Source: a virus | Taxonomy: Duplodnaviria > Caudoviricetes | Virus record (IMG/VR): IMGVR_UViG_3300037400_004179 | Location: 3,427 to 67,426 of that record | Direction: 5' to 3' (one strand) | DNA length: 64,000 nt | In this document: positions 1 to 64,000 of the stretch, one piece after another | Numbering within the stretch: position 1 is the first letter of the stretch | Layout of the letters: each line of letters starts with the position of its first letter | Position numbers and translations under genes: made by a program | Notes under the pieces: model-generated | What the model saw: the letters and a program-made list of their open reading frames with translations, nothing else | Told to the model about the DNA's origin: nothing | Databases searched by the model: none

Positions 1-159
1 CTTCGTTTCGGAAGTCAGGGCCACGACGACTCCGGACTCCATGTGTATTGCGAACCTTGCCGACATGATTTGCTGTTCCTTGTTTTTGCTTGTCTCTTGA
101 AAAGGCCCGGAAGGAGGCGGAGACAACAACGCCTCCCTCCGGGCAATCGCAAAACCTCG

Positions 160-669
160 TCAGCCGATCATGTTGGTGAGGACGGTGCTGGCCGGGGTAA
201 TCTCCTCGGTCTTGTCGCCCTCGTCCCACACATCGGTCATGAGGTCGCCGGAAATGACGACCTTGACGCGTCCCCTGGCGGGAGGCGCATCGACCGTAAG
301 GCAGAGCGTGTCGCCCGCGCCCGCGAGGTTCTTGCCCGTGACCTGTCCGACGGTGACGCCGGCTGCGGTCCCGAGCGTGCGCTCGACGAGCTTCGCGCTG
401 TCGCTCTTGAGGTAGACGCCGACCTTCGGCCCCGTTGCGCCTGCGGCGACGGGCGGCTTGACGAGTTCGACGAGCGCGACGTTGCGCGGGACGAATCCCG
501 GAGGCAGGTCGCCGATCTCGTAGTACGTCGAAACCGTGGTCTCGTCCTCCGTCGCGTCCCCCTTGAGGTCGGCGAGCGAGAAGTCGATGGAGCGGAAGAG
601 CTTGTACGAACGCACGTCGAAGCGCAGTCCGTGGCCCTTGATCGTCGTATCGGTAGTAAGCTGAGCCAT
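160..669 (-). CDS. virion structural protein downstream of major capsid (possible decoration/cement protein)
   Basis: 169-aa ORF with genome-typical GC3 codons; RBS-like AAGGGAAA upstream; position directly after capsid gene. Confidence 0.55.
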   Translation of the reverse strand: MAQLTTDTTIKGHGLRFDVRSYKLFRSIDFSLADLKGDATEDETTVSTYYEIGDLPPGFVPRNVALVELVKPPVAAGATGPKVGVYLKSDSAKLVERTLGTAAGVTVGQVTGKNLAGAGDTLCLTVDAPPARGRVKVVISGDLMTDVWDEGDKTEEITPASTVLTNMIG

Positions 670-729
670 TTTCAGTTTCCCTTTCTTGCTGGGGCGGGCG
701 GACCCGAAGGCCCGCCGTTCCCGTTGATT

Positions 730-1728
730 TTAGCCGAGGGTGACGATGCCGTAGCCCATGAGCTCCGGATAGTCAACCATCCAGTCAAGGATGTTCAGCG
801 TCCTGTAGAAGAAGCCGTACTGGTCCTTGTCCTTCATCTTCTCGTTGATGATCATCTCGTCGACGAACTGAATCGCCTTCGTGTTGAGCACCATGACGAG
901 GAAGCGCTTGGGCAGGTTGTTGGCGACGTCCGCGCGCCACATCGGGAGCTGGTTGCAGCCGATGATGCTGGCGCCGTCGATGTCGCCGATGTAGTTGGTG
1001 CCCTTGCGGAGCACGCTCATCGAATCGCCCATCGCGTCGGCGTACTTCAGCTCGCTGTTGATGAGCAGCGTCTGGAGGACGGTCGGAACGACGATGCGCA
1101 GGTCGCCCTGCGCGGCGATCGGCCACTCCTTGAGCGCCCCGGTGAGGAACGTCATGAACTCCGTCGCCGTGAAGCAGTGCGAAGCCCTGCCGCCCGCGGA
1201 ACGCGCGTCGGTGTCGGTCTTGAACAGCTTGACGGGGTTGAGCGCGCTGCCGAGGTCGTATGCCCCGGAGACCACGCCCGCCTCGTTGCCGCAGTTGAGC
1301 GCGTCGCACTTGTACGGGGCGTCGGCGAAGAACTTGAGGTCGCGGCGCTCGGCGAGTGAGGCGTGGGCCTCCTTGTTGAGCGCGGAGTCGAGGTTCTTCA
1401 TGCTGAACGCCTCGTTCTCGATCTCGATGTGGTAGGCCACTTCGAGCTCGCGGTTGATGCGGAACGCCTCGGACTTGCCGACGAGCTTCTGGTACTTCAC
1501 CAGGTCGCCGGGCTTGCGGTCGTTTACATTGATGATCGGGAGGACGGGCCTCTCGATTGTCGTGCCGACGTGGAGGAAGCGTCCCTTCCAGTCGGTAGAC
1601 GAGCACTTGTCGAGGACGGACGCGGCGCGGGTGCGCGCACGCCACTCCTCCATGATGACGGCCTGGGTGCCGGGGAAGTTGGCGGCCCACTGCGCGTCGC
1701 TCATGAACGTGTTCTTGTCTGCGTCCAT
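730..1728 (-). CDS. major capsid protein (HK97-fold, podovirus type)
   Basis: 332 aa; follows scaffold and portal; size and pattern (I.RP...I.D; L..LDW.VDYPE..G) fit P22/N4-like coat proteins. Confidence 0.75.
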   Translation of the reverse strand: MDADKNTFMSDAQWAANFPGTQAVIMEEWRARTRAASVLDKCSSTDWKGRFLHVGTTIERPVLPIINVNDRKPGDLVKYQKLVGKSEAFRINRELEVAYHIEIENEAFSMKNLDSALNKEAHASLAERRDLKFFADAPYKCDALNCGNEAGVVSGAYDLGSALNPVKLFKTDTDARSAGGRASHCFTATEFMTFLTGALKEWPIAAQGDLRIVVPTVLQTLLINSELKYADAMGDSMSVLRKGTNYIGDIDGASIIGCNQLPMWRADVANNLPKRFLVMVLNTKAIQFVDEMIINEKMKDKDQYGFFYRTLNILDWMVDYPELMGYGIVTLG

Positions 1729-1774
1729 AATGGCAATCCTTTCTTCTCTCTTCCCCGAGCGGCCGGACGGCGAG

Positions 1775-2566
1775 CTACTGCACGCGGCCCGCGTTCAGGG
1801 CTTCTCTCAGCTGGGTGTCGATCTCGCGCCAGGACTTCATGTCGCCCGCCTTGCGGAACTCCTCCGCCTTGCGGCGAAGCTCCATGAACTCGGAGGTCGT
1901 CATCGTGTCCTTCTTCGGTTGCGTCTGCACCTGCTGGACTCCGCCTGCGTTCGACGGGCTCGGGGTGGCGGACGCCCCGGACCGTTCGGGATTGGGAACT
2001 CCGATGGTGCAGTAGAACGAGTCGATCAACGAATCGAACCGCGAAGCGTCCCTGCTCTTCATGACCGCCTCGTAGGTCTCCTTGTTGAGCTCCTTGAACT
2101 GCTCCCACGCCTTTTCCTTGTCCTTGCCGGGTGTCACCTGGTCGAAGAACTTGGGATGGCGCAGGCCGAGCTGTTCCGCGAAGATTCTCTCCTCGCGTTT
2201 CTCGATGTCGTCGCGGAGCTTCTGGTTTTCCTCTCGAAGCGACGCCGTGGCTTCGTCGACGAGCTGCTTTGCACCCGCGATGGCGGGCTTCAAGTAGTCG
2301 TCGGGCGTGTCGCCCTTGACTTCCGTCGGTATCGCGGACACGGTTGCGTCAATGGACTTGGAGGCCTTGAGCTTCGCGTTCTCCTCTCGGAGCCGCTTCA
2401 GCTCTTCGCCCTGCGTCTTTGCGCGGCCGGCCCACACTTCGGCGCTGTGCTGCGCCTTTTCAAGCTGGGTCTGGAGGTCGGGGTTGCCCTCGCCCTTCTT
2501 CGCCTCGCCTGTCGAAAGCGCCTTCTCGATCTCTTCACTTGCCATCTTGTCTTTTCCTTTCCCCAA
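1775..2566 (-). CDS. capsid scaffolding protein
   Basis: 263 aa, charged and coiled-coil rich with Gln/Pro linker and C-terminal helix; sits between portal and capsid. Confidence 0.65.
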   Translation of the reverse strand: MGKGKDKMASEEIEKALSTGEAKKGEGNPDLQTQLEKAQHSAEVWAGRAKTQGEELKRLREENAKLKASKSIDATVSAIPTEVKGDTPDDYLKPAIAGAKQLVDEATASLREENQKLRDDIEKREERIFAEQLGLRHPKFFDQVTPGKDKEKAWEQFKELNKETYEAVMKSRDASRFDSLIDSFYCTIGVPNPERSGASATPSPSNAGGVQQVQTQPKKDTMTTSEFMELRRKAEEFRKAGDMKSWREIDTQLREALNAGRVQ

Positions 2567-2659
2567 TAAGCCCGATTTGCCTTTTTCGGGAGTTTATTGC
2601 CACCTTGCGGAGAGGCAGACTATCCCGGTTCCGCAGATGAATTTTTCCTTTCCGCTCCC

Positions 2660-2986
2660 CTACTTCACGCCGCCTCCTTCGGATTCCGGATCGTTCCCTT
2701 CGTCCGTCGGCTGAACGGCGTCGGGCTCCAGAGCGCGGAGCGCTGCATGTTTCAGTTTGCGGTAAGCTGTCATTACGCCGACGAGGTACGCGACCTTGCG
2801 GTCGGTCTCGTCGAACTGTTCCACGACCGCCGCGGCCTGCCCGATCACGACGTCGAGGGCCTCGTCGAGCATATCGACGAGCTTCTGGGTGTTTTCGCGG
2901 CTGCCCGTGAACGAGCGGATGCGTCGGGCGGTCTCCTTCTCCTCGACCTGCTCGATCCTCACGACCTGTGTCTTCTTCTCGCTCAT
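2660..2986 (-). CDS. hypothetical head-module protein
   Basis: 108 aa; start overlaps portal stop; GC3-biased codons. Confidence 0.6.
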   Translation of the reverse strand: MSEKKTQVVRIEQVEEKETARRIRSFTGSRENTQKLVDMLDEALDVVIGQAAAVVEQFDETDRKVAYLVGVMTAYRKLKHAALRALEPDAVQPTDEGNDPESEGGGVK

Positions 2987-5175
2987 GCCGCGTTCCTCCT
3001 CTCAGCAACGGTGTTCGGCGCAGGGCCCGTTCCGCCTTGCGAGTAGGCGACTTCCTGCGGACTGCCCTCCACGCGGGCGACGTTCGCCTGCTCGGGCGTA
3101 GGCCCGGCGTCGGGCGCCTCCGCCTGCTGCGAGACGCCAAGCAACTGGGCAAGGTCCATGATCGCCTGGGAAATGCGCATGCGCTCCTTCGACGGGATGA
3201 TGCGGTCGGGGTTGATGCCGAGGTTGTCCAGCTCCGGGCGGAGTATCTCGAAATGCCCGGCGAGCGGGATTGCCTGGGAATAGATCGGGTGCCGCGCGAG
3301 CATCTGCATCATCTGGATTCTCCGCTGGCTCTCCGCCTCGCGCAGGAACTTGCCCATCGGTCCGGACGGCATGACGTTGCAGTCGCCCTTGATCGAGATG
3401 TCCTGTCCGTAGAGGAGATTCCAGACCACCGTGTTCTTTGCACACGGTATGATCATAGTCGCGTAAAGCTCGGCGATCGAGGTGTTCACCGTGCGGCAGG
3501 TCGCCTCGGTCATCATCGCGAAGCCGGACGCCGTTCTTCCGGCGCCGCTTCCAAGGGCGCTCGACGAGCCGACGCTGTAGCGGGGAATGCCCGAATACTC
3601 GTCGGCGAGGTTGAACGCCTCCTTCATTAGCGCAGACTGGCGCTGCGTCGTGTCGTCCATCTGGACGACGCCTATAGGCGCGCCCTGCGACGGAAGCGCC
3701 ATCCCGCCCATCGGCGTCTTGCGCCCGAACATCATGCCCGCGCGGAGCGAGAGGACGGGACGCCCGTCCATCGAGACGATGTTGTTCGCGTCCGTCGTGT
3801 AGAAGATTCCGTTGGACGAAAGCTCCCCGTTCGCCGTCATGTTCTTGAAGGCGTTGTTCTGCATCGACTGCGGGACGCGCAGGAGGTCGGCTATCGACAC
3901 CCCCCACCACGAGCCGGGCACGGGGTAGAGGCACGCCTTGTAGACTGGAAGCGGCATGCTGTCGTCTATGATGCGGCAGTAGACCACGAAGCCCGCGATC
4001 ACCACGACGTCGGTCTTGTAGTACCTGTACTCGACGATCTCCTTCCCCGCCGGCGTCTTCGTGATGTTGAACTTCATCAGCTCGGAGCCGCGCACGGACG
4101 AGAAGCAGCGTATGCCCTCGAGGGTGCACTCGTCGGACTCGGGGGCGACGCCGCGCCGCTCGAGGTTGCGCCGCGTGAGGTCGTATGTGCCCATTTCGAG
4201 GCGCACGCCGCCGTCGGGGTACTTCTTGAGAAGGCTCCTCACGGTCGAGACTATCCAGCCGTCGTTAGGGGCGCCGCCCTTCTCCTCCACCGGCGCGTCG
4301 GCGTACTGGCTGAGCGCGTTCGCCGTGTAGCGCACGACGAAGCAGACCGGGCCGTCGCCTATGTGCTTCGCGTTCGGGGCCGGGTAGCAGTCCCAGGGGT
4401 TCACGGCCTCGTATGTAGGCACGACGTCGTACTTCTGCTCGTAGACGACGACGCCCTCCATGTCCTTCTTCTCGCGGCACTTCGTGACGGGCATGACGCG
4501 GGGCACGGGGCCGATCATGCAGAACGTTCCGTAGGTGCAGAAGTACCCGAGCCCCTCGCGGAAGGCCTTGACGAACCCGCCTTCGAGGAGCTGGTCGCAG
4601 ACCGTCTCCTCCATCCGGGAGCACCTGTCCTCGGCCCATTCCTTCTTGCGGCGCCGGATCTCGCCGTACATCTGCGCGGCGCGCTGCCGCGCGAAGCCGT
4701 TGAGGACGCTCCACTGGTCCGGCGTCACCGCACCCGCGCCCTGCACGTACTCCGAAAGCTCGCGCCCGATCTCGGCGACGACCTCCGACTCCACGCGCTC
4801 GGGCACGTCGGGGACGGGGGTGGGGCTGAGCTGTATGAACTTGTCCCCGGTCTGCTTGATCGTGTCCCCCACCATCGTCTTGCACGCGCGGACGTATGTC
4901 GCGGTGAGCGGCGGGTAGTTGTCCGGGTTGAGCCCCATGTCGGAAAGGACCTTGCGCTGGGCGGGCGAGTATTCGAGCGACGCGCTCTCCGCCGCGTAAG
5001 CGAGCATCGAGTCTATGCCGACCATCTGCCTGTGGTCGCGGTTCCGCTTGAAGATCGCCTCTATCGAGGTGGCGAGCCGCTGCATCGCGTCCGTCGTCGG
5101 GACGACGCATCCGGAGGCGTCGCTTTCGGCGGCCTCTCCGGGTTTCCTCTCGTAGATGTCCTTCTGCTCGCTCAT
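2983..5175 (-). CDS. portal protein
   Basis: 730 aa immediately after terL; portal-like segments (EAVNPWDCYPAPNA, WWGVSIADLL, LADEYSGIPRYSVG..GAGRTASG). Confidence 0.8.
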   Translation of the reverse strand: MSEQKDIYERKPGEAAESDASGCVVPTTDAMQRLATSIEAIFKRNRDHRQMVGIDSMLAYAAESASLEYSPAQRKVLSDMGLNPDNYPPLTATYVRACKTMVGDTIKQTGDKFIQLSPTPVPDVPERVESEVVAEIGRELSEYVQGAGAVTPDQWSVLNGFARQRAAQMYGEIRRRKKEWAEDRCSRMEETVCDQLLEGGFVKAFREGLGYFCTYGTFCMIGPVPRVMPVTKCREKKDMEGVVVYEQKYDVVPTYEAVNPWDCYPAPNAKHIGDGPVCFVVRYTANALSQYADAPVEEKGGAPNDGWIVSTVRSLLKKYPDGGVRLEMGTYDLTRRNLERRGVAPESDECTLEGIRCFSSVRGSELMKFNITKTPAGKEIVEYRYYKTDVVVIAGFVVYCRIIDDSMPLPVYKACLYPVPGSWWGVSIADLLRVPQSMQNNAFKNMTANGELSSNGIFYTTDANNIVSMDGRPVLSLRAGMMFGRKTPMGGMALPSQGAPIGVVQMDDTTQRQSALMKEAFNLADEYSGIPRYSVGSSSALGSGAGRTASGFAMMTEATCRTVNTSIAELYATMIIPCAKNTVVWNLLYGQDISIKGDCNVMPSGPMGKFLREAESQRRIQMMQMLARHPIYSQAIPLAGHFEILRPELDNLGINPDRIIPSKERMRISQAIMDLAQLLGVSQQAEAPDAGPTPEQANVARVEGSPQEVAYSQGGTGPAPNTVAERRNAA

Positions 5176-5184
5176 TCCGCCACT

Positions 5185-5213
5185 ATTATCGCCCCGCTTT
5201 ATATTCGCTTTAT
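5185..5213 (-). promoter_or_regulatory. putative activator-dependent late promoter for portal
   Basis: Minus strand ATAAAGCG-aat-ATAAAGCG-gggc-GATAAT; same layout as upstream of terS. Confidence 0.5.
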
Positions 5214-5227
5214 CAAGCGTTTTGACG

Positions 5228-6823
5228 CTACAGGCAGTTCAGCCTCAGCTGCGCGCTCTCGAACGCTGGCGTGCGGTCGCGCTCCTGGCGGAGCCTCCTG
5301 AAGTCCACGCCTGCGAGCGTCAGCGCCACTATCGGGTACTGGAGCGCGTCGTGTATGTGCGTGAACGGGTTCGTCTTGTCGGGGCCCATCGCGTAGCGCT
5401 CGTCCCCGTCCGCGGCGTCGCGCATCTTCTTGTAGCAGTAGTGTCCGTCGAACCCCGATATGAGCATCTTGCACCGCGCGTCCACGAGCATGCGCCCCTC
5501 GCGGAGAAGCTTGTCCACGGCGTCGCGCCGCGTGCGGAAGTCGTTGCTCATGTCGGGGCACGGCGCGGACGGGAAGCCGCGGTCGTTCAGGAGCTTGATG
5601 CACGTCCCGCCGTAGTCCTGCATCCGCTGCTCGCCGGCGGGGTCGCAGTAGTTCATGATCGGCGGGCAGTGCATCGGCCATCCGAAGCGCTCTATCAGCT
5701 TCGGCTTGAGCATCGTGTCGATGAACGTGTCGAGCGTCATGTCCGCGGACGGCAGCTCGTCGAGGACGCGGATTATCCCGTCGGGCCCCGGCTGGAGGAT
5801 CACCACCGACGGGGTGAGCCCGAAGTCCGTGCCGAGGATGAGCGGCCAGCCGCGCAGGAACTGGAGGTTCTCGCGGACGTGCCGCGCGCGGCTCCACGAG
5901 GTGTAGATCGGCTTTCCGTCGACCGACGTGCCGTATTCGTTCAGCACGAACCGCCGGATGTTGTTCGGGTCTCCCCCGACGAGCATCTTGCGGTAGTATT
6001 CGAACCCGCCCTTGAGGTGCCTGATGTTCTCGGCGGGGCGTATGCCGAACTTCTTCGCGTTCTCCTCGTCGTTGTCGAGGTAGACCTCCCGCCCCGCGTC
6101 GTCCGTGGTCTTGATGAGTCCGGGCGGCTGGATGAAGAACAGTATCTTCTGCGGCTTCTCGTCGACTTCGAGGCGGTGCATCCAGTTGGACTCGTTCGGC
6201 GAGTTCGAGTCGATGATCGTGCCGAACGAGAGGTACAGCGGCGGGTCGTCCTCGTTCGGCGGCTTCACCGGCTGCCAGCGCCCCACGCGGGAGTTCGCGA
6301 GCCAGATGCGCTTCCACGCCACGGTGTCGCCCTCGTTGATCCACGCCCCGCAGGGCTCGAACGACTTGAGCGCGGCCTCGAACGCGTCCTGCTCCAGGTC
6401 GAACGGGATGAACACGAAGTCCGTCCGGCACCACGTGTCGTCCTTCTGCATGGACGGAACCTCCATGCGCCCCTCGATCGTCGGCTGCTGGCGCTCGATG
6501 TGGAAGCCGGGCAGGACCTCGCGCATCGTCTTGATCGTGGTGTTCCACATCTCGGGCCGCGTGTCGCGCCCGACGAGCCACTTCGACCAGCGGACCTTGT
6601 GGCGGCGTCCGTCGGGCATGATGCCGTTGTCGGGGTCCTTCGGGTCGTCGCCGAAGTCGAACGCCGGCTGGAACTCCGTCGTAAGCGACATCTCCTTGCA
6701 GCACCCGACGCTCTTGCCGCTCCCCATCGGGCCGCGAACGATGCGGAACTCCGCGAGGCCGGGCGGCACGGCGTGGAACGCCCTGAACGTGGGCGACGGC
6801 ACATACCGGACGACCCTACCCAT
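5228..6823 (-). CDS. terL: terminase large subunit
   Basis: 531 aa; Walker A RGPMGSGKS, Walker B-like WINEGD, nuclease motifs GTDFGLTP, YCDPAG, HIHDALQY. Confidence 0.9.
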   Translation of the reverse strand: MGRVVRYVPSPTFRAFHAVPPGLAEFRIVRGPMGSGKSVGCCKEMSLTTEFQPAFDFGDDPKDPDNGIMPDGRRHKVRWSKWLVGRDTRPEMWNTTIKTMREVLPGFHIERQQPTIEGRMEVPSMQKDDTWCRTDFVFIPFDLEQDAFEAALKSFEPCGAWINEGDTVAWKRIWLANSRVGRWQPVKPPNEDDPPLYLSFGTIIDSNSPNESNWMHRLEVDEKPQKILFFIQPPGLIKTTDDAGREVYLDNDEENAKKFGIRPAENIRHLKGGFEYYRKMLVGGDPNNIRRFVLNEYGTSVDGKPIYTSWSRARHVRENLQFLRGWPLILGTDFGLTPSVVILQPGPDGIIRVLDELPSADMTLDTFIDTMLKPKLIERFGWPMHCPPIMNYCDPAGEQRMQDYGGTCIKLLNDRGFPSAPCPDMSNDFRTRRDAVDKLLREGRMLVDARCKMLISGFDGHYCYKKMRDAADGDERYAMGPDKTNPFTHIHDALQYPIVALTLAGVDFRRLRQERDRTPAFESAQLRLNCL

Positions 6824-7460
6824 CCGCCTTGACCTCCAGCGCCTTGATCACCGCCTCCACGTCCACCACGCCGCCGGCGGGGAGCGCCGCCCTGAGCGCG
6901 TCGTTTCCCGTCAGGTTCATCTGGACGTTCGTTATCTGGTACACCATCGGGTCGTTGTCGCCGGACTTCTTCGCCGCGGCGTCCTCCGTCCTCTCGCCGA
7001 ACCTCTTGCGGTCGAGCCGCTCCAGCGTCGCCATGACGAGCTTCGGGTTTACGCAGTTCTTGCCCTTGCTGTCCTTCAGCAGGGCCTTGAGCGCGTCCGT
7101 GGCGAGGAGCTCCAGCTCCTCCATGTCGCTCGTCCGCTGCTCGTCGCGCATGTTCTGGACGTACTCGAGCACCGTCTTCGCGTCCGGCCAGAGCCGAAAC
7201 GCCATCTGCATGTCGTCCTTCGTCGCGCCCCCGGTTTCAAGCGCGATGTTGTAGCGCTTCGTCGCGGCGTAGACGATAAGGACCCGCTTCACGGCGGCGA
7301 GATCGACCGGGGGCTCGTCGACCCCGGCCCTCTCAAGCTGCTTCTTCGCGACCTCCTTGCGCTTGCGCTCCTGTTCGATCCCGGCATCGTCGAGCATCAT
7401 GCGGGCGCGCTGAAGCAGGGTGTCCCATTTCTCTTGCTCGCTCTCGGACAGTTGTTCCAT
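6816..7460 (-). CDS. terminase small subunit
   Basis: 214 aa overlapping terL start; helical/HTH-like, ends LERLDRKRFGE; canonical position. Confidence 0.65.
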   Translation of the reverse strand: MEQLSESEQEKWDTLLQRARMMLDDAGIEQERKRKEVAKKQLERAGVDEPPVDLAAVKRVLIVYAATKRYNIALETGGATKDDMQMAFRLWPDAKTVLEYVQNMRDEQRTSDMEELELLATDALKALLKDSKGKNCVNPKLVMATLERLDRKRFGERTEDAAAKKSGDNDPMVYQITNVQMNLTGNDALRAALPAGGVVDVEAVIKALEVKADG

Positions 7461-7467
7461 GCTTCAA

Positions 7468-7496
7468 AGTCTACCGCCGCTTTATAGGCGCTTTAT
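7468..7496 (-). promoter_or_regulatory. putative activator-dependent late promoter for terS operon
   Basis: Minus strand ATAAAGCG-cct-ATAAAGCG-gcgg-TAGACT just upstream of terS ATG. Confidence 0.5.
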
Positions 7497-8081
7497 TTTC
7501 GCGGGGCCAGATGCCCTGGCTGGTCATAGGCATGCGCAGGGGGCGGGTACGCGTTTCCACCCCACCCCCGCCCCCACGGGCCATGTCCCCCATACCCCGT
7601 CCGCCGAACGAGCAGCGAGAGTCGTCCGGCCATCGACCGAGCGGAGAGTCTGGCGGTCGAGCGGGGTCAAGCGGGGGCAAACGAGGGTAGACAGGGGGCA
7701 GAGCGGGTACAACACCCGACTTCATCGACGCCAAAAGCCAAGCAATTCGGGCAATCCTCCCGACGAGAGCCGCCGTGTCACAAGATTGTCGCAATCTCAA
7801 CCCCGCGATTCGTCGATTTCGGGGTGATCGCATGGGTGCAGGTGGACGGACTGGCGTCTGCGTCCGCATCGTCTCGACGGCTCGCATGTTGGCAAGCCGT
7901 GGGTGACGGCGAAGGTCGATCCGCCGACGCGCATGCGTGCGCGACCCATCCCTGCGCAGAAGACGGCTCCCCGCCCCGCCGTCGATTGCCACGCAATTTG
8001 ATGAAACAACAACTCACTTCCATGTCGAGCAACTACCCTTCCCGCCAGTTCCGTCCGGCTTGACGCCCCTCGCGCGAGAGG

Positions 8082-8220
8082 TGCATGACTTGTGCATTTG
8101 TGCAATGCAGAATGCACCACCCCTTTAGGGGTGCATTTCTGCATGCAAAATGCAAATGCACCGTGCATTTTGCACCGTGCAGAAATTTCATGCAAAATGC
8201 AAAATGCAAAGACTGTTGCA
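8082..8220. repeat. TGCA iteron cluster with CCCC-TTTA-GGGG cruciform (origin-like element, copy 1)
   Basis: 17 TGCA counted in 139 bp, including (TGCAAAA)n at 8191-8210; palindrome at 8107-8142. Confidence 0.6.
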
Positions 8221-8284
8221 GTCAGCCGCAAACCCCTGAAAAACCAAGCGAATACTGCCATCTAAAAATTGTTGTAAATTGTTG

Positions 8285-8313
8285 TTGACATACAGCAAAT
8301 AAAAGAGTAGAAT
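8285..8313 (+). promoter_or_regulatory. consensus sigma70 early promoter
   Basis: TTGACA (8285-8290), 17-bp spacer, TAGAAT (8308-8313). Confidence 0.85.
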
Positions 8314-8374
8314 ATGGGTGCCGAAAGGCATGGTCAACAATCAAGGCGAATCCCGCCAGAAAGGAAAGAAAACA

Positions 8375-8632
8375 ATGATAGTCAGGACAATCAAGAGTGT
8401 TCAGGAATGGACTGCGGACGTGGCGAAGAAGCTACATCCGTATTCAAAGACGCTCAAAGCCGTTGACTGGTACTTTGCGACTGATGGCTACGACGACGTG
8501 GACGTCGAATGGTCGAGGGCTTTTGATGGCTACTCAAACGACCATTTTACGCCGGCGTCCCTCGCCGAGTTCTATCAAGCCGCGAAGGTCGAAATCTCCG
8601 GCAACTACTCAATCACAATTTACGACAACTGA
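8375..8632 (+). CDS. small early hypothetical protein
   Basis: AAGGAAAG RBS before ATG 8375; first gene after early promoter. Confidence 0.6.
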   Translation: MIVRTIKSVQEWTADVAKKLHPYSKTLKAVDWYFATDGYDDVDVEWSRAFDGYSNDHFTPASLAEFYQAAKVEISGNYSITIYDN

Positions 8633-8650
8633 AAGAAAGGAACACTAACC

Positions 8651-9052
8651 ATGAACCCGAACGAACAAATCTACGTGAAGTCTTACACCGCCTACACGAC
8701 GGAAGACGTCTTCGACCGTGGTGAAATCGGCTTGACGCATTGCGCCTGGACATCGAGGGACAATCCCGTAAGCGGCAGATTCGACACCATCGAGGACGCG
8801 CTTAAGGCCGTCTGCGACGCGAACTGCTTTGACTATGTTCCGGCCAACTGCCTGAACTTCGGGAAGGACATGCCGGAAGAGGCCGGACGCTTTGACATAT
8901 CCGTCATGGTCGATGCGGACAACTGCGAAGCCACGAAATCCGAGATCGAGGCATGGAAGCAGGGACGCAAGCGGCTGTGGGCCTGTCAGGTGTCCGTCTA
9001 TTTGGGAGTGTGCGCCGAGCGCGACCTCACGCCCGAGGAGATTGCGGCATGA
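8651..9052 (+). CDS. small acidic early hypothetical protein
   Basis: 133 aa; GAAAGGAAC RBS. Confidence 0.65.
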   Translation: MNPNEQIYVKSYTAYTTEDVFDRGEIGLTHCAWTSRDNPVSGRFDTIEDALKAVCDANCFDYVPANCLNFGKDMPEEAGRFDISVMVDADNCEATKSEIEAWKQGRKRLWACQVSVYLGVCAERDLTPEEIAA

Positions 9053-9495
9053 ACGAAAGGAACACCGAGATGAACGCGAACGACCACGGAATAACATGGT
9101 GCCTCAATTGGGGCGAGGATGCAGTCAGCGGATGGAGCGCATGCTACTGCGTCAGCCCCGATCAGGAGCGCGGACGGCGCGAACGGCGCGACGGGACGAG
9201 TGACGTCCTCTATCGCCTTCACCTTCACCACAAGACTGACAAGGGATGGTATCTTGCATTCGGCATCGACTACCTTCCGAACCACGAGCGCGTGACGCAA
9301 TGGCATGAGAGCGTAGCGGACTGTTGGCGCGAAATGCTGACCCTCGGCGTGTCCGAAACCACCATGAAGCGTATTGAGTACGACATCTGCGGCGAGGACA
9401 CATACGCAGACCGCGCACCCGCCATGCTCGAATACTTCCGCCGTCTCTGCGAGGCGCAGATCGAGCGCACCGACATCCCCGAACTGGAGGGCTGA
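9049..9495 (+). CDS. early hypothetical protein
   Basis: ATGA overlap with previous stop; GC3 bias. Confidence 0.6.
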   Translation: MNERNTEMNANDHGITWCLNWGEDAVSGWSACYCVSPDQERGRRERRDGTSDVLYRLHLHHKTDKGWYLAFGIDYLPNHERVTQWHESVADCWREMLTLGVSETTMKRIEYDICGEDTYADRAPAMLEYFRRLCEAQIERTDIPELEG

Positions 9496-9498
9496 ACC

Positions 9499-9627
9499 AT
9501 GAAACACATAATCCGAATGATAATCGACTGCTTCTTCGATACTGTCGAGAGCGAATACTGGGAGTGGACATGGGACAGCCCCGCCGAGCGCGAGGCGTTC
9601 CGCAAATACTTCCGCTTCTGCAACTGA
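9499..9627 (+). CDS. 42-aa early protein
   Basis: GGAGG RBS; fills gap in operon; too short for the ORF track. Confidence 0.45.
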   Translation: MKHIIRMIIDCFFDTVESEYWEWTWDSPAEREAFRKYFRFCN

Positions 9628-9640
9628 AAGGAGCCGCGAA

Positions 9641-9925
9641 ATGTTCATCAGAATCAGAATCAGGGCGCATGAGGCATTGAAGCGCATCATGCTCGACGAC
9701 AACCACGCGCCGCTTCTCGGCAGCACCGTCAAGGTGATTTACAACACCATCAAGACGGCCGAGACGGACGAGGCCTTTGCGAACGAACTCGACGAGGTTT
9801 GCGCCGAGGCGTTCTGCGAGCAGACGGCAGAGGGCTACGACGACCTTCTCCAGCTGTTCGCCTTCCCGACAAGCGACCTTCTCAAACTCCTTCGTCCGCG
9901 CGTACTTCTCGCGGAGCACGAATAA
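9641..9925 (+). CDS. early hypothetical protein
   Basis: 94 aa; AAGGAG RBS. Confidence 0.6.
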   Translation: MFIRIRIRAHEALKRIMLDDNHAPLLGSTVKVIYNTIKTAETDEAFANELDEVCAEAFCEQTAEGYDDLLQLFAFPTSDLLKLLRPRVLLAEHE

Positions 9926-9953
9926 CCACCAACCACGCAGAAAGGACACGACC

Positions 9954-10448
9954 ATGAACAACATGACTCATCCACCCCGCCCCGCCCTCGCATTCTACCA
10001 CGCGAACGGCAGATGCACAGGCTCGGCCTTGACATTGGCGCTCGAACCCGCGACGGCTACCCGCGACGGACGCATCGTCGCGGGAATCGCGCCGCAGGAT
10101 AACTGCGAACACCCTCGCTTCGACTATTCGCGCGAGATCGTCTTCAACCTCTACTTCGCCGATGTGTGCGAGTTTCTTCGCGTGTTCCGCGGCGAGACCG
10201 AGAGCGTCGCGGACGGCAGGGGGCAGTTCCACAGGACGCCCCACGCGAACATCCGCGTCAATCTCCGCCATGTCGTCGAGCCGGTATGCTGCTATTCGCT
10301 CGAAGTCTACGAGCGGAGGTTCTCGGACTCGGAGGAGCGCCGCGTCTGCATCGTGCTCACCTCGGCCGAGGCGACGGGGCTTTGCCTTGCGCTCGAGCAT
10401 TCCATGTCGCTTCTCGCGTTCGGGATTCCCGAGAAAGGGGCGAACTGA
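9954..10448 (+). CDS. hypothetical protein, possibly Whirly/PC4-like ssDNA-binding fold
   Basis: 164 aa; AFYHANG..GSAL...PA and FDY..EIVF.L.F.D..E.L.V pattern recalled from a conserved hypothetical family; fold is inference. Confidence 0.4.
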   Translation: MNNMTHPPRPALAFYHANGRCTGSALTLALEPATATRDGRIVAGIAPQDNCEHPRFDYSREIVFNLYFADVCEFLRVFRGETESVADGRGQFHRTPHANIRVNLRHVVEPVCCYSLEVYERRFSDSEERRVCIVLTSAEATGLCLALEHSMSLLAFGIPEKGAN

Positions 10449-10675
10449 TGAAACTCGAAATCACGCTCAAGGTCGAGGACTCGGACGAGAACATCGTCCA
10501 CACGCTCGAGGAGGCGCTGTCCGTCGTGCGCTACAACTACACGAACTGGGGGAGCGCGTACTGTCTGCGGAAGTGGCGCAACGACCTCGACGGCATTGGG
10601 TACGGCATTCGCCGCGCCCACCATTCGGACGGCTCGACCAAGTGGGAGAGCCGCGCGACGATCAGCAACTTCTAA
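10448..10675 (+). CDS. early hypothetical protein
   Basis: TGATG coupling to previous gene. Confidence 0.55.
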   Translation: MKLEITLKVEDSDENIVHTLEEALSVVRYNYTNWGSAYCLRKWRNDLDGIGYGIRRAHHSDGSTKWESRATISNF

Positions 10676-10697
10676 CCAGAACGAAAGGAACCAGACC

Positions 10698-11252
10698 ATG
10701 AACTGCGAACATGTAATCTACGACAACGACGCATGCGCCTACGACTTCGACGAGGCGAGGCGCAACTGCGCGGAGGCGCTCGACGAGACGCCCGACGAGG
10801 TGAGCGACACCGCCGTGTGGGACTATATCGCCGACGATACGCGCATCCAGTACGAGGCCGAGAAGATGAACCTCGACAGGCCGCTCGACGGGCGCATACT
10901 GTGCTACGGATCGCTCGGCCTTTGGTGGGGAAGGCCGACGGGCTACAGGGTAATCGACGAATGCAACCTCAACGCCGTCCTCGACCAGGCTTGCCGCGAC
11001 TCGTACACCTACCGCGTCTACTTCGACGGCGAGGACATCCGGGCGAAGGACGGACACCACGACGGCACGAACAGCTACACCTTCCGCGAGATCCGCACGG
11101 ACATAAGCGACGAGGCGCTCGACGATTTCCTCGACCGCCTCGCAAGCGGCAGAGTGTCGGACGCCGACATGGAGCGCGTCACCCGTTCGCTCGGGCCCCA
11201 TGTGTGCGAAATCTACGGATGGGAGATGAAGAAGAAGGGAGCCGCGGCATGA
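10698..11252 (+). CDS. acidic early hypothetical protein
   Basis: GAAAGGAAC RBS; GC3 bias. Confidence 0.65.
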   Translation: MNCEHVIYDNDACAYDFDEARRNCAEALDETPDEVSDTAVWDYIADDTRIQYEAEKMNLDRPLDGRILCYGSLGLWWGRPTGYRVIDECNLNAVLDQACRDSYTYRVYFDGEDIRAKDGHHDGTNSYTFREIRTDISDEALDDFLDRLASGRVSDADMERVTRSLGPHVCEIYGWEMKKKGAAA

Positions 11253-11536
11253 AATACACGCTTGAAGTCAGGCGCACCCGTTCGAGCGTCACACAGGGAA
11301 GCGCGACCGTGCTGATCGACGGCAAGCCGATTGTGTCGTACTGCGACCAAATCAAGCTCGTCGGGAGCAACGACGAATACTGCGGCGCGAAAGGCCGTCC
11401 GACCTATGGCGAGAACATCGGAGGATGGGCGAGCGTCCTCCCCGATTCGTACTTCGTCATCGGCATGTGGTGCCACGAGGACACCAACGACAGGATTGCC
11501 GAAGCGATGAAGGGGAAGGAACGCAAACATGGATAA
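11249..11536 (+). CDS. early hypothetical protein
   Basis: ATGA overlap; GGGAG RBS. Confidence 0.55.
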   Translation: MKYTLEVRRTRSSVTQGSATVLIDGKPIVSYCDQIKLVGSNDEYCGAKGRPTYGENIGGWASVLPDSYFVIGMWCHEDTNDRIAEAMKGKERKHG

Positions 11537-11735
11537 GATATACATCATCGTCAAGAACGAACACGGCAACCCGAAGACGCCGGTTAGATGGGGAAGACAG
11601 GGCGGTGGCGCTTTCGGCTACTGCCTCAACGACGGGCATGTTGTTTGCTTTGAGTCGTTCGAGGAGGCCGACAAAGTGTTGAAGACGTTTACCGAACCGC
11701 ATTGGTACGACATTGTGGAGTACAGGAAAGCGTAG
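11529..11735 (+). CDS. early hypothetical protein
   Basis: 68 aa; GAAGGA RBS; overlaps previous stop. Confidence 0.55.
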   Translation: MDKIYIIVKNEHGNPKTPVRWGRQGGGAFGYCLNDGHVVCFESFEEADKVLKTFTEPHWYDIVEYRKA

Positions 11736-11755
11736 GCGACGAAAGGGAGAATGCC

Positions 11756-11926
11756 ATGAAACTTCTAAAGTGCAAGAACGGCGCGATGCTCATACACGAC
11801 GGGGAAACCGGCGCGTACTGGGTGATCGCGAACATCTGCGGAAAGCCGTCGCGCCTATTCGCGGGCGGAACGCCCGAGAAGGCGGACAGCACATTCAACT
11901 ACTATTCACGAATCAAGCACGACTGA
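11756..11926 (+). CDS. small early protein
   Basis: AGGGAG RBS before MKLLKC. Confidence 0.5.
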   Translation: MKLLKCKNGAMLIHDGETGAYWVIANICGKPSRLFAGGTPEKADSTFNYYSRIKHD

Positions 11927-11938
11927 AAGGACAAGGCC

Positions 11939-12556
11939 ATGAGCAAGAAACACAAGACCGAGGTTGCGATACCCGAGCACATCATGAACGCGCTCGCCGT
12001 GCCGCCCGTTGAGTATCTCGAAAAGTGGTGGAAAGCCAATTCCACCGAGGAGGAGCGCGTAGCCGCCGACGAGCGCGACGCGACAATCGAGGGCGCGTAT
12101 GCGTTCATCGAGGACTTTTCCCGCAGGGCGGAGAAGTCCGGGGGCGGCTCGTGCCTTCCCGACCAGATCGTCTACGAACTTTGCGGAATCTTCATGCGCG
12201 TATGCCGCGACGGGGATGTCTACGCCACCGCCGCCGAGATCGCCAAGGAAGAGGAGGACGCGAAGCGCCGCGAGGAGGCCGAGGCGAAGCGCAAGGAGGA
12301 GGCCGAGAAGCGGAGGAAGGACGCCGCGCTCAAGGAGGCCGAGCGCGTCGCCGCCATGTCCCCCGAAGAGCGCGAGGCCTACGAGCGCGAACTCGCAAGC
12401 CGGTCCGAGAAGGAGCGGCAGATGGCGGCGGAGGCCGAGGAGCGCCGCAAGGCGAAGGAGGCCGAGGAGAAGCTGAAACGCGAGAGGCGCGAAGCCGCCG
12501 CCCGCAAGAAGGCCCTCGCCGAGGAGATGGAGAAGAGACAGTTGACGCTGTTCTGA
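11939..12556 (+). CDS. PcfK-like / AcrIIA9-family-like protein
   Basis: IEGAYAFIEDFSRRA..GGGSCLPDQIVYE pattern, long EAEK coiled coil and terminal QLTLF; adjacent to PcfJ-like gene. Confidence 0.55.
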   Translation: MSKKHKTEVAIPEHIMNALAVPPVEYLEKWWKANSTEEERVAADERDATIEGAYAFIEDFSRRAEKSGGGSCLPDQIVYELCGIFMRVCRDGDVYATAAEIAKEEEDAKRREEAEAKRKEEAEKRRKDAALKEAERVAAMSPEEREAYERELASRSEKERQMAAEAEERRKAKEAEEKLKRERREAAARKKALAEEMEKRQLTLF

Positions 12557-12571
12557 AAGGAAGGTGACGCA

Positions 12572-13867
12572 ATGACAGACAAGAAGGCAATCAAGCTCAT
12601 TCTCCGCGCCGAGCGCAAACGCAAGGGGGAGAAGAACATACTTCGCTGGTATTCGTCCGTCCACCCGAGGCGCGGCGGCGAGGCGGACATAAAGACATGG
12701 GCCGTGAAGACATGGCGGGGCAAGCCCGTCGTTCTCCTCGCGTCCGTCTACCCGACGGACGGCGGAATGCCGCAGGTCAGCGGTCGGTGCCTCGTCTCGA
12801 TGTGGGACAACTGCCCGCACTTCAACTGGCTCGACTACGGCGGACGCTCCCATGTCGCCGTATGGGAGGATGTGGACGGCGGAAGAAACGAGATGCTCGA
12901 CCCGCGCAATGAACACAGCTTCAGGCGCGGCATAGAGTTCTACGGACTCGGCATGTTCGTCAACGGATTCGAGCGCACGAAATACCAGTACGGATGCTTC
13001 CGCGAAAGCAATCTGCGCCTCTCGGACTGGCTCGACTGCATGCACATATCGCCGCGCACCGAGCTTCTCATAAAGGCCGGACTGACCCGCTGGCTCGATC
13101 CGCGCTACCTTCCGACGCTCATCGACGACAAGGGGCTTCTGAACTATGTCCGCGCCAGAGCCGACAAGCTGAGGAATGTCTCGCCGTACTTTGTCATCCG
13201 CGACTACAGGAAGACGGGCGCGATGGTGAACGACGAACGCGCCCGCGCATACCTCGTGTGCGAGCGGTACGGCTTCTCCAACCTCCCCTTCGGCAGTCTG
13301 CACATACTCCACTGGCTCGAAAAGAGCGGCACGGATCCAAAGGCGCTCCGCCACCACATCGACAACCTGAAGGAGTTGAAGATGGACTTGACCTACGAGC
13401 CTCATGTCCTCCCGAAGGACTTCGCCGTCTACTCGCTCGACATCGAGGAGCGCGTACACCAGCGGCGCGAGGACATTCGCCTTGCGAAGGAAGCCGCGCA
13501 GATGGAGAAGGAGCGAATCGCCCGCGAAGCGCGGATTCACGCCCGCCGCACGATACGCAAGTGGCTTGCGGAAGGACGGATCGGCCCCCGCTTCTCCATC
13601 GTCATCCCGAACACCGAGACGGAGATGCAGACCGAGGGACACGCCATGCACAACTGCGTCGGTGGGTACTGGCACGGACACGGCTGGCGCACGGGCGAAT
13701 GCGAACTCGCGTTCATCCGCAAGAACGGAAAGCCGTACATCGACGTGGAGATCCGCAACGGATGCATCTACCAGGCGCGCTACGACGGAAACATCGAGGT
13801 TCCCGCCTCGTCGAAGGACTACAAGGTCTGCGAGGTCGCGCTCGCCGCGTTCAAGCGGGCCGCATGA
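12572..13867 (+). CDS. PcfJ-like domain protein
   Basis: 431 aa; C-terminal IVIP..E.EM..EG.AMHNCVGGY...YIDVEI...IYQAR motif typical of PcfJ-like family. Confidence 0.75.
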   Translation: MTDKKAIKLILRAERKRKGEKNILRWYSSVHPRRGGEADIKTWAVKTWRGKPVVLLASVYPTDGGMPQVSGRCLVSMWDNCPHFNWLDYGGRSHVAVWEDVDGGRNEMLDPRNEHSFRRGIEFYGLGMFVNGFERTKYQYGCFRESNLRLSDWLDCMHISPRTELLIKAGLTRWLDPRYLPTLIDDKGLLNYVRARADKLRNVSPYFVIRDYRKTGAMVNDERARAYLVCERYGFSNLPFGSLHILHWLEKSGTDPKALRHHIDNLKELKMDLTYEPHVLPKDFAVYSLDIEERVHQRREDIRLAKEAAQMEKERIAREARIHARRTIRKWLAEGRIGPRFSIVIPNTETEMQTEGHAMHNCVGGYWHGHGWRTGECELAFIRKNGKPYIDVEIRNGCIYQARYDGNIEVPASSKDYKVCEVALAAFKRAA

Positions 13868-13899
13868 CAGGACGAACACCAAACGAAAGGACAGCCAAC

Positions 13900-14346
13900 A
13901 TGAAAAAGATAACCATAAGCAAGCAGATAGAACTGGTACAGGACGCCTACCACAAGGCCAACGACGCACTACTCGCCTACAACGAATTCGTGAGGCTCGC
14001 GCGGACGGACATCCCGTCCGTGCGGAAGGACATCTTCGCGGCGATGGCGAAGCTTACAACGACCTGCGAGGCGCTCGTGCATGAGCGCGACGCGATCCGC
14101 GCGAAGTTCGCCAACGCGCCGATGGTGCAGGCCACCGTGTCGTATGGCGGGAAGTCCGTCAAGATAGCGTGTGCGCGTCCGCACGACAACATCGACTACC
14201 CGAGCATATCCGAGGCGACATGCGAGGCCGTGCGCCATCGTCTCGGCGTCCCGGACGGAGAGAAGCCGCTTTCGCTCGACGGCGACATAGCCGTAGTCTC
14301 GCGCCGGGGCGAGGTGGTGGCGTACATCGACGGAAAAATGGTATAA
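13900..14346 (+). CDS. hypothetical protein
   Basis: GAAAGGA RBS; 148 aa. Confidence 0.6.
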   Translation: MKKITISKQIELVQDAYHKANDALLAYNEFVRLARTDIPSVRKDIFAAMAKLTTTCEALVHERDAIRAKFANAPMVQATVSYGGKSVKIACARPHDNIDYPSISEATCEAVRHRLGVPDGEKPLSLDGDIAVVSRRGEVVAYIDGKMV

Positions 14347-14347
14347 T
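14339..14347 (+). promoter_or_regulatory. extended -10 promoter
   Basis: TGGTATAAT about 25 nt upstream of the 14372 ATG, followed by AAGGAG RBS. Confidence 0.6.
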
Positions 14348-14371
14348 CTCGGCACAAGGAGACAGCAGACA

Positions 14372-14638
14372 ATGCCATACCAACGCAAGACACGGACGGC
14401 GGAGGAACTCTCGATAGCCCGCAGCATAGCCGCGAAGTCGAGGAAGTCCCACAAGGGCGGACGCCCCGCGAACCCCAGCGCGAAGCGCATCTCGCACAAC
14501 ATCGGCCTCCACGCGGAAGCCTACCAAGTCTTCAGGACGCTCGCGGCGGCGGCGCAGAAGACGGTCGCGGACTTCATGGACGCAGTAGCCGAGTCGTTGA
14601 AGGCGAAGAACCCGAAGCACTTCCCTCCGTCAGCATAG
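14372..14638 (+). CDS. small basic DNA-binding protein (RHH/CopG-like)
   Basis: 88 aa; KGGRP followed by a beta-strand (SHNIGL) and two helices. Confidence 0.5.
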   Translation: MPYQRKTRTAEELSIARSIAAKSRKSHKGGRPANPSAKRISHNIGLHAEAYQVFRTLAAAAQKTVADFMDAVAESLKAKNPKHFPPSA

Positions 14639-14947
14639 CCCGTCGAGGGAGTCGAGGAGCGACGCGAGGGCGGTCTGTGCCGCCTTCGCGTTTTTCTTTA
14701 TGCCGCCGAGGTCTGGGCGATCCGGCATGTCCGCAAGGCCGACGAGAGAGTCGGCGGAGCATCCGAACAGGCGGCACAGCTTCACGAGGTTTTCTATCGA
14801 CGGCTCGGAGTCGCCGCGTTCCCATCCGCCGTAGCCGACCGGGGACATGCCGAAGTGACGCGCGACTGCGCCCTGCGAAAGCCCCTTCTGTGTCCGCATC
14901 CGCTTTAGCCGCTCGGTGAACGGGGTGGTCTTTGGCCGTGCTTTCAT
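14630..14947 (-). CDS. XRE-family HTH repressor
   Basis: RLKRMR..KGLSQ..VA..FGMS...Y..WERG.SEPS.E.L.KLC.LFGCS.D.L, classic HTH_3. Confidence 0.85.
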   Translation of the reverse strand: MKARPKTTPFTERLKRMRTQKGLSQGAVARHFGMSPVGYGGWERGDSEPSIENLVKLCRLFGCSADSLVGLADMPDRPDLGGIKKNAKAAQTALASLLDSLDGLC

Positions 14948-14974
14948 GATTCAGATACCTCCAAAAATTGCTGT

Positions 14975-15380
14975 TGCAGACTTTTTGCATTTGCATTCTG
15001 CACAGAATACAAAAATGCAAAGCCATAAAAAGCCTTGAAAAACGAGACTTTGCAGAGTGCAAAGCCCGCAAAATGCAAAATGCAAAAGAATTTCTCTATT
15101 GTGATGCAACAACAAAAAACAGCAACCGCACTCAAAACAACTTCGATAGTTTTGTATTTTATTGCATTAATGCCAACCTGCACACACTTTGCAGACCTTA
15201 CAAACACCCTGCAAAATAATAGAGAAATTCTATTTTTTGCACAGGGGAGAGGCCCATCGGCACTGCCGTGCAATCGTGCAGAGAATACACCCCCTTTAGG
15301 GGGGTGTATTTCTCTGACACCTCTTGCGCGGCAATCCAGTGCCTTTCGCGCGCAACAGCAATTTTTCATGGCTCTTTGCA
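14975..15380. repeat. TGCA iteron cluster with CCCCC-TTTA-GGGGGG cruciform (origin-like element, copy 2)
   Basis: About 18 TGCA in 405 bp, AT-rich; palindrome at 15279-15316. Confidence 0.6.
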
Positions 15381-15398
15381 TCGGGTTCATTTCGGTCT

Positions 15399-15668
15399 TT
15401 AATCATCAATAAATTTCGGTCTTGCGTCGGGCACCGAAAAATCCTCATGGGTTGAAGTCGTTCTGCGCGGAAAATCAAGTTCCTTAAACACTTTGCCATC
15501 ATAGTAGTGAACAATCCCCAGTTTCTTATCGAACACGACAAACGAACTTCCGTGCGGATGATATTCGAATCTGTTGTTCTTGAATAGCGCTATCCCAGAC
15601 GAAAGCAAAACAGTTGTTGCAATACCAGCTGCGAATGAGATTAAAATCGCGACGAGTGTTCTTAGCAT
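15399..15668 (-). CDS. small membrane-anchored protein
   Basis: N-terminal hydrophobic helix; low GC; TGGTATAAT promoter near 15715-15723 on minus strand; AAGGAG RBS. Confidence 0.55.
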   Translation of the reverse strand: MLRTLVAILISFAAGIATTVLLSSGIALFKNNRFEYHPHGSSFVVFDKKLGIVHYYDGKVFKELDFPRRTTSTHEDFSVPDARPKFIDD

Positions 15669-15774
15669 ACCATACTCCTTGTCTTGTGTAGGGTCTGAAA
15701 ATTTGAATGAAAATATTATACCATTTCGGCACTATGCCCCGCTATGGCAAACTAAAAAAAAGTTATTTTCCCTA

Positions 15775-15804
15775 TTGCATTGTGTCCACACAATTTGGTA
15801 CAAT
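15775..15804 (+). promoter_or_regulatory. rightward promoter with palindromic operator in spacer
   Basis: TTGCAT (15775-80) and TGG-TACAAT (15796-804); perfect ATTGTGT-CC-ACACAAT at 15779-15794. Confidence 0.65.
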
Positions 15805-15836
15805 ACTCGATGTCAAGTTCAAATAAGGTTTTTCTG

Positions 15837-16031
15837 ATGGCTACGAAAGAAAATAAAGGCAGAGACAGACACCTTGGTCGCCGGGTAGAGTTTTATATAC
15901 CCGACAACGAATTCGATGCGATGCAAGCTGGAATGGCCGCAATCCACGAAACAAACAAGTCTGTCTTCGTTCGTTCGGCAATAAAGTCTTTCTGCGACTT
16001 CCTCAAAACAAAGGAAGGAAAAAACAAATGA
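15837..16031 (+). CDS. ribbon-helix-helix-like regulator
   Basis: MATKENKGR..RRVEFYIPDNEFDAM...NKSVFVRSAI, beta-helix-helix pattern. Confidence 0.55.
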   Translation: MATKENKGRDRHLGRRVEFYIPDNEFDAMQAGMAAIHETNKSVFVRSAIKSFCDFLKTKEGKNK

Positions 16032-16228
16032 GTGCTAAAACATACAAGCCATCGTTCCTCATATCGGCAGAAGTGCCGAATGAACTTCGCTCGCAGCTCA
16101 TAAGCTATGCCTCCAGGCACGGAATCACAGAGGAGGAAGTATATCGAAAGGCGCTTAAATTTTTTGCGGCCCGCTGTGTCCACACACAAGCGCGGTCGCC
16201 GCGCCGCAGAACTCGTAAAGTCCGCTAA
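16028..16228 (+). CDS. ribbon-helix-helix-like regulator
   Basis: LISAEVPNELRSQLISYASRHGITEEEVYRKAL; ATGA overlap. Confidence 0.6.
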   Translation: MSAKTYKPSFLISAEVPNELRSQLISYASRHGITEEEVYRKALKFFAARCVHTQARSPRRRTRKVR

Positions 16229-16297
16229 TTTTTTTTAGCCAAAGTGTCCACACACATAGCACCGAATACGATGTGTCCACACACAAGAGGAAAAACA

Positions 16298-16471
16298 ATG
16301 AACAACACTGCCAATGAAGAGCCCCTTCGCCTCGTTCAGATACGCCTCGACGACGATCTGGTTGCGACGATACAGGACATGACGAAAGTTGATGCTGTTG
16401 CAACTGCCGCCGTCGCCGTTATTCGCCGCGCAGCAGAAGAATACAGGCGTTCCGCAGTCAAGTCCAAGTAA
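16298..16471 (+). CDS. ribbon-helix-helix-like regulator
   Basis: LVQIRLDDDLVATI...AVAVIRRAA; GAGGA RBS. Confidence 0.5.
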   Translation: MNNTANEEPLRLVQIRLDDDLVATIQDMTKVDAVATAAVAVIRRAAEEYRRSAVKSK

Positions 16472-16845
16472 TGCACTGGATGTCGCGAGAGTGGCTCTGC
16501 AAGCGTCTGCGTCTGTCGCTACGGCAGTCGTATTCGCTCGTGCGCCCGGGATATGGCCCAGCCATATCGTCGGACGCCATTCTCGCGCTTATCAATTCCT
16601 CGCGGCGCAACATCGCTGAACCGTTTCAATATGTGCCGAGCGACATTGTGACGGCTGAGGAGCTTGCACAGGCCGAGGAGATTGCCTCGACGGGTATCAC
16701 GGCGCATCAACTTCTCGTATGGACGCGCCGGACGAAAGCCGTGCCACCGCACATCAGGATAAACAAGCAGACCACCCGATTCGTCAAGTCCGCTTTCTTC
16801 AAGTGGCTTGCCGAAAGAACCGCAGCGAGGTATCGCGCATGGTGA
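16471..16845 (+). CDS. Xis/AlpA-like winged-HTH protein (two HTH-like halves)
   Basis: IVTAEELA..IT...LL.WTR...PPHIRINKQTTRF.KS....WL resembles excisionase/AlpA. Confidence 0.5.
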   Translation: MHWMSREWLCKRLRLSLRQSYSLVRPGYGPAISSDAILALINSSRRNIAEPFQYVPSDIVTAEELAQAEEIASTGITAHQLLVWTRRTKAVPPHIRINKQTTRFVKSAFFKWLAERTAARYRAW

Positions 16846-17252
16846 ACCAGAATGTAGAAAAGCGGATGATTTCATTTATCAACACCGCCGCCGACCGATG
16901 CCGGCACTGCCTTCGCAAATCGCCAACAACGTGCGAGAAATGCGAATCGTCGTGGGCGCAGAGCATCATGACAGACATACTTGCGACAGCTACCGAGAAC
17001 ACCCCCGACTACTCGCTTGCATATCGCATGAAGCTGATTCGCACCAGACTTCAACACGCCAACCGTCCGCTTCTCGCGTCTGAAATCCATCTTGACGGAT
17101 TATGTTCCATGCAGCTCAAATACTGGACGCTCAGATACATGGTGCGCAAAGGCGTGCTCATCCGCACCGTCGCGTTTAGGCGCGGCCAGAGCCGCAAAAA
17201 ATACTACCGCTACTTCCTCAGGAAGAAAAAACAAGGAGACAACAAAAAATGA
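16839..17252 (+). CDS. Cys-rich putative transcription regulator
   Basis: CRHC..CEKC zinc-like motif plus winged-helix-like C-terminus. Confidence 0.45.
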   Translation: MVNQNVEKRMISFINTAADRCRHCLRKSPTTCEKCESSWAQSIMTDILATATENTPDYSLAYRMKLIRTRLQHANRPLLASEIHLDGLCSMQLKYWTLRYMVRKGVLIRTVAFRRGQSRKKYYRYFLRKKKQGDNKK

Positions 17253-18583
17253 AATTAACGCTAATAGAGATTACGAATCTCAAACGGCTGAAAGCCGTCC
17301 GCCTCGAGCCCTCCGACAAGGGCCTCACGGTGATCGGCGGCCGCAATGGGCAGGGCAAGACCTCCGTCCTCGACGGAATCGCCTACGCGCTTGGCGGCGA
17401 GAAGTTCCGCCCGACTTCGCTGAAGCGGGACGGCGCAATCGCCGAGACGAAGATACACATCGAGACCGACGACGGCATCGTCATCGAGCGCAAGGGCAAG
17501 AACGCCTCGCTGTCGGTCTACGACTCGACCGGAACGAAGCGCGGGCAGCAGCTCATCGACACGCTGATTTCCAAGCTCGCAATCGACCTGCCGAAGTTCT
17601 TGAACTCGTCCGACAAGGACAAGGCGGACATCCTCCTCCAGATCCTCGGCATCGGCGACAAGCTCGACCAGTTCGACCGCGACATCAAGGCGAAGTTCGA
17701 CACGCGCACGTCCGTGGGACGGGAGGCGGACAGGAAGCAGAAGGCCGCGGACGACATGCCCTATCACGAGGACGTGCCGGAGGAGCCGGTGTCGGTGAAG
17801 AAGCTCATCGAGCAGCAGCAGGAGATTCTCGCGAGGAACGGCATCAAGGAGGAGCATCGCCGCGAGCTTGAAGCGAACAAGAGCGAACGCGTCCGTCTCG
17901 TCAAGGAGTACGACAGGCTCGTCAGCGAGGTCGAAAGACTCAAGGAGCAGATCAAGCACATCGAGAAGAAAATCGACGACGCATCGTCCGAGGACTTCAC
18001 CCTCGAATCGACCGCCGCGCTCGAGGAGCAGATTGCCAAGCACGAAGAGACGAACCGCAAGATCGCCGAGAACAAGGCGAAGACCGAGCGAGAGAACGAG
18101 GCCGCCGACCTCCACGACCAGTACGATGCGCTGACCGAGGAGATAGAGAAGCTTCGCGCCGACCGCCTCGCGCTCCTCCGCGACGCAGACCTCCCCTTCC
18201 CGGGGCTTTCGGTGAACGACGAGGGATGCCTGACGCTCAACGACAAGGCGTGGGACTGCATGAGCGGCTCCCAGCAGATGATCGTCGGCACGGCCATCGC
18301 GTCCCGCCTCAACCCGTCGTGCAGATTCGTCCTCCTCGACAAGCTGGAGCAGCTCGACCTCGAGACGCTCGAGGACTTCGACAAGTGGCTCGTCGAGAAC
18401 GACCTCCAGGCGCTTGCGACCCGCGTCTCCACAAACTCGGACGGCGAATGCTCGCTCGTCATCGAGGACGGAGAGGTGAAGGAGGACGGCGAGCGCGTGG
18501 AGACCATCCCGCTTGCCAAGAAGCCCGCCCCGAAAAAGCCCGCCGCCGAAAAGAGCGGCCTCGGCGACGACGATTACGACTGA
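17249..18583 (+). CDS. SMC/RecN-like AAA ATPase
   Basis: Walker A GRNGQGKT, long coiled coil, signature MSGSQ, Walker B VLLDKLE. Confidence 0.85.
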   Translation: MKLTLIEITNLKRLKAVRLEPSDKGLTVIGGRNGQGKTSVLDGIAYALGGEKFRPTSLKRDGAIAETKIHIETDDGIVIERKGKNASLSVYDSTGTKRGQQLIDTLISKLAIDLPKFLNSSDKDKADILLQILGIGDKLDQFDRDIKAKFDTRTSVGREADRKQKAADDMPYHEDVPEEPVSVKKLIEQQQEILARNGIKEEHRRELEANKSERVRLVKEYDRLVSEVERLKEQIKHIEKKIDDASSEDFTLESTAALEEQIAKHEETNRKIAENKAKTERENEAADLHDQYDALTEEIEKLRADRLALLRDADLPFPGLSVNDEGCLTLNDKAWDCMSGSQQMIVGTAIASRLNPSCRFVLLDKLEQLDLETLEDFDKWLVENDLQALATRVSTNSDGECSLVIEDGEVKEDGERVETIPLAKKPAPKKPAAEKSGLGDDDYD

Positions 18584-18628
18584 TGCGGAAAGTTCTGCCA
18601 CTACAACCAAAAAAAACAAGGAGACAAC

Positions 18629-19699
18629 ATGAAGATAATCGACACACCGTCAAAGCCGAAAGGCGTCGTGGGCGTGATCTACGGCCCCGAAGGAATCGGC
18701 AAGACCACCCTCGCCGCCGCGCTCGACAAGCCGCTCTTCTTCGATGCGGAAAAAGGCGCGCACGGCATGAACGTCGCACGTCTCGACGAGGAGCTTGCGT
18801 TCGGCAACATGATGAAGGTCATGCAGGAGCTTATAGCCGACTCGAACGGCTACAGGACTTTCGTGATCGACACCGCAGATGCGGTTGAGACGAAGTTCCT
18901 CGCCGATTTCTGCCGCGACATGAAATGGAACTCCATCGAGGACCCCGGCTACGGCAAGGGGTACGCGATGTTCGGGGAGCTCTACTGCAAGTTCCTCGAA
19001 AAGTGCCGCGCGGTCGCGGAATCGGGCATGAACGTCATTATCGTCGCACACGCCGACGTCAAGAAGTTCGAGATGCCCGACGAGCGCGGCTCCTACGACC
19101 GCTGGCAGCTCAAGCTGTCGAAGCAGGACGCCGCCAAGACGAAGGAGTGCGCAGACTTCATCGTCTTTCTCAACTACAAGACGAACATTGTCGCCGCCGA
19201 CAAGAAGGCCGGAGAAACGAAGTCCCATGCAACCGGCGGACGCCGTTGGTGCTACACTTCGCACACTCCCGCGTTCGACGCGAAGTGCCGCGTCTTCCTC
19301 GACCTGCCGGAGGAATGCTCGCTCGACGACATGATGAAGAAGCTCCCCGCTGCCATTCGCAACGCCGTCGCGCCGTCGTCCGCGAAATCCGCCGCGCCCA
19401 AGAGCTCCGTCTCCAAGCCCGACGCAGAGGACGCCGCGAAAGCCGCCCTTGCAGCGAAGCGCGCGAAAGCCGCCGCAACGACGGAACCCGAGCAGTCGGA
19501 GGACAAGACCGTTCGCCCGCTCGTGAAGAAGCTCCACGAGACCGCCAAGGCGTACAACGCCCCGGAGGACAAGCTCTTCGCGAAGTACAACGTCAAGCAC
19601 ACCGAGCGCTACGAGGCCGTCACGAGCATCGACGACTGGACGGATGCGTTCATCGAATGGATTCTGGCTGGTTTTGCCAAGGGCAAGATCAACCTCTAA
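18629..19699 (+). CDS. AAA_24 (Sak4-like) phage NTP-binding recombination protein
   Basis: IYGPEGIGKTT, FVIDTAD, YGKGY, IVAHA, AFDAK. Confidence 0.85.
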   Translation: MKIIDTPSKPKGVVGVIYGPEGIGKTTLAAALDKPLFFDAEKGAHGMNVARLDEELAFGNMMKVMQELIADSNGYRTFVIDTADAVETKFLADFCRDMKWNSIEDPGYGKGYAMFGELYCKFLEKCRAVAESGMNVIIVAHADVKKFEMPDERGSYDRWQLKLSKQDAAKTKECADFIVFLNYKTNIVAADKKAGETKSHATGGRRWCYTSHTPAFDAKCRVFLDLPEECSLDDMMKKLPAAIRNAVAPSSAKSAAPKSSVSKPDAEDAAKAALAAKRAKAAATTEPEQSEDKTVRPLVKKLHETAKAYNAPEDKLFAKYNVKHTERYEAVTSIDDWTDAFIEWILAGFAKGKINL

Positions 19700-19726
19700 A
19701 CACAACAACACAAGGAGAAACACAAA

Positions 19727-20182
19727 ATGGACTGGGATTCAAACCTTACAGAAGAGGAAGCCGTCGCTTCCAAGGACAGTTTCGAGCTCCTTCCCGACGG
19801 AGAGTACGACTTCGAGGTGAAGAAGCTGGAGAAGGACAGCTACACGGCCACGCCGACCTCTAAGATTCCGTCGTGCCCGGTGGCGATTGTCCACATTCAG
19901 GCTACCGCGCCGGACGGTAAGACAAACTACTTCCGCGAACGGCTCTACCTCTACGACGACAACAAGTGGCGTCTCTTGCAGTTCTTCACTTGCCTCGGCT
20001 TGCGCAAGCATGGCGACGGGAAGACGAACATGCCGTGGAGCAAGGTCGAAGGCAGCACCGGCCGCGCGCAGCTCGGACACCACAAGTCCAAGAAGGACGG
20101 AAACGACTACCAGACCGTTGCTAAGTGGCTCGATCCGGAACCGGAACAGCCGGCGTCGGACAATGCCGAGGATGACTGGTAA
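19727..20182 (+). CDS. DUF669-like single-stranded DNA-binding protein
   Basis: FELLPDGEYDFEV, FF..LGL, acidic C-terminal tail ending EDDW; follows AAA_24 gene. Confidence 0.7.
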   Translation: MDWDSNLTEEEAVASKDSFELLPDGEYDFEVKKLEKDSYTATPTSKIPSCPVAIVHIQATAPDGKTNYFRERLYLYDDNKWRLLQFFTCLGLRKHGDGKTNMPWSKVEGSTGRAQLGHHKSKKDGNDYQTVAKWLDPEPEQPASDNAEDDW

Positions 20183-21786
20183 TGGAACTGCGCCCATACC
20201 AGAAAGAGGCGGTGAAGGCCGTTGAAAGTGCGTTCAAGGACGTGCAATCAACCCTCATCGTCCTTGCGACGGGATGCGGAAAGACGATCGTCTTCTCGCG
20301 TCTCGCCGCGGATGAGGCTCGCCGTGGCGGGCGTGTCCTCATCCTCGCCCATCGCGGCGAGCTGATCCAGCAGGCGGTTGACAAGCTCCGCAAGGCGACG
20401 GGCATCGTCGCCGGAGTCGAAATGGCCGAGCAGAGGTCCGACGCGGACTACGACGAGCCGCCATACACGGTCGTCGTCGGCTCCGTTCAGTCGATGTGCC
20501 GCGAGAAGCGTCTAAGGCGCTTTTCGCCAGACGAGTTCTCCCTCATCGTGATCGACGAATGCCACCATGCGCTTACTGGCACCTACCGCGCCGTGATCGA
20601 GCATTTCCCGAACGCGCACCTTCTCGGCGTCACCGCGACGCCCGACCGCGGCGACCTCCGCTCCCTCGGCGAGGTGTTCCAGACGATTTCCTTCCAGTAT
20701 TCCATAGTGGACGCGATTCGCGACGGCTACCTTTGCCCCATCCGCGCCCAGACAATTCCCCTTCGCATAGACATCTCCTCGGTCGCGAAACAGGGCGGCG
20801 ACTATCAGGTGTCCGGACTCGGAACGGCCCTCGACCCCTATCTCCGACAGATATGCCATGAAATCAAGATTCGCTGCGCCGAGCGCAAGACTATCGTTTT
20901 TACCCCCCTTATCGCTACTTCGAAGAAAATGCTTGATCTATTTGAGCAAGAGGGCCTGTCCGAGGTACGGGAGGTTAACGGTGAGTCAGATGATCGGAGA
21001 GATACCCTGGACTGGTTTTCACGAGCGGGTCGAGGATGTGTACTACTCAATAGTATGCTTCTCACGGAAGGATACGACGAGCCGACTGTTGACTGCATTG
21101 TTGTTCTTCGGGCGACGAAGGTTCGTGCGCTGTTTGTCCAGATGGTGGGACGAGGCACGCGGCTCGCTGACGGGAAGAGGAATCTCCTCCTGCTCGACTT
21201 CCTGTGGCTCACGGCCACGCACGACCTTTGCCGTCCGGCGTGTCTGCTCTCGGACGATCCAGAGGTCTGCGACGTAATAACCAAGCGACAGGAAAGCCCC
21301 GAGGGGCAGTCTGCGCTCGACCTCGACCCGGAGGCGCTGGAGTCCGCCGTGTCCGAGACCGTCATGAAGCGCGAACAGGCGCTTGCCGAACGACTGGAGA
21401 AGATGCGCCGCCGCAAGGGAGGCCTCGTTGACCCCTTGCAGTACGCCTATTCGATCCAGGACGTGAACCTCACAAACTACCAGCCCCTGACTGCGCACGA
21501 CGCGATGAAGCCGACGATGCAGCAGCTCGACCGCCTCGAAAAGCTCGGCTTCGGCGCTCCGAACACGCAGGGGGAGGCCGAGTTGATCCTGAAACAGCAC
21601 GACGCGCGCAAGGCCGCGGGGCTCTCCACGCCGAAGCAGATACGCTTCCTCGAGTCCAAGGGCTTCCGCAACGTCGCGAAATGGACGAGCGAACAGGCGC
21701 GGAAGATGACCCAGCGCATCATCGTCTGCAACTGGCGCATACCCGCGGGCGTGAATCCAGAAACCTACACGCCTTCCGCAACTTAA
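20182..21786 (+). CDS. DEAD/DEAH superfamily 2 helicase
   Basis: LATGCGKT, IDECHH, GVTATP, TEGYD, QMVGRGTR. Confidence 0.92.
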   Translation: MELRPYQKEAVKAVESAFKDVQSTLIVLATGCGKTIVFSRLAADEARRGGRVLILAHRGELIQQAVDKLRKATGIVAGVEMAEQRSDADYDEPPYTVVVGSVQSMCREKRLRRFSPDEFSLIVIDECHHALTGTYRAVIEHFPNAHLLGVTATPDRGDLRSLGEVFQTISFQYSIVDAIRDGYLCPIRAQTIPLRIDISSVAKQGGDYQVSGLGTALDPYLRQICHEIKIRCAERKTIVFTPLIATSKKMLDLFEQEGLSEVREVNGESDDRRDTLDWFSRAGRGCVLLNSMLLTEGYDEPTVDCIVVLRATKVRALFVQMVGRGTRLADGKRNLLLLDFLWLTATHDLCRPACLLSDDPEVCDVITKRQESPEGQSALDLDPEALESAVSETVMKREQALAERLEKMRRRKGGLVDPLQYAYSIQDVNLTNYQPLTAHDAMKPTMQQLDRLEKLGFGAPNTQGEAELILKQHDARKAAGLSTPKQIRFLESKGFRNVAKWTSEQARKMTQRIIVCNWRIPAGVNPETYTPSAT

Positions 21787-21802
21787 GGTCTCTGCCCCTA
21801 TT

Positions 21803-24088
21803 ATGGAAGAATATTCAGACTACAGCATGGTCGAAGGAAAGCTTCGCGACGGCATGTACCCCGGCAACCGCCACAAGTGCCGCCGGGACGTCGGACGCAT
21901 CGCGGGCGGGCTTCTTGCAGCAGGGCGTCTGTCCTCTTCCGAAGTGGACGCGCTCCGTGCGCTCGCAGTCTCGCTGTCCTCCGACTCGAAGAAGCTCGGC
22001 GAGCGCGAATGGAACGAAGGCGTCTCCTTCGGCTCCAAGCAGCCGCTTCCCACCGACTACTCGCCGCGCCCGTCCGGCGACAGTTCCAAGCCCCTTTCGT
22101 GGGATTCCGAGTTGAAGGAACCCGACTACAAGATCGTCCGCGAGGAATGGCTGGAGAGCGTCGCCGTCCCGGAGCCCTCAAAGGAAGACTGGAATCCGTG
22201 CCGCGAGCTTTCGACCTACCTGAACCTCCTCTTCGAGCCGGACGACATCATCGGCTACTGCACCCATCCGTTCGAGAAGGAGGGGCGATTCATCCCGTCG
22301 AACGGCGTGTACGACCGCACCGTCAAGGACATTCTCGGCAAGCTCAAGAGGGGGAAGTTCGACGAGGCCGTTGGCACGCCGGACGAGCGCGTTGGCGGAT
22401 GGATCCGCATAAACCCGCTCGACGGCAAGGGAACGAAGGACGTCAACGTCTCCGACTACCGCTACGCACTCGTGGAATCCGACGAGCTGGAGATCGAGAA
22501 GCAGGTGGCCATCTACCATCAGCTTGAACTCCCCTGCAAGTGCATCGTCCACTCCGGCGGGAAGTCCGCCCACGCCATCGTCAAGATAAACGCCGACTCA
22601 CTCGACCAGTACCACCAGCGCGTCGATTTCCTCTTCGAGGTGCTGCGCCGCAACAACCTCCCCGTTGACAGGCAGAACCGCAATCCATCGCGATACTCGC
22701 GCATGCCAGGACTCGTCCGCGGCGAACACAAGCAGTTCATCATAGAGCGCGAATGCGGCAAATCGTCGTGGGAGGAATGGGAGGACTGGATAAAAGACCT
22801 CAACGACGACCTTCCCGACTTCGACGTCGTTTCCGACCTCGACCACATCGAGCCCTACGATCCGGAAATGATCGAGGGCGTTCTGCGCGTCGGACACAAG
22901 ATGTGCGTTGTCGGTCCGTCGAAGGCCGGCAAGTCGTTCCTCATGATCGAGCTTGCGCTCGCCGTGTCCGAGGGCAAGAAATGGCTCGGACGCAACTGCG
23001 CACAAGGACGCGTCCTCTACCTCAACCTCGAAGTCGCGAAAAACTCGTTCAACCAGCGTCTGCGGTCTGTCAACATGTCGCTCGGCAACTCCAACCGGCT
23101 TTCCGGGAACCTCGTCGTGTGGAACCTTCGCGGACGTGTCGTGCCGCTCGACCGTCTCGTGCCGAAGATCGAACGCAGAATCCAGAAGTTCGGCTCCCCA
23201 TTCGACCTCATCATAGTTGACCCGATCTACAAGGTGCTGACTGGCGACGAGAACAACGCCTCGGACATGGCGAAGTTCTGTTCCTATCTCGACAAGCTCG
23301 CCTTCGACTGCAAGTCAACCATCGTCTTCTGCCACCACCACTCAAAGGGCGGACAGGGCGAGAAGCGGTCAATGGACCGCGCTTCCGGCTCCGGCGTCTT
23401 CGCGCGCGACCCCGACGCCCTTATCGACCTGCTTCCGCTTGAGTCCGAAACCGCCCGCAAAGTCTATTCCAACAACGTCGAATGCGACGCAATCGCCGCG
23501 AAGATGTCCGAAGTCTCGTATGACGACGACTGGAAAGACCAGATCGGCGAGGACGACCAGCTTGTCGCGGAGAAGTTCATCAACGCGCTCGGCCGCGTCT
23601 ACGCCGACGACGAGGAGACCATGAGCGCCGTCCGTGCCGCGCGCGCCGCCGCAAGGCAGGAGATGGAGGCCGTCACCGGATGGCGCGTGTCGTTCACCCT
23701 CCGCGAATTCCCCGCGCCGAAACAGCAGAACATCTGGTTCCGGTTCCCCCGCCATGTCATGGACGACGAGAACCTTCTCGCCGACTGCTCCCCCGAGGGA
23801 GAGTCCGCGCCAAGCCGCCGGACGTCCGGGAAGCGGTCTGCCGAGTCCGCCAAGGAGAAGATGTCCAAGCCCGAGACGCTGAAGCAGGCCATACTCTTCG
23901 ACCCGACCGTGAAATGGACGATCGAAAAGGCGTCCGAGTTTCTGCACGTCAAGCAGCGCAGTGTCTACGACTACTGCAAACGCCTCAATTTCAGAGTCGA
24001 CCGCGGCGTGATCGTCCCGCCGTCCGGCAAACCGAAAGCCAATCCACCAAAATCTCCGGAGGAACTTCCCGATGAACCGCCGTTCTGA
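21803..24088 (+). CDS. primase-polymerase / RepA-type (AAA_25) helicase fusion
   Basis: ALVESD and HSGGKSAHA (AEP-like), NPSRYSRMPG; GPSKAGKS, IIVDPIYK, HHHSKG, RASGSGVFARDPD. Confidence 0.88.
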   Translation: MEEYSDYSMVEGKLRDGMYPGNRHKCRRDVGRIAGGLLAAGRLSSSEVDALRALAVSLSSDSKKLGEREWNEGVSFGSKQPLPTDYSPRPSGDSSKPLSWDSELKEPDYKIVREEWLESVAVPEPSKEDWNPCRELSTYLNLLFEPDDIIGYCTHPFEKEGRFIPSNGVYDRTVKDILGKLKRGKFDEAVGTPDERVGGWIRINPLDGKGTKDVNVSDYRYALVESDELEIEKQVAIYHQLELPCKCIVHSGGKSAHAIVKINADSLDQYHQRVDFLFEVLRRNNLPVDRQNRNPSRYSRMPGLVRGEHKQFIIERECGKSSWEEWEDWIKDLNDDLPDFDVVSDLDHIEPYDPEMIEGVLRVGHKMCVVGPSKAGKSFLMIELALAVSEGKKWLGRNCAQGRVLYLNLEVAKNSFNQRLRSVNMSLGNSNRLSGNLVVWNLRGRVVPLDRLVPKIERRIQKFGSPFDLIIVDPIYKVLTGDENNASDMAKFCSYLDKLAFDCKSTIVFCHHHSKGGQGEKRSMDRASGSGVFARDPDALIDLLPLESETARKVYSNNVECDAIAAKMSEVSYDDDWKDQIGEDDQLVAEKFINALGRVYADDEETMSAVRAARAAARQEMEAVTGWRVSFTLREFPAPKQQNIWFRFPRHVMDDENLLADCSPEGESAPSRRTSGKRSAESAKEKMSKPETLKQAILFDPTVKWTIEKASEFLHVKQRSVYDYCKRLNFRVDRGVIVPPSGKPKANPPKSPEELPDEPPF

Positions 24089-24557
24089 TAACACCAATTC
24101 ACCCGCAGGGTTCGGGGCGGAGCCCCGTCCTTTGCGATTCTTCCTCAACTTCGAGCCAGACATCCCGACTTTGACCCACCAACAAGGCATCAAGCCGTTC
24201 GTCCGCAAGAACGGAAAGCCCGGCATCCGCAAGACGCCCGAGCTTGAATCCCTCGAACAGCTCTTCGAGGCAAAGCTTGCGCAGTTCGCCCCGCCTGCAC
24301 CCTGGGACTGCCCGATAAAATTCTGCGCGTCGTGGACGTTCCTGCGGCCACAATCCGTCCGCTCGCACTGGAAGACCACCAAGCCCGACACGGACAACTT
24401 GCAGAAACTCCTAAAGGACGCAATGACCAAATGCGGCTTCTGGAAGGACGATGCGCTCGTCTGCGTCGAGATTGTCGAAAAAATATACCACGAAGCCGAC
24501 GAGAAGCACGGCATCGCCATATCAATCTCCAACCTCGAAGAACCCGAAGAACCCTGA
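24072..24557 (+). CDS. rusA: RusA-like Holliday junction resolvase
   Basis: KPDTDNLQKLLKDAMT...WKDDALV motif. Confidence 0.85.
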   Translation: MNRRSDNTNSPAGFGAEPRPLRFFLNFEPDIPTLTHQQGIKPFVRKNGKPGIRKTPELESLEQLFEAKLAQFAPPAPWDCPIKFCASWTFLRPQSVRSHWKTTKPDTDNLQKLLKDAMTKCGFWKDDALVCVEIVEKIYHEADEKHGIAISISNLEEPEEP

Positions 24558-24592
24558 CGGCCGAACAGTGTTCGGCAGAGAGACAACCGCCG

Positions 24593-24811
24593 ATGAGGTA
24601 CAAGACACCATATGAGATTCCGCGCAGGCTCCGCTCATGCCTGAACTGCGTTCATCTCGACCAGCCGGCGGGAAACATCGCAGGCAAGGAGGTGGGCGCA
24701 TGCCGCCAGCGGCTCATGAAGTACGGCTGGGCAAAGGACGATCCGCGCTTCGGGAAGACCTGCTGCGGACAATGGTTCCTGCGACCCCTCGACGACAGCG
24801 ACTACGACTGA
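24593..24811 (+). CDS. small Cys-rich protein
   Basis: CLNCVH...GACR...CCGQW; 72 aa. Confidence 0.45.
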   Translation: MRYKTPYEIPRRLRSCLNCVHLDQPAGNIAGKEVGACRQRLMKYGWAKDDPRFGKTCCGQWFLRPLDDSDYD

Positions 24812-24835
24812 AACACAAACAAACAAGGAGACAAC

Positions 24836-25087
24836 ATGAAAATCAAAATACCGAAGTTCAGCCTGATTGAATGGCTACGCTCGCTCCGTCTGCGCGGAGC
24901 CGACACCGACCACTCGATTGCCGTGCGCGTCTACGACAACGGACGTCTCATATTGAGCAGCGAACGTCTGGCCGTCAGCGACAGCCTTCTTTCGGCCTAT
25001 ACCGCCGCCAACACAATGACGTCTAACGCCCTCTTCGAATGCCGGAGGCAGATCAAGCTCTCCGTCAGAAAAGGCCGTATGTCATGA
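24836..25087 (+). CDS. hypothetical protein
   Basis: AAGGAGACAAC-ATG, same RBS as 17249 and 18629. Confidence 0.6.
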   Translation: MKIKIPKFSLIEWLRSLRLRGADTDHSIAVRVYDNGRLILSSERLAVSDSLLSAYTAANTMTSNALFECRRQIKLSVRKGRMS

Positions 25088-25554
25088 CGAAGATAGTCTT
25101 CACCTATGCCGCGACTCCGCTCGGCGACGGACGGCACAGGGTAAACCTCTTCCTGAAGCAGGAGGAACCCGAGTTCAACGGCTTCATCCGTTCTGAACTC
25201 AAGGCGCAGTCCGACGCCGCCATGATCGTGCGCGATCTCGTCCGCGTCAACGCCGACGATACGGGCGACAGGCTTCTCTCGGACGGCGAGCCTCCGGCCG
25301 ATGCGCTGAAGATATGCTTCTTCGAGCTGCTCGTCGACTGGGACCGCAAGAACAAACTCCCGCGCTACAGGTCCGGCGAGTATCGGCGGCTCGAATGGGA
25401 GCCGAAGTGGACGTCCATCGCGGCGCTCATGATGGAGCAGCGCGCCTACATGATGGGCGTGCTCAAGAAGCGCGTCCGCCACGATCTCGCGGCGAAAGCC
25501 GCAGCAAAAGCTCAGAAGCGCGAGGCGTTTCTGAAGTCGTTGAACAACAAGTAA
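25084..25554 (+). CDS. hypothetical protein
   Basis: ATGA overlap; GC3 bias. Confidence 0.55.
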   Translation: MTKIVFTYAATPLGDGRHRVNLFLKQEEPEFNGFIRSELKAQSDAAMIVRDLVRVNADDTGDRLLSDGEPPADALKICFFELLVDWDRKNKLPRYRSGEYRRLEWEPKWTSIAALMMEQRAYMMGVLKKRVRHDLAAKAAAKAQKREAFLKSLNNK

Positions 25555-25567
25555 AGGAACAAAAACC

Positions 25568-27022
25568 ATGAAAACCAGGAAACCCACCGTCAAGAAGGCG
25601 GCGTCAAAATCCGCCAAGCCCTCAAAACCAGCAACCCCCGCCAGGCACGAAATCCCGCGCGAGCCGGTCATGCTCCCGACTTCGCAGCTCCATGTGGCTC
25701 CGTGGAATCCGCGCGGCAAAATCACGCCGGAGAGCGTGTCCGACCTCGTTCCGTCCATCAAGGCGAAGGGTCTTATCCAACGCATCGCCGTTGTGATCGA
25801 CCCGCTGTCCGAAGCGAATGACATACACTACATCGTCATCGCCGGAAACCGCCGCCTCGTCGCCTGCCAGGTCTGCGGCATGAAGGAAGTGCCGTGCGAG
25901 AAGTTCCACTGCACCGAAGCCGAGGCACGTCAGCTGACGCTGATCGAAAACCTGAAGCGCAAGGATGCCGAGCCGATCTATGTCGCAAAGGTGATTCAGA
26001 CTCTCCGCGACGAAGACAAGCTCACGACCGAGGAGATCGCCGCCGAGATCGGCATGCCCGAGTCTTGGGTCGTCCGCCGCGCAAAACTCATCGACCTCGC
26101 TCCGGAGTGGAAGCAGGCCGTCGAGGAGGGAACTATCAGCGTCACAACCGACCTACTCGAAAAGGCGTCCCGCTACACATTAGACATCCAGCAGGATGCC
26201 TACCACGAGATCGTCCGCTCCTACGAGACGTCCGTCCGCCTGTCGTGGCGCGATGTTTCGCGCGAGTTCGACAGCCGCGTCCGCAACCTGGAAAAAGCGC
26301 CGTTTGACCGCAAGAAGTGCGCCATCTGCCCGCACAACTCCGCCTGCTCCCCCTCGCTGTGGGATTTCGGCGAGGCGCCGACAGACGGCTCGTTCGGCAT
26401 CTGCCTTGACCCGCGCTGTTTCGGCCTCAAGAAATCGGAGGCCGAGAACGCCGAGCTTGAGAAGATCAAGTCCAAGGGCATTACCGTCGTGAAGGTCAAG
26501 GACTACTTTGCCGTCCCGAGGGACGCCATCTCGTCGCCCGACGACATGCACAAGTTCGCGTGCGCCTACCACGACTACAACGGCAATCTCGCCGTCCGCT
26601 ACGCAACGAAAGACCCGACTGCGAACGAGGACGAGAAAAAGTCCGTCAACACGACCGACAAGGAACGCGCCAAGTCGCTCAAGGAGGCCGTGAAGAAGGT
26701 CAAGGAGTGGGAAAAGAAAAACCTGGAATCGTGGATCAAGAAGCGCACGGACTTCCCAGACGACCTTAGCTTCGCCGCGAACATCTTTGCGCTTGCGCTC
26801 ATCTACCGCGTCAACAACGGCTCGTTCCGCTACACGCTGAACGACCTTGCGCGTGACATCTGGCACGAAGCAAAGATCGTCCGCTTGCACGTTGTCTCGG
26901 AGCTGTCTTCGGCCATTCAGGACCTCGAAGACGCGTCGGCTTCGATAACGCTCTCCACGTTCGAGGCGGCGAACGACGCCGTTTCCCTCGAGGAGCGCGC
27001 ACTTGTCCTTCGCGGCAAATGA
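25568..27022 (+). CDS. ParB/RepB/Spo0J-family protein
   Basis: PWNPR, SIKAKGLIQRIAV, VIAGNRRLVA, ENLKRKD, followed by HTH. Confidence 0.85.
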   Translation: MKTRKPTVKKAASKSAKPSKPATPARHEIPREPVMLPTSQLHVAPWNPRGKITPESVSDLVPSIKAKGLIQRIAVVIDPLSEANDIHYIVIAGNRRLVACQVCGMKEVPCEKFHCTEAEARQLTLIENLKRKDAEPIYVAKVIQTLRDEDKLTTEEIAAEIGMPESWVVRRAKLIDLAPEWKQAVEEGTISVTTDLLEKASRYTLDIQQDAYHEIVRSYETSVRLSWRDVSREFDSRVRNLEKAPFDRKKCAICPHNSACSPSLWDFGEAPTDGSFGICLDPRCFGLKKSEAENAELEKIKSKGITVVKVKDYFAVPRDAISSPDDMHKFACAYHDYNGNLAVRYATKDPTANEDEKKSVNTTDKERAKSLKEAVKKVKEWEKKNLESWIKKRTDFPDDLSFAANIFALALIYRVNNGSFRYTLNDLARDIWHEAKIVRLHVVSELSSAIQDLEDASASITLSTFEAANDAVSLEERALVLRGK

Positions 27023-27222
27023 GGTGCGCCATGCCGACCAAGGTAATCGAACTACCGTGCAAGGCCCGCGAGCTCGCAGAGACAATCCGTTGTTTCTGCG
27101 AGCACAACGGCTCCTTCGACACCGCCGTCGTCACGCTTGAGTCCTTAAAGAGCGTAGATAGTTTCGTGCCAATCTTCAGACTGGCAATCACAATCCCGGA
27201 AACGACAAGGGAATAATTAAAA

Positions 27223-27783
27223 ATGAACACCACCACAATTAACGAATACCTTAACCACGTCCCCACTTCGAAGGACAAGCTTGCGTCAATCGGCTACTTT
27301 GCCGCTCCCGCTTCAAAGAGCCACCATCTGTCCGTAGCCGGAGGTCTGGCCGAGCATTGTGCCAATGTCACAACATGGCTGCTACAGCTTACCGAATCAA
27401 TGGAAATCAAGTGGCCGCGTCCTGAATCGCCGTACATAATCGGCATGTTGCACGATCTTGTAAAGTGCAAATGCTATGAACTAACCCCTGACCCTCGCAC
27501 GTTGGATGGCACTCATTATGCCTATAGTCATTCCGAGTACCCCGGACACGGCACGGCGTCTGTTATGATTGCCGTCGCTGAACTCGGTGTTGTACTCCTG
27601 CCCGTAGAGGCTGTCGCAATTGCTCATCACATGGGGGCATTCAATCTGACGGGCGACGCATTGAAAGACTTCGATGCCGCACTTGGCAAATATCCGCGCG
27701 AAATAATTGCGACACACACGGCGGACATGCTTGCTTCCCGCGTCGACGAAGCCAAGCAGGACTTGAAAGAAGGTGCAAAATGA
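27223..27783 (+). CDS. HD-domain phosphohydrolase
   Basis: HHL...GGLAEH...MLHDLVK...GHG...HHMG...AD. Confidence 0.85.
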   Translation: MNTTTINEYLNHVPTSKDKLASIGYFAAPASKSHHLSVAGGLAEHCANVTTWLLQLTESMEIKWPRPESPYIIGMLHDLVKCKCYELTPDPRTLDGTHYAYSHSEYPGHGTASVMIAVAELGVVLLPVEAVAIAHHMGAFNLTGDALKDFDAALGKYPREIIATHTADMLASRVDEAKQDLKEGAK

Positions 27784-28538
27784 GCAAACTCATCCAATGG
27801 CCCCGCGCGCAGTATTGGAACAAGCCGTGGAATCCGATTCTTGGATGTAAGCTGTGCTCGCCCGCGTGTGACAACTGTTATGCACGAGAGGCGTTTTCAA
27901 CCCGCTGGAAACAGAGTTTCGATCCACACGAAACGACACGCATAAACCCACCGCAAAAAGGCGTTGTGTTTTGCGGCAATGCGACTGACTTGTTTGGCGA
28001 ATGGGTGGACATTCCACAGATATGGTCGTATTTCGCAAAGCTCTTCCACTTCAAGAAGGATGGTTCGCCCGCGCTGAACGACGCAACTTACCTGTTTTGC
28101 ACCAAGCGCGTTGACAAGATGTGCGATGCCCTGCGCAACTACACGCTTATGGACAACGCCTATTTTGGTTTTACGGCCGAGAACCAGGAATGGTACAACA
28201 GGCGATTTAATACGTGGCGAGCGGAAGCCAAGCCTGGCGTGAATGGCTGGCTGTCGGCTGAACCATTGCTCGGGCCTATCGACCTTGGTTTGCACTACAT
28301 CGCGCCGGAAGATATGCCTTTCAAATGGGTTGCAACAGGTTGCGAGAGTGGTCCACGCCGCAGACCGTGCAAGCTGGAATGGATTGAGAGTATTGTTGAA
28401 CAATGCCTCACCGCAGGCGTTTCCGTGTTCGTCAAACAGCTTGACTTGAACGGCAAATGCGAACGCGACATTACAAAATTTCCCAAGCACCTCCAGATTC
28501 GTCAGGTGCCGTGGGCAAAGAAAGGATGCGCGAAATGA
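27780..28538 (+). CDS. DUF5131 (Gp37Gp68) radical-SAM-like protein
   Basis: WNP..GC..CSPACDNCYA, TKR, SAEPLLG, W...GCESG, VFVKQ. Confidence 0.85.
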   Translation: MSKLIQWPRAQYWNKPWNPILGCKLCSPACDNCYAREAFSTRWKQSFDPHETTRINPPQKGVVFCGNATDLFGEWVDIPQIWSYFAKLFHFKKDGSPALNDATYLFCTKRVDKMCDALRNYTLMDNAYFGFTAENQEWYNRRFNTWRAEAKPGVNGWLSAEPLLGPIDLGLHYIAPEDMPFKWVATGCESGPRRRPCKLEWIESIVEQCLTAGVSVFVKQLDLNGKCERDITKFPKHLQIRQVPWAKKGCAK

Positions 28539-28951
28539 GTAATAGGGTGGGTAGCGTAGAAGATGCCGTAAGAGCATTAGATGATATTTCTGCAATCCGG
28601 AAATTCTTCACGAAAGAGTATACGGAAAAAACTCGCGAACCGAGTTGCGACAAGTACAATCGTGGCTTCAATAAAGATTCGCGCTTCACCGGAACGGGGA
28701 AACATGAAATATCATTTGACTCATGGTACGGATACTATGGGCGTAGCAGTTGCTCGACATTCCTTTGTGTGGCAAATCAGCAATACTTCTGGAAATGCTT
28801 TGATAAGTGGCTAAATGATAATATGGAGCCTATAATGACAGGAGTTGCGGCGGAAATGGAGGCAGGGCTATCTGACTTCATTAAGACCGTAGAAAACGAA
28901 CGTGTCCGTTTAGACGGAATATTGATAAGATTGAAAGGAGGCGCAAAGTGA
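28535..28951 (+). CDS. hypothetical protein (low GC)
   Basis: ATGA overlap; AT-rich codons unlike neighbours. Confidence 0.55.
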   Translation: MSNRVGSVEDAVRALDDISAIRKFFTKEYTEKTREPSCDKYNRGFNKDSRFTGTGKHEISFDSWYGYYGRSSCSTFLCVANQQYFWKCFDKWLNDNMEPIMTGVAAEMEAGLSDFIKTVENERVRLDGILIRLKGGAK

Positions 28952-29142
28952 GCGAAAATGTAATCGTGACGGGCGAGTTCGTAAGGAACGCCAAGCATCT
29001 GTACCGCACGGCGCTCCGCTACGCAAAGACGATGAAGAAGGGAGACTGGCCGGAAGCCGTGAGGCACTACCGGCTGCTCCGCAAGGCGTTGACGTGCTTC
29101 AACTACGGCGTTGACCCACTGGCGGAAGGAGGCGCGTCGTGA
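28948..29142 (+). CDS. hypothetical protein
   Basis: GGAGG RBS; GTGA overlap. Confidence 0.5.
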   Translation: MSENVIVTGEFVRNAKHLYRTALRYAKTMKKGDWPEAVRHYRLLRKALTCFNYGVDPLAEGGAS

Positions 29143-29308
29143 CCCCTTCCGACTGTCTTGCAATCGTCGGCGTGTCGATACTTTTCGTCGCCATTATTGT
29201 GGCTGTCTGCGTCACCGTCGTTGCGGTAGTCAACGAGTGTCGCAAGCCTTGCAAAGAACCCTTTTCCGGCAATCCCGCCGGGAATAACAACACAAAGGAA
29301 ACAACAAA

Positions 29309-29806
29309 ATGAAATACATAAGAGTGAATAAGGTGGATGCAGAGCCGATGGCCTTCGGCGAGTTCAAGGAGAAGTTCCCGAAGTCGGGCGGCGCGAACAT
29401 CGAGCGCGACCCCGCTGACGTAGGCTACGTCATCACCTACCGCAAGGGCGAGCCGAACGAGTATGTCTCGTGGTGCCCCAAGGCCGAGTTTGAAGCGGTC
29501 AGTCGCCCGGTTGACGGCATGACCTTCGGCGAAGCCATCGAAGTCATGAAGCGTGGCAAGAAAGTCGCTCGCAAGGGCTGGAACGGCAAGGGCATGTGGC
29601 TCTGCGTTCCGCTCTGCGACGGCCCCAAGGAGATTCCCGCGACAGGCATCTGGGGCAAGCCCAACGCCGAGTACGCCGAGCAGAACGGCGGCACGGTCAA
29701 GGTTGTGCCCTACATCACGATGAAAGCCGCAGACGGCACAATCGTCATGGGCTGGCTTGCCTCGCAGACCGACATGCTCTCCGAGGATTGGTGCATCGTC
29801 GAGTAA
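29309..29806 (+). CDS. DUF2829 / Tad2-family anti-defence sponge with extra N-terminal domain
   Basis: C-terminal MTFGEAIEVMKRGKKVARKGWNGKGMWL...W.ASQTDMLSEDW matches Tad2/DUF2829 hallmark. Confidence 0.8.
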   Translation: MKYIRVNKVDAEPMAFGEFKEKFPKSGGANIERDPADVGYVITYRKGEPNEYVSWCPKAEFEAVSRPVDGMTFGEAIEVMKRGKKVARKGWNGKGMWLCVPLCDGPKEIPATGIWGKPNAEYAEQNGGTVKVVPYITMKAADGTIVMGWLASQTDMLSEDWCIVE

Positions 29807-29859
29807 TCAATCCACAACATGACGTCACGCCCCTCGCGGGCGTGACGCCCCACCAGACC

Positions 29860-30192
29860 ATGAGCAGAAAAATCTACATAGCAGGTCCGATGCGCGGACT
29901 CCCCTTCAACAACTACCCGAAGTTCGACCGCATCGCCGCAGAGCTTCGGCAGAAGGGTTGGGACGTCGTAAACCCAACGGAGATCGGCGCAACCGTCGGC
30001 ACGATCGAACAGCTAAATAACGACAAGAAGCTCCTCGATGTCGTTCTCTACAAGGAAATGAGCGCTCTCGCTCAATGCGACGCCATCTATCTTCTTACGG
30101 GATGGGAGCGGTCGGCGGGAGCGAAAACCGAACTTCTTAACGCTCTCGCCGCAGACCTTGAAATTATCCCCGAGAGGATTCCGGCACCATGA
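29860..30192 (+). CDS. DUF4406 (nucleoside deoxyribosyltransferase-like) protein
   Basis: KIYIAGPMRG..NY..F, VVNP, CDAIYLLTGWERS.GA..E. Confidence 0.85.
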   Translation: MSRKIYIAGPMRGLPFNNYPKFDRIAAELRQKGWDVVNPTEIGATVGTIEQLNNDKKLLDVVLYKEMSALAQCDAIYLLTGWERSAGAKTELLNALAADLEIIPERIPAP

Positions 30193-30668
30193 ACAGGACC
30201 AGCAGCTTGACAAAGCGCCCTTCGCGCTCCCGCAGCATTCCCGCTTCTGCGTGTCGCGACACACGGGCAGTTTCGCTCGGATTCATCCCCGACGCCGTGA
30301 AGCTCGTCAAGATTCAGCGCGAGATGTTCTGGCGCGAGACGCACCACATCTACCCGAACCGCATTCTGATGACGGAGACCTTCGCCTCATGCCTCTGCCG
30401 CGAGCTTGCCAGGGCGATGGGCATTGCGGTGCCGCTTGGCGAGAAGCCGATCGTGAAGCCGGGAACAACGGTGATGGACATGCGCGTCCATGTCGTGCCG
30501 GACGACTGCATGGCGCTCCCCTGCGAAGTCTCGTTCGCGCAGGAACTGCGTCTGCCCGGCTATGATCGGCAGTACATGACAAACGCTCAGGCCGCGCTCG
30601 CCCGCATGGAGCTGAACGGCTATACGGTCCATGATTTCAGCGGATTCATGCTGGAGAACAAATCATGA
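30189..30668 (+). CDS. hypothetical protein
   Basis: ATGA overlaps at both ends; GC3 bias. Confidence 0.55.
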   Translation: MNRTSSLTKRPSRSRSIPASACRDTRAVSLGFIPDAVKLVKIQREMFWRETHHIYPNRILMTETFASCLCRELARAMGIAVPLGEKPIVKPGTTVMDMRVHVVPDDCMALPCEVSFAQELRLPGYDRQYMTNAQAALARMELNGYTVHDFSGFMLENKS

Positions 30669-32236
30669 GCCGCCCGATTGTCATGCTTGACCTTTATTGC
30701 GGTGCTGGCGGTTATTCCACCGGCTTCCGCGAAGCAATGAAAGAGCTTGGCCTTGCCTTTATAGAGTTTGCGATCAATCACTGGGATCGCGCCATTGAGA
30801 CGATGCGCAGCAACCATCCAGAGGTCAAGGCCCTCCAGATGGATATTGATGCGGCGACGCCGGAAGACATTGACGTGGATGTGATTGACCTTCTCCACGC
30901 CTCGCCGTCCTGCACACACCACTCGCGCGCGAAAGGCGGCAAGCCGAGGTCGAATCAGCTCCGCTCCCAGCCAAACGAGATATGGAAGTTTATCGACAAC
31001 AAGCACGTCCGCTATGTGACAATCGAGAATGTCCCGGAGTTCACGAAGTGGGGCCCGCTCACGAAAGACGGCAGGCCGATCAAGCGACTTGAAGGCGAAT
31101 GCTTCAACGCCTGGCTCCAGCAGTTCACCGCCCGTGGCTACGCCTACGAATGGCGCATACTCAACTGTGCCGACTACGGCGACGCCACTTCACGCAAGCG
31201 CTTCTTCCTCATCGCGGTCAAGAAGGGCTGCGGCAAGATTCGCTGGCCGGAACCGACACACGCGGAGAACCCGCAACCCGATCTTTTCGGCCACGAATTG
31301 AAGAGGTGGCGCGGCGTAAACGAATGCCTCGACTATTCCGACATCGGACACTCCATCTTCGGGCGCAAGAACCCTCTCGCGCACAACACGTTGCGCCGCG
31401 TCGCCGTGGGTCTGCGTAAATACTGCGGCATCGACTTTCAGATCGACATGCTCGGCGCGGGCGAAAACGACGAATCCCGCATACTTCCGCTTACGAAACC
31501 ATTACGGACACAGCACACCAACAACCGCACGATGATTGTCCGTCCGTTTCTGGTGAAGCTGAACAACCATGCGACCGTGGAGGACGTTGCTGATCCGCTG
31601 ACAACCGTCACCACGTCCGGCAACCACCACGCGCTTTGCACGCCGTTCATTCTCAAGATGCGCAACAACCAGGACTGCGCATCCGTGGACGAGCCGCTTT
31701 CAGCAATCGCCTGTTCGGGTGCGCACCACGAGCTTTGCCAGCCAATCATCGTTGAGATAACGAACAACGGCAAGGCCCGAAGGATAAAGCAGCCAATTGG
31801 AACGCAGACCAGCAAAGACCATTTCGCCGTTGTGAGGTCGTTCGTCCTCGGTCAGCAAGGCGGGGCGCAACTCCGCCCGGATGGTGAGCCGTGCCCTACA
31901 GTGGCGACGGCTGGCTCTATCAGGAAGATTGATGTAGCGATTCTCGACATGAGCCGTCCCGGAGGACACGACTCCGGACATGTCCGCTCCGCCAAGCAGC
32001 CGCTCCAGACCCTCACGACATGCGACAACGTGCAGGGTGTGTTTGCTGTTCTTGAAGACGGACGGCTCCTCGATGTGCGAATCCGCATGTTGAAGCCGTC
32101 GGAGCTTGCCGCCGCCCATTCCTTCCCGAAGGGCTACAAGCTCGCGGGTACGCGCGCCGACCAGGTAAAGCAGATCGGCAATTCGATCCCTGTTCAAACT
32201 GCAAAAGCAATCGTAAAGGCGATATTCACGAAATGA
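30665..32236 (+). CDS. C5 DNA cytosine methyltransferase
   Basis: DLYCGAGG, HASPSC, IENVPEF, YGDATSRKRFF, QIGNS. Confidence 0.92.
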   Translation: MSRPIVMLDLYCGAGGYSTGFREAMKELGLAFIEFAINHWDRAIETMRSNHPEVKALQMDIDAATPEDIDVDVIDLLHASPSCTHHSRAKGGKPRSNQLRSQPNEIWKFIDNKHVRYVTIENVPEFTKWGPLTKDGRPIKRLEGECFNAWLQQFTARGYAYEWRILNCADYGDATSRKRFFLIAVKKGCGKIRWPEPTHAENPQPDLFGHELKRWRGVNECLDYSDIGHSIFGRKNPLAHNTLRRVAVGLRKYCGIDFQIDMLGAGENDESRILPLTKPLRTQHTNNRTMIVRPFLVKLNNHATVEDVADPLTTVTTSGNHHALCTPFILKMRNNQDCASVDEPLSAIACSGAHHELCQPIIVEITNNGKARRIKQPIGTQTSKDHFAVVRSFVLGQQGGAQLRPDGEPCPTVATAGSIRKIDVAILDMSRPGGHDSGHVRSAKQPLQTLTTCDNVQGVFAVLEDGRLLDVRIRMLKPSELAAAHSFPKGYKLAGTRADQVKQIGNSIPVQTAKAIVKAIFTK

Positions 32237-32414
32237 AAGACTACATCCATTTGGAGTTTATTGGCTTTCAGGCGATCATCCCGAAGGAGACGGGCATTAC
32301 CGCCGCGAAACGTCGCCACGACGCGCTGGCCCGTCGCAAATACGCCAAGCCCTTTAAGTTCTTCAAGTTCAACCGTGCACGAAAGGCAACGGTAAAATAG
32401 GGAGAATCAATACA

Positions 32415-32597
32415 ATGCTAATAACTCTCGACATTCGCGATAACACCGGCTTGGCGACTCCGAAGGAAGTCACCGTCGATGTCGTCGATCTAAAGGCGTC
32501 CGACAGCGAGATGCGCTTCGCCGCAGACCTGACCGCCGCCGTTAAAGACTTCGCAACTACCTATCATCCACCAAAAAAGGAAGAATCCCATGAGTGA
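32415..32597 (+). CDS. small hypothetical protein
   Basis: GGGAG RBS; overlaps next start. Confidence 0.45.
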   Translation: MLITLDIRDNTGLATPKEVTVDVVDLKASDSEMRFAADLTAAVKDFATTYHPPKKEESHE

Positions 32598-32976
32598 ATA
32601 CGTTTCCTGCACCAACAAGGATTGCACTTGGTGCGATACAGTCGCGTGCAACGCACCCAACTGGTCCTTTGCACAGAAGCTCATTTGCCCGCTTAGGGCG
32701 AAACCTGCCACGAAATATGCACCTGGGCAGTTCGACGAACGCGCCCACGACCACGGACAGAGCGTGATAGACGAAATGCGCAAGGCTACTGGCATAAAAG
32801 ACGGAACCGCGCATTCCGTCTGTGTGACAGTCTACATCGACGGCTACTTGCAGTTCGCTGGAGCCGACGCCTGCCTCGGCCCGGAGGTAAGCCGGAGAGA
32901 CGCGAAGAATCAGGCTATGTTCATTCTCCGGCGCATGGACCCCGAAGGCAAAATGACGAAAGGCGACACAAAATGA
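32590..32976 (+). CDS. hypothetical protein
   Basis: 128 aa; Cys cluster at N-terminus. Confidence 0.5.
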   Translation: MSEYVSCTNKDCTWCDTVACNAPNWSFAQKLICPLRAKPATKYAPGQFDERAHDHGQSVIDEMRKATGIKDGTAHSVCVTVYIDGYLQFAGADACLGPEVSRRDAKNQAMFILRRMDPEGKMTKGDTK

Positions 32977-33350
32977 AACCAGAACTCAACCTCACCCTAA
33001 AAGCCAAGTGGTTCAACATGATCGCAAAGGGCGTGAAGCTCGAAGAGTACCGCGACTGCGAACACCGCCAAGTCCAGCGCGCCTATCTTGCCGCGTTCAA
33101 CGATGTGAACTACTGGCATAGACCGCGCGTTGCGGTCTTCCGCAATGGCTACACAATGAAGTCTCGCGCCCTTGCCGTCGAGATCATCGGCTACGACCTT
33201 CGCGGATACACGACCGTCAAGCACCCGGAATGGGGCGAGCCGAGGTGCCGCCGTCTGCATCTCGTCGTGAAGCTCGGCAAGATACTCGCCTACGGGTCTT
33301 ACGTCGAAGTCCGCGACTGCATTGAGGACTGTATCGAAAGACTGCGATAA
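32973..33350 (+). CDS. ASCH/PUA-like domain protein
   Basis: LTLKAKWFNMIA.G.KLEEYR...FRNGY...WG ASCH-like pattern. Confidence 0.7.
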   Translation: MKPELNLTLKAKWFNMIAKGVKLEEYRDCEHRQVQRAYLAAFNDVNYWHRPRVAVFRNGYTMKSRALAVEIIGYDLRGYTTVKHPEWGEPRCRRLHLVVKLGKILAYGSYVEVRDCIEDCIERLR

Positions 33351-33426
33351 AATAATTCTGAAAAATTGTCCAAATTTTATTTGCGGGTAATTTGCAGAGC
33401 AGCAAATAACGGCGCGATAATCAAGC

Positions 33427-33464
33427 AAAAATCGGCGTAGCCAGACAAAACTACGCCGATTTTT
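33427..33464. terminator. bidirectional intrinsic terminator between converging ASCH gene and integrase
   Basis: Perfect 14-bp inverted repeat AAAAATCGGCGTAG-N10-CTACGCCGATTTTT. Confidence 0.85.
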
Positions 33465-33510
33465 ATTTGCGGAAATGTCCAAATCCCGTCCAAAATATTT
33501 CTGAAAAAAT

Positions 33511-34737
33511 TTAAGAATTGACGGTCGGGCTATGCTCGGCCGCTTCGCTCGGCATGATCGCAAAGTACGCCTCTCCGTCTTTCTTGCTCGCCAGCCCGCA
33601 GTAGTTCATAGCGCAGTATCTTTTGCTTGTTCCGACAATAGCCTGTGTGTTTGCTGGATTGCCGAATGCTGCGACGTGATATGTGATGAAGGTATGCCTT
33701 ATGCAGTTCTGGAACACGGGCACCTTGTGCTTTCTCGCAAGCTTGTATATTTTCGCGATCGTTTTTTTATCGACCTTCTTGATGGCGTCCATGAAGTCGA
33801 AGGACTTGATCCACGCCATTGCCGTCTTTTCGAGATGGAACGCCCTCGGCATCTTCCCTCGCTGGAATCCCTTGCCCATTGCGATGCGCACCGTCTCATC
33901 GTCGAGGTGTATCTTTGCCGCGCCCTCAATCATGGCCATGCGGCGAATCTCCACCGCGCGTGTCCCGCAGAAAAATCCGACAATGGCTTGCGCAAGGTAT
34001 TCCGGGTGTTCGTTCTTCTCGGATTCAAGGATCCGGAACAGGCGTTCCACGTCCTCAACCTTCATATACTCCGGCTCTTCCCAGGGCTCTTCCTTGAACT
34101 TGACCGACTTGATCGGGCTCTTGGGTATGTATTTTCGCTCGTCCTTTGCGCACCAGTTGAAGAATGTCTTTATTCCGAGGAGATGGGAGTTGTATGTTTT
34201 GGGCTTGTGCTGTCCGTAGTTGGCGGTAAGATAGTCCACGACGTTCTTTGCCGTCACGACGGACAGCTTCTTTTCGGCTCCAAAAGTCTGCACGAACTTT
34301 CCGGTCGTGTAGCGGTGAGTCCGCTTGTCGTCGCCTTCGGGCTTCGATCTGTAGAACTCCCCCCAGGCCTCGCCCAGCGTCTTGTCGCTTCCGTCTTCCT
34401 CGGCCCTCGCAGAACCGTCCAGAAACGCGCGCACGACGTCGGTAAGGGACATTGCGATCTTCGCCATCGCAAGCTCGTCAAGGGCGTTCCTCGCGTCCAG
34501 CGCCTGCATTGGATTCAACCTCACGGCGGCGTCGCCTCCGGCCTGATGGCGAAGGAAGAAATCTTTGATGTCCTTCTTGAGTTCCTCGATTGTGTTCCTG
34601 GTCTTCCGCACAGGGGCTTTCGAGAACGGATCAGTTCCGAAGTACGCTTCGAAGCTGATGCGTTCGCCGCCCTTGCGGTCCTTCCTGACCCGTCGTTTGA
34701 TGTTGTTTTCAACAACAGACTTCGGCAAATAACTCAT
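33511..34737 (-). CDS. int: tyrosine recombinase / phage integrase
   Basis: 408 aa; core-binding domain, then GTR..EI, GK, IRHTFITYH and terminal NY tyrosine. Confidence 0.85.
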   Translation of the reverse strand: MSYLPKSVVENNIKRRVRKDRKGGERISFEAYFGTDPFSKAPVRKTRNTIEELKKDIKDFFLRHQAGGDAAVRLNPMQALDARNALDELAMAKIAMSLTDVVRAFLDGSARAEEDGSDKTLGEAWGEFYRSKPEGDDKRTHRYTTGKFVQTFGAEKKLSVVTAKNVVDYLTANYGQHKPKTYNSHLLGIKTFFNWCAKDERKYIPKSPIKSVKFKEEPWEEPEYMKVEDVERLFRILESEKNEHPEYLAQAIVGFFCGTRAVEIRRMAMIEGAAKIHLDDETVRIAMGKGFQRGKMPRAFHLEKTAMAWIKSFDFMDAIKKVDKKTIAKIYKLARKHKVPVFQNCIRHTFITYHVAAFGNPANTQAIVGTSKRYCAMNYCGLASKKDGEAYFAIMPSEAAEHSPTVNS

Positions 34738-35079
34738 GGTTGTCTCTCCATGTGTAGTTTTTCTCTATGTGATTCAGATGTGACACCAAGATTCCATTGC
34801 AGAATCCTACTATCACAAAAACAACGCAGAGCATTGTACCATAAGCCCAAACCCGCGTCAACCCGCCTCTACCTATTCAATGGTATTATACCAAACTGGC
34901 AGTATAGGCGCAATAGTGACAGGAAATCGCGCAGGGGTTGGGAATTTGGCGAGATATAAACACGTAATGACGCGTTGAATCATGTAGAGAAATGTTAGAA
35001 TCAAATATAAATTGTTAGAATCGGGGCGTGTTTTTTGTGACTTCCTTGCGACGCGCGGGCACTTTGAGCACCCTGCGCG

Positions 35080-38000
35080 TCATCGGTTGTCGCGTATCAT
35101 CTTGACGACTTTCTCCTTCTCGGCGTTGAGTTCCAAGAGCGCTTTTTCGATCTCCTTCTGAACTTCCGCGACGTTGATGTTCGGGTTCGGATTCGTGCGC
35201 GCAAGCTCCAGCTTCTTGATGCTGCGGTTGATTTCCCTTTCCTCGGAATCGACCTGGCGAACGTGCCCGATGATTGTAGCGGCGACCTCCGGCTTCATCA
35301 GCGGATTGGATGTGCGGATGTTCTCGATGAGCTCCTCTTTCTCCGATTCGTCGAGCATCGGGTCGCGTGCGATCTTCTCGATACTTGAATAATCCTCGCG
35401 GAACTTGTTCGACAGTATCTTGTAGTCGTCCTTGCGGTAGGTGCCCTTGCCGAACCCTGTCATTACGAGCGACGCCCCGATGATGCCTGTCAGCCATTCG
35501 CCGTCCCTGCCGTTCTCCCATATCGACTTGCCCGCATCGCGCAACGAGATCGGGGCAAGCGACAGCATCACTTCGAGCGGGCCGTAGTCCTGTCCCGCGT
35601 AATCCTTTCCGGCAAGCGCCGCAAAAGCGTTGCTGATGAGCGGCGTGACGCGTCCGCGCAAGAAGTGCGCAACCTCCCCGAAGTAGTCGCGGATCGGCGT
35701 CGTGCGTCCATTTCCGCCCTCCTTGACGCCGGACAGGAGCTTGTTTCCAAGACGGCCGAAAGCCACTTCGCCGCCCGTGAAGTCAAGCTGCGTGTGCCCG
35801 ATGCGCGGTGCCATGAGCATAATCGCCTTCTGCGCGAGCGAAGCCCTCTTGAATTTGTCCTTGTCGTCGTCTCGCCCGAAGAGCGCGAGGAGAAGCCCCC
35901 CAAGCAGCATTGCGCCGATGTGCGACTTCAAAAACTCCTTCGTGCCGAGCCACGACATGCGGGCGCGTTCTTTCATCGTGCCGGATCCGTCCTCTTCGGC
36001 AGAAGCCATCCACGGATGCCAGATCGTGTAGCCGAGATGCCGCTTGAACTGCGAATCGACGAGTCCAGGCGCCCACAAAACCTTCCCGAGAACGCTGCGC
36101 GCGTTCTTCGAGAGCGTTCCCGAGCCATTCATGACGTTTATCATGTCGCAGACCATCTTCTTCTCGAAGGTAGACGCTCCGGACGGGAACAGCCCGGGAT
36201 CCTTTACAATCGTCGAGTAGAGGTTTGCCGAAACGGTGTTGATGTAGGTCGCATACAGGCGGTCGCTGTTCGCTATCGCCGTGCCATACACCGGGATGTC
36301 GGTCAGCCGTACCGTGCGCCCGCCTATCGTGAAGCCCCTGTCGATCGCGTCGAAGAACTCCACGCGGTCGCCGCGGTTCTCCGCGAAGTCGCCCGCCTTC
36401 TTCCAGTGCAGCCACTTGTTGTCTACGGCCTCCTTCACCACGGGCTCGGTCATTAGGTCGCTCTCGATGTTCTCCGCGTTGGCCTCGCTGGTGAACGCCG
36501 AAATGGACTGCGTGAAGCTCCGTGCCGTTATCGCCGGATGCGCGACGGCAAGCGAGCCAGTCTGGTTGCCCACTTGCGTGAGGTCGAGCGATGCGGTCGC
36601 CATTTTCCATACGCCGTCGATGAATCGGTAGGCGTCGCCGATCTTGCGCATGTAGACGGGCCGTAGCATTTCCCTCGCCTCGGCGCGGAGCTGACGCATC
36701 TTGCGGTGCGCCCGCCGCAGCTCTTCGCCCATCGCGTCGTACCGGCTCTGCATGTCCTCCGGCATCGGCGGAGTCTTGCGGACGGTCGGCCTTATGTCGC
36801 CGTTCAGGATCTTCTCCTGTATGCGGAGAATCGCCCGTTCGCGCGCTTTCATGCGCATGGCGTTCCGCTTCTCGATCTCCTCGGGCGTCCCTTCGGGGAA
36901 CGCGGCCTTCTTCAGCGCGCGGTACGTCTCGTTCGTCCACCGTATCTGTTCGCGCAGATGCTCGATCTCGTCAGACGTGACGGGGTTGGCGACGCGGTTG
37001 TTCGAGAAGTCGCCCGTCCTTGCGCGCCCAAGCCGCTCCAGGGCGTTTTCAAGAACCTTCTGGAGCGCCTTTTCTGCGCGCGCCCTGCGCTGTTCGTCGG
37101 TGAGGGTCGATTTCTCCCCGAAGAGGTCGTCGTAGGTCTTGCGCAGCTCGTCGCGCCTCGCTTTCAGGTTGTGGAGTTCGACATCTTCCACCACGGTGCG
37201 CCGCGCCCGCTCGATCTTCTCCCCGCGCAGTATTGCCCGTTCGAGATCGGCTATCTGGTTCTTGATGCGCGTCTTGGCGGAGTCGAGCGCGCCCTTGAGC
37301 GCACGCGGACCGCCCTCCTGCTGGTCGATGTCCTTCTTCATCTCCTGGACCTCGCGGCGGAGCGCCCGCGTTTCGTCGGAGGGCTCGTCTCGCACCATGC
37401 CCGTCTGCGGCGGAAGTCGTCCGTTCTCCAGCATGTAGTCGCGCTGCCGCTTTGCGAGAGACTGCGCCTTGAGGTCGTTCATCTTGCGCTGGGAGTCATA
37501 GCGACTCTGGCGGTAGTTCTGCCCGAATCCCGTCAGCACGTCGCGCACGGTCTCTTCGTCGATGCCGTCGTCGAGGAACTGCCCGACGTCCCGCCGTATG
37601 GCGTCTATCACGCCCTGCTCGTCAATGTCGGGGTTCATGAAGCAATGGTACTCTCCGATCGCCCTGAGCCATTTGCCCCACGACGGATACAGCTGGTCGG
37701 CGAGGCCGATGAGCGTGCCGCCGGCTTCGTCCGCGTGGACTTCGATCTGGTTCAGCGCGTCGTTGTAGTTGCGCGTGACGCGCTTAAGCTCGTTCCCCGC
37801 GCCGCGCGGCGTCATCGAGCGCGTCTTGTCCCCGCGCTTTATGTCGTCCACGATCTTCTGCGAAAAGAGCTTCAGGCGCTCCACGGCCATCTGCCGCTGC
37901 TGCTCGTCGAGATTCTTGAAGTTCTCGGCGAGACGTCCGATCTCCGCGTCCATCTTCCCGGGAATCTCCATCCCGCCGAGCTCGGTCTGCACCATGCCGC

Positions 38001-41000
38001 GAAGTCCCGCGTAGGAATAGTCCGCCGCATCCACGGCGATGCGGTTGGAGCGGAGCGCCCTGCCCTGTTCGGACGCGCCCTGCATCTTCGCGACAGACGC
38101 CTCGCGGAACTCGCGCTGCGCCTTCGCGAGCTCAAGTTTCATCTCCTTGGCGCGCTTCTTCAGCTCTTCGACCGTCTCGGCGTCCGTGTCGGACGGAAGC
38201 TCCTCGACCATCCTCTCCATGTCGTCGCTTGCGGACTTCGCGTCGTTGAGCACGCTCGCGCACTGGTCGGCGTAGATGCCGAGCGCGACGTTTTCGTAGT
38301 CGCGGGTGGCGCGGCCCTTCTGGTAGACGGCATGGGCGAGCTTGCGCATGTACTCGCGGTTGGAAAGCAGTGCGTCGGCCTGCTTCATCAGAACTTCGTC
38401 CGTCTTCACCGCGTGCTTCGGCGGTTCCATGCCCGCCGCCGTCATTGCGCCTGCGATCTCGGCGTTGGTGAAGCCGTAGAGCTTCACGTCCTCCTCGGAA
38501 GTCGGAACGACGCCGATGCGGTCGGGGTCGAGGTCCTTTGTGTCGAACTCGACCTCGCCCATCTCCTTCTCGAGGTCGGCTATCTGGCGTTCGACTGGAA
38601 CGGGCTGGTTTATCTTCGCAAGCGCGATCGCCGCCGCCTGCGCCTCGCGGTCGGAGTTGATGCGCTCGTCGAGTATCTTTGCCGCGGCCTTCTTAGCGCC
38701 CTCGTCCTTGATGCCGAGTATGCCGTTCACTTCGGCGAGACGCACGATCATGTCGTCGATCTTGCCGGGCAGCGATTCGTCCACGCTCATCTTGGCAAGC
38801 GACTCGGCGGATGCCTCGAAGCGGCGCTTGGCGGCTTCGACGCTCTGGTCAAGCTCTGCCAGCACGCCCTCGCCCGTGGCTCGGGTAACTGCCGATTTCA
38901 GCAGCGCGACCGTGCCCTTCGTTATCACCGCGACGCGGTTCACTATCGGGATATTCGGCACTCCGGGCGCGCTCGAAGTGACGTCCCTTCTCAGCGCGGG
39001 TATCTCGATCGCGCCGCTTGGCTCGATACCAGACGAGCCGCGGTGTTCGTGCCACCACACGGGGAATCCGTACAGTCTGCCGATGATGCCGTCCTCGGCG
39101 CCCTTGCGCACGAACTGGTTGCACTTGTCGGCGAGGAACCGCGCGATCTCGTCATTGTCGGTGAGCGTCTTTCCGGCGAAGCTGCCCTCCGTGTCCACCA
39201 CCTCGATGCCGAACGGACTGTCGCCTTTCGCGGCGTTGAAGTCGGAAATCTTCTTCTTCGTCTCCTCGGCGATCCGCATTGTCCGCTCAAGCCGCTCCTG
39301 GTCGCTCTCCATGCCAAGCTGCGCGTTGCGAAGGTCGGAGCGCTGGTTCGACAGCGTGAGGTCGGCTTTGCGCAAACTCTCGGTCAGCTTGACGCGCTCC
39401 AGCATGTACTTTCCGAGAGGCCCTGCCGCCGCCGCCTTTGCCTCCTCCGCGGAGAGAACGGCGTCGTCCACGTCCTCCACTTCGTCAACGGACATGTCAT
39501 GATTCATCGCCTGGTTGATGAACTGCTGCTTGGTGGAAACCTTGTCGTAGGAATATACGTCGAACGTGCCCTCCGTGACATAGCGATGGATGCCGATCTC
39601 CGCGTTGAGGTTTCCTGCGCGGATGCCGCGCCCGTCGCGCTGGATGAGCCAGGCGGGTTTCCACGGCACGTCAAGGTGGTGTATCGCGACGAGACGCTTC
39701 TGCACGTTCGCGCCTTCGCCCATCTTCGGCGTGTTGCCGATGAGGATTCGCTTGCCGCCGCGGAAGTTCGTGTTGACGCCGTTGAAGTCGGCGAAGAGAG
39801 CACGCTTCATGTCGGCATTCTCCGCGTCGTGGATGAAGGCTATGTCGCTCTCGGGGATTCCGCGCCTGATGAGAAGCTGCTTTAGATGTGCGTAGATGTT
39901 GAACTTGCCGCGCAGCATGTTCTCGACCCCCACATCGCCGTTCAGCTTCTCGTCGGGATCGCCGTTTTCCTCGCCGTCCTCTTCGTCCTCCTCGGCTATT
40001 CCCTCGTCAACATCCTCGTCGAGTTCCTCCGGCGCGGAAGCGCGTTCCTGCGCAAAGGGGTTCTCGAAACGGATGTCGTAGCCGAGCGTGGCGGCGTTCT
40101 GGTCTATCCACGCGTTTATGTCGAACGGGCTTCCGGCCGGTTCAGCCGCATGCTTCTTGTCGGCCATCTTGTGCGAGACGTTGTACTCCGCCGCCGTCAG
40201 CGCCATCTCCTCGAACGCCGCGTAGACGGTCGAAATGTCCTCCACTCCGCCCTGCTGGTGGTCGAGGAACGGCTTGGGGCTGAACTTCGCGCCGTCGCTC
40301 CTCACGGCCCGCGCATGGCGGAATCCGTTCGCGTCCACCGGAGAGACGTAGAACTGCCAGTAGTTACCGCTCTTCGTGGCGAAGCCTCCGTCGGAAGTCT
40401 GCACGACGCGCGAGAACTTGCGCGGCTTCGGCACGCCCGAATCGCAGAACACGAGCTGCGTTCCGTCGAGAACGGTCTTGCCGTCCTTCGCCGCCTTTCC
40501 CGTGGACTTCTGCCAGATGCGGTAGATTTCGTCCGCGGCGGATTCGAGACGCCTGTGCTCGCTCTTGAGACCGAGAAGGGACGGGTCGATCGCGACGAGA
40601 CGACCCTCCGTAACGACTTTCAGCGGATTGTCGATCTTGGGGTCGTAGCCGCCCTTGAACGAATCAAGGCGCTTGTCCAGCTCTTCGACCTTGGCGACCT
40701 GCGTAGGGTCTGCGGGTATCTTGTGGACGATGGGCTTTCCGCCGATCATGAACGGACGCGGGATGTTGAGGTCTTCGTCGAGAACTACGTCCGCAAACGA
40801 ATGGAAGAACTTCTTCATCTCCACGAGGTTCTGGAACTTCGCGAAGCGCGTCTTCTCCTGATAGCCCTTGCCGGACGCCCTCGGCATCGGCTTCGTCTCC
40901 ACCACGCCGAACGCACGCGCCCAGTCGTCGAACCGCCGCACGCCCATTTCCGCCATCTTCGTCGGCGAAAGGAAGCGCATGGTCGTGTACATCTCGCTGA

Positions 41001-44000
41001 TGGAGTTGGAGATTATCGTGCCGGACGCGAATATCACGCCCTTGTCGCCGCCGTGAAGCTTCGACAGATAGCGGCACTTCATCTCCATGTCCTGCGCCCT
41101 CTGCGAGACGGAGCCGGTGACGCCCGACACGTTCTGCATTCGCGTCGTGATGTCGAGCCCCTTGAAGTTGTGGGCCTCGTCAACGAGAAGGTAGTCGACG
41201 CCGATGTTCTCGAAAGGCACGGTCGAATCCTTCTTGGACGCGTCGAGGAGCTTCTGCATCTTCGCCGTCTTGTTGGCGATCTTCTTCTCGATGCGCTTCA
41301 CGGCGTTGCCCTTCTTGCCGCTTTCGCGCGCCTCCGCCTCCATCATTTCCCGCAGATCGTCGATCTCCCTCTGGATGTACTCGGCCTGCACCTTCGGGTC
41401 CATGCCGATGAGCGAGAACGAGGAGTGCGGAACGACGATGCAGTCCCAGTCGCCGTTCGCGGCCTTGGCGAGGAACTTGCGTCTGTTCGCCGTGGCGAGG
41501 TCGCGTGACGTCGCCACAAGGACTCTCGCGCCGGGATAGGCCTCGAGAAACTCCTTCAGGACCTGCCCGGACTCCACCATGTGGTTCGGCACGGTCAGCA
41601 TCGGCTTCTGCGCAAGCCCAAGGCGGCGGAGCTGCATGCAGATGGAAAACATCTCGAAGCTCTTGCCGGCGCCCACGCAGTGCGCGATGCAGAGGTTGCC
41701 GCCGAGGACACCGCGCGCGATCGTCCGCTTCTGATGTTCGTAGCCAGGCGTGTTGGCGCGGCCTTTCCATACGTCGCTGATGCCGTCGAGCGTGATGAGG
41801 TCTGGGTCCCACCTGCGAGGAACGTCGTCGTTCATCATGTCGTTGTACGACCGCTTCACGCGCTCCGCGCGCTCGGGCGTCGCGACAAGCCATTTCGACA
41901 TTGCGGCGGTGAGGTCGTCGCGGAGCGATTCGGCCTGCTGTGTCTTCTGCGGGTTAAGCACGTAGTGGTACTTTCCGCCTCCGTCGTCCACTCTGTCCTT
42001 GATCGTAAGCGGGGAGCCGTTGAAGATTCGCTTAAGAAGCTCCTCGAGACTAATTGGTGAGCGGCGCGCATATTCGGGATTTACCGCTTCGCCCGTCACG
42101 CGCCAGGTGTCGGCCTTCTCGTCGTAGCCGACCGTGACGTGGTTCGGGTTGCAGCCGAACACGACTTCGGCGAGGAAGTCGCGGTACATGTCGTTCGGTA
42201 TGAACCTCTGGCCCATCTGGTACCGTATCTTCGTAGCGGGCTTGTCCTCCGGCTGAACCTTCTCCAGTTCCTCGACGTTCTTGTTGAACGCGGGATCTAC
42301 GTCTGCGGCCGCCCGCGCCTCGCGGAGCTTGCGGCGGACAGATCCGGAAAGATACTCGTCGCGCGTCTCGAACGAACCCGTGGACGGATTCTGGAAGACG
42401 TGTCCGCTCTGTACGAGCTGTTTCTGCACCTCGTCGGCGGGAAGTCCAGTCAGTTCTGCGATGCGCGGGATGTTCACGCGCCCGCACTCGTTGAGCGAGA
42501 TGCGAAGGCCGTCCATCGGCGTGTCGGCCTTGGTAGCCCTTGTCGCCCCGAAAAGCGTCCTTTTCTTCAGCGCGTCGGACTTGCGGAAGTTGGCCTTCTT
42601 CATCTTCGGCTTGCCGTTTGCGCCAACGCCGTCCGGCACGAGATCATAGGCTTCCAGCTGTTGCAGGACGATTCCGTCCGCATCGTCGAGGTCGAACAGC
42701 TCGCGCATGACCTTTTCGTTGTTGAAGGACTTGTACCGTGCAATCATCGCGTCATACGCCGTGTTGAGCGACAAGCGCTTCATCTTCACGGAATCTTCGG
42801 TTCCGTTCTTCTGCGCGTCGATATACGCGTTGTACGCATCCCGTAGGGCGATAAACTGCTTGACCGCGCCCAAGAACGAGAATCCCTTGTCGCTGAACTT
42901 CTTGGGCCACTTGATCTTGGACGTATCGACGGGAACGAGCATGTCCCCCTCGCGCTTCACGACCTTGTCGTCCACGATGCCGATGTTGCCGCGCCTGAGA
43001 CCCGACTTGTCGGCGTCGAGCGAAATCGGGTCCGGCTTCGACACTTCGTTGGCCGGTATGTATTTCAGCCCCTCCGCAGCCTTCTTGACGAGGGCGGGCA
43101 GTTCCGCAAGGTCCTTTGTGGCGACAAACTCCAGCGCGGGCGTGTTGCCGTACATGCTCGTGCCCCGCTTCACCGTGGCGAATATCATCTCGGGATGCTC
43201 CGCGAAGTATCCATTGATCTTCAGACCCTCGATCTCGCCGTTCCGCGCGAACGCGGAATTGTCAACTTCGCCCTTTTCCTTCTGAATGAAGATGATGTCG
43301 GACGCGACGGCTGTTCCGGCGTTCTTCTGCTGGTATTCGTTCGGGAGCCTTACGGCGCCGACGATCTTCCCGCCATGCTGCTCCAGGTAGCGGATGAGCG
43401 ACTTGTCGAGCTTGTCGAGCGTTCCCGTTGAGGTGATGAACGCCGCGACGCCGCCGACGCGAAGACGGTCAACGCCTCGCGCGATGAAATAGTCGTGTAT
43501 CGGGAAGTTCAACTTGTTGTACTCGGGGTCATGCAGGTGAATCTGCCCGAAGGGGACGTTCGACACGACCGCATCCATGAATCCGGGCGGTATCGGCGTC
43601 TCCTCGAAGCCCTGCACCTTCACGTTGGAAAGCGGATATAGGTAGCCGAGAATCTTGCCCGTCGTCTTGTCGAGCTCCACGGCCGTCCACTGCGCGTCCT
43701 GATAACGCCCCGTGCCGATGAAGTTGCCTACGCCGGCGGAGGTTTCGAGCATTCGCCCGCCGTTGAAGCCGGACGCCTTGAGCGCGGCATGTATGTCGCG
43801 GCAGACGTCTATCGTCGTGTAGAATGCGTCGATGGTCGCACGGTGCAGGGCCTTGAACTCCTCCGGCGTGAGAAGCTCGCGGAGCTGCACGTAGTTGTCG
43901 AACCCCTTCAAGCCGAAGCGAAGCTTACGCAGGGCTGCCTGCGTCTGCGCGGGAAGCTCCTTTGACGGAATGCCGCCGTACTTTTCGTATGCGTCCTTGT

Positions 44001-47000
44001 ACTTCTGGTCGAGAGCCTGTGGAAAGCCGCCGAAACCGACGTACCGCGCAAGCTTGGTCTTCTCCTCCGGAGTCGGCAGACGCCCCTCCCCTTCAAGGTC
44101 GTTGAGAAGTTTGATTACCTCGATGTTGTTCGCGACCTTCTCGCGGGGCGTCGAGTTCGTGAGCCATTCGGCGTCTTCGTCGGTAATGACGTAGTTGGAC
44201 GGTTTCTCGGGACTCGCCTTATGCGCGGCCTCAACCGGATCGGAAGCTGCTACTCCGTGTAAGGCGTCGGATTGTCCGGGTTCCAGTCGTCGCCCAGATT
44301 CGCCGCTTTCAGTGCTTCGTCCACTATGTTCCCTTGTGTCCGAAGGTGGTAGTTCAGCTTTTTGACCGTCTCCCTGTCCGCGCTCTTCGTGTAGTTCGGA
44401 AACAGGCTGTCGTACTTCGTCTCCGACCACAGAAACGCCCGCTGCGCGTCGTTCTCCGTCGTCGTGTACAGGCTGATCTGAGCTCCTTTCGCCCTGTTGA
44501 GTAGCCACGTTCCCGCGTCCCTCTTCTCCAGATGCTGAAGCAGGAGCTGCGGGTCGCAGTTCCGATATGCCGTCAGCGCTTGGCGCATCAGGCTTCCCAG
44601 ACTGTCGTACATCGACATTTTCGTTTCCTTCCTCGGCGGATACCGATATTGTACCATAAATTTCGTCGGCGCGTTCGTCGGAAACGCGCTCCAGTCCCTT
44701 TTGCTTGGCGACGGCGTTCCAGATGTCCTGTAGGACCGGCTTCGCCCGCTCGAACTTCGCGGGGTCGCTTTCGTAGATGTACGCGGCGAGAGACTTGAAG
44801 TCCTTGTGTCCGCTCTCCGAAAGAACGTCAACGAGCTTGCCGACGCCCGTGACGAGCCGACCGAACTTCTCGTAGTCGAAGCTCTTGTCGTCGAAGTCCA
44901 CCCCGGCTTCAAGGGGCCCTGAAATGGCAGCGTGAAGCGCGGTGTATCCGCCGTCCGCCGTGCGAGCGAGCTTCAATTCCTCCTCGTCAACTACAATATG
45001 CGGATTCTGTTTCTCCCACAATCTGTCGCCGAAGCGCGTATCGGTAGATTTCGTGAAGCCGTGGTCTTTCAGGAACTTCTCGCGGTTCTCGAAAAGAGGT
45101 TCCGCGCGCGCAACGACCTTTGGACCGTTGGCGACCGCGTAGAGATTTCCCTTTTCGTCCTCGGCGTAGCCAGTGACTTCGTAGCCGCCGAACGCGGCGT
45201 TGATGCGAAGAATGTCCAGAAAGGCATTGGCTGCTTTCCCTGGCGTTCCGTCGAAGATCGGGATTACGACGGTTCCGTCGGAGAAGTAGCGCCATCCGCG
45301 CTCGCTTGCCCGCTCGGATTTTCCTGCGACGACCGAGGCGAGAGGCCGTGTTCCCTTTCGTATGCCGCTTCCGCCTCGAACGTCCACCCCCTGTTGATTA
45401 GCTTGCTCAAGAGCTGCATTCGCCTCGAACTTTGTTCGTCCGTGCGTGATCCCCGCGGCAACTGCCCGATGAAAAGCAGTTCCTGATACTCTTGCGGCGT
45501 CAGGATATCCTTGGCTGGCTTTGACGTAGCTTCCATAACCTCTTTCCCTCAGTGACGCTATTATAGCATTTTTCGCGCCGCCCTGCTCGTAGGCGACGCC
45601 GCCGGGGTGGTACTTGTTGGCGTACCCCTGCGCCTGTCTGCGCGTGTAGCCGTGGGCCTGGACGATCTTGCCGTCCGGCATGAGGATGTCGAATGTGCGG
45701 CGCTCGTGCCTGTCGGGGTCGAGCTGCTTTGTGTCGAAGTCGAGCGCGTCGAGAATGTCCTTCGCCTTCTTCTCGGCGTCGGCGTCTTTCAGCTTCACCG
45801 TGCGCTTCTTCGGCTTCTGCTCAACCTGTCGGGATTCCTGGCTGCGGGTTTTTTCAGGCTTTTTGGCGTCCTCCTGCGGGCGCGTGACCTTGTATGTGCC
45901 AAAACTATTGTCTTCATACTCCTGGCGTCCATCCCATCTTTTTCCTGTGAAAGGGTCGGGGTATCCAAGCGCCCTGTCAACAGCGTCACGTGAACCGATT
46001 TTTTCATAGATTTTGGCAATGTTAATCTTTTCGCCAGGCCTTACCATGCCTCTTATCTGACGCCACGTATCGACAATGGCTTTTATCTTCGCCGCCCTGT
46101 TGCCTCCCTGGAATATCGTATTGGCAAATATCCTTTCCACCATTGCCGGATCGGGCTCGTCGGCAGTTGTTTGCGTTTGCACGGCGGAAGCAGTTGCGGG
46201 CTTTTCAGTTGTTCGGCTTTCCAGAACAGGTGGTGTTTGCTTTTCGGGCTTCGGAGCAAGTTCCGAAGTGCTGTTGTCGGCAGAAGGCGTTTCCGCTTTC
46301 GGCTTCGGTGTTTCCAAAACAGGCTTCTTTGTTTCAGGCGACGCCGCTTTCGTTTCAGAAACCTTTGCTTTTGTTTCGGCGGGCGCTTTCTTTGTTTCCG
46401 GTGTGGCGGGGGCGGGCTTGCCCGCGCGCTTCGCCTTGATTGCCTCCACCTTCGCTTTCGCTTCGGCGCGCTTCTTCGCCGCGGCGTCGGCCTTGGCGTT
46501 GATCTCCGCGTCCATCGTCTTCACGTCGGCGTCTTCGAGGATGCGCGTCCCGGCGGGATCCCAGTAGTCTGCGCGCTCCGTTGCGAGATCGTAAGCCTTT
46601 TCAAGCTGCGCCTTGTCGGTCTTGTCGGTCACGCCGAGCTCCTTCGCATATTCGGCGTTCAATTCCAGCTTGCCCTGGCGATTGAGGGCCGAGCGTATGT
46701 TTGAAGCCACTTCCGCGTAGATGTTCGACTTGCGCTGGCGGTATTCGTTGCGCCTCTTGGTGAGTGCTTCCATAGCAAGGAAACTCTCGTCCTGGAAGAG
46801 GTCCATCTGCTCGCCCTGCAAGAGATTCTTGTTGACCGCACCGCTCTGGAGCTGGCGCGTCATTTCGCGGGCATAGCCCGTAAACGCCTTGCCTTTCATG
46901 CCACTCTTCGCGGCGCGGAGCAGCACGGACTGGATGAACGCATTGCGCTCGTGCGCCCCCTTTGGGGCGGCCTGAGCGATTGTCGTTGCCTGATTGGGCG

Positions 47001-50000
47001 TTATGAGCCCTTCTTCGCCCGTTCCTCCCAGATCCGTTGCGCGGCGGACAGCTTCGGTAGCATCTGAATAAATGCTCCATGCAACGAGCCCTTTTCCCGA
47101 GAGGATTCCGGCCTTTTCTGCCTGTTCTCGGGTTGGCTTGGCGTGTTCGAGGAATCCGATGTAGTCATTTATTGTCCCTTTCTCGTCATGGATGTTCGCC
47201 ACGGCGTCAAATATCTCGGCATGATCCTTCGTGAAGCCGTCGGCTTCGCGGAAGACGTAGTATAGCATGGACTTATTCAGCCTGTCGGCCATCTCGCTGC
47301 GGTGCCGTCCGGTGATTACGGCGAGCTTGCCGTCCTTCGTAAGCCACACCGCACCAATGCCGCCCATCGTCGGATGCCAGTCGCCTGAAAGCGGCTTTGT
47401 GATGCCGCTTGTCCGGTTGGCGTCCTTCTTCATGTTCGGCAGAATCGCGTCGGAACGGTCAACCTTTTTCGGGTTCAGCCGAACGACAGGCGCTTCCTGC
47501 CCGAGAATCGACAGGAAATCAGACGATTCGGGCACTTTTTCTACGGCTTCAACGCCTGTCATGTCCATAGCATCGGCAAGCGTCTTGCGCTCCTCTTCGG
47601 TCAGCGGCGCCTTGGCCGCTTGCGCAACATCGTCCACAGACGCGATTTTCCGCTCTCTGGGCGCGTTTTCGGGTTCAGGCGTGACCTTCTTCGTCTCGGA
47701 GCCGCCCTGCGCTTCTGCGGGCTTGGCGGGGGTTTCCGCGACGATAGGCGCGGGGTTTTTTGTCTCGGTTGCCGTTTCGGGCGCCTGTTCCTGTGTCGGG
47801 GCGGGCGCTTCTGGCTCTTCGACGGCGGTATGGTCGGCGTTTGCGTTAGCCGGGATGAACTCCACGCCGCCGTTCGCGGTCGCGCTCTCCTTCTCGATAC
47901 GGCTGGCGATGACCTCAAGATCGGCGTCGTTCAGCTTGCCGACCTTGCCGAAAAGCGCATGGGAAATCCGCTGGCCTATCGAAGGATTGTGCCCGCGCTT
48001 CTGGAGCCACTGCGAAAACGCCTCTTCGCGGAGCTTGTCTTCGGGCAGCCTGCGCTCCTCGCCGCGAGCCTCGTTCATCTCGCGCATCTGGCCGAGAAGC
48101 CTCCCGTACTCCGTGTCGGGCGACACGCGCGAAAGCATCTCCTGCCTTGCCGCCGGATCGCCCTTGCCAGCCGCATGTCCCGATTCGTGGGCAAGGACGC
48201 GGTTCATGTCCGCCGCGCTCTCGATGTTGTCGAGAACCATGACGACCGTTCCGTCCGGGCATGTAAAGCCGCCGGCGTCGGAACCGCCGATCAACGTGGG
48301 CGGATACGTCACCGAGCCGTCCTTGCCCGTGACGAACAGCTGGGACACGTCCCTGATGCCGTGGAAATCGCCGTTCTTGGCAATCTCGCCCTGCACGACG
48401 CGGAATACGTCGCCCACATGGTCGGCAATCTCCGTCGGACGCTGAAACTTCGTCTGCGTCAGCTGTTCGGCGTAGCGCCGCTTCACGGCGTTGTCGAGGG
48501 ACTGCTTCTGGTTCGTGAGGGCGTAGAAGTCGGCGCACCTCTGGGCCTCGCCAAAGTCGTCTATGGCGAATACGCGCTCGGGGTGTATCTCGTCGCGAAC
48601 TTCGTATGTGCCGTCCCCGTTCTCGATCATCGTTACGCCGGACTTCTCGTCGTACATTTCGTTGACGACTTCCGTCTTCCCCGTCACGCCGTCGGTGCGA
48701 ATCGACTTGCTGAACTTCGGGACAGGCTTTCCGTCGGCCCCGGTCTCGGTCTGCACCTCGAAACGGCGCGGCGATTCGCCGTATTCCGCCACGTCCTTCT
48801 GGAGCTTGTAGGTGGACTGCTTCGTCAGCTCGTCGGCCATCTTGCCGAGATAGCCGCCCGCCTTTTCAAGCGCGCCCCTGAGCGCATCGGGGTTGTCGTG
48901 CATCGCGTTCCACGCGTTCGCGAACGCAGCACGCTGGCCGAGCGACATTGCGCCGACCTGCTCCTTCGTAAGTCCGCAGACGCTTTCAAGCTGGTTGCCG
49001 ATGTCGCGTTTCGCGTCGATGTGCTGTATTGCGGTCTTCCCTCCGGCTACCGCCGTCTGCGCGCCCATCTGGAGAAGCATGGCCAGCATCGTGTTCCACT
49101 GTCCGCCAACCGTATACTGCCCGCCCTCGTCGGTAAAGGCGTGCCTCAACTCCTCCATGACGCCGCGGTACTCGGAGTCTTTCTTCCCCCAGCCGAGAAC
49201 GTCGCTGAAAAAATACTGAACGTTCTCTTCGGGAAGCTCCTCAAAAAGCATGTCGCCGAAGCCCGTTACGTCCGTCAGCCTGTTGTAGTTCTGGTAGACG
49301 CGGTTTGCCGCGCGCCCGATCTTGCCACCGTGCTTGCCGAGCAGGGAGAAGGTCTTTCCTGCGAGAGGACGCGTGATCTCGCCGACCGTGTTTTCCAGAA
49401 GGTTCTCGGCGAAGCTGTTGCGAAAAGCCTTTCCGAGCGTATCGCCCTTGTCGCCCTCGGACGCCACAACGACGTTTCCGTTCTGATCAAGCGCGTATTC
49501 GTCACGCGCCATTTCGCGCATTCCCTGTGCCGTGCCGGACATCGTGGCCGGCATAGCCTTCGCCGCATCGACGCCGACCTTCTGCGCGGCGACCTTCGCA
49601 AATTCCTTTGCCCCTTCCGATGTGAAGAGCTTTTTTAGACCCTCCTTTGTCAGCAAGTTGAAGCCGAGCTTTGCGGTCTGTGCGCCCTTCATGAGCATGC
49701 CGCCAGCCGCCATCTCGCCGACGTAGCGGACGGACGGCATGCCGCCCACGACGATCTTGTCGGTGAAGCCCCTGTCGGTTTCGTCGAGCTTTTTCCGCGC
49801 CTCCTCCTGTGCGCCAACAGATTCCTTGAACTTCGCGTCGACAAGCTCTTTCAGGCGCTTCTCGAAGTCTGCACGAGGCTCCTTGTCGCCTCTTTGGGTC
49901 TGTGTGATGTTTGCGCCGAGCAGGTAGGCCGCCTCGTCCGCCATCATGTCGTCGAGCGTGTCGCGACGATCCCCCATCATCATGCCGAACATGCCGCGAC

Positions 50001-50457
50001 CGAGCGCCGCCTGCTCCGGCGTCTGCTCGCGTCCGTTCACGACGCGCTTCTGTAGATGCGGCTTGCCGTCGATGAAGTCCCTCATCCGCGTCAGGCGGTC
50101 TTTCTGCGTCTGCTCGAAGTCTCCGCCGGCGAACGGGACGAGATTCGCGAAGGCATAGCGGCCCGCCCCGTCGCGCTGGCCCGTCTGCGCCTGCCACTCA
50201 AGTTCCATCAGCTCGCCCTTGCTTCGCTTCACCTTGTCGCTCTTCTCCGGCGCCTTCGGAGAGTAGACCGAAGATGTGCCGAGAGAGCCGCGCAGTTCGT
50301 CTTCGCTAATGCCAAGCTGCGCGGCAAGCTTGGATTCCGTCTTCTGACCTTCCCCGTCGTCGATGAATTTCGGGCCGGATGCCTGCGCATCGTCGATGAA
50401 CTTCGGCGCAGACGGCATTTCGTCGTCGATGAATTCAGGCGTCTTGAAATCGCTCAC
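35080..50457 (-). CDS. giant (~5125 aa) DarB-like polyvalent virion protein: HExxH peptidase, ParB-like, kinase-like, N6-adenine MTase, SNF2 helicase and helical C-terminus
   Basis: Likely GTG start at 50457 overlaps upstream stop (GTGA); VLAHESGH (~48180); ITGRHR (~47310); LETSAGVGNF, VELD, SNVPFG (43250-43750); HCVGAGKS, VDEAHNFK, QRDGRGIRAGN (39600-41700). Confidence 0.88.
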   Translation of the reverse strand: MSDFKTPEFIDDEMPSAPKFIDDAQASGPKFIDDGEGQKTESKLAAQLGISEDELRGSLGTSSVYSPKAPEKSDKVKRSKGELMELEWQAQTGQRDGAGRYAFANLVPFAGGDFEQTQKDRLTRMRDFIDGKPHLQKRVVNGREQTPEQAALGRGMFGMMMGDRRDTLDDMMADEAAYLLGANITQTQRGDKEPRADFEKRLKELVDAKFKESVGAQEEARKKLDETDRGFTDKIVVGGMPSVRYVGEMAAGGMLMKGAQTAKLGFNLLTKEGLKKLFTSEGAKEFAKVAAQKVGVDAAKAMPATMSGTAQGMREMARDEYALDQNGNVVVASEGDKGDTLGKAFRNSFAENLLENTVGEITRPLAGKTFSLLGKHGGKIGRAANRVYQNYNRLTDVTGFGDMLFEELPEENVQYFFSDVLGWGKKDSEYRGVMEELRHAFTDEGGQYTVGGQWNTMLAMLLQMGAQTAVAGGKTAIQHIDAKRDIGNQLESVCGLTKEQVGAMSLGQRAAFANAWNAMHDNPDALRGALEKAGGYLGKMADELTKQSTYKLQKDVAEYGESPRRFEVQTETGADGKPVPKFSKSIRTDGVTGKTEVVNEMYDEKSGVTMIENGDGTYEVRDEIHPERVFAIDDFGEAQRCADFYALTNQKQSLDNAVKRRYAEQLTQTKFQRPTEIADHVGDVFRVVQGEIAKNGDFHGIRDVSQLFVTGKDGSVTYPPTLIGGSDAGGFTCPDGTVVMVLDNIESAADMNRVLAHESGHAAGKGDPAARQEMLSRVSPDTEYGRLLGQMREMNEARGEERRLPEDKLREEAFSQWLQKRGHNPSIGQRISHALFGKVGKLNDADLEVIASRIEKESATANGGVEFIPANANADHTAVEEPEAPAPTQEQAPETATETKNPAPIVAETPAKPAEAQGGSETKKVTPEPENAPRERKIASVDDVAQAAKAPLTEEERKTLADAMDMTGVEAVEKVPESSDFLSILGQEAPVVRLNPKKVDRSDAILPNMKKDANRTSGITKPLSGDWHPTMGGIGAVWLTKDGKLAVITGRHRSEMADRLNKSMLYYVFREADGFTKDHAEIFDAVANIHDEKGTINDYIGFLEHAKPTREQAEKAGILSGKGLVAWSIYSDATEAVRRATDLGGTGEEGLITPNQATTIAQAAPKGAHERNAFIQSVLLRAAKSGMKGKAFTGYAREMTRQLQSGAVNKNLLQGEQMDLFQDESFLAMEALTKRRNEYRQRKSNIYAEVASNIRSALNRQGKLELNAEYAKELGVTDKTDKAQLEKAYDLATERADYWDPAGTRILEDADVKTMDAEINAKADAAAKKRAEAKAKVEAIKAKRAGKPAPATPETKKAPAETKAKVSETKAASPETKKPVLETPKPKAETPSADNSTSELAPKPEKQTPPVLESRTTEKPATASAVQTQTTADEPDPAMVERIFANTIFQGGNRAAKIKAIVDTWRQIRGMVRPGEKINIAKIYEKIGSRDAVDRALGYPDPFTGKRWDGRQEYEDNSFGTYKVTRPQEDAKKPEKTRSQESRQVEQKPKKRTVKLKDADAEKKAKDILDALDFDTKQLDPDRHERRTFDILMPDGKIVQAHGYTRRQAQGYANKYHPGGVAYEQGGAKNAIIASLRERGYGSYVKASQGYPDAARVSGTAFHRAVAAGITHGRTKFEANAALEQANQQGVDVRGGSGIRKGTRPLASVVAGKSERASERGWRYFSDGTVVIPIFDGTPGKAANAFLDILRINAAFGGYEVTGYAEDEKGNLYAVANGPKVVARAEPLFENREKFLKDHGFTKSTDTRFGDRLWEKQNPHIVVDEEELKLARTADGGYTALHAAISGPLEAGVDFDDKSFDYEKFGRLVTGVGKLVDVLSESGHKDFKSLAAYIYESDPAKFERAKPVLQDIWNAVAKQKGLERVSDERADEIYGTISVSAEEGNENVDVRQSGKPDAPSADGISELRPAAPASASGEEGRGNVATQQGERSSDQPVHDDGERRAAGVSVVGDEVRQPVSELHEERGQGDGQKAELPPSDTREHSGRSTESGESGRRLEPGQSDALHGVAASDPVEAAHKASPEKPSNYVITDEDAEWLTNSTPREKVANNIEVIKLLNDLEGEGRLPTPEEKTKLARYVGFGGFPQALDQKYKDAYEKYGGIPSKELPAQTQAALRKLRFGLKGFDNYVQLRELLTPEEFKALHRATIDAFYTTIDVCRDIHAALKASGFNGGRMLETSAGVGNFIGTGRYQDAQWTAVELDKTTGKILGYLYPLSNVKVQGFEETPIPPGFMDAVVSNVPFGQIHLHDPEYNKLNFPIHDYFIARGVDRLRVGGVAAFITSTGTLDKLDKSLIRYLEQHGGKIVGAVRLPNEYQQKNAGTAVASDIIFIQKEKGEVDNSAFARNGEIEGLKINGYFAEHPEMIFATVKRGTSMYGNTPALEFVATKDLAELPALVKKAAEGLKYIPANEVSKPDPISLDADKSGLRRGNIGIVDDKVVKREGDMLVPVDTSKIKWPKKFSDKGFSFLGAVKQFIALRDAYNAYIDAQKNGTEDSVKMKRLSLNTAYDAMIARYKSFNNEKVMRELFDLDDADGIVLQQLEAYDLVPDGVGANGKPKMKKANFRKSDALKKRTLFGATRATKADTPMDGLRISLNECGRVNIPRIAELTGLPADEVQKQLVQSGHVFQNPSTGSFETRDEYLSGSVRRKLREARAAADVDPAFNKNVEELEKVQPEDKPATKIRYQMGQRFIPNDMYRDFLAEVVFGCNPNHVTVGYDEKADTWRVTGEAVNPEYARRSPISLEELLKRIFNGSPLTIKDRVDDGGGKYHYVLNPQKTQQAESLRDDLTAAMSKWLVATPERAERVKRSYNDMMNDDVPRRWDPDLITLDGISDVWKGRANTPGYEHQKRTIARGVLGGNLCIAHCVGAGKSFEMFSICMQLRRLGLAQKPMLTVPNHMVESGQVLKEFLEAYPGARVLVATSRDLATANRRKFLAKAANGDWDCIVVPHSSFSLIGMDPKVQAEYIQREIDDLREMMEAEARESGKKGNAVKRIEKKIANKTAKMQKLLDASKKDSTVPFENIGVDYLLVDEAHNFKGLDITTRMQNVSGVTGSVSQRAQDMEMKCRYLSKLHGGDKGVIFASGTIISNSISEMYTTMRFLSPTKMAEMGVRRFDDWARAFGVVETKPMPRASGKGYQEKTRFAKFQNLVEMKKFFHSFADVVLDEDLNIPRPFMIGGKPIVHKIPADPTQVAKVEELDKRLDSFKGGYDPKIDNPLKVVTEGRLVAIDPSLLGLKSEHRRLESAADEIYRIWQKSTGKAAKDGKTVLDGTQLVFCDSGVPKPRKFSRVVQTSDGGFATKSGNYWQFYVSPVDANGFRHARAVRSDGAKFSPKPFLDHQQGGVEDISTVYAAFEEMALTAAEYNVSHKMADKKHAAEPAGSPFDINAWIDQNAATLGYDIRFENPFAQERASAPEELDEDVDEGIAEEDEEDGEENGDPDEKLNGDVGVENMLRGKFNIYAHLKQLLIRRGIPESDIAFIHDAENADMKRALFADFNGVNTNFRGGKRILIGNTPKMGEGANVQKRLVAIHHLDVPWKPAWLIQRDGRGIRAGNLNAEIGIHRYVTEGTFDVYSYDKVSTKQQFINQAMNHDMSVDEVEDVDDAVLSAEEAKAAAAGPLGKYMLERVKLTESLRKADLTLSNQRSDLRNAQLGMESDQERLERTMRIAEETKKKISDFNAAKGDSPFGIEVVDTEGSFAGKTLTDNDEIARFLADKCNQFVRKGAEDGIIGRLYGFPVWWHEHRGSSGIEPSGAIEIPALRRDVTSSAPGVPNIPIVNRVAVITKGTVALLKSAVTRATGEGVLAELDQSVEAAKRRFEASAESLAKMSVDESLPGKIDDMIVRLAEVNGILGIKDEGAKKAAAKILDERINSDREAQAAAIALAKINQPVPVERQIADLEKEMGEVEFDTKDLDPDRIGVVPTSEEDVKLYGFTNAEIAGAMTAAGMEPPKHAVKTDEVLMKQADALLSNREYMRKLAHAVYQKGRATRDYENVALGIYADQCASVLNDAKSASDDMERMVEELPSDTDAETVEELKKRAKEMKLELAKAQREFREASVAKMQGASEQGRALRSNRIAVDAADYSYAGLRGMVQTELGGMEIPGKMDAEIGRLAENFKNLDEQQRQMAVERLKLFSQKIVDDIKRGDKTRSMTPRGAGNELKRVTRNYNDALNQIEVHADEAGGTLIGLADQLYPSWGKWLRAIGEYHCFMNPDIDEQGVIDAIRRDVGQFLDDGIDEETVRDVLTGFGQNYRQSRYDSQRKMNDLKAQSLAKRQRDYMLENGRLPPQTGMVRDEPSDETRALRREVQEMKKDIDQQEGGPRALKGALDSAKTRIKNQIADLERAILRGEKIERARRTVVEDVELHNLKARRDELRKTYDDLFGEKSTLTDEQRRARAEKALQKVLENALERLGRARTGDFSNNRVANPVTSDEIEHLREQIRWTNETYRALKKAAFPEGTPEEIEKRNAMRMKARERAILRIQEKILNGDIRPTVRKTPPMPEDMQSRYDAMGEELRRAHRKMRQLRAEAREMLRPVYMRKIGDAYRFIDGVWKMATASLDLTQVGNQTGSLAVAHPAITARSFTQSISAFTSEANAENIESDLMTEPVVKEAVDNKWLHWKKAGDFAENRGDRVEFFDAIDRGFTIGGRTVRLTDIPVYGTAIANSDRLYATYINTVSANLYSTIVKDPGLFPSGASTFEKKMVCDMINVMNGSGTLSKNARSVLGKVLWAPGLVDSQFKRHLGYTIWHPWMASAEEDGSGTMKERARMSWLGTKEFLKSHIGAMLLGGLLLALFGRDDDKDKFKRASLAQKAIMLMAPRIGHTQLDFTGGEVAFGRLGNKLLSGVKEGGNGRTTPIRDYFGEVAHFLRGRVTPLISNAFAALAGKDYAGQDYGPLEVMLSLAPISLRDAGKSIWENGRDGEWLTGIIGASLVMTGFGKGTYRKDDYKILSNKFREDYSSIEKIARDPMLDESEKEELIENIRTSNPLMKPEVAATIIGHVRQVDSEEREINRSIKKLELARTNPNPNINVAEVQKEIEKALLELNAEKEKVVKMIRDNR
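44250..44618 (-). CDS. nested +1-frame gene inside giant gene (122 aa; weak TnpV-like resemblance)
   Basis: TGGTACAAT at 44656-44648, AAGGAAACGAAA-ATG; GC3 bias lies in this frame while giant frame has A/T third positions. Confidence 0.6.
   Translation of the reverse strand: MSMYDSLGSLMRQALTAYRNCDPQLLLQHLEKRDAGTWLLNRAKGAQISLYTTTENDAQRAFLWSETKYDSLFPNYTKSADRETVKKLNYHLRTQGNIVDEALKAANLGDDWNPDNPTPYTE
45264..45536 (-). CDS. nested +1-frame gene inside giant gene (90 aa)
   Basis: TGCTATAAT at 45568-45560, GAGGGAAAGAGG before ATG; GC3 bias shifted to this frame. Confidence 0.5.
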   Translation of the reverse strand: MEATSKPAKDILTPQEYQELLFIGQLPRGSRTDEQSSRRMQLLSKLINRGWTFEAEAAYEREHGLSPRSSQENPSGQASADGATSPTEPS

Positions 50458-51962
50458 TTCGTGGCCTCCTTGGTTGAATGGAAGTTCCCGTCGCTCCACA
50501 TGTAGTATGTTTTGCCCTTGCGTGTCACACTTCCGCCGACGGGCACATTCATGCCATCGGTGTATTCCACGCCATCCTTCCATCCACCATTATCGCCTGA
50601 CTTTATCTCGCCTTTATCCGCCGTCGGCTTCGACTGTCCGCCGGCGTACTTCTTCTTGAGAGACTCGATGCTGTCGAGGTATTCCTGCTGGAACTGCGCT
50701 TTCTTTTCGGCGGGAAGTCCCGAAAAGACCTGCGCGGCCTCGTTGTGCCCGTCCTGCGCGAGCTTGTAGGCGAAGATGTCCTCGTTCAGCTGCTGGGACC
50801 GCTCGCCCTTGTCGATCCGCGCCTGAAGCTCCTGTCGGCGGAGTTCGAGCTTGTCCTGCTCAAGCTTCAGCTCCGCCTCGCTCTTGCCGCCGCCCTTCGG
50901 CGCAACCTGCGCGACTTCGAGATTGCCCTTGTTCTTCAGCTCCTGCACCTCCTTCGCGCTCTCGGCGCGCACCTGTGCCGCCTGTACGCTCGCGGGCGTG
51001 TTCGCCCCGACCTGCCACTTGAAGGGATTAAGGCCGCCGAACTCCGACACGGTGGACGCGCGGGCGTCCGCCTCGCTGACGTTGTTGAGCGTTGCAAACG
51101 AGGTCGAGAACTGGTTCATCACGCGCCCGAGGTCGAGCGGGACAAGCGACTTGGACGCCTTGGAGCCGTCGCTCTTGTTCACGGCCATGTAGAATGCGGG
51201 ATCGGCAATCGGCTTCCCGTCGTCGTCAACCTGCACGTAGGCGGCGATTTTCGACAGCGAGGACTTGCGCCCCATCGCCTCGGACTGCGCGTTGGCGCGC
51301 TCGATGGACGAACCGCCCACGGACACGACGCGGTACTTCTTGCCGTTGTGCTCCTTGACTTCGCCAAGCCCCTCGTTCATCAGAAGCCGAAGCGCGTTCT
51401 TCGCGGCCTGCGCGGTCGTGAAGTTTCGCTCGGCCCTCTGCATTTCGCGCTCCTTCTGGCTTTTCAGCATGAAGTCATACGCCTGCTGTCCGCGCGTCTT
51501 CGCATCGGCGAGACGCGCCGCCTTCTGCTGCTCGATCGCGTCCGCCCACGACGTGGCCGTGCCCTGGTTCGGGGAGATGCCGGAAGAAGCCGCCTCCATC
51601 ATCCTGAGAGACTGCGGGGCTTCCACCGCGTTGCCTTTCAAGTCCTCCCATGTCGTCGCTCCTGTCTTCTGATCAACGACGCGCACATAGCCGCCGAACG
51701 CCGTGCGGCCTTTGCCGTCCTTGCCGACAACCGTCTGGGGCTGTGGCTGCTGCGTGGGTGTGGCCGTCGGCGCCGGCTTTGCCTTCATCGCGTCGAGCCG
51801 TGCCTGCGGTATGCTCGCGGCAGCGTGCATCTCGTCGGTGATGCCGGGGGCGCGGCCAATCTCCGCAACGGATTTCCTGTACACCTCGTCGGGCGCCATA
51901 TTCTGAATGTCGTTGATCTCCTTGAGCTTCTGATCGAACTCTGCATCTGTAAGGTTAGCCAT
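50454..51962 (-). CDS. putative internal virion / DNA-ejection protein
   Basis: 502 aa, Ala/Gln/Lys-rich coiled coil, directly upstream of giant gene. Confidence 0.55.
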   Translation of the reverse strand: MANLTDAEFDQKLKEINDIQNMAPDEVYRKSVAEIGRAPGITDEMHAAASIPQARLDAMKAKPAPTATPTQQPQPQTVVGKDGKGRTAFGGYVRVVDQKTGATTWEDLKGNAVEAPQSLRMMEAASSGISPNQGTATSWADAIEQQKAARLADAKTRGQQAYDFMLKSQKEREMQRAERNFTTAQAAKNALRLLMNEGLGEVKEHNGKKYRVVSVGGSSIERANAQSEAMGRKSSLSKIAAYVQVDDDGKPIADPAFYMAVNKSDGSKASKSLVPLDLGRVMNQFSTSFATLNNVSEADARASTVSEFGGLNPFKWQVGANTPASVQAAQVRAESAKEVQELKNKGNLEVAQVAPKGGGKSEAELKLEQDKLELRRQELQARIDKGERSQQLNEDIFAYKLAQDGHNEAAQVFSGLPAEKKAQFQQEYLDSIESLKKKYAGGQSKPTADKGEIKSGDNGGWKDGVEYTDGMNVPVGGSVTRKGKTYYMWSDGNFHSTKEATK

Positions 51963-51964
51963 AG

Positions 51965-52489
51965 TCAGTCCTCCTCGTCTTCGTTCATCCAGTCGGCCAT
52001 TTGGTTTCCGAACGCCACGCTGTCCTGCACGGACTGCCCGTCGTTCATGTCGATTCCGTCGGGAAGCTCCACCCGGTAGCCTCCGTAGTCGTATCCGTTC
52101 ACGTTCGACTTGCCGAGCGCTGAACGGGCTACGGTGAACTGCGGCGCTGTCTGCACAGGCGCGGCTGGAGCGGGCGCAGGCGCCGCGGCGGGAGCGGGAG
52201 CCGTCGGCTGCGGCGCATTTGCCGCGTTGCCGTCTATGACCCCGCGCATCATGTCGCCGAGCGTCTGCTGCTGGGGTTTCTGCTGCGGGAGCCCGATTGC
52301 ATCGGCCCTTATGCCGCGCATCAGCTCGTTTACGACGCGGCGCGCGCCATCAAGTACGATCTGCTTCTGCGATGCGTAGGGGTCTGTCTGCGTTGGCGTG
52401 GCGGCCTGTGTCTGCGGCTGTCCGCCGAATCCCTTGCCGGGCTGCGCCGTCGCACTCTCGACGGATGTAGGCATGTCTTGTTCGCTCAT
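51965..52489 (-). CDS. putative internal virion protein
   Basis: 174 aa, Pro/Ala/Gln-rich; AAGGAGAAAACAA RBS region. Confidence 0.5.
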   Translation of the reverse strand: MSEQDMPTSVESATAQPGKGFGGQPQTQAATPTQTDPYASQKQIVLDGARRVVNELMRGIRADAIGLPQQKPQQQTLGDMMRGVIDGNAANAPQPTAPAPAAAPAPAPAAPVQTAPQFTVARSALGKSNVNGYDYGGYRVELPDGIDMNDGQSVQDSVAFGNQMADWMNEDEED

Positions 52490-52530
52490 CGCTTGTTTTC
52501 TCCTTTCAGATTGTCAGTATGAAGTCCTTG

Positions 52531-53724
52531 TCATTCAGGCTGCCATTGCCATTGCTGAGATATCCCCTGTGCGTATTTGTGGTTGTACTTCACGAATATA
52601 TATTCAGTGTAGGCATCGCAGTAATATCTCGGAGTCTGCGACATTGATGGAGCCTTCGTTCCAACTTTCGTGAAGTCTGCGCCAACACCTTCCATCAAGC
52701 TTTTCGAGAAGTCATAGTCGAAGCACTTGAAGCTCCAGTTGGTTCCGCTTTCGTGCGTCAAATGCTCGAACTTGTATTGACACAATCCTCTGCTGGCGTC
52801 ATAGTTGTTTGCGCGGTAAAGTACAAATGCGTATGCATCAACTACATCGTCACGCCTCAAATCAACATAGGCGTATGCGTCGCCATAAACACCTTCTTGG
52901 CAATATTCGTATCCAGACTCATATTGTCCGTCAACAGTATGATAGTAGGAGACCCAGTCCAGAGCCATACTGTGAGTCCATGATTTTCTGCCCCTGCTTT
53001 CGCCAGTCAATATGGCAGGCACTATATACGCATAGGTGCCTTCCCAGCGGTTCGCGACATCTCCAGTATATTCGGTTATGACGCCGCCGCTGGACTTGTG
53101 GTATTTGCCAGTTCCACTCTTGATCCCCCTCTCACTGAATGTGTATGACCTGTCGAAATCGCCAGTAACTCCGTCATTAGACCATTGTATGCACTGATAG
53201 CAAGGTTGGAACAATATCCAATACATAAGACGCATAACATCAATATCGAAAGCTTGCCATTTCAAAGATATTCTTGCTCCGTCAGTTGCGTCAGCATACG
53301 GACACCTGTTCATTATGTCAGTATAGTCAAACATCAATTCTGGGGCAACTGTCCGAATGTAGTCTTTGACACTATAGCCGACGCTGTAGTCGTATCTGCC
53401 CATCGTCGGCATTGACTGTATTCCCTGATTCAAAAATACCTCGCATCCATAAGCCTGATATGTCTTCTTCATGTGGTTGTATATGATTGACCAAGCCTGT
53501 TCCATGAGATAGTATTTCCCCCAGTATGTATATGTAGGGGCAAGTCCGATGTTCGTGTAGTTGAAGCACCAAGTGCGAACAGACTCGCATATATAGCAAA
53601 TGTCCTCGTATCTGTATGGAGCCGCAAGAGACGCAATGTCAGAGGTTGGAATTATCTGACCCGTCAATGCTGGTTCAACGCCAGTTGTATCCACATATTT
53701 GTAGTCTGATGCTTGTGTCAACAT
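52531..53724 (-). CDS. low-GC Tyr/Trp-rich tail or receptor-binding candidate
   Basis: Start ATG 53724 one base after upstream TGA; AT-rich codons unlike the genome. Confidence 0.5.
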   Translation of the reverse strand: MLTQASDYKYVDTTGVEPALTGQIIPTSDIASLAAPYRYEDICYICESVRTWCFNYTNIGLAPTYTYWGKYYLMEQAWSIIYNHMKKTYQAYGCEVFLNQGIQSMPTMGRYDYSVGYSVKDYIRTVAPELMFDYTDIMNRCPYADATDGARISLKWQAFDIDVMRLMYWILFQPCYQCIQWSNDGVTGDFDRSYTFSERGIKSGTGKYHKSSGGVITEYTGDVANRWEGTYAYIVPAILTGESRGRKSWTHSMALDWVSYYHTVDGQYESGYEYCQEGVYGDAYAYVDLRRDDVVDAYAFVLYRANNYDASRGLCQYKFEHLTHESGTNWSFKCFDYDFSKSLMEGVGADFTKVGTKAPSMSQTPRYYCDAYTEYIFVKYNHKYAQGISQQWQWQPE

Positions 53725-53725
53725 A

Positions 53726-54997
53726 TCAAGATATATACTCCCAAATTTGTATTGTCGGTGCCCCCCTGTAGTCGTGCGTAGGCTCCAAGTTGGCGTTGAA
53801 ATAGTAAAGCGGAACATAGGTCTTGTATCGGGTTTGTGCTGGGATTGAACTCGCTCCCGTCACTATACTCGCGGTGAATAAAGTAGCTTCCATGTCGACT
53901 TCAAGATACGCGTAGCCAGCGGCAGACACTGTTGCCGAATCAACATTATACCAAGTTCTCGCACGCAGATACATTCCGTCATTGATGGTGTGCGTCTCTG
54001 GATCGTAGGAGAACGCGCAGCAGGAACAATGCCCGCCGCTTCCGCTTCCTCCTCCGTCGCCGCCACCACCAATGGTTAGACGCGTAAGCTTAACCATCGA
54101 ATCGACGTACTGAACAACCTTTTTCTCGCCCGTCGCGGCAACCGTCGACACCTTCGCAACCAAGACAGCATATGTCACATAACCGCTGGTGCTGCCCGAA
54201 TCTGAAACTGGCTGCGTATCAAAGCAGGCGGAACTATCCTCCGGTGTCGCATCATCCTGATTGGGCACCGTCGCATTGAGCCAAACGTCGCCGTCGGAAC
54301 TGCCGTTTGGAAGCGTATACCATCCCGCAGGAAGAGACTGCGCGGCGGCAAGTCCCGTCGGTTCGACATAGATGCGCCCGATCATCAACGGTCCGAGCTT
54401 GTTATTAGGGAGCGTGCCGGGAAACCAAATCACCCATGCACCTTCACCGCCGTTCTCACCCTGCGCCCAGCGGACCTCGTAAGGATGAAGCATGTGCGTG
54501 CCGAGCGTGACGCACGATGTGCAGATGTCGTACTGGTCGCCGTCGTTCTCGGATGAGCCGAAGCGACAGACGCGGAAGTTGAACAGCGCACCCTCCTTTG
54601 TGTCCTCGTCGTCGAACTCCACCTTGTATCCGCCTGCCGAAGACGCGTCCTGCGTGACGTGCGCATAGAGGGCGTCCGGCATGTCGTCTGGATCGAGGCA
54701 GTCAAGCGAAACGGTGTGGGATTCCGTGTCCACGTCCGCGATCTCCACTTCATGTCCGTCCACGAGGACGCATCCGGGCGGAGCGAAGATGTAGTATTCC
54801 CCGTCCTCGGGGTCGTAGTCCACCTCGAACGGACGCGCGTAGGGCACATCCTCGGCGGAGGGCCCCGGCGACACGGGAATCTGCGCGGCGGATTTGCCGC
54901 GCTCGTTCTCTGTCGCGACGACACGCCTTTCGAGAAGCTCCACTGTGCGGCGAAGCTCCTCTATCTCGCGTTCAAGCTCCCTTGTTTTTTCGCTCAT
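53726..54997 (-). CDS. modular tail-associated protein
   Basis: 423 aa; N-terminal coiled coil, beta-rich domains, GGGGDGGGSGSGG linker; GC drops in 3' half. Confidence 0.5.
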   Translation of the reverse strand: MSEKTRELEREIEELRRTVELLERRVVATENERGKSAAQIPVSPGPSAEDVPYARPFEVDYDPEDGEYYIFAPPGCVLVDGHEVEIADVDTESHTVSLDCLDPDDMPDALYAHVTQDASSAGGYKVEFDDEDTKEGALFNFRVCRFGSSENDGDQYDICTSCVTLGTHMLHPYEVRWAQGENGGEGAWVIWFPGTLPNNKLGPLMIGRIYVEPTGLAAAQSLPAGWYTLPNGSSDGDVWLNATVPNQDDATPEDSSACFDTQPVSDSGSTSGYVTYAVLVAKVSTVAATGEKKVVQYVDSMVKLTRLTIGGGGDGGGSGSGGHCSCCAFSYDPETHTINDGMYLRARTWYNVDSATVSAAGYAYLEVDMEATLFTASIVTGASSIPAQTRYKTYVPLYYFNANLEPTHDYRGAPTIQIWEYIS

Positions 54998-57783
54998 GAC
55001 AGGCTCGCAAGCAGACTGTTAATGATGAATCTGTGATCGTTCGACATCTGCTGCGTGACGAACGCGTGCTTGCAGTCGTTGTCGCAGACCTGCCACGCCT
55101 CCGCCTGGACGAGATCGACCTGCACCCATTCGGCGAGGAGATTCCCGTCGGAATCGGAGTACCGCTCGATTAGCTTGACGCCGAGCGTGCCGGGGGTCGT
55201 GCGCTCGGGATTCGCGCGGGCGAGCTCGTTGAGGTAGTCCCAGAACGCGTCTCCGCGGATGCGGCGCGGTTCGATGATCCATTTCCTGTGCGACCAGATG
55301 CGCGTGCGGCGGCGGCGCTTCACGTCGTAGTATTCCTGTCTCGCGCCGTGCTTGATGAACTTGTAGTCCTTGGCGCTGAACTTCCACCGCCCCGCGAGAT
55401 AGCTGTAGGTGCATAGTCCGTCGTGGAGTCCAAATGCGTTGACCGAATCGTTGAGGCTCACGCTGTCGGCGTCTGACGGAGCCTCGTTTATCTCCGACTG
55501 CTGGTTGCGGTACTTCACGACGTAGTGCTTCCCGCGCTCGTCCTCCCAGTGGTAGCGCTGAATCTGCGGAACCGCCGTCACGGTCTCGGTCGTGTTGTTC
55601 GCCGTTCCGTTCCCCGTGAGATGCCCCGACTTGTGGACGATCTGGCCCTTCGTAAAGGCCGTTTCCGGGTTCTGGAGCTCCTTTTCGTTCTTCGTGACGG
55701 AGTGGCGGTGGGTGAAGCTGTCGCGTGTGCAGCCCTCGCCCGTTTTTCCCGCCGGCTTCTCACCCTCGGTAGTCTCCACCGTGTCGTAGAGCCCGCCGTC
55801 CGTCCTGCGGTTGGAGACGGACTTGCCGACCTCCGTTGGATCGGGAAGCGGCGCAGACTGGTTGCGGTTCACGACGCGCACGGTGAGTCCGTTCAGAGTC
55901 ATGCGGGCGGTTCGCTCGGCCTTCGGCACGGACTTCTCGACGGTCTCGCCTTCCTCGATGCGGTACGCGCCGTTCGAGGTGCGCGAAACGCGGCGTTCGC
56001 GTATCACGCCGCCGCCGGCTTCTTCGACATGCGTAAAGCCGGGGTCGTCCGACTGCACCGTGGTCTTGGAATGGCGATGCGCGTAGAGCGTCTTCGAACA
56101 TGATTCGGCAAGTTTCAGAAGTGCGTTTGGTACGAGCTTGCGAATAACCTGGTTCCAGAGTCCGCCCGGCGTCTTCGTGTTCTCGACGCTTTCCCCTATG
56201 TCCGTCGGATCGGGGGCTTTGCTCGGCTGGTTGCGGCGGTGCGTCGTCTTCACCGTTCCATCAAGGCCGATGGACGTCGATTCGCTTGCGTCGCCTACGG
56301 GAAGCTCCGTGGTCGTCGAGTCGCTGATCTGGTACGCGCCGTTCGAGGTGCGCGAAACGCGGCGTTCGCGTATCACGCCGCCGCCAGCAGATGAAACGTC
56401 CGACGCTCCGGGATCGGCGCTCTGCACTTTCGTGTTCGAGTGCGAATGCTGGAACACCGTCTTGCTGCAAGCATCGCCGATCTTTATCAGCGTGTTCTTT
56501 ACGAGCGTGCGTATCGTGACGTTCCAGAGCCCCCCTTCCGTCCTGGCGTTCTCGACGCTCTCGCCAATGTCCGTCGGCTCTGGCGCGGGAGCGGACTGGT
56601 TGCGGTGCGTCACGGAGCGCGTCTTTCCCGAAAGTCCGACATGCACCGCTTCGTGGGATTTCTGAACCGGCTTTTCGGTTGTCGTCGAATCCGTTATCTG
56701 GTATGCGCCGTCGGCGGTGCGCGATACGCGCTTGTCGTGGACCACGCCCCCTTCCGCCTCTTCGACATGGGAGAAGCCGGGGTCGTTCGACTGGACCGTC
56801 GTGTTGGAGTGCGAATGGGCGAACAGCGTCTTGCGGCAGCTTTCGGCGATCCTGATGAGGGCGTTGGGAACAAGCTTGCGGAACACACGCCGCCAGAGGC
56901 CCCCTTCGGTTTTCGTGTTCTCGACGTGCTGGCCGATGTCAAGGCCGTCCGTCGGAAGCGGCTCGGACATGTTGAGGTCGGTCGTGGTCTTGACGGTTCC
57001 CGTAAGACCGACGGATACGGATTCGGAGTGCTTCGGCGACGCAAGCTCCTTCACCATTTCGTTGTGAACGTCGTGCGTGCAGTCGGCGTTCTTCGTGACC
57101 TTGCGGCGAACGATCTTCCCGCCGCCGACGGAAGCCTGCTTGCCGCCTGCGTCAAGTTCGCCGCGGACGCCGTGGTGGACCTCCTCCCGCGTCTCGTGCG
57201 TCGTCGTGACGCCTGTGACGTATTCGGGAATGTCCTGTTGGACGCGTTCGCGCTTCTCGATGGCATACGAGTAGAGGCCGTTTTCAGGATCGCGCGAGAG
57301 GTTGATGATGTGATAGGAGATTCCAGATTCGGAAGCCGGAGCCTGCGGCACGGACTCTTGCCGCCAGTAGTAGGTCAGCGAGACTTTGTAAGCGCATCCG
57401 TCTTCGACGAGGTATGGGCCGTCGCCTATCGCCTCGGGCTCGAGCGCAAGCGCGTGGTAGAGACGGATTGCATGGACGCTTCCGACGGACTTGTTCGATA
57501 TTTCGTACCACGCCCGGATGGGCGTCCATGCCGGATCTACGGTCTGCCCATAAAGCTGGAGGGTTGAACGACAGTCGTCCGAAGCGAGATATTCAAGAAG
57601 CAGAGGGCAAAGCTCCTCGTCCATCTTCACCTCTTCGACAAAGCGGACGAGAGTCTTTTCGTGGAACTGGTATTTCCACTTCCCCCTGTTCAGCACCTGC
57701 CACTTTCGCGCGGGCGCCGTGCACCACTTGGCGCACTTGACTATCTCTGCCTCGGACAACGCCATGACACACCTCCTTACCAC
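54994..57783 (-). CDS. 929-aa tail-region protein with 3-4 internal ~123-aa repeats
   Basis: Recurring RNQS.P.P.T.IG.SVEN..T.GGLW and H.HS.T.VQS.DPG; identical 55-bp DNA at 55962-56016 and 56331-56385. Confidence 0.6.
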   Translation of the reverse strand: MVRRCVMALSEAEIVKCAKWCTAPARKWQVLNRGKWKYQFHEKTLVRFVEEVKMDEELCPLLLEYLASDDCRSTLQLYGQTVDPAWTPIRAWYEISNKSVGSVHAIRLYHALALEPEAIGDGPYLVEDGCAYKVSLTYYWRQESVPQAPASESGISYHIINLSRDPENGLYSYAIEKRERVQQDIPEYVTGVTTTHETREEVHHGVRGELDAGGKQASVGGGKIVRRKVTKNADCTHDVHNEMVKELASPKHSESVSVGLTGTVKTTTDLNMSEPLPTDGLDIGQHVENTKTEGGLWRRVFRKLVPNALIRIAESCRKTLFAHSHSNTTVQSNDPGFSHVEEAEGGVVHDKRVSRTADGAYQITDSTTTEKPVQKSHEAVHVGLSGKTRSVTHRNQSAPAPEPTDIGESVENARTEGGLWNVTIRTLVKNTLIKIGDACSKTVFQHSHSNTKVQSADPGASDVSSAGGGVIRERRVSRTSNGAYQISDSTTTELPVGDASESTSIGLDGTVKTTHRRNQPSKAPDPTDIGESVENTKTPGGLWNQVIRKLVPNALLKLAESCSKTLYAHRHSKTTVQSDDPGFTHVEEAGGGVIRERRVSRTSNGAYRIEEGETVEKSVPKAERTARMTLNGLTVRVVNRNQSAPLPDPTEVGKSVSNRRTDGGLYDTVETTEGEKPAGKTGEGCTRDSFTHRHSVTKNEKELQNPETAFTKGQIVHKSGHLTGNGTANNTTETVTAVPQIQRYHWEDERGKHYVVKYRNQQSEINEAPSDADSVSLNDSVNAFGLHDGLCTYSYLAGRWKFSAKDYKFIKHGARQEYYDVKRRRRTRIWSHRKWIIEPRRIRGDAFWDYLNELARANPERTTPGTLGVKLIERYSDSDGNLLAEWVQVDLVQAEAWQVCDNDCKHAFVTQQMSNDHRFIINSLLASLS

Positions 57784-58118
57784 TCGTCGCCGGACACGGG
57801 GACGCGCGCGTTCTCGAAGTCTGCGCTCTTACCGACGATCCAGTCGTCGCCGAGCAGCTCGCCGAACAGCTCGCCGTTCAGGGCGGGCATGGTCGCGGGA
57901 GCCGTCCACTTGCCCGTGCTCGCGTCAAAGCCGTACACGTAGTCGACGGGCGAGCCGCCGGAGTTCGCGCGCTTGCGGAACGTGAGCGTGTAGTCGCCCT
58001 CGGTCCCCTCTGTCGTCGACACTGCGCTGCGGAAGACGTAGCCGCCCATCGCTGGGCGCTTCGCGGCGTCGTTCACGGAACTGCCGACGATCGTTTCAAG
58101 TGCCTCTGGAAATTTCAT
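57777..58118 (-). CDS. hypothetical protein
   Basis: MKFPEALETIVG start after AAAGG RBS; 113 aa. Confidence 0.55.
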   Translation of the reverse strand: MKFPEALETIVGSSVNDAAKRPAMGGYVFRSAVSTTEGTEGDYTLTFRKRANSGGSPVDYVYGFDASTGKWTAPATMPALNGELFGELLGDDWIVGKSADFENARVPVSGDEW

Positions 58119-58144
58119 TTTTGTTAACCTTTCAGTTAAGTGTT

Positions 58145-58492
58145 TTATGATCTGAAAACCGCCGCGGCCTGCTGTTTCAGTGTCTGCGCAAGCTGGAGGT
58201 TCACGGAATCCGTGATCCCCTGCTCGTAGCAGCGCGCGGCGGCGAAATAGACTATGCCGAGACGCCAGCGCTCGTCGAACGAGACCTCGAACGACAGCAG
58301 TTCCTGCATGTCGGACGGAAAGTCCACGCTGGCGATGCGGCATCCGACGTAGCGGGACGCGGCGCGTTCGCGCCACATCTCGCGGAAGGCCTCGGCAACG
58401 TTCTGCGCAAGGTCTTCGTCGGCATAGCCGTCCTCCGTAACGTCAAGGACTTTCCTGACGTCAGGCAGAAGCTGGGCCACGGTGCATGTCAT
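58145..58492 (-). CDS. head-tail adaptor-like protein
   Basis: 115 aa helical; TVAQLL.DVR.VL, IVYFAAARCYE pattern typical of adaptors. Confidence 0.55.
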   Translation of the reverse strand: MTCTVAQLLPDVRKVLDVTEDGYADEDLAQNVAEAFREMWRERAASRYVGCRIASVDFPSDMQELLSFEVSFDERWRLGIVYFAAARCYEQGITDSVNLQLAQTLKQQAAAVFRS

Positions 58493-59059
58493 TTACTTCA
58501 CCTCGCAATCCTTGCACGCGCCGCCGGGATTGCAGGATCCGTCGGGACATGCGGCAGAATCCGAAGCGGACAGCGGCGCAACCGTCGCGGTCGGAGTAAT
58601 CTTGGTATCGCCGAGCTTACCCGAAAGCCAGTCCGCGCCAGCACCGAGCAAGCGTTCGGCCGCACCGCCAGCGGCGGACGTTCCGGCGTTGCCCTTGTTC
58701 ACGGGGATGTCAAGCGCGGTGTCGGTGTCGGTCGTGACGGTCGGCGTGTTCTTCGGCGCGTTCGACATCGTTTCCGTGCCGCTCGTCTCGTTCGCCTGGG
58801 CCTGCGAAACGAACTCCGCCCCGAAGTTGAACGTCGCCCTGCCGCCGTCCTTCACGATGTACTCGACGCGCGTGTTGGCGGTCTGCGCCCTCTGCGCCGT
58901 GGGCTGTTCGCCCATCTTGCATCCTGCGACCGACGCGAACAGCGCGGCCATGACGAGCATCGCGCACGCCTTCTTCGCCTTGCCGCACTTGGCGGCGACC
59001 TTTGCCTTGCCCTTCGCGACCTTGGCCGCAACCTTCTCCTTGATCTTGTTGACCTTCAT
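58493..59059 (-). CDS. lipoprotein (spanin-like or exclusion protein)
   Basis: Basic N-terminus, hydrophobic stretch, lipobox SVAG|C. Confidence 0.55.
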   Translation of the reverse strand: MKVNKIKEKVAAKVAKGKAKVAAKCGKAKKACAMLVMAALFASVAGCKMGEQPTAQRAQTANTRVEYIVKDGGRATFNFGAEFVSQAQANETSGTETMSNAPKNTPTVTTDTDTALDIPVNKGNAGTSAAGGAAERLLGAGADWLSGKLGDTKITPTATVAPLSASDSAACPDGSCNPGGACKDCEVK

Positions 59060-59098
59060 GATGTCCTCCTGTTTCGTTGTTTTGATTTGCGGATGGCG

Positions 59099-59395
59099 TT
59101 ACTTGACGATGGCGTCGATAACCTTGTCGATCATCGCGTCGTCAATGTACTTGTCGATCTTCGAGTCGCACTGCACGTTCACCGCGTCGAGCTCGTCGGG
59201 ACCAAGTACGCCGTCGGCGAACGCACCGCAGTACGCAGCGGTGACTTCCGACACGTCGTTGGCGATGTCGAGGACCTTGGCCTGACGCTCGTCAAACTTG
59301 CGCTTGGCAAGCTCCGCGTTCATCGCGTGGATGCCGTTTTTCAGCGTCTCACGCGAGACGCACTTCTTCACGAACCACTTGAGTAGTGTCTTCAT
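59099..59395 (-). CDS. hypothetical lysis-region protein
   Basis: 98 aa; AAAGGAAACAAC RBS. Confidence 0.55.
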   Translation of the reverse strand: MKTLLKWFVKKCVSRETLKNGIHAMNAELAKRKFDERQAKVLDIANDVSEVTAAYCGAFADGVLGPDELDAVNVQCDSKIDKYIDDAMIDKVIDAIVK

Positions 59396-59417
59396 GTTGT
59401 TTCCTTTCGGTTTGGGT

Positions 59418-59720
59418 TTACTCCGAAGGCGACGAGCCTACGGAAATCAGATTGGGCGCGGCCTTCGTCACGCCGTTGAAGCCCTCCTTGCCGAGCGCAC
59501 CGAAGATCAGCGCGAGGACGACGAGTACAAGAATGCCGATGACCGCCATGACAAGTCGGTTCAGGAGCTGGCGCTGATTCGCGCCCTGCTCCTTGGTGGT
59601 GTTGAACAGCGTCTTGATCTGCTCGCTCTGCGTCGCATCCGCCTTCTGGAGCTCCGTTATCGCCTTCGTGTTTTCGCGCGTAACGTCGCGCAGTCGCGCA
59701 AACTCTTCTTTTGTGCACAT
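59418..59720 (-). CDS. holin-like membrane protein
   Basis: Coiled coil followed by one long TM helix (LVMAVIGILVLVVLALIFGAL). Confidence 0.5.
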   Translation of the reverse strand: MCTKEEFARLRDVTRENTKAITELQKADATQSEQIKTLFNTTKEQGANQRQLLNRLVMAVIGILVLVVLALIFGALGKEGFNGVTKAAPNLISVGSSPSE

Positions 59721-59737
59721 TCGGAGTTTTCCCTTTC

Positions 59738-60247
59738 TCAGTCTGCCAGACACTGCGCCAGGAGCGCCGCGACCTGCTCGTCGGTCCAGCCGACCACTGT
59801 TTTTAGTTCCGCCACCCCTTGTTTGAAGTATGGGTCGTCGTCACGGAAGTCGTTTGCGATCATGAATGCGTCCCACAGGTCGTTGGCCTCAAGCCATGCC
59901 TTAACCTGTGGCCACACACCCGCGCCTCGTAGAACTAAGTACGCCTTGTACTTTGAGTATATCGTCGGCACTGCTGCGCCGATTGCCGCCTTTGCCTCGC
60001 GTACCCAGAGCTGCGCCGTGATCACATCCATGTTGATCGCGTTTTCGGCTACCCGCGTCTTCACCGATCCATCTGGCTGCACCTCAAACGCACCAAACAC
60101 CTCGATGTGCGTCACCGTCTCACCCTTGCGCTCGATGCGCGGGTTCGTCGCTGGAATCTCCTCCGGCGAAAATGTCGCCTCTCGTATTTCAATGGCGCTT
60201 GCCGCCACAGCCGCAAAAGCCATTATTACTATCAGTAGTTTCTTCAT
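59738..60247 (-). CDS. tail-fibre-assembly-like protein with signal-peptide-like N-terminus
   Basis: Starts MKKLLIVIMAFAAVAASA, overlapping RT stop (ATGA); C-terminus F..DDPYF...VGWTDEQV..LL. Confidence 0.55.
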   Translation of the reverse strand: MKKLLIVIMAFAAVAASAIEIREATFSPEEIPATNPRIERKGETVTHIEVFGAFEVQPDGSVKTRVAENAINMDVITAQLWVREAKAAIGAAVPTIYSKYKAYLVLRGAGVWPQVKAWLEANDLWDAFMIANDFRDDDPYFKQGVAELKTVVGWTDEQVAALLAQCLAD

Positions 60248-61356
60248 GGTGTGTTCCTTTCCTGTTCGGGGTTTATGGTTAAAACGCCGCTCTCGGCTTC
60301 CTTTGCGGTAATGCCGACGGCCTTGAAAATCTGCGAATACTTCCCGTCGCGCCATCTGCGCTTCAAGCCTTGCGCGTCGCTGTTCTTTATGTAGCCGTAA
60401 AGCGACGCAAGCGCAAGCATCTGCCTGTAGTCCAGTTCGTCCCACTTGCGCGACATAAGCCGCTCGATGTGGCGCATCACCTTGCGGCCCGGAAGTATTC
60501 GGTCGTCCTCGATCCGCCAACCGCCGCGCTCTACGGCGTGGTGTCCGGCGGGATAGTGCGCCCATTCGTGCGCCGCAAGCCCGCGCTCCGCGCACCATTC
60601 CTCGACGGCCTCGCGGATTTCGTGCGCCGCTCCCTTCGCCTTTGTTATGTAGGCGGAGTTGTCAAGGTGGCGGGCGTAGCCGAGGCATCCCTTGTGCCCC
60701 TCGACAAGCGCGTCCATCGGCGCGAGTACCATGTTCGCGATCATCGCGGAATATCCCGCGCCAATCGGCAAGCCGTCGCGCTGCCCAAGAAAAACCTCGA
60801 TGAGGTTGCGCACCTCCGGCTCTCCGAAAAGCCGCCACATGGTGTCGCGCATGAGGCCGTAGCCGAGGGATTCGTAGTACCCGGCCATGTCATACTCGCT
60901 CACCCACGCCCGCCACTTGTTCCGCGCGTTCGGGTGTCCCTTGTTCCAGATTCGGCAAACGTTCTCGGCGCGGCGGATTCTGCGGCTCAACTCCGTCGCA
61001 AGCAACAGCCCGCCGCGTTCCGGCACGGGGCAGTACGAATGGCGCGACATTCTCGCGTAGGCTCTCGGCTCCATCTGCTGAACGCAAGCGCGGACGCACA
61101 TCGCGTCCTGTGGCTCGTAGCAGCGGACGTGCCGCAGTTTGCCGTGTTCCATCGTGTCAAACTCCACGAAACGCCCAAGGCGCAAGCCCCCGGCGATCCT
61201 GTCGAGGACGTACTTCGTCCAGTAGTCCTCGCGGAGAATGAGGTCGAGCGCGAAGCCGTTGCGCTTGCACCGCTTCGTCTGCGCCTCCTTGCGGACGGCG
61301 GCGCGGCAGTTTTCGACCGTGACGATCTTCCGCCAAACATCCCAGATGTGGGTCAT
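60244..61356 (-). CDS. DGR reverse transcriptase (divergent)
   Basis: GKLRHV, motif A EYDMAGYYESL, motif B GLPIGAGYSA, motif C YARHLDNS; directly downstream of TR; GGAGG RBS before ATG 61356. Confidence 0.88.
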   Translation of the reverse strand: MTHIWDVWRKIVTVENCRAAVRKEAQTKRCKRNGFALDLILREDYWTKYVLDRIAGGLRLGRFVEFDTMEHGKLRHVRCYEPQDAMCVRACVQQMEPRAYARMSRHSYCPVPERGGLLLATELSRRIRRAENVCRIWNKGHPNARNKWRAWVSEYDMAGYYESLGYGLMRDTMWRLFGEPEVRNLIEVFLGQRDGLPIGAGYSAMIANMVLAPMDALVEGHKGCLGYARHLDNSAYITKAKGAAHEIREAVEEWCAERGLAAHEWAHYPAGHHAVERGGWRIEDDRILPGRKVMRHIERLMSRKWDELDYRQMLALASLYGYIKNSDAQGLKRRWRDGKYSQIFKAVGITAKEAESGVLTINPEQERNTP

Positions 61357-61613
61357 GCCGCCGCCCTCCTGTTGAAGTTCGTTTTCAGGGCATCTCTTTC
61401 CGCTCGCGCCTCTTCCAACGGTCGCAAGCAACCTACCAAGCCGCGCTTCTTAAGCGGAGATTGACTCGCGACCCGCGCCTTGCGGCGCACATCCGGCGCG
61501 AACGCCAGACGGACGGAATCGCCTTTAATGAGTTGCGGCGTTTCCGCCGCGTGATTGAGAACAATGCGCTGCAAGGTTGGGCAAGGAAAGAAACAAATAC
61601 CGCCCTGCGTAGG

Positions 61614-61711
61614 TGTGCGACCGCCCCAGTTGTTGCCGTTGGCGTTGGACGGCCCGTTGTTCGAGTTCACGTACCACGGGCCAATCGCGTTGTTGCGGTT
61701 GTTCGACAGCG
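61614..61711 (-). ncRNA. DGR template repeat (TR)
   Basis: 98 bp; 11 AAC codons in the VR frame; 85/98 identical to VR. Confidence 0.95.
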
Positions 61712-61784
61712 TGCGCATGGTTCAAATTTCCGTCGGTTTATCCTCGTTTGGTCTTTCCTTGTGGCATCCCAGATTGTTTTCCGC

Positions 61785-64000
61785 TCATTCGCTACGCGCT
61801 TCGCGCTCCGCTTCCAGAAGGGAAGGAGATGCGCGACCGCCCCAGATGCTGCCGTAGGCGTAGGACGGCCCGTTGAACGAGTTCACGCACCACGGGCCAA
61901 TCGCGTGGCTGCGGGCGTACGACAGCGAACACATCCAGTACGACAGGGCGCGGCCCGTTGACGGCTGCGCCGGATAACTCGACGGCGCATATATTCCGTC
62001 GTATGCGGACGAGTTGAGGTTGTAGTTGAAGATGTCGCCCGCTTCCGTCGGCGTTGTCGCGACAAGCCCGAAAGCGGCATACTGCGCCTTTTCGTCCTTG
62101 CCCCTGTAATATGTCCCCGCAAGGCCCGTATATGCCCAATAGTAGGAAAGCCGCTCGTAGCCGCGCGACGTAAAGGCGGTGTATTCCGTCGCCGTGCCGG
62201 AAGTGTTGGGCGCAAGCCGCGAATGGTCGAGGTTCGCCATGTACCAGATCGACTTCGTGCCGTCTGCGTCCGTCTCGGCAATCGTCGTCGCGTCCACCAT
62301 CTGGTCGCCCTCGCTCCCCCAGAAGTTCAGGATGCCGAGCCACGAGAACGGGTAGCCGTTCGACGCTGCGGGCGCAATCGTGAAGGTCGTCAGGTTCGGT
62401 TGCGCGTCGTAGTAAAACTCCAGCTCGTCCTGCCGCGTCTCGGCGAGGGACGTATTGTTGTGGCCGTAAATGCCCGTTATATGGTTCTTGCCGTCCTTCG
62501 CCCTGAAACTTCCCGTCGCTTGCGCGTTGGCCGAAAACTGGATATAGGCGAGAACGCGAAACGCCTCGTAGTCGTGCCAGTTGTTGCCAGTCCAGCGGCG
62601 GGCCGCCATGTCCTCGTTGTTCGTCGCCGCCGGAAAGTACGCGGTCGCCGCGCCGAGGGTCGTGCCGCTCACGTTGTGGACGGTGAAGCCGTGGTTGTTC
62701 AACTTCTGCGCCCGCGTGTGCAAGTCGCCGCGTGATATGCCGAAAACGCCATAATTCGAGCCGTCGCGGTAGGGCCACGGGTAGGACTGGATCGTGTAGT
62801 TGTTCGATCCTGTCATTCGCCAGTTGCCATCCTTTGCGCTTGTCGGCGTGGATTTATAACAGGCGTAGTAGTTGGCCTCCTTCACGCCGATCTCGCGGGT
62901 CGTCCAAGTGTCCGTCGTCTCGTCGTAGTCGCGGGCGTAAATCTTCTCCCACGGCGGGACGTAAAAGGCGCGGTCGTAGCCGTTCGTGATTTCCGGCCTC
63001 GCCACCCACTTTATCTGCAAAGGGCACTCCGTCACGCTTGCGACCGTGCCGTTCGCGTTGAAGTTCGTGATGGGGATAGTCTCGATTGTTTCCTTGTAAA
63101 CGTAAATCGGGACGCGGGCGAAAAAGTAAACGTTAGTCGCGGGCGTCGCCTGTCCGCCCGTGTGTTTGAAGTCGTCGTCGAACACAAACGCAACGCGCTC
63201 CGCCTCACACCACGGAAACGCCGAGCCCTCGTATGCTGCGGAGAGGTCGCCCACTTCGTCAAGGTTGCCGACGCCGCCCGATTCGCCCAACTGCGGCACA
63301 AGGTTGTAAACGTCGCACTCCGTCACCCAGACGCTGTTCGAGTAGTACCCAAACTGCGTCACCCATGCCGAGGCCGTCTCGTCCCATACGCGCTGCACGG
63401 GGAAGGATTCGCCCGTCGTGCGCTTGCCGTGCGCGTTGTCTGGGTCGTAGTATTGCGCCCGTCCCACCATGCGGAGCGTCGCGGCCTGTCCGTGTTCGGG
63501 GTCGAGCGGTTGGAGCGTGTCGAGCGCGACCTCCGCTATGTTGCCCTGTGTGACGTGTACGATCTGGTCGCCCGCGTCGTAGATGTGGTCGGCGGCTCCG
63601 AGGTGCAGCCGCACGGTCACGTCGACAAAACTTGAACAGGGGACGAAAACCTGCTGTACCGCTCCGGCGCGTAGGCTTTCGACGGGGATCGTGTGCCGCT
63701 CGTTCGGCATCTGGATTGAGATAAACGCGCCGTCGAGTGCCTTGAAGTATTCCGCGCCCTGCGGGACGTATGCCGTCGGCCCCGCGTTGAACGTGAAACG
63801 GATTCCGCCGAGATACGGGGACGCGGCCTCGCCGCCGACGACGATTGACTTCAACGCCGCCACGTCAAGCGCGGTCGCGGTCAGTTTTGCGTCTACGGCC
63901 ATTACCTGATTCGATACGCCCGCGACCTGCGGATAGTCCGCGAGGCGTATGTCTGCGGCGGCGCAAAGCGCGGCGGCGGTTGTTGCAAGTGCTATGAGTT
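61785..64000 (-). CDS. DGR target protein with C-terminal C-type-lectin-like variable domain (5' end beyond window)
   Basis: VR encodes SYARSHAIGPWCVNSFNGPSYAYGSIWGGRA near C-terminus; frame stays open to window edge (LIALATTAAALCAAAD...). Confidence 0.85.
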   Translation of the reverse strand, partial: LIALATTAAALCAAADIRLADYPQVAGVSNQVMAVDAKLTATALDVAALKSIVVGGEAASPYLGGIRFTFNAGPTAYVPQGAEYFKALDGAFISIQMPNERHTIPVESLRAGAVQQVFVPCSSFVDVTVRLHLGAADHIYDAGDQIVHVTQGNIAEVALDTLQPLDPEHGQAATLRMVGRAQYYDPDNAHGKRTTGESFPVQRVWDETASAWVTQFGYYSNSVWVTECDVYNLVPQLGESGGVGNLDEVGDLSAAYEGSAFPWCEAERVAFVFDDDFKHTGGQATPATNVYFFARVPIYVYKETIETIPITNFNANGTVASVTECPLQIKWVARPEITNGYDRAFYVPPWEKIYARDYDETTDTWTTREIGVKEANYYACYKSTPTSAKDGNWRMTGSNNYTIQSYPWPYRDGSNYGVFGISRGDLHTRAQKLNNHGFTVHNVSGTTLGAATAYFPAATNNEDMAARRWTGNNWHDYEAFRVLAYIQFSANAQATGSFRAKDGKNHITGIYGHNNTSLAETRQDELEFYYDAQPNLTTFTIAPAASNGYPFSWLGILNFWGSEGDQMVDATTIAETDADGTKSIWYMANLDHSRLAPNTSGTATEYTAFTSRGYERLSYYWAYTGLAGTYYRGKDEKAQYAAFGLVATTPTEAGDIFNYNLNSSAYDGIYAPSSYPAQPSTGRALSYWMCSLSYARSHAIGPWCVNSFNGPSYAYGSIWGGRASPSLLEAEREARSE
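61830..61927 (-). repeat. DGR variable repeat (VR) at 3' end of target gene
   Basis: Offset 216 bp from TR; 13 mismatches, all opposite TR adenines on the coding strand. Confidence 0.95.

Follow-up and report, generated by a model that had tools for sequence, protein, structure and literature searches.

A single open reading frame covers about 15.5 kb of the phage DNA analyzed here, and the question raised by this locus is whether a second, complete gene is hidden inside it in a different reading frame. The window, i.e. the whole stretch of 64,000 nucleotides under study, is part of a 67.4-kb IMG/VR virus record, which is complete according to CheckV. Across 17 studies, metagenomes of the bovine and sheep gut contain all or part of the stretch. 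The giant gene is carried by a rumen phage, which is temperate, since an integrase gene adjoins the giant gene downstream. The giant gene itself is probably a late gene and part of the virion gene set. The following features, all located on the minus strand, are relevant for the analysis:

35080..50583 (-), host gene, polyvalent and DarB-like by its predicted domains; a single ORF of 5,167 codons (5,167 aa, ~15.5 kb)

38644..44232 (-), predicted DarB-like methyltransferase and SF2/SNF2 helicase module, phrog_10089 'DarB-like antirestriction'

44250..44660 (-), disordered giant-frame linker over the nested gene; low-complexity, rich in G, S, R, E, D, A and P

44250..44618 (-), putative nested gene ORF1 with product P0002; 122 codons plus TAG in the +1 frame of the giant gene

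44624..44634 (-), Shine-Dalgarno-like GAGGAAGGAAA of ORF1, 5 nt before the ATG

44648..44656 (-), predicted extended -10 box TGGTACAAT of ORF1, a TGNTAYAAT motif with a predicted transcription start near 44641

PHROG matches of the host gene comprise phrog_10089, phrog_11801 and phrog_62. The module matches phrog_10089 over profile positions 1557-3228 (E = 4.7e-226 and 2.3e-117), and the host gene further shows weak Pfam/NCBIfam matches to Eco57I, ResIII, Helicase_C and DrmD. Methylase-helicase dyads are the defining feature of the DarB class of polyvalent proteins (PMC5512222). As judged from these profile matches, the host gene is DarB-like in exactly this sense, encoding an adenine-methylase fused to a C-terminal SF2/SNF2 helicase within a multi-domain phage protein. 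For the N-terminal ~2,100 and the C-terminal ~1,050 residues of the giant protein, neither a PHROGs match nor a credible NCBIfam match was obtained. The DNA relatives used for comparison were L001 (IMG/VR), L002 (a contig binned in a Verrucomicrobia MAG) and L003 (ENA), to which G083 was added, a genome of 68% GC from the same phylum as L002's genome. Also in L001, L002 and G083, the giant gene is one open frame across the nested site.

ORF1 extends from an ATG at 44618-44616 to a TAG at 44252-44250 and is shifted by one position against the giant gene, as (50583-44618) mod 3 = 1. This 122-aa ORF at 44618..44250 (-) is the one that the initial annotation had reported in the +1 frame inside the giant gene, just before the methyltransferase domain, and the phrog_10089 match indeed places the start of the DarB-like module only 7 residues past the nested stop codon. 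The +1 translation changes character at the ORF1 ATG, resembling off-frame junk before it and a globular protein after it. The initial annotation had furthermore described the giant frame as a low-complexity linker with atypical codons and the nested frame as carrying genome-typical ones, and both descriptions are borne out by composition. GC contents at the three codon positions are 0.55/0.41/0.80 in the ORF1 frame and 0.62/0.41/0.78 in the giant gene overall, while the giant frame within the ORF1 stretch shows 0.80/0.55/0.41. In this stretch, the codon log-likelihood of the giant frame is -0.63 bits per codon and lies within the off-frame range (-0.77 +/- 0.14); the ORF1 frame, with a score of +0.24, falls within the coding range (0.135 to 0.80).

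The comparison of four aligned relatives revealed that selection moves from the giant to the nested frame exactly within ORF1. Pairwise dN/dS values inside ORF1 were 0.07-0.44 for the nested frame and 1.4-4.3 for the giant frame. Flanking values on both sides were 0.04-0.38 for the giant frame and mostly above 1 (0.95-2.9) for the +1 frame. Variable columns along the 15.5-kb alignment fall on codon position 3 of the giant gene, with one clear exception at 44658-44283, where they fall on position 3 of the nested frame (switch in ORF1 vs elsewhere: chi-square 88.5, P = 6e-20). For example, of the changes relative to L003 within ORF1, 24 leave the nested protein unaltered but alter the giant one, and only 2 do the opposite; downstream of ORF1, the same two substitution classes count 9 and 80. 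An independent metagenome contig (X2), which is 97% identical, has 17 of its 20 listed differences at nested position 3, and the differences shift to giant position 3 just beyond the nested stop codon. Frame-specific dN/dS, the check that the initial annotation had proposed, hence places purifying selection on the nested frame inside ORF1. In close homologues, +1-frame stops would have spoken against a gene, and none was found within ORF1 in any of the five loci with DNA.

Purifying selection in the ORF1 stretch acts on the nested frame only, and the giant frame behaves like a passive spacer that is free to drift in sequence and is only kept open. The protein sequence of the giant-frame linker is not conserved, yet it is stop-free and read through the nested gene, and both frames are open across ORF1 in the window, L001, L002, L003 and G083. 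Only 1.5-3.5% of synonymous recodings of the nested protein would leave the giant frame without a stop, and yet none of the loci has one; for G083 with its high GC content, the corresponding figure is 32%, so that this locus provides the weaker test. With no stop interrupting the giant frame, translation of the giant protein as a single chain is still possible. Together with the constrained flanks in the same frame, the stop-free giant frame therefore makes this layout true dual coding.

Long spurious ORFs are common in a window of 58-62% GC, and ORF1 could in principle be no gene at all: the frame might be open merely by chance, as GC-rich DNA allows, or might stem from an assembly error or a frameshift artefact. 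This reading is, however, at odds with the frame-specific purifying selection, with the conservation of the ORF ends in independent assemblies from different studies, with the coding-type codon usage and with a confident predicted fold of the product, and we give it practically no credence. Our preferred reading is that 44618..44250 is very probably a genuine gene, nested in the linker before the DarB-like module and predicted to encode a compact six-helix protein of 122 residues, which would be translated on its own.

Protein searches revealed homologues of ORF1 that begin with M-x-M-Y-D-S-L-G and finish with T-P-Y-T-E, with lengths of 122-132 aa at 56-98% identity and of 123-138 aa down to 37% identity. 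The family comprises at least 10 metagenome protein clusters of 122-138 aa, and the cluster members that were looked up are mostly found on short contigs. Long or repeat-rich matches (P0013, P0015-P0018) were dropped, because they were inflated by repeats, and no credible long or fused form was left. In G083, the homologue comprises 145 codons and shares 34% identity (E = 5e-17); it is likewise shifted by +1 against the giant ORF and placed between the same flanking domains, which are 43-45% identical; the giant-frame linkers of the window and G083 show no similarity. Start and stop of ORF1 are kept in the window, L003, L001, L002 and G083, and the family is found only in the nested position in the five loci with known DNA context. 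A tblastn search gave no match in GenBank phages and PLSDB plasmids, and scans of viral contigs with P0009, P0011 and P0008 yielded no further locus. The family is invisible in annotated phage genomes because gene callers forbid nested genes on the same strand; this blind spot had been anticipated by the initial annotation, and the nested gene is overlooked on long contigs.

Two initiation signals had been proposed along with the nested gene, namely an extended -10 element about 30 nt upstream of the start codon and a ribosome-binding site directly before it. Both were recovered: 29 nt lie between TGGTACAAT and the ORF1 ATG, and GAGGAAGGAAA is found 5 nt upstream of it, with GAGGAAGG being invariant in the window, L001, L002 and L003. 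In G083, the nested ATG is preceded by AAGGAAAGGAAG. The TGNTAYAAT motif has 8 occurrences in the window vs 0.6 expected, and the remaining copies precede the integrase gene and small ORFs or lie within a divergent early region. For three small ORFs, the distance from the motif start to the first base of the ATG is 32-38 nt. The -10 box of ORF1 is kept as TGnTAYAAT in L001-L003, showing two changes that are both non-synonymous in the giant frame, and G083 contains the sole TATAAT of its 10.7-kb locus (0.08 expected) with 25 nt between this hexamer and the nested ATG. Placed before a gene start, enriched and conserved, the motif is a predicted promoter of the sigma-70 extended -10 type, and, as far as such signals can tell, it is well supported that ORF1 has its own promoter. 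RNA-library material was available as Logan contigs, none of which spans the whole ORF1; X18 matches 44571-44857 and X19/X20 match 45350-45545, all of them short assembled sequences that cannot show starts, strand or transcription.

Based on these conserved signals, host RNA polymerase would start at the internal extended -10 promoter (44656..44648), and ribosomes would then initiate at the site formed by GAGGAAGG and the ATG. The same promoter type also precedes the integrase gene and small genes of the early region. With a promoter and a start site of its own, the small protein could therefore be made while the giant gene is silent. Re-initiation giving a separate DarB-like protein was also considered and discarded, there being no conserved in-frame ATG, GTG or TTG near the nested TAG.

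A different route to the nested protein would be a programmed +1 ribosomal frameshift, which would append ORF1 to the N-terminal ~1,990 residues of the giant protein and yield a truncated isoform ending at the TAG. In the window, L001 and L003, no +1-frame stop occurs over the 118 codons preceding the ATG; in G083, the open stretch comprises 45 codons, and such openness is in keeping with a frameshift. In L002, however, a +1-frame TAA is located 10 codons before the ATG with no slippery site in between, which argues against a frameshift-fusion product. Moreover, the upstream +1 translation looks like off-frame junk with dN/dS >1, and the ATG, the Shine-Dalgarno sequence and the -10 box are all conserved. 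We consider a frameshift highly improbable and regard ORF1 as a gene that would be translated separately.

For the product P0002, AlphaFold2 predicted six helices with high confidence on the basis of a 14-sequence alignment (pLDDT 92.9, pTM 0.86). Searches for relatives of this protein gave nothing significant in PHROGs, NCBIfam and PADLOC (best PHROG phrog_4957, E = 0.074) and no match in Pfam up to E = 10, in the PDB by sequence profile search, or in the PDB and BFVD at E <= 0.001 by Foldseek with the predicted model. The ESM Atlas provided no usable match. An HMM search of the +1 peptide, which the initial annotation had recommended, thus left P0002 without a significant family in Pfam, PHROGs and NCBIfam. 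As its predicted fold matches nothing solved, it is possibly novel and may inform the debate on protein birth by overprinting.

The weak likeness to TnpV that had been claimed for this protein could not be demonstrated, with no match of P0002 to PF14198 up to E = 10. At this threshold, and with a membership cut-off of 27 bits, the model also found nothing in the genome translated in six frames and in the 14 ORF1 family members. The same model scored 119 bits in L007 and 81 bits in L009, two distant relatives whose giant genes contain true TnpV genes (E = 7.6e-36 and 3.8e-24) in the +1 frame. Aligning the ORF1 family with these two nested genes by hhalign gave no significant match, with E = 0.045 and a probability of 1.2% over 39 columns. 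P0002 might still be a very divergent member of the TnpV family (PF14198) without the N-terminal part, of the kind that is nested in other DarB-like genes. The Pfam-positive genes of L007 and L009 fit this idea, as does the hhalign pairing of residues 15-53 with TnpV residues 33-71, and the L007 TnpV ORF is the only weak match of the ORF1 family profile outside its own clade (E = 1). On the other hand, 0/14 family members and no frame of the window genome match the Pfam model even at E = 10, the hhalign probability is just 1.2%, and the TnpV genes of L007 and L009 sit elsewhere in the giant gene. Altogether, membership in the TnpV family is not supported by these comparisons, and a remote kinship is possible but less likely than not.

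The giant gene also contains a candidate for a second nested gene further upstream:

45264..45536 (-), putative second nested gene ORF2 with product P0028; 90 codons in the +1 frame, with start, stop and predicted promoter conserved in L001-L003

45560..45568 (-), perfect extended -10 box TGCTATAAT of ORF2, 23 nt before the ATG (ATG 32 nt after the motif start)

Judged by its sequence features, ORF2 looks real. Its constrained core comprises about 60 residues: for the first 60 codons, comparison with L002 gave dN/dS values of 0.22-0.25 in the nested and 1.0-1.2 in the giant frame, and the pattern is reversed in the last 30 codons. AlphaFold predicted residues 1-62 of P0028 to be helical (pLDDT 80-95 by 10-residue blocks) and the tail to be disordered. 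The box TGCTATAAT is identical in all four sequences, wobble positions included. For P0028, neither homologues in the protein collection nor a fold match were found. More distant DarB-like genes (L010, L011 and L013) harbor other +1 ORFs, which end right before the module and over which the giant-frame GC3 falls to 0.28-0.40. The ORF of L010 has metagenome homologues of 108 aa, and hhalign showed no relation between the ORF1 family and the L010/L013 family (probability 0.25%). The slot occupied by ORF1 is filled by unrelated small ORFs in other lineages.

The position of the nested gene suggests a possible partner role for its product; P0002 is without a match to any family, defence system or fold. 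The initial annotation had suggested an inhibitor, chaperone or antitoxin of the adjacent methylase-helicase, a role likewise proposed from position, to which no family or fold match of P0002 points. P0002 may act in trans on or with the DarB-like module, either as an adaptor for assembly or packaging or as a regulator, and nesting would keep the small gene and the module inherited together. A precedent is provided by DarB of phage P1, which depends on small accessory proteins and works with Ulx, DdrA and DdrB (PMC12810830). By this analogy, P0002 could tentatively be seen as a trans-acting partner or regulator of the DarB-like module.

Independent cargo is about equally likely as this partner role. 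ORF1 would then be real and nested, but a moron-like gene for anti-defence, superinfection exclusion or regulation, which came to lie in linker DNA free of constraint, and we regard this, too, as possible rather than probable. The unrelated ORFs of the slot fit a coding space permissive for any cargo as well as they fit a dedicated partner: non-homologous small ORFs are found in the same slot of L010/L013 and L011, TnpV-type genes are nested elsewhere in L007 and L009, and such slot turnover is typical of cargo or arms-race genes. The promoter type shared with the integrase and small early-region genes, as well as the presence of a second nested gene in another linker, point in the same direction. 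However, the slot is specifically the junction before the DarB-like module in five lineages, the ORF1 family is solely nested here in the five loci with known DNA context, and it has no match in GenBank phages or plasmids, all of which is less expected of cargo. Going one step further with the partner role, the linker before the module could be a conserved gene-within-gene slot, in which fast-evolving small proteins with their own promoters (the ORF1 family, the L010/L013 family and the L011 ORF) would serve as obligate trans-acting partners of the injected anti-restriction enzyme, be it as regulators, as inhibitors in lysogens or as packaging adaptors, with nesting forcing their co-inheritance. 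We consider this broader proposal possible but less likely than not.

Overprinted genes are well known from phages, including Rz1 in Rz, the spanin genes of lambda, and B in A as well as E in D of phiX174. Like ORF1, these are complete genes inside another gene on the same strand, in the +1 frame and with their own ribosome-binding site. In those cases, the genes are small and both frames encode proteins that are constrained and functionally linked or essential, whereas the host of ORF1 is an unconstrained linker of a 15.5-kb gene. ORF1 also differs from them in apparently having its own promoter. In hepatitis B virus, the 'spacer' of the polymerase, a disordered and tolerant frame between enzyme domains, overlaps preS. 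As in the giant linker, one frame drifts and the overlapping frame carries selection; the two cases differ in virus, genome size and function, and the viral overlap involves neither a dsDNA phage nor a nested gene driven by its own promoter. The layout described here is a clear example of dual coding, with one frame bearing all protein constraint and the other only being kept open as a spacer of the giant protein.

In Bacillus subtilis, comS lies within srfAB and encodes a small regulatory protein of 46 codons, which lacks its own promoter, relying on PsrfA, and overlaps a structured NRPS domain (PMC12915044). It resembles ORF1 in being a small gene embedded in a giant, multi-module one and read in a different frame. 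ORF1 is set apart from it by its 122 codons, its predicted folded protein, its predicted internal promoter and the linker as its host. TnpV (PF14198) of Tn4451/Tn4453 was postulated to be Xis-like, with its function being unproven (PMC3158075). Like P0002, it is a small helical protein of about 110-120 aa, and L007 and L009 carry true TnpV genes within their giant genes, likewise shifted to the +1 frame. The P0002 family, in contrast, has no PF14198 match, lacks the N-terminal P-[ND]-L-x-[IL]-E-E-P and occupies a different linker.

In the literature searched, no paper describes a nested-gene arrangement in a DarB-like gene or names TnpV together with DarB, and overlapping genes are not mentioned in the work on polyvalent proteins (PMC5512222). 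Mutations or truncations in such giant genes may also hit hidden genes. A functional parallel is the Dar anti-restriction system of P1, consisting of DarB and the small proteins Ulx, DdrA, DdrB, Hdf and DarA (PMC12810830, PMC5512222). P1 DarB resembles the host module in combining a methylase with an SF2 helicase, and its small accessory proteins are needed for packaging and function. The accessory genes of P1 are separate rather than nested, and P0002 showed no similarity in sequence to their products. If the small nested proteins work with the DarB-like module in a comparable manner, they would represent missing components of a widespread phage anti-restriction machine.

Within the giant DarB-like gene lies a second nested gene, read in the +1 frame and consisting of 90 codons (product P0028):

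45264-45568, (-) strand: second nested gene, including its promoter box

Its predicted promoter is an upstream extended -10 box with a perfect match (TGCTATAAT), and the putative ribosome-binding site reads AGGGAAAGAGG. Promoter, start and stop are all identical or conserved in the close relatives L001-L003. Constraint acts in the nested frame over codons ~1-60 and in the giant frame instead over the last 30 codons; in the AlphaFold model, residues 1-62 are predicted to form a helical core, followed by a disordered tail. An assembled contig from an RNA library (X19/X20) covers 45350-45545, this type of contig revealing neither start nor strand.

Extended -10 boxes are also predicted elsewhere in the window. 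Two of them stand in tandem (TGGTATAAT at 34893 and TGGTACAAT at 34841), with a leader of ~100 nt, ahead of the integrase gene:

33511-34893, (-) strand: integrase gene (PHROGs family phrog_1) with its upstream boxes, directly downstream of the giant gene

Three further TGGTAYAAT boxes occur at 14339-15804 with small ORFs of 64-89 aa downstream; two of the boxes, at 15723 (-) and 15796 (+), are divergent. This part of the window resembles a switch region of the early or lysogeny type.

At about 45900-46500 (-), the giant gene varies equally at all three codon positions among relatives (0.5-0.68), and its GC falls to 0.49-0.51. Two readings fit: a segment that is hypervariable or was exchanged, or a linker that aligns poorly.

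Two metagenome members of the P0002 family, P0006 and P0007, have 9 extra residues inserted behind helix 3. Since the corresponding 27 nt would preserve the register of both frames, linker length would follow the nested protein. Three distant DarB-like giant genes lacking the P0002 family contain other +1-frame ORFs, each ending directly before the methylase module:

L010 3609-3935, (+) strand: nested ORF, 108 aa
L013 3627-3938, (+) strand: nested ORF, 103 aa
L011 3663-3905, (+) strand: nested ORF, 80 aa

Giant-frame GC3 drops to 0.28-0.40 across these ORFs. At their N-termini, the proteins from L010 and L013 have a motif in common (E = 1e-7); the one from L010 has metagenome homologues of 108 aa (P0029, P0030).

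Further relatives harbor nested TnpV genes, where each gene follows a good Shine-Dalgarno sequence and lies about 540-660 codons ahead of the methylase module:

L007 1632-1970, (+) strand: TnpV gene, +1 frame of the giant gene (Pfam match, 119 bits)
L009 1956-2288, (+) strand: TnpV gene, +1 frame of the giant gene (Pfam match, 81 bits)
L008 about 1355-1687: TnpV gene nested in the giant gene

Follow-up and report, generated by a model that had tools for sequence, protein, structure and literature searches.

An open reading frame (ORF) of 90 codons, lying in the +1 frame of a giant polyvalent phage gene, is likely to be an overlapping ('overprinted') protein-coding gene with its own promoter and ribosome-binding site (RBS), as judged from comparison with related sequences. 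The same DNA encodes a conserved helical segment and the first kinase-like strand of the giant protein, and both frames are constrained. A second +1 gene with the same type of promoter is present downstream and, therefore, there are two cases within one giant gene, as the initial annotation of this DNA had proposed. All positions refer to the window, that is, the whole 64,000-nt stretch of viral DNA that was analysed.

A giant DarB-like gene and the reading frames nested in it

The phage is a temperate, tailed virus of 67 kb from the rumen, and 15.5 kb of its genome are taken up by a single gene (35080-50583, minus strand; 60% G+C), adjoined by an integrase gene. This gene is one open frame of 5,167 codons for a DarB-like polyvalent virion-type protein which includes an HExxH motif, a ParB-like part, a kinase-like module, a DarB-like N6-methyltransferase with an SNF2 helicase, and a long C-terminal part. 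The PHROG annotated as 'DarB-like antirestriction' (phrog_10089) matches the giant protein at 1e-295, with additional matches to methyltransferase and helicase PHROGs, and the giant frame is also open in three related sequences (L002, L006 and L008). The products of polyvalent DarB-like genes are thought to be injected with the DNA against host defences. The assignment of the kinase-like module is consistent but weak: in the VIA-align fold search, nearly all of the top 50 rows are protein kinases, at Z scores of only 4.2-6.4 over model residues ~125-275 (giant residues ~1744-1894), and the Foldseek matches are likewise weak (E>0.1). Iyer et al. (2017; PMC5512222, section 10) describe truncated kinase domains in polyvalent proteins from (pro)phages of Verrucomicrobia, and a relative sits in a Verrucomicrobia metagenome-assembled genome (MAG).

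The nested ORF (45264-45536, minus strand) starts with an ATG at 45536, begins MEATSKPAKDILTPQEYQELL and ends with a TAA at 45266-45264; relative to the giant ORF (35080-50583) it is in the +1 frame (offset 5047, remainder 1) and overlaps giant residues ~1683-1773. Both the 90-codon ORF and the purine-rich RBS in front of it are present where the initial annotation had read them, and the frame offset bears out that the ORF shares its frame with another one starting at 44618. The further statement that the ORF precedes the kinase-like domain is roughly right, in that the ORF covers giant residues ~1683-1773 and the kinase-like part, as delimited by weak fold matches, covers residues ~1744-1894. 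By its length alone, the nested ORF could have arisen by chance: within 40000-50000, the alternative frames of the same strand contain 15 ORFs of at least 60 aa, and ORFs of 60-230 aa in the alternative frames are frequent in the giant gene.

The predicted product, P0002, is an acidic protein of ~10 kDa which, from its sequence, lacks cysteine and a hydrophobic N-terminus. It is predicted to consist of a compact helical domain of ~60 residues followed by a disordered tail; in an AF2 model built from a 4-row alignment, pLDDT is above 90 for residues 10-50 and below 50 for residues 69-80. At the DNA level, the dual-coding core (45372-45536, minus strand) comprises the first ~55 nested codons, corresponding to the predicted helical domain, with purifying selection in both frames, whereas the tail (45264-45371, minus strand) adds ~30 Ser/Pro/acidic residues predicted to be disordered, and its last part runs into the giant-frame peptide ERGWRYFSDGTVVIPIF, the strongly conserved beginning of the kinase-like domain.

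Searches with P0002 yielded no family match in Pfam or PHROGs and no homologues among proteins of near or greater length; its recognition score in the protein atlas was low and uninformative. Fold searches with the model gave nothing significant (Foldseek against PDB, E>1; BFVD, best 0.38; VIA-align, best Z 4.2). One lead pointed to helix-turn-helix (HTH) domains of the LuxR/NarL type (around 'LTPQEYQELL'), with Foldseek hits to the C-terminal domains of NarL, LiaR and VraR at E ~3 and TM 0.3-0.4, and no Pfam match. TnpV (PF14198) matched neither P0002 nor P0033, the product of the second nested gene, at E up to 5, nor did a six-frame search of the complete virus record find it at E up to 10. 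An Rz1-type embedded o-spanin was also considered and rejected, as P0002 has neither Cys nor a hydrophobic N-terminus and the host gene is DarB-like and polyvalent rather than an i-spanin gene. Prediction of a complex between the 341-residue module and P0002 (residues 1-66) returned no answer, with a score of 0.00, and bears neither way on binding.

The second nested gene (44250-44656 including its promoter, minus strand) is located ~650 nt downstream of the first, in the giant-frame linker just before the methyltransferase. It consists of 122 codons starting with an ATG at 44618, preceded by its own Shine-Dalgarno (SD) sequence and by the extended -10 element TGGTACAAT (44656-44648, minus strand). 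Homologues of P0033 with 56-98% identity have been called as separate genes on short contigs. Comparison of P0002 and P0033 led us to reject a kinship between them; the two proteins are unrelated.

Putative promoter and leader of the nested gene

Upstream of the nested ORF is the extended -10 element TGCTATAAT (45560-45568, minus strand), which overlaps the giant-frame codons AAT GCT ATA ATA, read as N-A-I-I. The initial annotation had singled out this element and its NAII reading, both of which are confirmed in the sequence, and the motif class is enriched: TGNTATAAT has 5 matches in the window versus 0.14 expected, and TGNTAYAAT has 8 versus 0.6. The other sites are promoter-like: five of them fall between genes or at gene boundaries, and most of these five are followed a few tens of nucleotides later by an SD and an ATG. 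The site at 14339 has GAAAAATG.TATAAT in common with the nested-gene element and likewise a spacing of 23-24 nt to the ATG; the nested-gene element reads TGC, whereas the other seven sites read TGG. Thus, as judged by its sequence, TGCTATAAT appears to be a member of the motif class that is used before genes in the same genome. No match to a -35 element was found upstream of it.

The codons that make up the motif are rare in the giant gene (AAT 15%, GCT 8% and ATA 24%), and under the gene's own codon usage the joint probability of AAT, GCT and ATA is ~0.003. The NAII peptide itself is conserved in distant homologues. The promoter would have been built on the conserved NAII through rare A/T-ending codons, from which we infer that the small gene was overprinted on an older giant frame. 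TGCTATAAT is identical in 4/4 genomes, whereas the 60 nt upstream of it are only 57% identical in L008, the most divergent of the relatives compared at the DNA level.

Host sigma-70-type RNA polymerase would start from this internal element, with a putative transcription start near 45553, giving a 17-nt leader (45537-45553, minus strand) with an SD-like stretch; ribosomes would then initiate at the ATG at 45536 and end at the TAA at 45264. The purine-rich SD-like stretch GAGGGAAAGAGG (45550-45539, minus strand) is retained as AAGGAAAGGGG in L005 and AAGGGAAAGAGG in L008, and the leader segment has 91% nucleotide identity to that of L008. The SD is spaced unusually from the ATG, by 2 nt if AGAGG is taken as the SD and by 10 nt if GAGGG is. 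No terminator-like site was seen after the nested gene on its strand.

Conservation and selection in two overlapping frames

The relatives with readable DNA are L006, L005/L002 and L008, so that the comparison covers four genomes including the window, all from one clade and three of them close. The deep comparison rests on L008, a single 10-kb MAG contig with 73.5% nucleotide identity; module-bearing distant homologues from Logan/ENA contigs (P0003, P0004, P0006 and P0019) are outside the DNA comparison. Searches for additional relatives by tblastn, with the segment and with P0002, against phage records and plasmids returned none. Scans of IMG/VR with five queries recovered one related contig only; L006 came from a scan of metagenomes and L008 from a scan of genomes. 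Across 401 Verrucomicrobiota genomes, the only hits were G001 and L013, the latter discarded as spurious: the match is out of frame over a 319-aa ORF belonging to an oxidoreductase-type gene, as judged by eye.

Over the overlap, the giant-frame peptide is kept in homologues at 30-53% identity (GG.KNAII...YP.AA.V.G..F.RAV..GI...GW.Y.SDGTVVIPI). The preservation of the giant frame in homologues down to 30% identity implies that this frame is coding over the overlap and, hence, that the stretch is truly dual-coding. A compensated double frameshift in the giant gene, such that the true protein would be read in the +1 frame here, was rejected given the conservation of the giant-frame peptide across the overlap in distant homologues.

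The nested frame is preserved as well. Its start, frame and stop position are kept in 4/4 genomes, with 90 aa in L006 and L005/L002 and 83 aa in L008, where an in-frame 7-codon deletion falls in the tail. The initial annotation had made its case depend on conservation of the ORF alongside the kinase-like module, and the ORF is intact in every relative with readable DNA, all within the one clade. As controls, all six same-strand alternative-frame ORFs in the shared 5.6 kb lose the start or gain stops in at least one relative, and 64% of the sequences simulated under giant-frame constraint alone acquire a +1 stop.

Synonymous change in the giant frame is suppressed over the first ~55 nested codons, with 3/38 synonymous differences relative to L008 compared to a background of 0.40 (p=1e-5); the suppression is seen in 6/6 pairs, and another pair shows 0/52 versus 0.21. 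By giant codon position, the differences from L008 in the core number 15/10/7 (d1/d2/d3), versus 305/250/691 in the background. Giant position 3, which is nested position 2, is the least changed, and giant position 1, which is nested position 3, the most changed in 3/3 deep comparisons; the order of change in the three deep pairs, nested position 3 > position 1 > position 2, has binomial p values of 3e-4, 1e-4 and 3e-3. The +1 protein is 76% identical to that of L008 over the core, exceeding both the 68% identity of the giant frame over the same codons and the 46±6% obtained by simulation from giant-frame constraint alone. The simulated null is exceeded in the +2 frame too (z ~4), since identity rises in both alternative frames whenever synonymous changes are lost, and therefore the assignment to a frame rests on the open frame together with the codon-position pattern. 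In a sliding profile, z>4 is reached at the two nested ORFs only. The core dNN/dNS is 0.38, a noisy measure for which 2/20 background blocks are as low or lower, and the core dSN of 0.22 is below that of 20/20 background blocks.

In the tail, +1 omega is 0.9-1.0 and giant omega ~0.4, with no +1 selection detectable, and the +1 identity to L008 is not above the simulated value. Purifying selection in the +1 register thus appears, from these comparisons, to be confined to the first ~55 nested codons, and the disordered tail may simply run on to the next +1 stop. For the second nested gene, giant-frame omega is ~1.2, +1 omega is 0.36-0.51, and the synonymous fraction is 0.03. Codon composition agrees in part with a shift of codon bias towards the nested frame, as had been claimed in the initial annotation: giant-frame GC3 drops from 0.78 to 0.48-0.63 over the nested ORF, but GC at nested position 3 (0.67-0.68) is barely above the baseline of giant position 1 (0.62), far weaker than the 0.81 at the same position of the second gene.

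Alternative explanations, significance and comparison with known systems

An ORF that arose by chance where the giant gene evolves slowly or was recently exchanged, with TGCTATAAT as a by-product of NAII, would fit the abundance of alternative-frame ORFs of this size in the giant gene, the conservation of NAII in distant homologues, and the low synonymous divergence (0.21-0.26) that is found in the ParB-like region as well. However, the stretch is not slow, given that its giant-frame identity to L008 is 68% versus an average of 71%, and positions 1 and 2 have 25 changes in 56 codons; the depletion is limited to position 3 and is therefore not the product of recent exchange. Moreover, the control ORFs are not conserved, and the motif, for which three rare codons are required (P ~0.003), is not imposed by NAII. 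The sequence comparisons largely refute a chance origin, which we consider very improbable. Another proposition is that the promoter is real and the ~165 nt following it act as RNA or DNA, for instance, as a small RNA, a leader or a regulator-binding region, with an incidentally open +1 frame. The promoter evidence (5 versus 0.14 and 8 versus 0.6 matches) is compatible with this possibility, synonymous suppression is silent on the kind of element and affects the +2 frame too, and no homologues of the peptide were found. What makes an untranslated element improbable is the three-base periodicity of substitutions in the +1 register in three deep pairs and the fact that +1 is the sole stop-free alternative frame, with ATG and stop kept in 4/4 genomes, 6/6 controls broken and a +1 stop gained in 64% of the simulated sequences. 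In addition, an SD-like stretch precedes the ATG, and no unusual RNA structure is predicted (fold z = +0.46).

Translation of the nested frame could also result from slippage of giant-frame ribosomes into +1, yielding a truncated giant protein with a nested C-terminus, and an A-rich run (GCG AAA AAT) is present just upstream. Nevertheless, a +1 TGA (45551-45549) lies four codons before the ATG in the window and L006, and the entry window is free of slippery sites; the triplet aligned with the TGA in L005 and L008 is TCA/TTA and the next upstream +1 stop is a TAA inside the -10 box, resulting in an entry window of 9 codons. The ATG and SD are conserved, as independent initiation predicts, and a trans-frame product seems to us hardly credible. 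The remaining alternative accepts the gene and concerns its function: in the initial annotation, the nested protein was taken for the regulator belonging to the kinase-like module, inseparable from it at the DNA level and exemplifying a general design; an inhibitor, an immunity factor or a chaperone would qualify. In favour of this proposal, the nested gene shares its DNA with the helical segment and first strand of the kinase-like module (residues ~1744-1894), truncated kinase domains are known in polyvalent proteins of Verrucomicrobia (pro)phages (PMC5512222), and the second nested gene precedes the methyltransferase module. This is an argument from position, however, and found no support in the analysis of the product: P0002 has no family or fold likeness to an inhibitor, antitoxin or chaperone, the two nested proteins are unrelated, and a separate host-type promoter suggests a timing different from that of the giant protein, so that an independent early or prophage function fits at least equally well. 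Co-occurrence with the module was compared within one clade, and the proposed generality of the effector/nested-partner design is likewise unsupported by an ORF comparison that covers four genomes from this clade. Overall, a regulator of this kind appears unlikely, if not negligibly so.

For the overprinted gene that we favour, the presence of its own host-type promoter within a long same-strand gene cluster of a temperate phage leads us to guess that it is expressed independently. Our best guess is that synthesis of the small protein is uncoupled from that of the giant one and takes place early, once the DNA has entered the cell, or else in the prophage state; the product would have a binding or adaptor role. 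A broader and rather doubtful extension would be that overprinted genes mark module boundaries of giant polyvalent effector genes, each encoding the partner of the adjacent module (here, partners of the kinase-like module and of the DarB methyltransferase-helicase) in an inseparable cassette, possibly with other timing; if so, module and partner would be inherited and exchanged together.

Nested genes of this kind are invisible in phage annotation because gene callers allow one frame per stretch of DNA. The present case is unusually clean, with a promoter of its own made from rare codons of a conserved peptide, one 165-nt stretch that would serve two proteins, and promoter-bearing DNA just upstream of it. 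Together with the second nested gene, it suggests that a DarB-like polyvalent gene can be a small operon-within-a-gene. If the enzyme modules are partners or targets of the small proteins, the latter would be missing components of phage counter-defence; should they instead be independent factors expressed early or from the prophage, polyvalent genes would be a new hiding place for accessory genes. In either case, overprinting can here be tested on a definite example from a large dsDNA phage, for which genome-size pressure is not an obvious cause.

Among known systems, the nested gene can be compared to Rz1, which is contained within Rz in phage lambda and its relatives as a small same-strand +1 gene with its own RBS and start, both products being functional (PMC5295617; PMC6139136). 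The gene described here is likewise embedded entirely in a longer gene on the same strand, is read in the +1 frame and has an SD-like stretch and an ATG of its own, but the Rz1 lipoprotein has a signal sequence and a lipobox Cys, whereas P0002 has neither Cys nor a signal sequence. Rz1 is not known to have a promoter of its own, unlike the nested gene, which has a dedicated extended -10 element. Furthermore, Rz and Rz1 are known partners, whereas for P0002 a partnership is only proposed and the host is a polyvalent gene of 5,167 codons. Morons of temperate phages are autonomously transcribed inserts in late operons, located between genes and usually carrying a terminator. The nested gene resembles morons in having its own host-type promoter in a long temperate-phage gene cluster, suggestive of independent expression, and differs from them in being overprinted within a gene and in lacking a terminator-like site after it on its strand.

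The temperate Pseudomonas phage Fc02 carries overlapping alternative-frame ORFs, olg1 and olg2, that are transcribed in the lysogen, and one of them mediates superinfection exclusion (PMC9936078). These ORFs are an earlier example of small accessory genes that overlap others and are expressed separately from the lytic programme, with the difference that olg1 and olg2 adjoin the repressor gene and their expression has been measured, whereas the nested gene is located in a virion-protein gene and its expression is inferred. Finally, small viruses contain classical overprinted genes, such as those of phiX174 (B in A, K, E in D; reviewed in PMC8227390 and PMC3494269). The parallels include a new frame placed over an older one, dual purifying selection with suppressed synonymous change in the older frame, and a young protein without relatives that, like P0002, is partly disordered. 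However, the phiX174-type cases are usually explained by limits on genome size, whereas the phage described here has a 67-kb genome with one gene of 15.5 kb, and, unlike in those cases, the stretch that was overprinted encodes a conserved part of an effector with several domains.

A probable nested gene and its putative promoter

The minus-strand giant ORF (35080-50583; 5,167 residues) contains, in its +1 frame, an ORF of 90 codons that starts at ATG 45536 and ends at TAA 45266-45264. As the initial annotation had proposed, this ORF is preceded by an extended -10 promoter motif, TGCTATAAT (45568-45560, minus strand), which the giant frame translates as N-A-I-I, and by a purine-rich putative ribosome-binding site, GAGGGAAAGAGG (45550-45539, minus strand), and it shares its +1 register with the other nested ORF. 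The accompanying claim that codon bias shifts to the nested frame holds in part: giant-frame GC3 falls from 0.78 to about 0.5-0.6, but the nested third position reaches only 0.67-0.68. The length of the ORF is unremarkable, with 15 same-strand alternative-frame ORFs of at least 60 aa found within 40000-50000.

The promoter motif is strongly enriched, with five occurrences of TGNTATAAT in the window versus 0.14 expected, and eight of TGNTAYAAT versus 0.6 expected. Five of the seven other TGNTAYAAT sites are intergenic or located at gene boundaries, and in most cases an SD sequence and an ATG come a few tens of nucleotides later. The site at 14339 has an A-tract (GAAAAATG.TATAAT) and a spacing of 23-24 nt to the ATG in common with the nested promoter. 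This gene boundary (14339-14374, plus strand) is very compact and of the same architecture as that of the nested promoter, with the upstream ORF 12994-14346 ending at a TAA within TGGTATAAT and the next ATG following 24 nt on. Distant homologues of the giant protein retain the NAII peptide; the codons of the motif are rare in the giant gene (AAT, 15% of Asn; GCT, 8% of Ala; ATA, 24% of Ile; joint probability about 0.003), and conservation of the peptide does not force the motif. Between the window and its most distant relative, L008, identity is 91% for the element and leader and 57% for the 60 nt immediately upstream. A search for a -35 element upstream of the nested -10 yielded no match, which is not unusual for promoters of the extended -10 type. 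Another copy of TGGTATAAT is located at 53945-53953 (minus strand), inside ORF 53726-54997 and ~130 nt before ORF 52531-53817 begins, and could drive, as an internal promoter, either this next gene or a short isoform: an in-frame ATG at 53893 (minus strand), 49 nt past the element, opens ATGGAAGCTACT, the first 11 nt of which are those of ATGGAAGCTACG of the nested ORF.

The window covers most of an IMG/VR virus record that is 67,426 bp long, with a CheckV completeness of 100%. The middle part of the giant protein matches phrog_10089 ('DarB-like antirestriction'; 1e-295), and methyltransferase and helicase PHROGs also match, which makes it a polyvalent, virion-type protein as defined by Iyer et al. 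(2017; PMC5512222). Directly downstream of the giant gene lies an integrase gene (phrog_1; 33511-34737, minus strand), so that the phage is probably temperate. In the AT-rich spacer before the integrase gene, TGGTATAAT at 34885 and TTGACG-17-TGGTACAAT at 34833 form a tandem pair of promoter-like elements (region 33511-34893, minus strand). At its 5' end (50454-50583, minus strand), the giant ORF shares 130 nt with the end of the upstream ORF 50454-51962; the giant gene may therefore truly begin further downstream.

Conservation and selection in two frames

We compared four genomes, one of them distant: the window and its relatives IMGVR_UViG_3300031993_000105 (loci L002 and L005), OCTW011614962.1 (L006) and JAEEHL010000167.1 (L008), which are, respectively, 84%, 86% and 73.5% identical in nucleotides to the window over 5.6 kb. 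The last of these, a 10-kb contig from a Verrucomicrobia MAG of the rumen, is taken up by a single frame of the giant gene, open at either end and 3,391 codons long, and the host assignment therefore depends on the binning of a phage fragment rather than on an integrated prophage. In all three relatives the nested ORF keeps its ATG and its stop and is uninterrupted in the +1 frame, with an in-frame 7-codon deletion in the tail of the L008 ORF, whereas none of the six control ORFs (same strand, alternative frame, shared region) is preserved throughout, each losing its start or acquiring stops in one relative or more.

In the first ~55 codons of the nested ORF (45536-45372), giant-frame synonymous differences are reduced in all six pairwise comparisons (for example, 3/38 versus a background of 0.40, p=1e-5; 0/52 versus 0.21). 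The stretch is not merely slow: its giant-frame identity to L008 (68%) is below average, and positions 1 and 2 accumulated 25 changes in 56 codons. Changes by codon position are inverted (d1/d2/d3 15/10/7 versus a background of 305/250/691), such that most change falls at nested position 3 and the least at nested position 2, as is the case in all three deep comparisons (p = 3e-4, 1e-4 and 3e-3). In simulations that kept the observed giant-frame protein and background synonymous rates, +1 identity was 46±6% versus 76% observed, and 64% of the sequences acquired a +1 stop; when the test was slid across the 5.6 kb, z exceeded 4 only at the two nested ORFs. In an OLGenie-style partition, dNN/dNS was 0.38 in the nested frame and 0.5-0.6 in the giant frame, with dSN over the nested stretch (0.22) lower than in all 20 background blocks. 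No +1 selection was detected in the last ~30 nested codons (omega about 0.9-1.0). The giant frame also codes for protein here, as its conservation in homologues shows, and the nested stretch appears to be truly dual coding, with the giant frame likely being the older one and the small gene an overprint.

Several other explanations were considered. A compensated double frameshift in the giant gene was ruled out because homologues of the giant protein (P0003, P0004, P0006, P0019, P0024 and P0025; 30-53% identity) conserve the giant-frame peptide across the overlap. Recent exchange is contradicted by the many changes at giant positions 1 and 2, entry by frameshifting by a +1-frame TGA four codons before the nested ATG, and RNA structure by an ordinary fold energy (z = +0.46). 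A non-translated RNA or DNA element in place of a nested coding gene is less probable and accounts neither for the three-base periodicity in the +1 register nor for the preserved nested start and stop.

The overlapped module and the predicted nested product

The model of giant residues 1620-1960 (mean pLDDT 65) places a lower-confidence helical segment under the nested domain, followed by a better-predicted alpha/beta domain (residues ~1744-1894; 44900-45350, minus strand). Fold-search matches of the latter are almost all protein kinases, with modest Z scores (4.2-6.4), and according to Iyer et al. (2017; PMC5512222) the polyvalent proteins of Verrucomicrobia (pro)phages include truncated kinase domains, which makes the 'kinase-like' label plausible, not established. 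Residues ~1886-1960 (44704-44925, minus strand) form a short helical domain (…KPVLQDIWNAVA) that is conserved far above its surroundings, with 50-75% identity across over 20 giant proteins that are otherwise diverse and 1,600-6,100 aa long.

The predicted nested product, P0002, would be a protein of about 10 kDa (pI 5.1) without cysteines. The AlphaFold2 model, built from a four-row alignment, has pLDDT >90 at residues 10-50 and predicts helices at 8-11, 14-25, 33-48 and 53-62, followed by a disordered tail. P0002 has no match in Pfam or PHROGs, and no homologues were found among proteins of near or greater length; the fold search gave no significant match (best Z 4.2), the weak hits including NarL-type HTH domains (E about 3). 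The initial annotation suggested the nested protein as a partner of the kinase-like module, a less likely reading that is based on the position of the gene. Given a putative host-type promoter of its own within a long same-strand cluster of a temperate phage, we favour expression of P0002 independently of the giant protein, which would occur early or from the prophage.

The second nested gene and known systems

The second nested gene (44250-44656 including the promoter, minus strand), encoding P0033, comprises 122 codons from ATG 44618 and is preceded by an TGGTACAAT element (44656-44648) and an SD sequence. Its selection signal is even stronger: the giant-frame linker is neutral, with an omega of about 1.2, and purifying selection acts on the +1 frame (omega 0.36-0.51). 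On short ENA contigs, homologues of P0033 (56-98% identity) are annotated as genes in their own right. Comparison of P0002 and P0033 indicated that the two are unrelated, and the TnpV Pfam model matched neither.

A literature search retrieved no account of genes nested within polyvalent or DarB-like ones. The nested arrangement would work like that of lambda Rz/Rz1 and of the overprinted genes of small viruses, but differs from these in that the nested gene has its own putative promoter, sits inside a giant polyvalent gene and overlaps a conserved segment rather than a spacer.

Follow-up and report, generated by a model that had tools for sequence, protein, structure and literature searches.

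Motif C of the reverse transcriptase (RT) described here, which belongs to a DGR in the genome of a phage, ends in Asp-Asn (HLDN) in place of the usual Asp-Asp. This is a conserved trait under selection, it is not a lesion. The explanation that we consider most probable is that the element is an active DGR of an uncultured phage, which works without Avd and uses its own RT with a remodelled active site. Polymerase activity and the production of cDNA by this enzyme are inferred: There is no biochemistry for any RT of this type. What we have shown is the anatomy of the element, its conservation, purifying selection, the flow of information from TR to VR and the population-level diversity of VR in genomes which contain this RT alone. 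In what follows, DN and DD stand for Asp-Asn and Asp-Asp at the end of motif C.

The DGR Cassette

The stretch of DNA that we have analyzed (the window, 64,000 nt) corresponds to the last 64 kb of an IMG/VR record of 67,426 bp, which is 100% complete according to CheckV. The DGR cassette is found at the end of this record, and all its parts given below are on the minus strand. Its order is target gene with VR, TR, spacer and RT, followed by a 169-aa ORF. The target gene (61785–64000) remains open where the window, and with it the record, ends. An ATG at 63902 gives a protein of 705 aa. VR (61827–61934, 108 nt) is found at the 3' end of the target ORF, has a 95-nt core at 61833–61927 and encodes approximately residues 657–692 of the 705-aa reading. 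The 108-nt copy of this repeat, TR (61611–61718), is found 216 nt downstream of VR, is rich in AAC codons and shows 100% identity with that of three sister phages. Both copies end with the same GC-rich block of 13 nt, CTGGGGCGGTCGC, which is IMH-like: It marks the 3' boundary of VR at 61833–61845 and is identical in TR at 61617–61629. Beyond this block, TR and VR diverge.

All 12 mismatches between TR and VR in the core are found at TR adenines. Adenine accounts for 24 of the 95 TR bases, and the probability of such a result by chance is about 7e-8. Immediately 3' of the core there is a further A-to-G change, and with it the count reaches the 13 adenine-only changes of the original prediction. 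We have not found a second VR for this TR within the 64-kb window. A hairpin after VR is no better than those of shuffled sequences (z = -0.3).

The spacer between TR and RT has 254 nt. It includes a conserved block (61390–61467), which presumably corresponds to the Sp-like, structured 3' portion of the DGR RNA. The conservation of this block is far higher than that of the RT protein. It contains a 5-bp tetraloop hairpin with compensatory changes in three pairs, and the whole predicted structure shows them in 5 of 21 pairs. As only five sequences have been compared, these changes are suggestive. Rfam gives no match within 61200–62000. An ORF of 121 aa is listed over TR and the spacer (61353–61718). 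It matches no family, overlaps the conserved RNA block and is probably not a gene.

The RT gene (60244–61356) codes for 370 aa and its start is preceded by AGGAGGG. It contains no internal stop codons, so the claim of an intact ORF held. No other RT is present in the complete 67,426-bp record. Avd has not been detected either: There is no match to PF05635 at E<=1 across the whole record, and there is no room for Avd between the target stop and TR.

The 169-aa ORF downstream of RT (59738–60247) has a signal-peptide-like N-terminus, and its ATG overlaps the RT stop (ATGA), an arrangement which corresponds to translational coupling to RT. This ORF follows RT in every related locus. Nevertheless, its identity between the window's phage and two close relatives (L005 and L006) is only 50–52%, though the RTs are 97–98% identical, therefore it has been exchanged or is evolving very fast. 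It might be a component of the DGR. The gene order is conserved, but membership has not been shown and no function has been assigned.

Identity and Active Site of the RT

The RT belongs to the DGR RT lineage. Three results agree on this. When the family profile is compared with PDB, the best match among solved structures is Bordetella bRT (8ub7, E=1.4e-18, residues 2–340). The AF2 model of the protein (pLDDT 92.7) has 8ub7_A as its top Foldseek match, with a TM of 0.81 on the target. A profile search with the RT family recovers thousands of DGR-type RTs. The Pfam RVT_1 profile gives only 18 bits, which is below the cut-off.

Profile alignment with bRT allows us to establish the equivalent residues: D156 corresponds to D138, D232 to D215, N233 to D216, E154 to K136, I198 to I181, A204 to Q187 and R75 to R74. 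Motif A, SEYDMAGYYES (60868–60900), contains the catalytic Asp156 as well as Glu154, which occupies a site that is lysine in DD-type DGR RTs (K136 in bRT). Motif B, LPIGAGYSAMIAN (60733–60771), retains Ile, Gly and Ser, while Gln is replaced by Ala. Motif C, YARHLDN (60658–60678), comprises residues 227–233. Asp232 is kept, and the third position of the canonical triad is Asn233 in every member of the clade, with codon AAC at 60658–60660 in the window. The canonical triad is thus incomplete. AVERGGW (60517–60537) aligns with INFLGY of bRT.

The original prediction had noted HLDN instead of YxDD in motif C, IGAGYSA instead of the (I/V/L)GxxxSQ signature in motif B, and AVERGGW where LGY is usual. 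All three readings held, with a qualification: IGAGYSA and GG(W/F) are found in the whole family, also in the DD-type sister clades, therefore they are family traits independent of the asparagine.

We have considered whether Asn233 might be an alignment artefact, and this has been rejected. In the HMM alignment with bRT, LDN coincides with MDD. The artefact reading is also countered by the model, where residues 231–232 are found at the turn between strands 224–230 and 233–238.

Previous data on DGR RTs bear on these changes. In the 155 DGR RTs of DiGReF (PMC3521204), both aspartates of motif C are 100% conserved. The SQ pair shows several variants (SP, SH, NQ, PA, AQ and VQ), SA is absent. In bRT, the change Q187P leaves the frequency of adenine misincorporation unchanged (PMC7826257). 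The motif (I/V/L)GxxxSQ is a signature and does not represent a functional requirement. Residues I181 and R74 of bRT promote adenine mutagenesis (PMC7826257), and both are retained in the window's RT as I198 and R75. In the cryo-EM structure of bRT, the distances of a putative Mg2+ to D138 and D215 are 2.2 and 2.3 A (preprint 10.1101/2023.10.23.563531). These two residues are the equivalents of the aspartates which the window's RT keeps.

Conservation and Origin of the DN State

An HLDN allele which was unique among YxDD homologues would have pointed to a dead copy. This is not what we have found: Every close homologue reads (H/N)(L/M)DN. This applies to all 13 homologues (clusters at 90% identity, 56–98% identical to the window's RT) and to 11 metagenome or viral loci, all with intact ORFs. 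In a cluster with 81 members, the 15 members listed all keep HLDN. The next relatives, with 30–44% identity, read R(Y/F)MDD.

The clade is under purifying selection. Values of dN/dS, calculated by the method of Nei and Gojobori (NG86, 1986), range from 0.05 to 0.42: 0.05–0.17 for close pairs and 0.17–0.42 for distant pairs. Between subclades, synonymous sites are near or at saturation (dS about 0.8–2), and the value could not be computed for one of the loci (L008). Both AAC and AAT are used by members of the clade as codons for the asparagine. Residues D156, D232, K73, R75, I198, G199 and S203, which are catalytic or contact the dNTP, are invariant across the DN clade.

A tree was prepared with IQ-TREE, with the columns of motifs A and C removed and ordinary DGR RTs as root. 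In this tree the DN clade corresponds to one branch (SH-aLRT 99) within the DD-type relatives. The DN state is therefore derived and old.

No close relative is found in GenBank phages, where identity reaches 22–29% in the best matches and Butyrivibrio is the only host named. Species-representative genomes contain DD-type sisters alone, no DN-type RT was found in them, and one DD-type sister is carried by a Verrucomicrobia MAG. The sole host lead for this phage is the contig of a close relative, which one source labels as a Kiritimatiellae MAG.

Recurrence of Asp-Asn and Its Covariation with a Lysine

The DN state is not restricted to this clade. A profile search of 1.8 billion representatives gave 12,428 hits, and motifs were surveyed in the best 150. 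Outside the window's clade, 12 further DGR-type RTs read Y(M/L/C/N)DN, 11 of which are full-length enough to be included in the tallies. In a FastTree tree prepared from 159 DGR-type RT representatives, of which 24 are DN, 10 changes between the DN and DD states are required.

We have scanned all alignment columns, without bias towards any of them, for covariation with the DN/DD state. The top column is the residue two positions before the aspartate of motif A (the -2 position). Lysine or arginine is found there in 114 of the 135 DD-type sequences and in none of the 24 DN-type sequences. Lysine itself is present in 84% of the DD-type RTs, including all DD-type members of the window's own family, and is absent both in the 13 DN sequences of the clade and in the 11 others. 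The second-ranked column is found two residues after the asparagine, a spacing which in a beta sheet would place both on the same face.

If random recent lesions accounted for the 11 other DN sequences, lysine would still be expected in about 81% of them, and the probability of finding none is about 1e-8. This figure ignores relatedness. A phylogenetically independent-pairs test is limited to only five supported pairs: 4.4 go in the same direction and none in the opposite direction (p about 0.06).

A further example comes from a fresh viral scan, which detected an unrelated DN-type DGR (L028). Its motifs read AELDI, IGAYTSQ and RYMDN, and all 16 mismatches between its TR and VR are found at adenines. 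Its DD-type neighbours with an aligned motif A carry lysine in all cases (49/49). Apart from this locus, the viral scans for more DN-type RTs yielded nothing useful. We infer from these data that DGR RTs have a Lys-Asp pair, which is exchangeable as a unit. We should note that the contact between K136 and D216 has not been checked in the coordinates.

Evidence of Diversification

The window's phage (W) may be compared with three others (L005, L006 and L007) whose RTs are 95–98% identical. The TRs of these four phages are identical, apart from a change of GGC to GCG in L006. Their VRs are all different and differ only at positions which are adenines in TR. The TR variant of L006 is also found in the VR of L006, therefore information has passed from TR to VR after these lineages split. 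In the RT genes of W, L004, L005 and L006, dS is just 0.09–0.14. The VR of L007 (L007:3430–3533) also has a 3-nt insertion relative to TR, located within the mutagenised stretch.

The same situation is found in 14 target proteins with 87–96% identity, each with a unique VR. The 12 positions with Asn codons in TR show 5–9 different residues each, the flanks are invariant, and the TAC codon toggles between Tyr and Cys. Among more distant DN-type loci, 15 of 16 differences between TR and VR are adenine-specific in L008, and 10 of 12 in L003. The fraction of TR adenines changed is similar in both types of element, 0.42–0.58 in DN-type and 0.48–0.68 in DD-type elements. We have not seen a distinct mutational spectrum in DN-type elements, when five of them are compared with four DD elements.

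These VR differences between contigs prove that the lineages diversify. They do not prove which enzyme made the cDNA.

The Target Protein

Full-length relatives of the target have about 740 aa and start with a stretch, MKKLL, that resembles a signal peptide. Such a start is unusual for a DGR target of the phage tail-fibre type. The target has no match in Pfam or PHROG. Its AF2 model has a mean pLDDT of 55, with values below 50 in the VR part. This is too poor for a fold search, and a C-type-lectin or Ig-like fold remains undecided.

The histories of target and RT do not coincide. One DN-type locus (L003) has a target which is 71–72% identical to those of two DD-type loci (L016 and L017) and 62% identical to that of the window. 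On the other hand, its RT is 59% identical to that of the window and only 36–40% identical to those of the same DD-type loci. This disagreement suggests an exchange of modules between related phages.

Comparison with Known Systems

The DGR of Bordetella phage BPP-1 (mtd-VR / avd / TR-Sp / brt, with bRT structures 8ub7–8ubf) is one of the known systems nearest to this element. Both elements have the order target with VR, TR, spacer RNA and RT, adenine-specific differences between TR and VR, and a GC-rich 3' boundary shared by both repeats. As shown above, bRT is the best match in sequence and fold, and the Ile of motif B (I181) and the Arg of the fingers (R74) are retained. There are also clear differences. 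The window's RT has HLDN for YMDD, Ser-Ala for Ser-Gln, GGW for LGY and Glu for K136, and is just about 17% identical to bRT. Avd has not been detected in the window's element, whose target lacks a Pfam match and has a signal-peptide-like start.

A second comparison concerns the DD-type sister clades (P0014–P0032 and P0036–P0038; loci L016–L020). They share the cassette order, a homologous target and TR, a similar spacer block, IGAGYSA, GG(W/F) and the downstream 169-aa gene, and all their TR/VR mismatches are found at adenines. They differ in having RYMDD and LKxDI, while the DN clade has R(H/N)(L/M)DN and x(E/Q/M/T)xD. Identity between the two is only 30–44% for the RTs and 61–72% for the targets.

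The other DGR-type RTs with Y(M/L/C/N)DN, including L028, also have Asn for the second Asp and have lost the -2 lysine. They correspond to separate lineages, and most of them have kept both the motif C Tyr and a signature with SQ or SH.

Outside RTs, the L polymerases of Mononegavirales have GDN in the homologous palm-domain motif C, which shows a working Asp-Asn (PMC13181354). These are RNA-dependent RNA polymerases of eukaryotic viruses, so this is only an analogy and does not imply a close relationship. In HIV-1 RT, the change D186N is reported to be strongly defective. In the literature we have searched, no paper links YMDN, YxDN or HLDN with reverse transcriptase.

Proposed Mechanism and Its Significance

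In the mechanism which we propose, which is the usual one of DGRs, the element's own RT would copy the RNA formed by TR and the spacer into cDNA, with misincorporation opposite adenines. This cDNA would then take the place of VR in the 3' end of the target. The remodelled site would keep D156 and D232, with N233 in place of the second Asp of motif C, His or Asn in place of the motif C Tyr, and E154 in place of the -2 Lys. The second Asp of motif C would not be an indispensable metal ligand, but the partner of the -2 lysine, and the Lys/Asp pair might be exchanged for a non-basic residue and Asn.

A bolder reading, to which we incline without much margin, extends this to DGR RTs as a whole. The third catalytic Asp would be dispensable in these enzymes and would co-evolve with the DGR-specific lysine (K136 and D216 in bRT). 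The pair would have been swapped for a non-basic residue and Asn about ten separate times, and the resulting two-carboxylate RTs would remain capable of adenine-mutagenic retrohoming, perhaps with changes in their use of metals or in the rate of catalysis.

YxDD is regarded as an invariant feature of RTs and is the standard site for knock-outs (SMAA in bRT). It is also used to decide whether an RT or a DGR is functional, and annotation procedures apply it as a filter. A conserved and selected clade of Asp-Asn DGR RTs, with diversifying targets, provides natural exceptions to this rule, and the coupled lysine change offers a specific and testable structural reason for them. The question raised is the role of the third carboxylate in RT catalysis, and in the low catalytic efficiency which has been linked to adenine mutagenesis. 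This is relevant both to RT enzymology and to the rules for DGR annotation.

Alternative Explanations

According to the original prediction, either this RT clade works with only two of the three canonical aspartates, or the element is recently inactivated or complemented in trans. Our results support the first reading, with enzymatic activity inferred and with VR variation shown between genomes. A dead or recently inactivated copy, whose VR pattern would be a fossil of past activity, is practically ruled out. The change from Asp to Asn needs a single base, and the RVT_1 score under the Pfam cut-off might also suggest decay. Nevertheless, the asparagine is fixed across a clade with saturated synonymous sites, dN/dS is well below 1, the ORFs are intact everywhere, and VRs differ among phages whose RT genes differ by a dS of only about 0.1. 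We have kept complementation in trans as a rival, although we consider it improbable. The HLDN protein would not polymerize and would be kept for another, non-catalytic purpose, for instance to bind the DGR RNA or to protect it. The cDNA would be made by a DD-type RT of the host or of a co-infecting relative. In favour of this idea, the DD-type sisters have homologous targets, similar TRs (84–91%) and a similar spacer block. Such homologous cassettes show functional equivalence of DD and DN elements, yet they leave a small opening for service by a co-infecting relative. Against it, the complete phage record contains no other RT (the host genome is outside our data). The invariant residues of the DN clade, both aspartates included, would not be needed by a protein which only binds RNA. 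The approximately 10 origins of DN, always with the coupled loss of lysine, resemble the co-adaptation of an active site.

Another possibility, which appears even less probable, is a relocation of the third carboxylate, in which the role of the lost Asp would be taken by Glu154 (or by Glu162, also of motif A). In fact, 11 of the 24 DN-type sequences, that of the window included, have Glu at the -2 position, and the proline of FFPS is often Glu or Asp in the DN clade. However, the other 13 have Q, S, Y, V, N, M or T at -2, and several members of the clade have A, Q or P at the second site. With such varied residues at both candidate sites, no replacement carboxylate is general.

Other Features of the Genome

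Two other ORFs on the minus strand of the window should be mentioned. A single ORF of 5,167 aa (35080–50583) takes up a quarter of the phage genome. When scanned in four pieces, Pfam only gives a weak match to Helicase_C (E=5e-4). Another ORF, of 929 aa (54994–57783), has no PHROG match and contains several internal repeats of about 130 aa, with modules of the type ...GESVEN.KT.GGLW... This ORF probably codes for a fibre or decoration protein of the virion.
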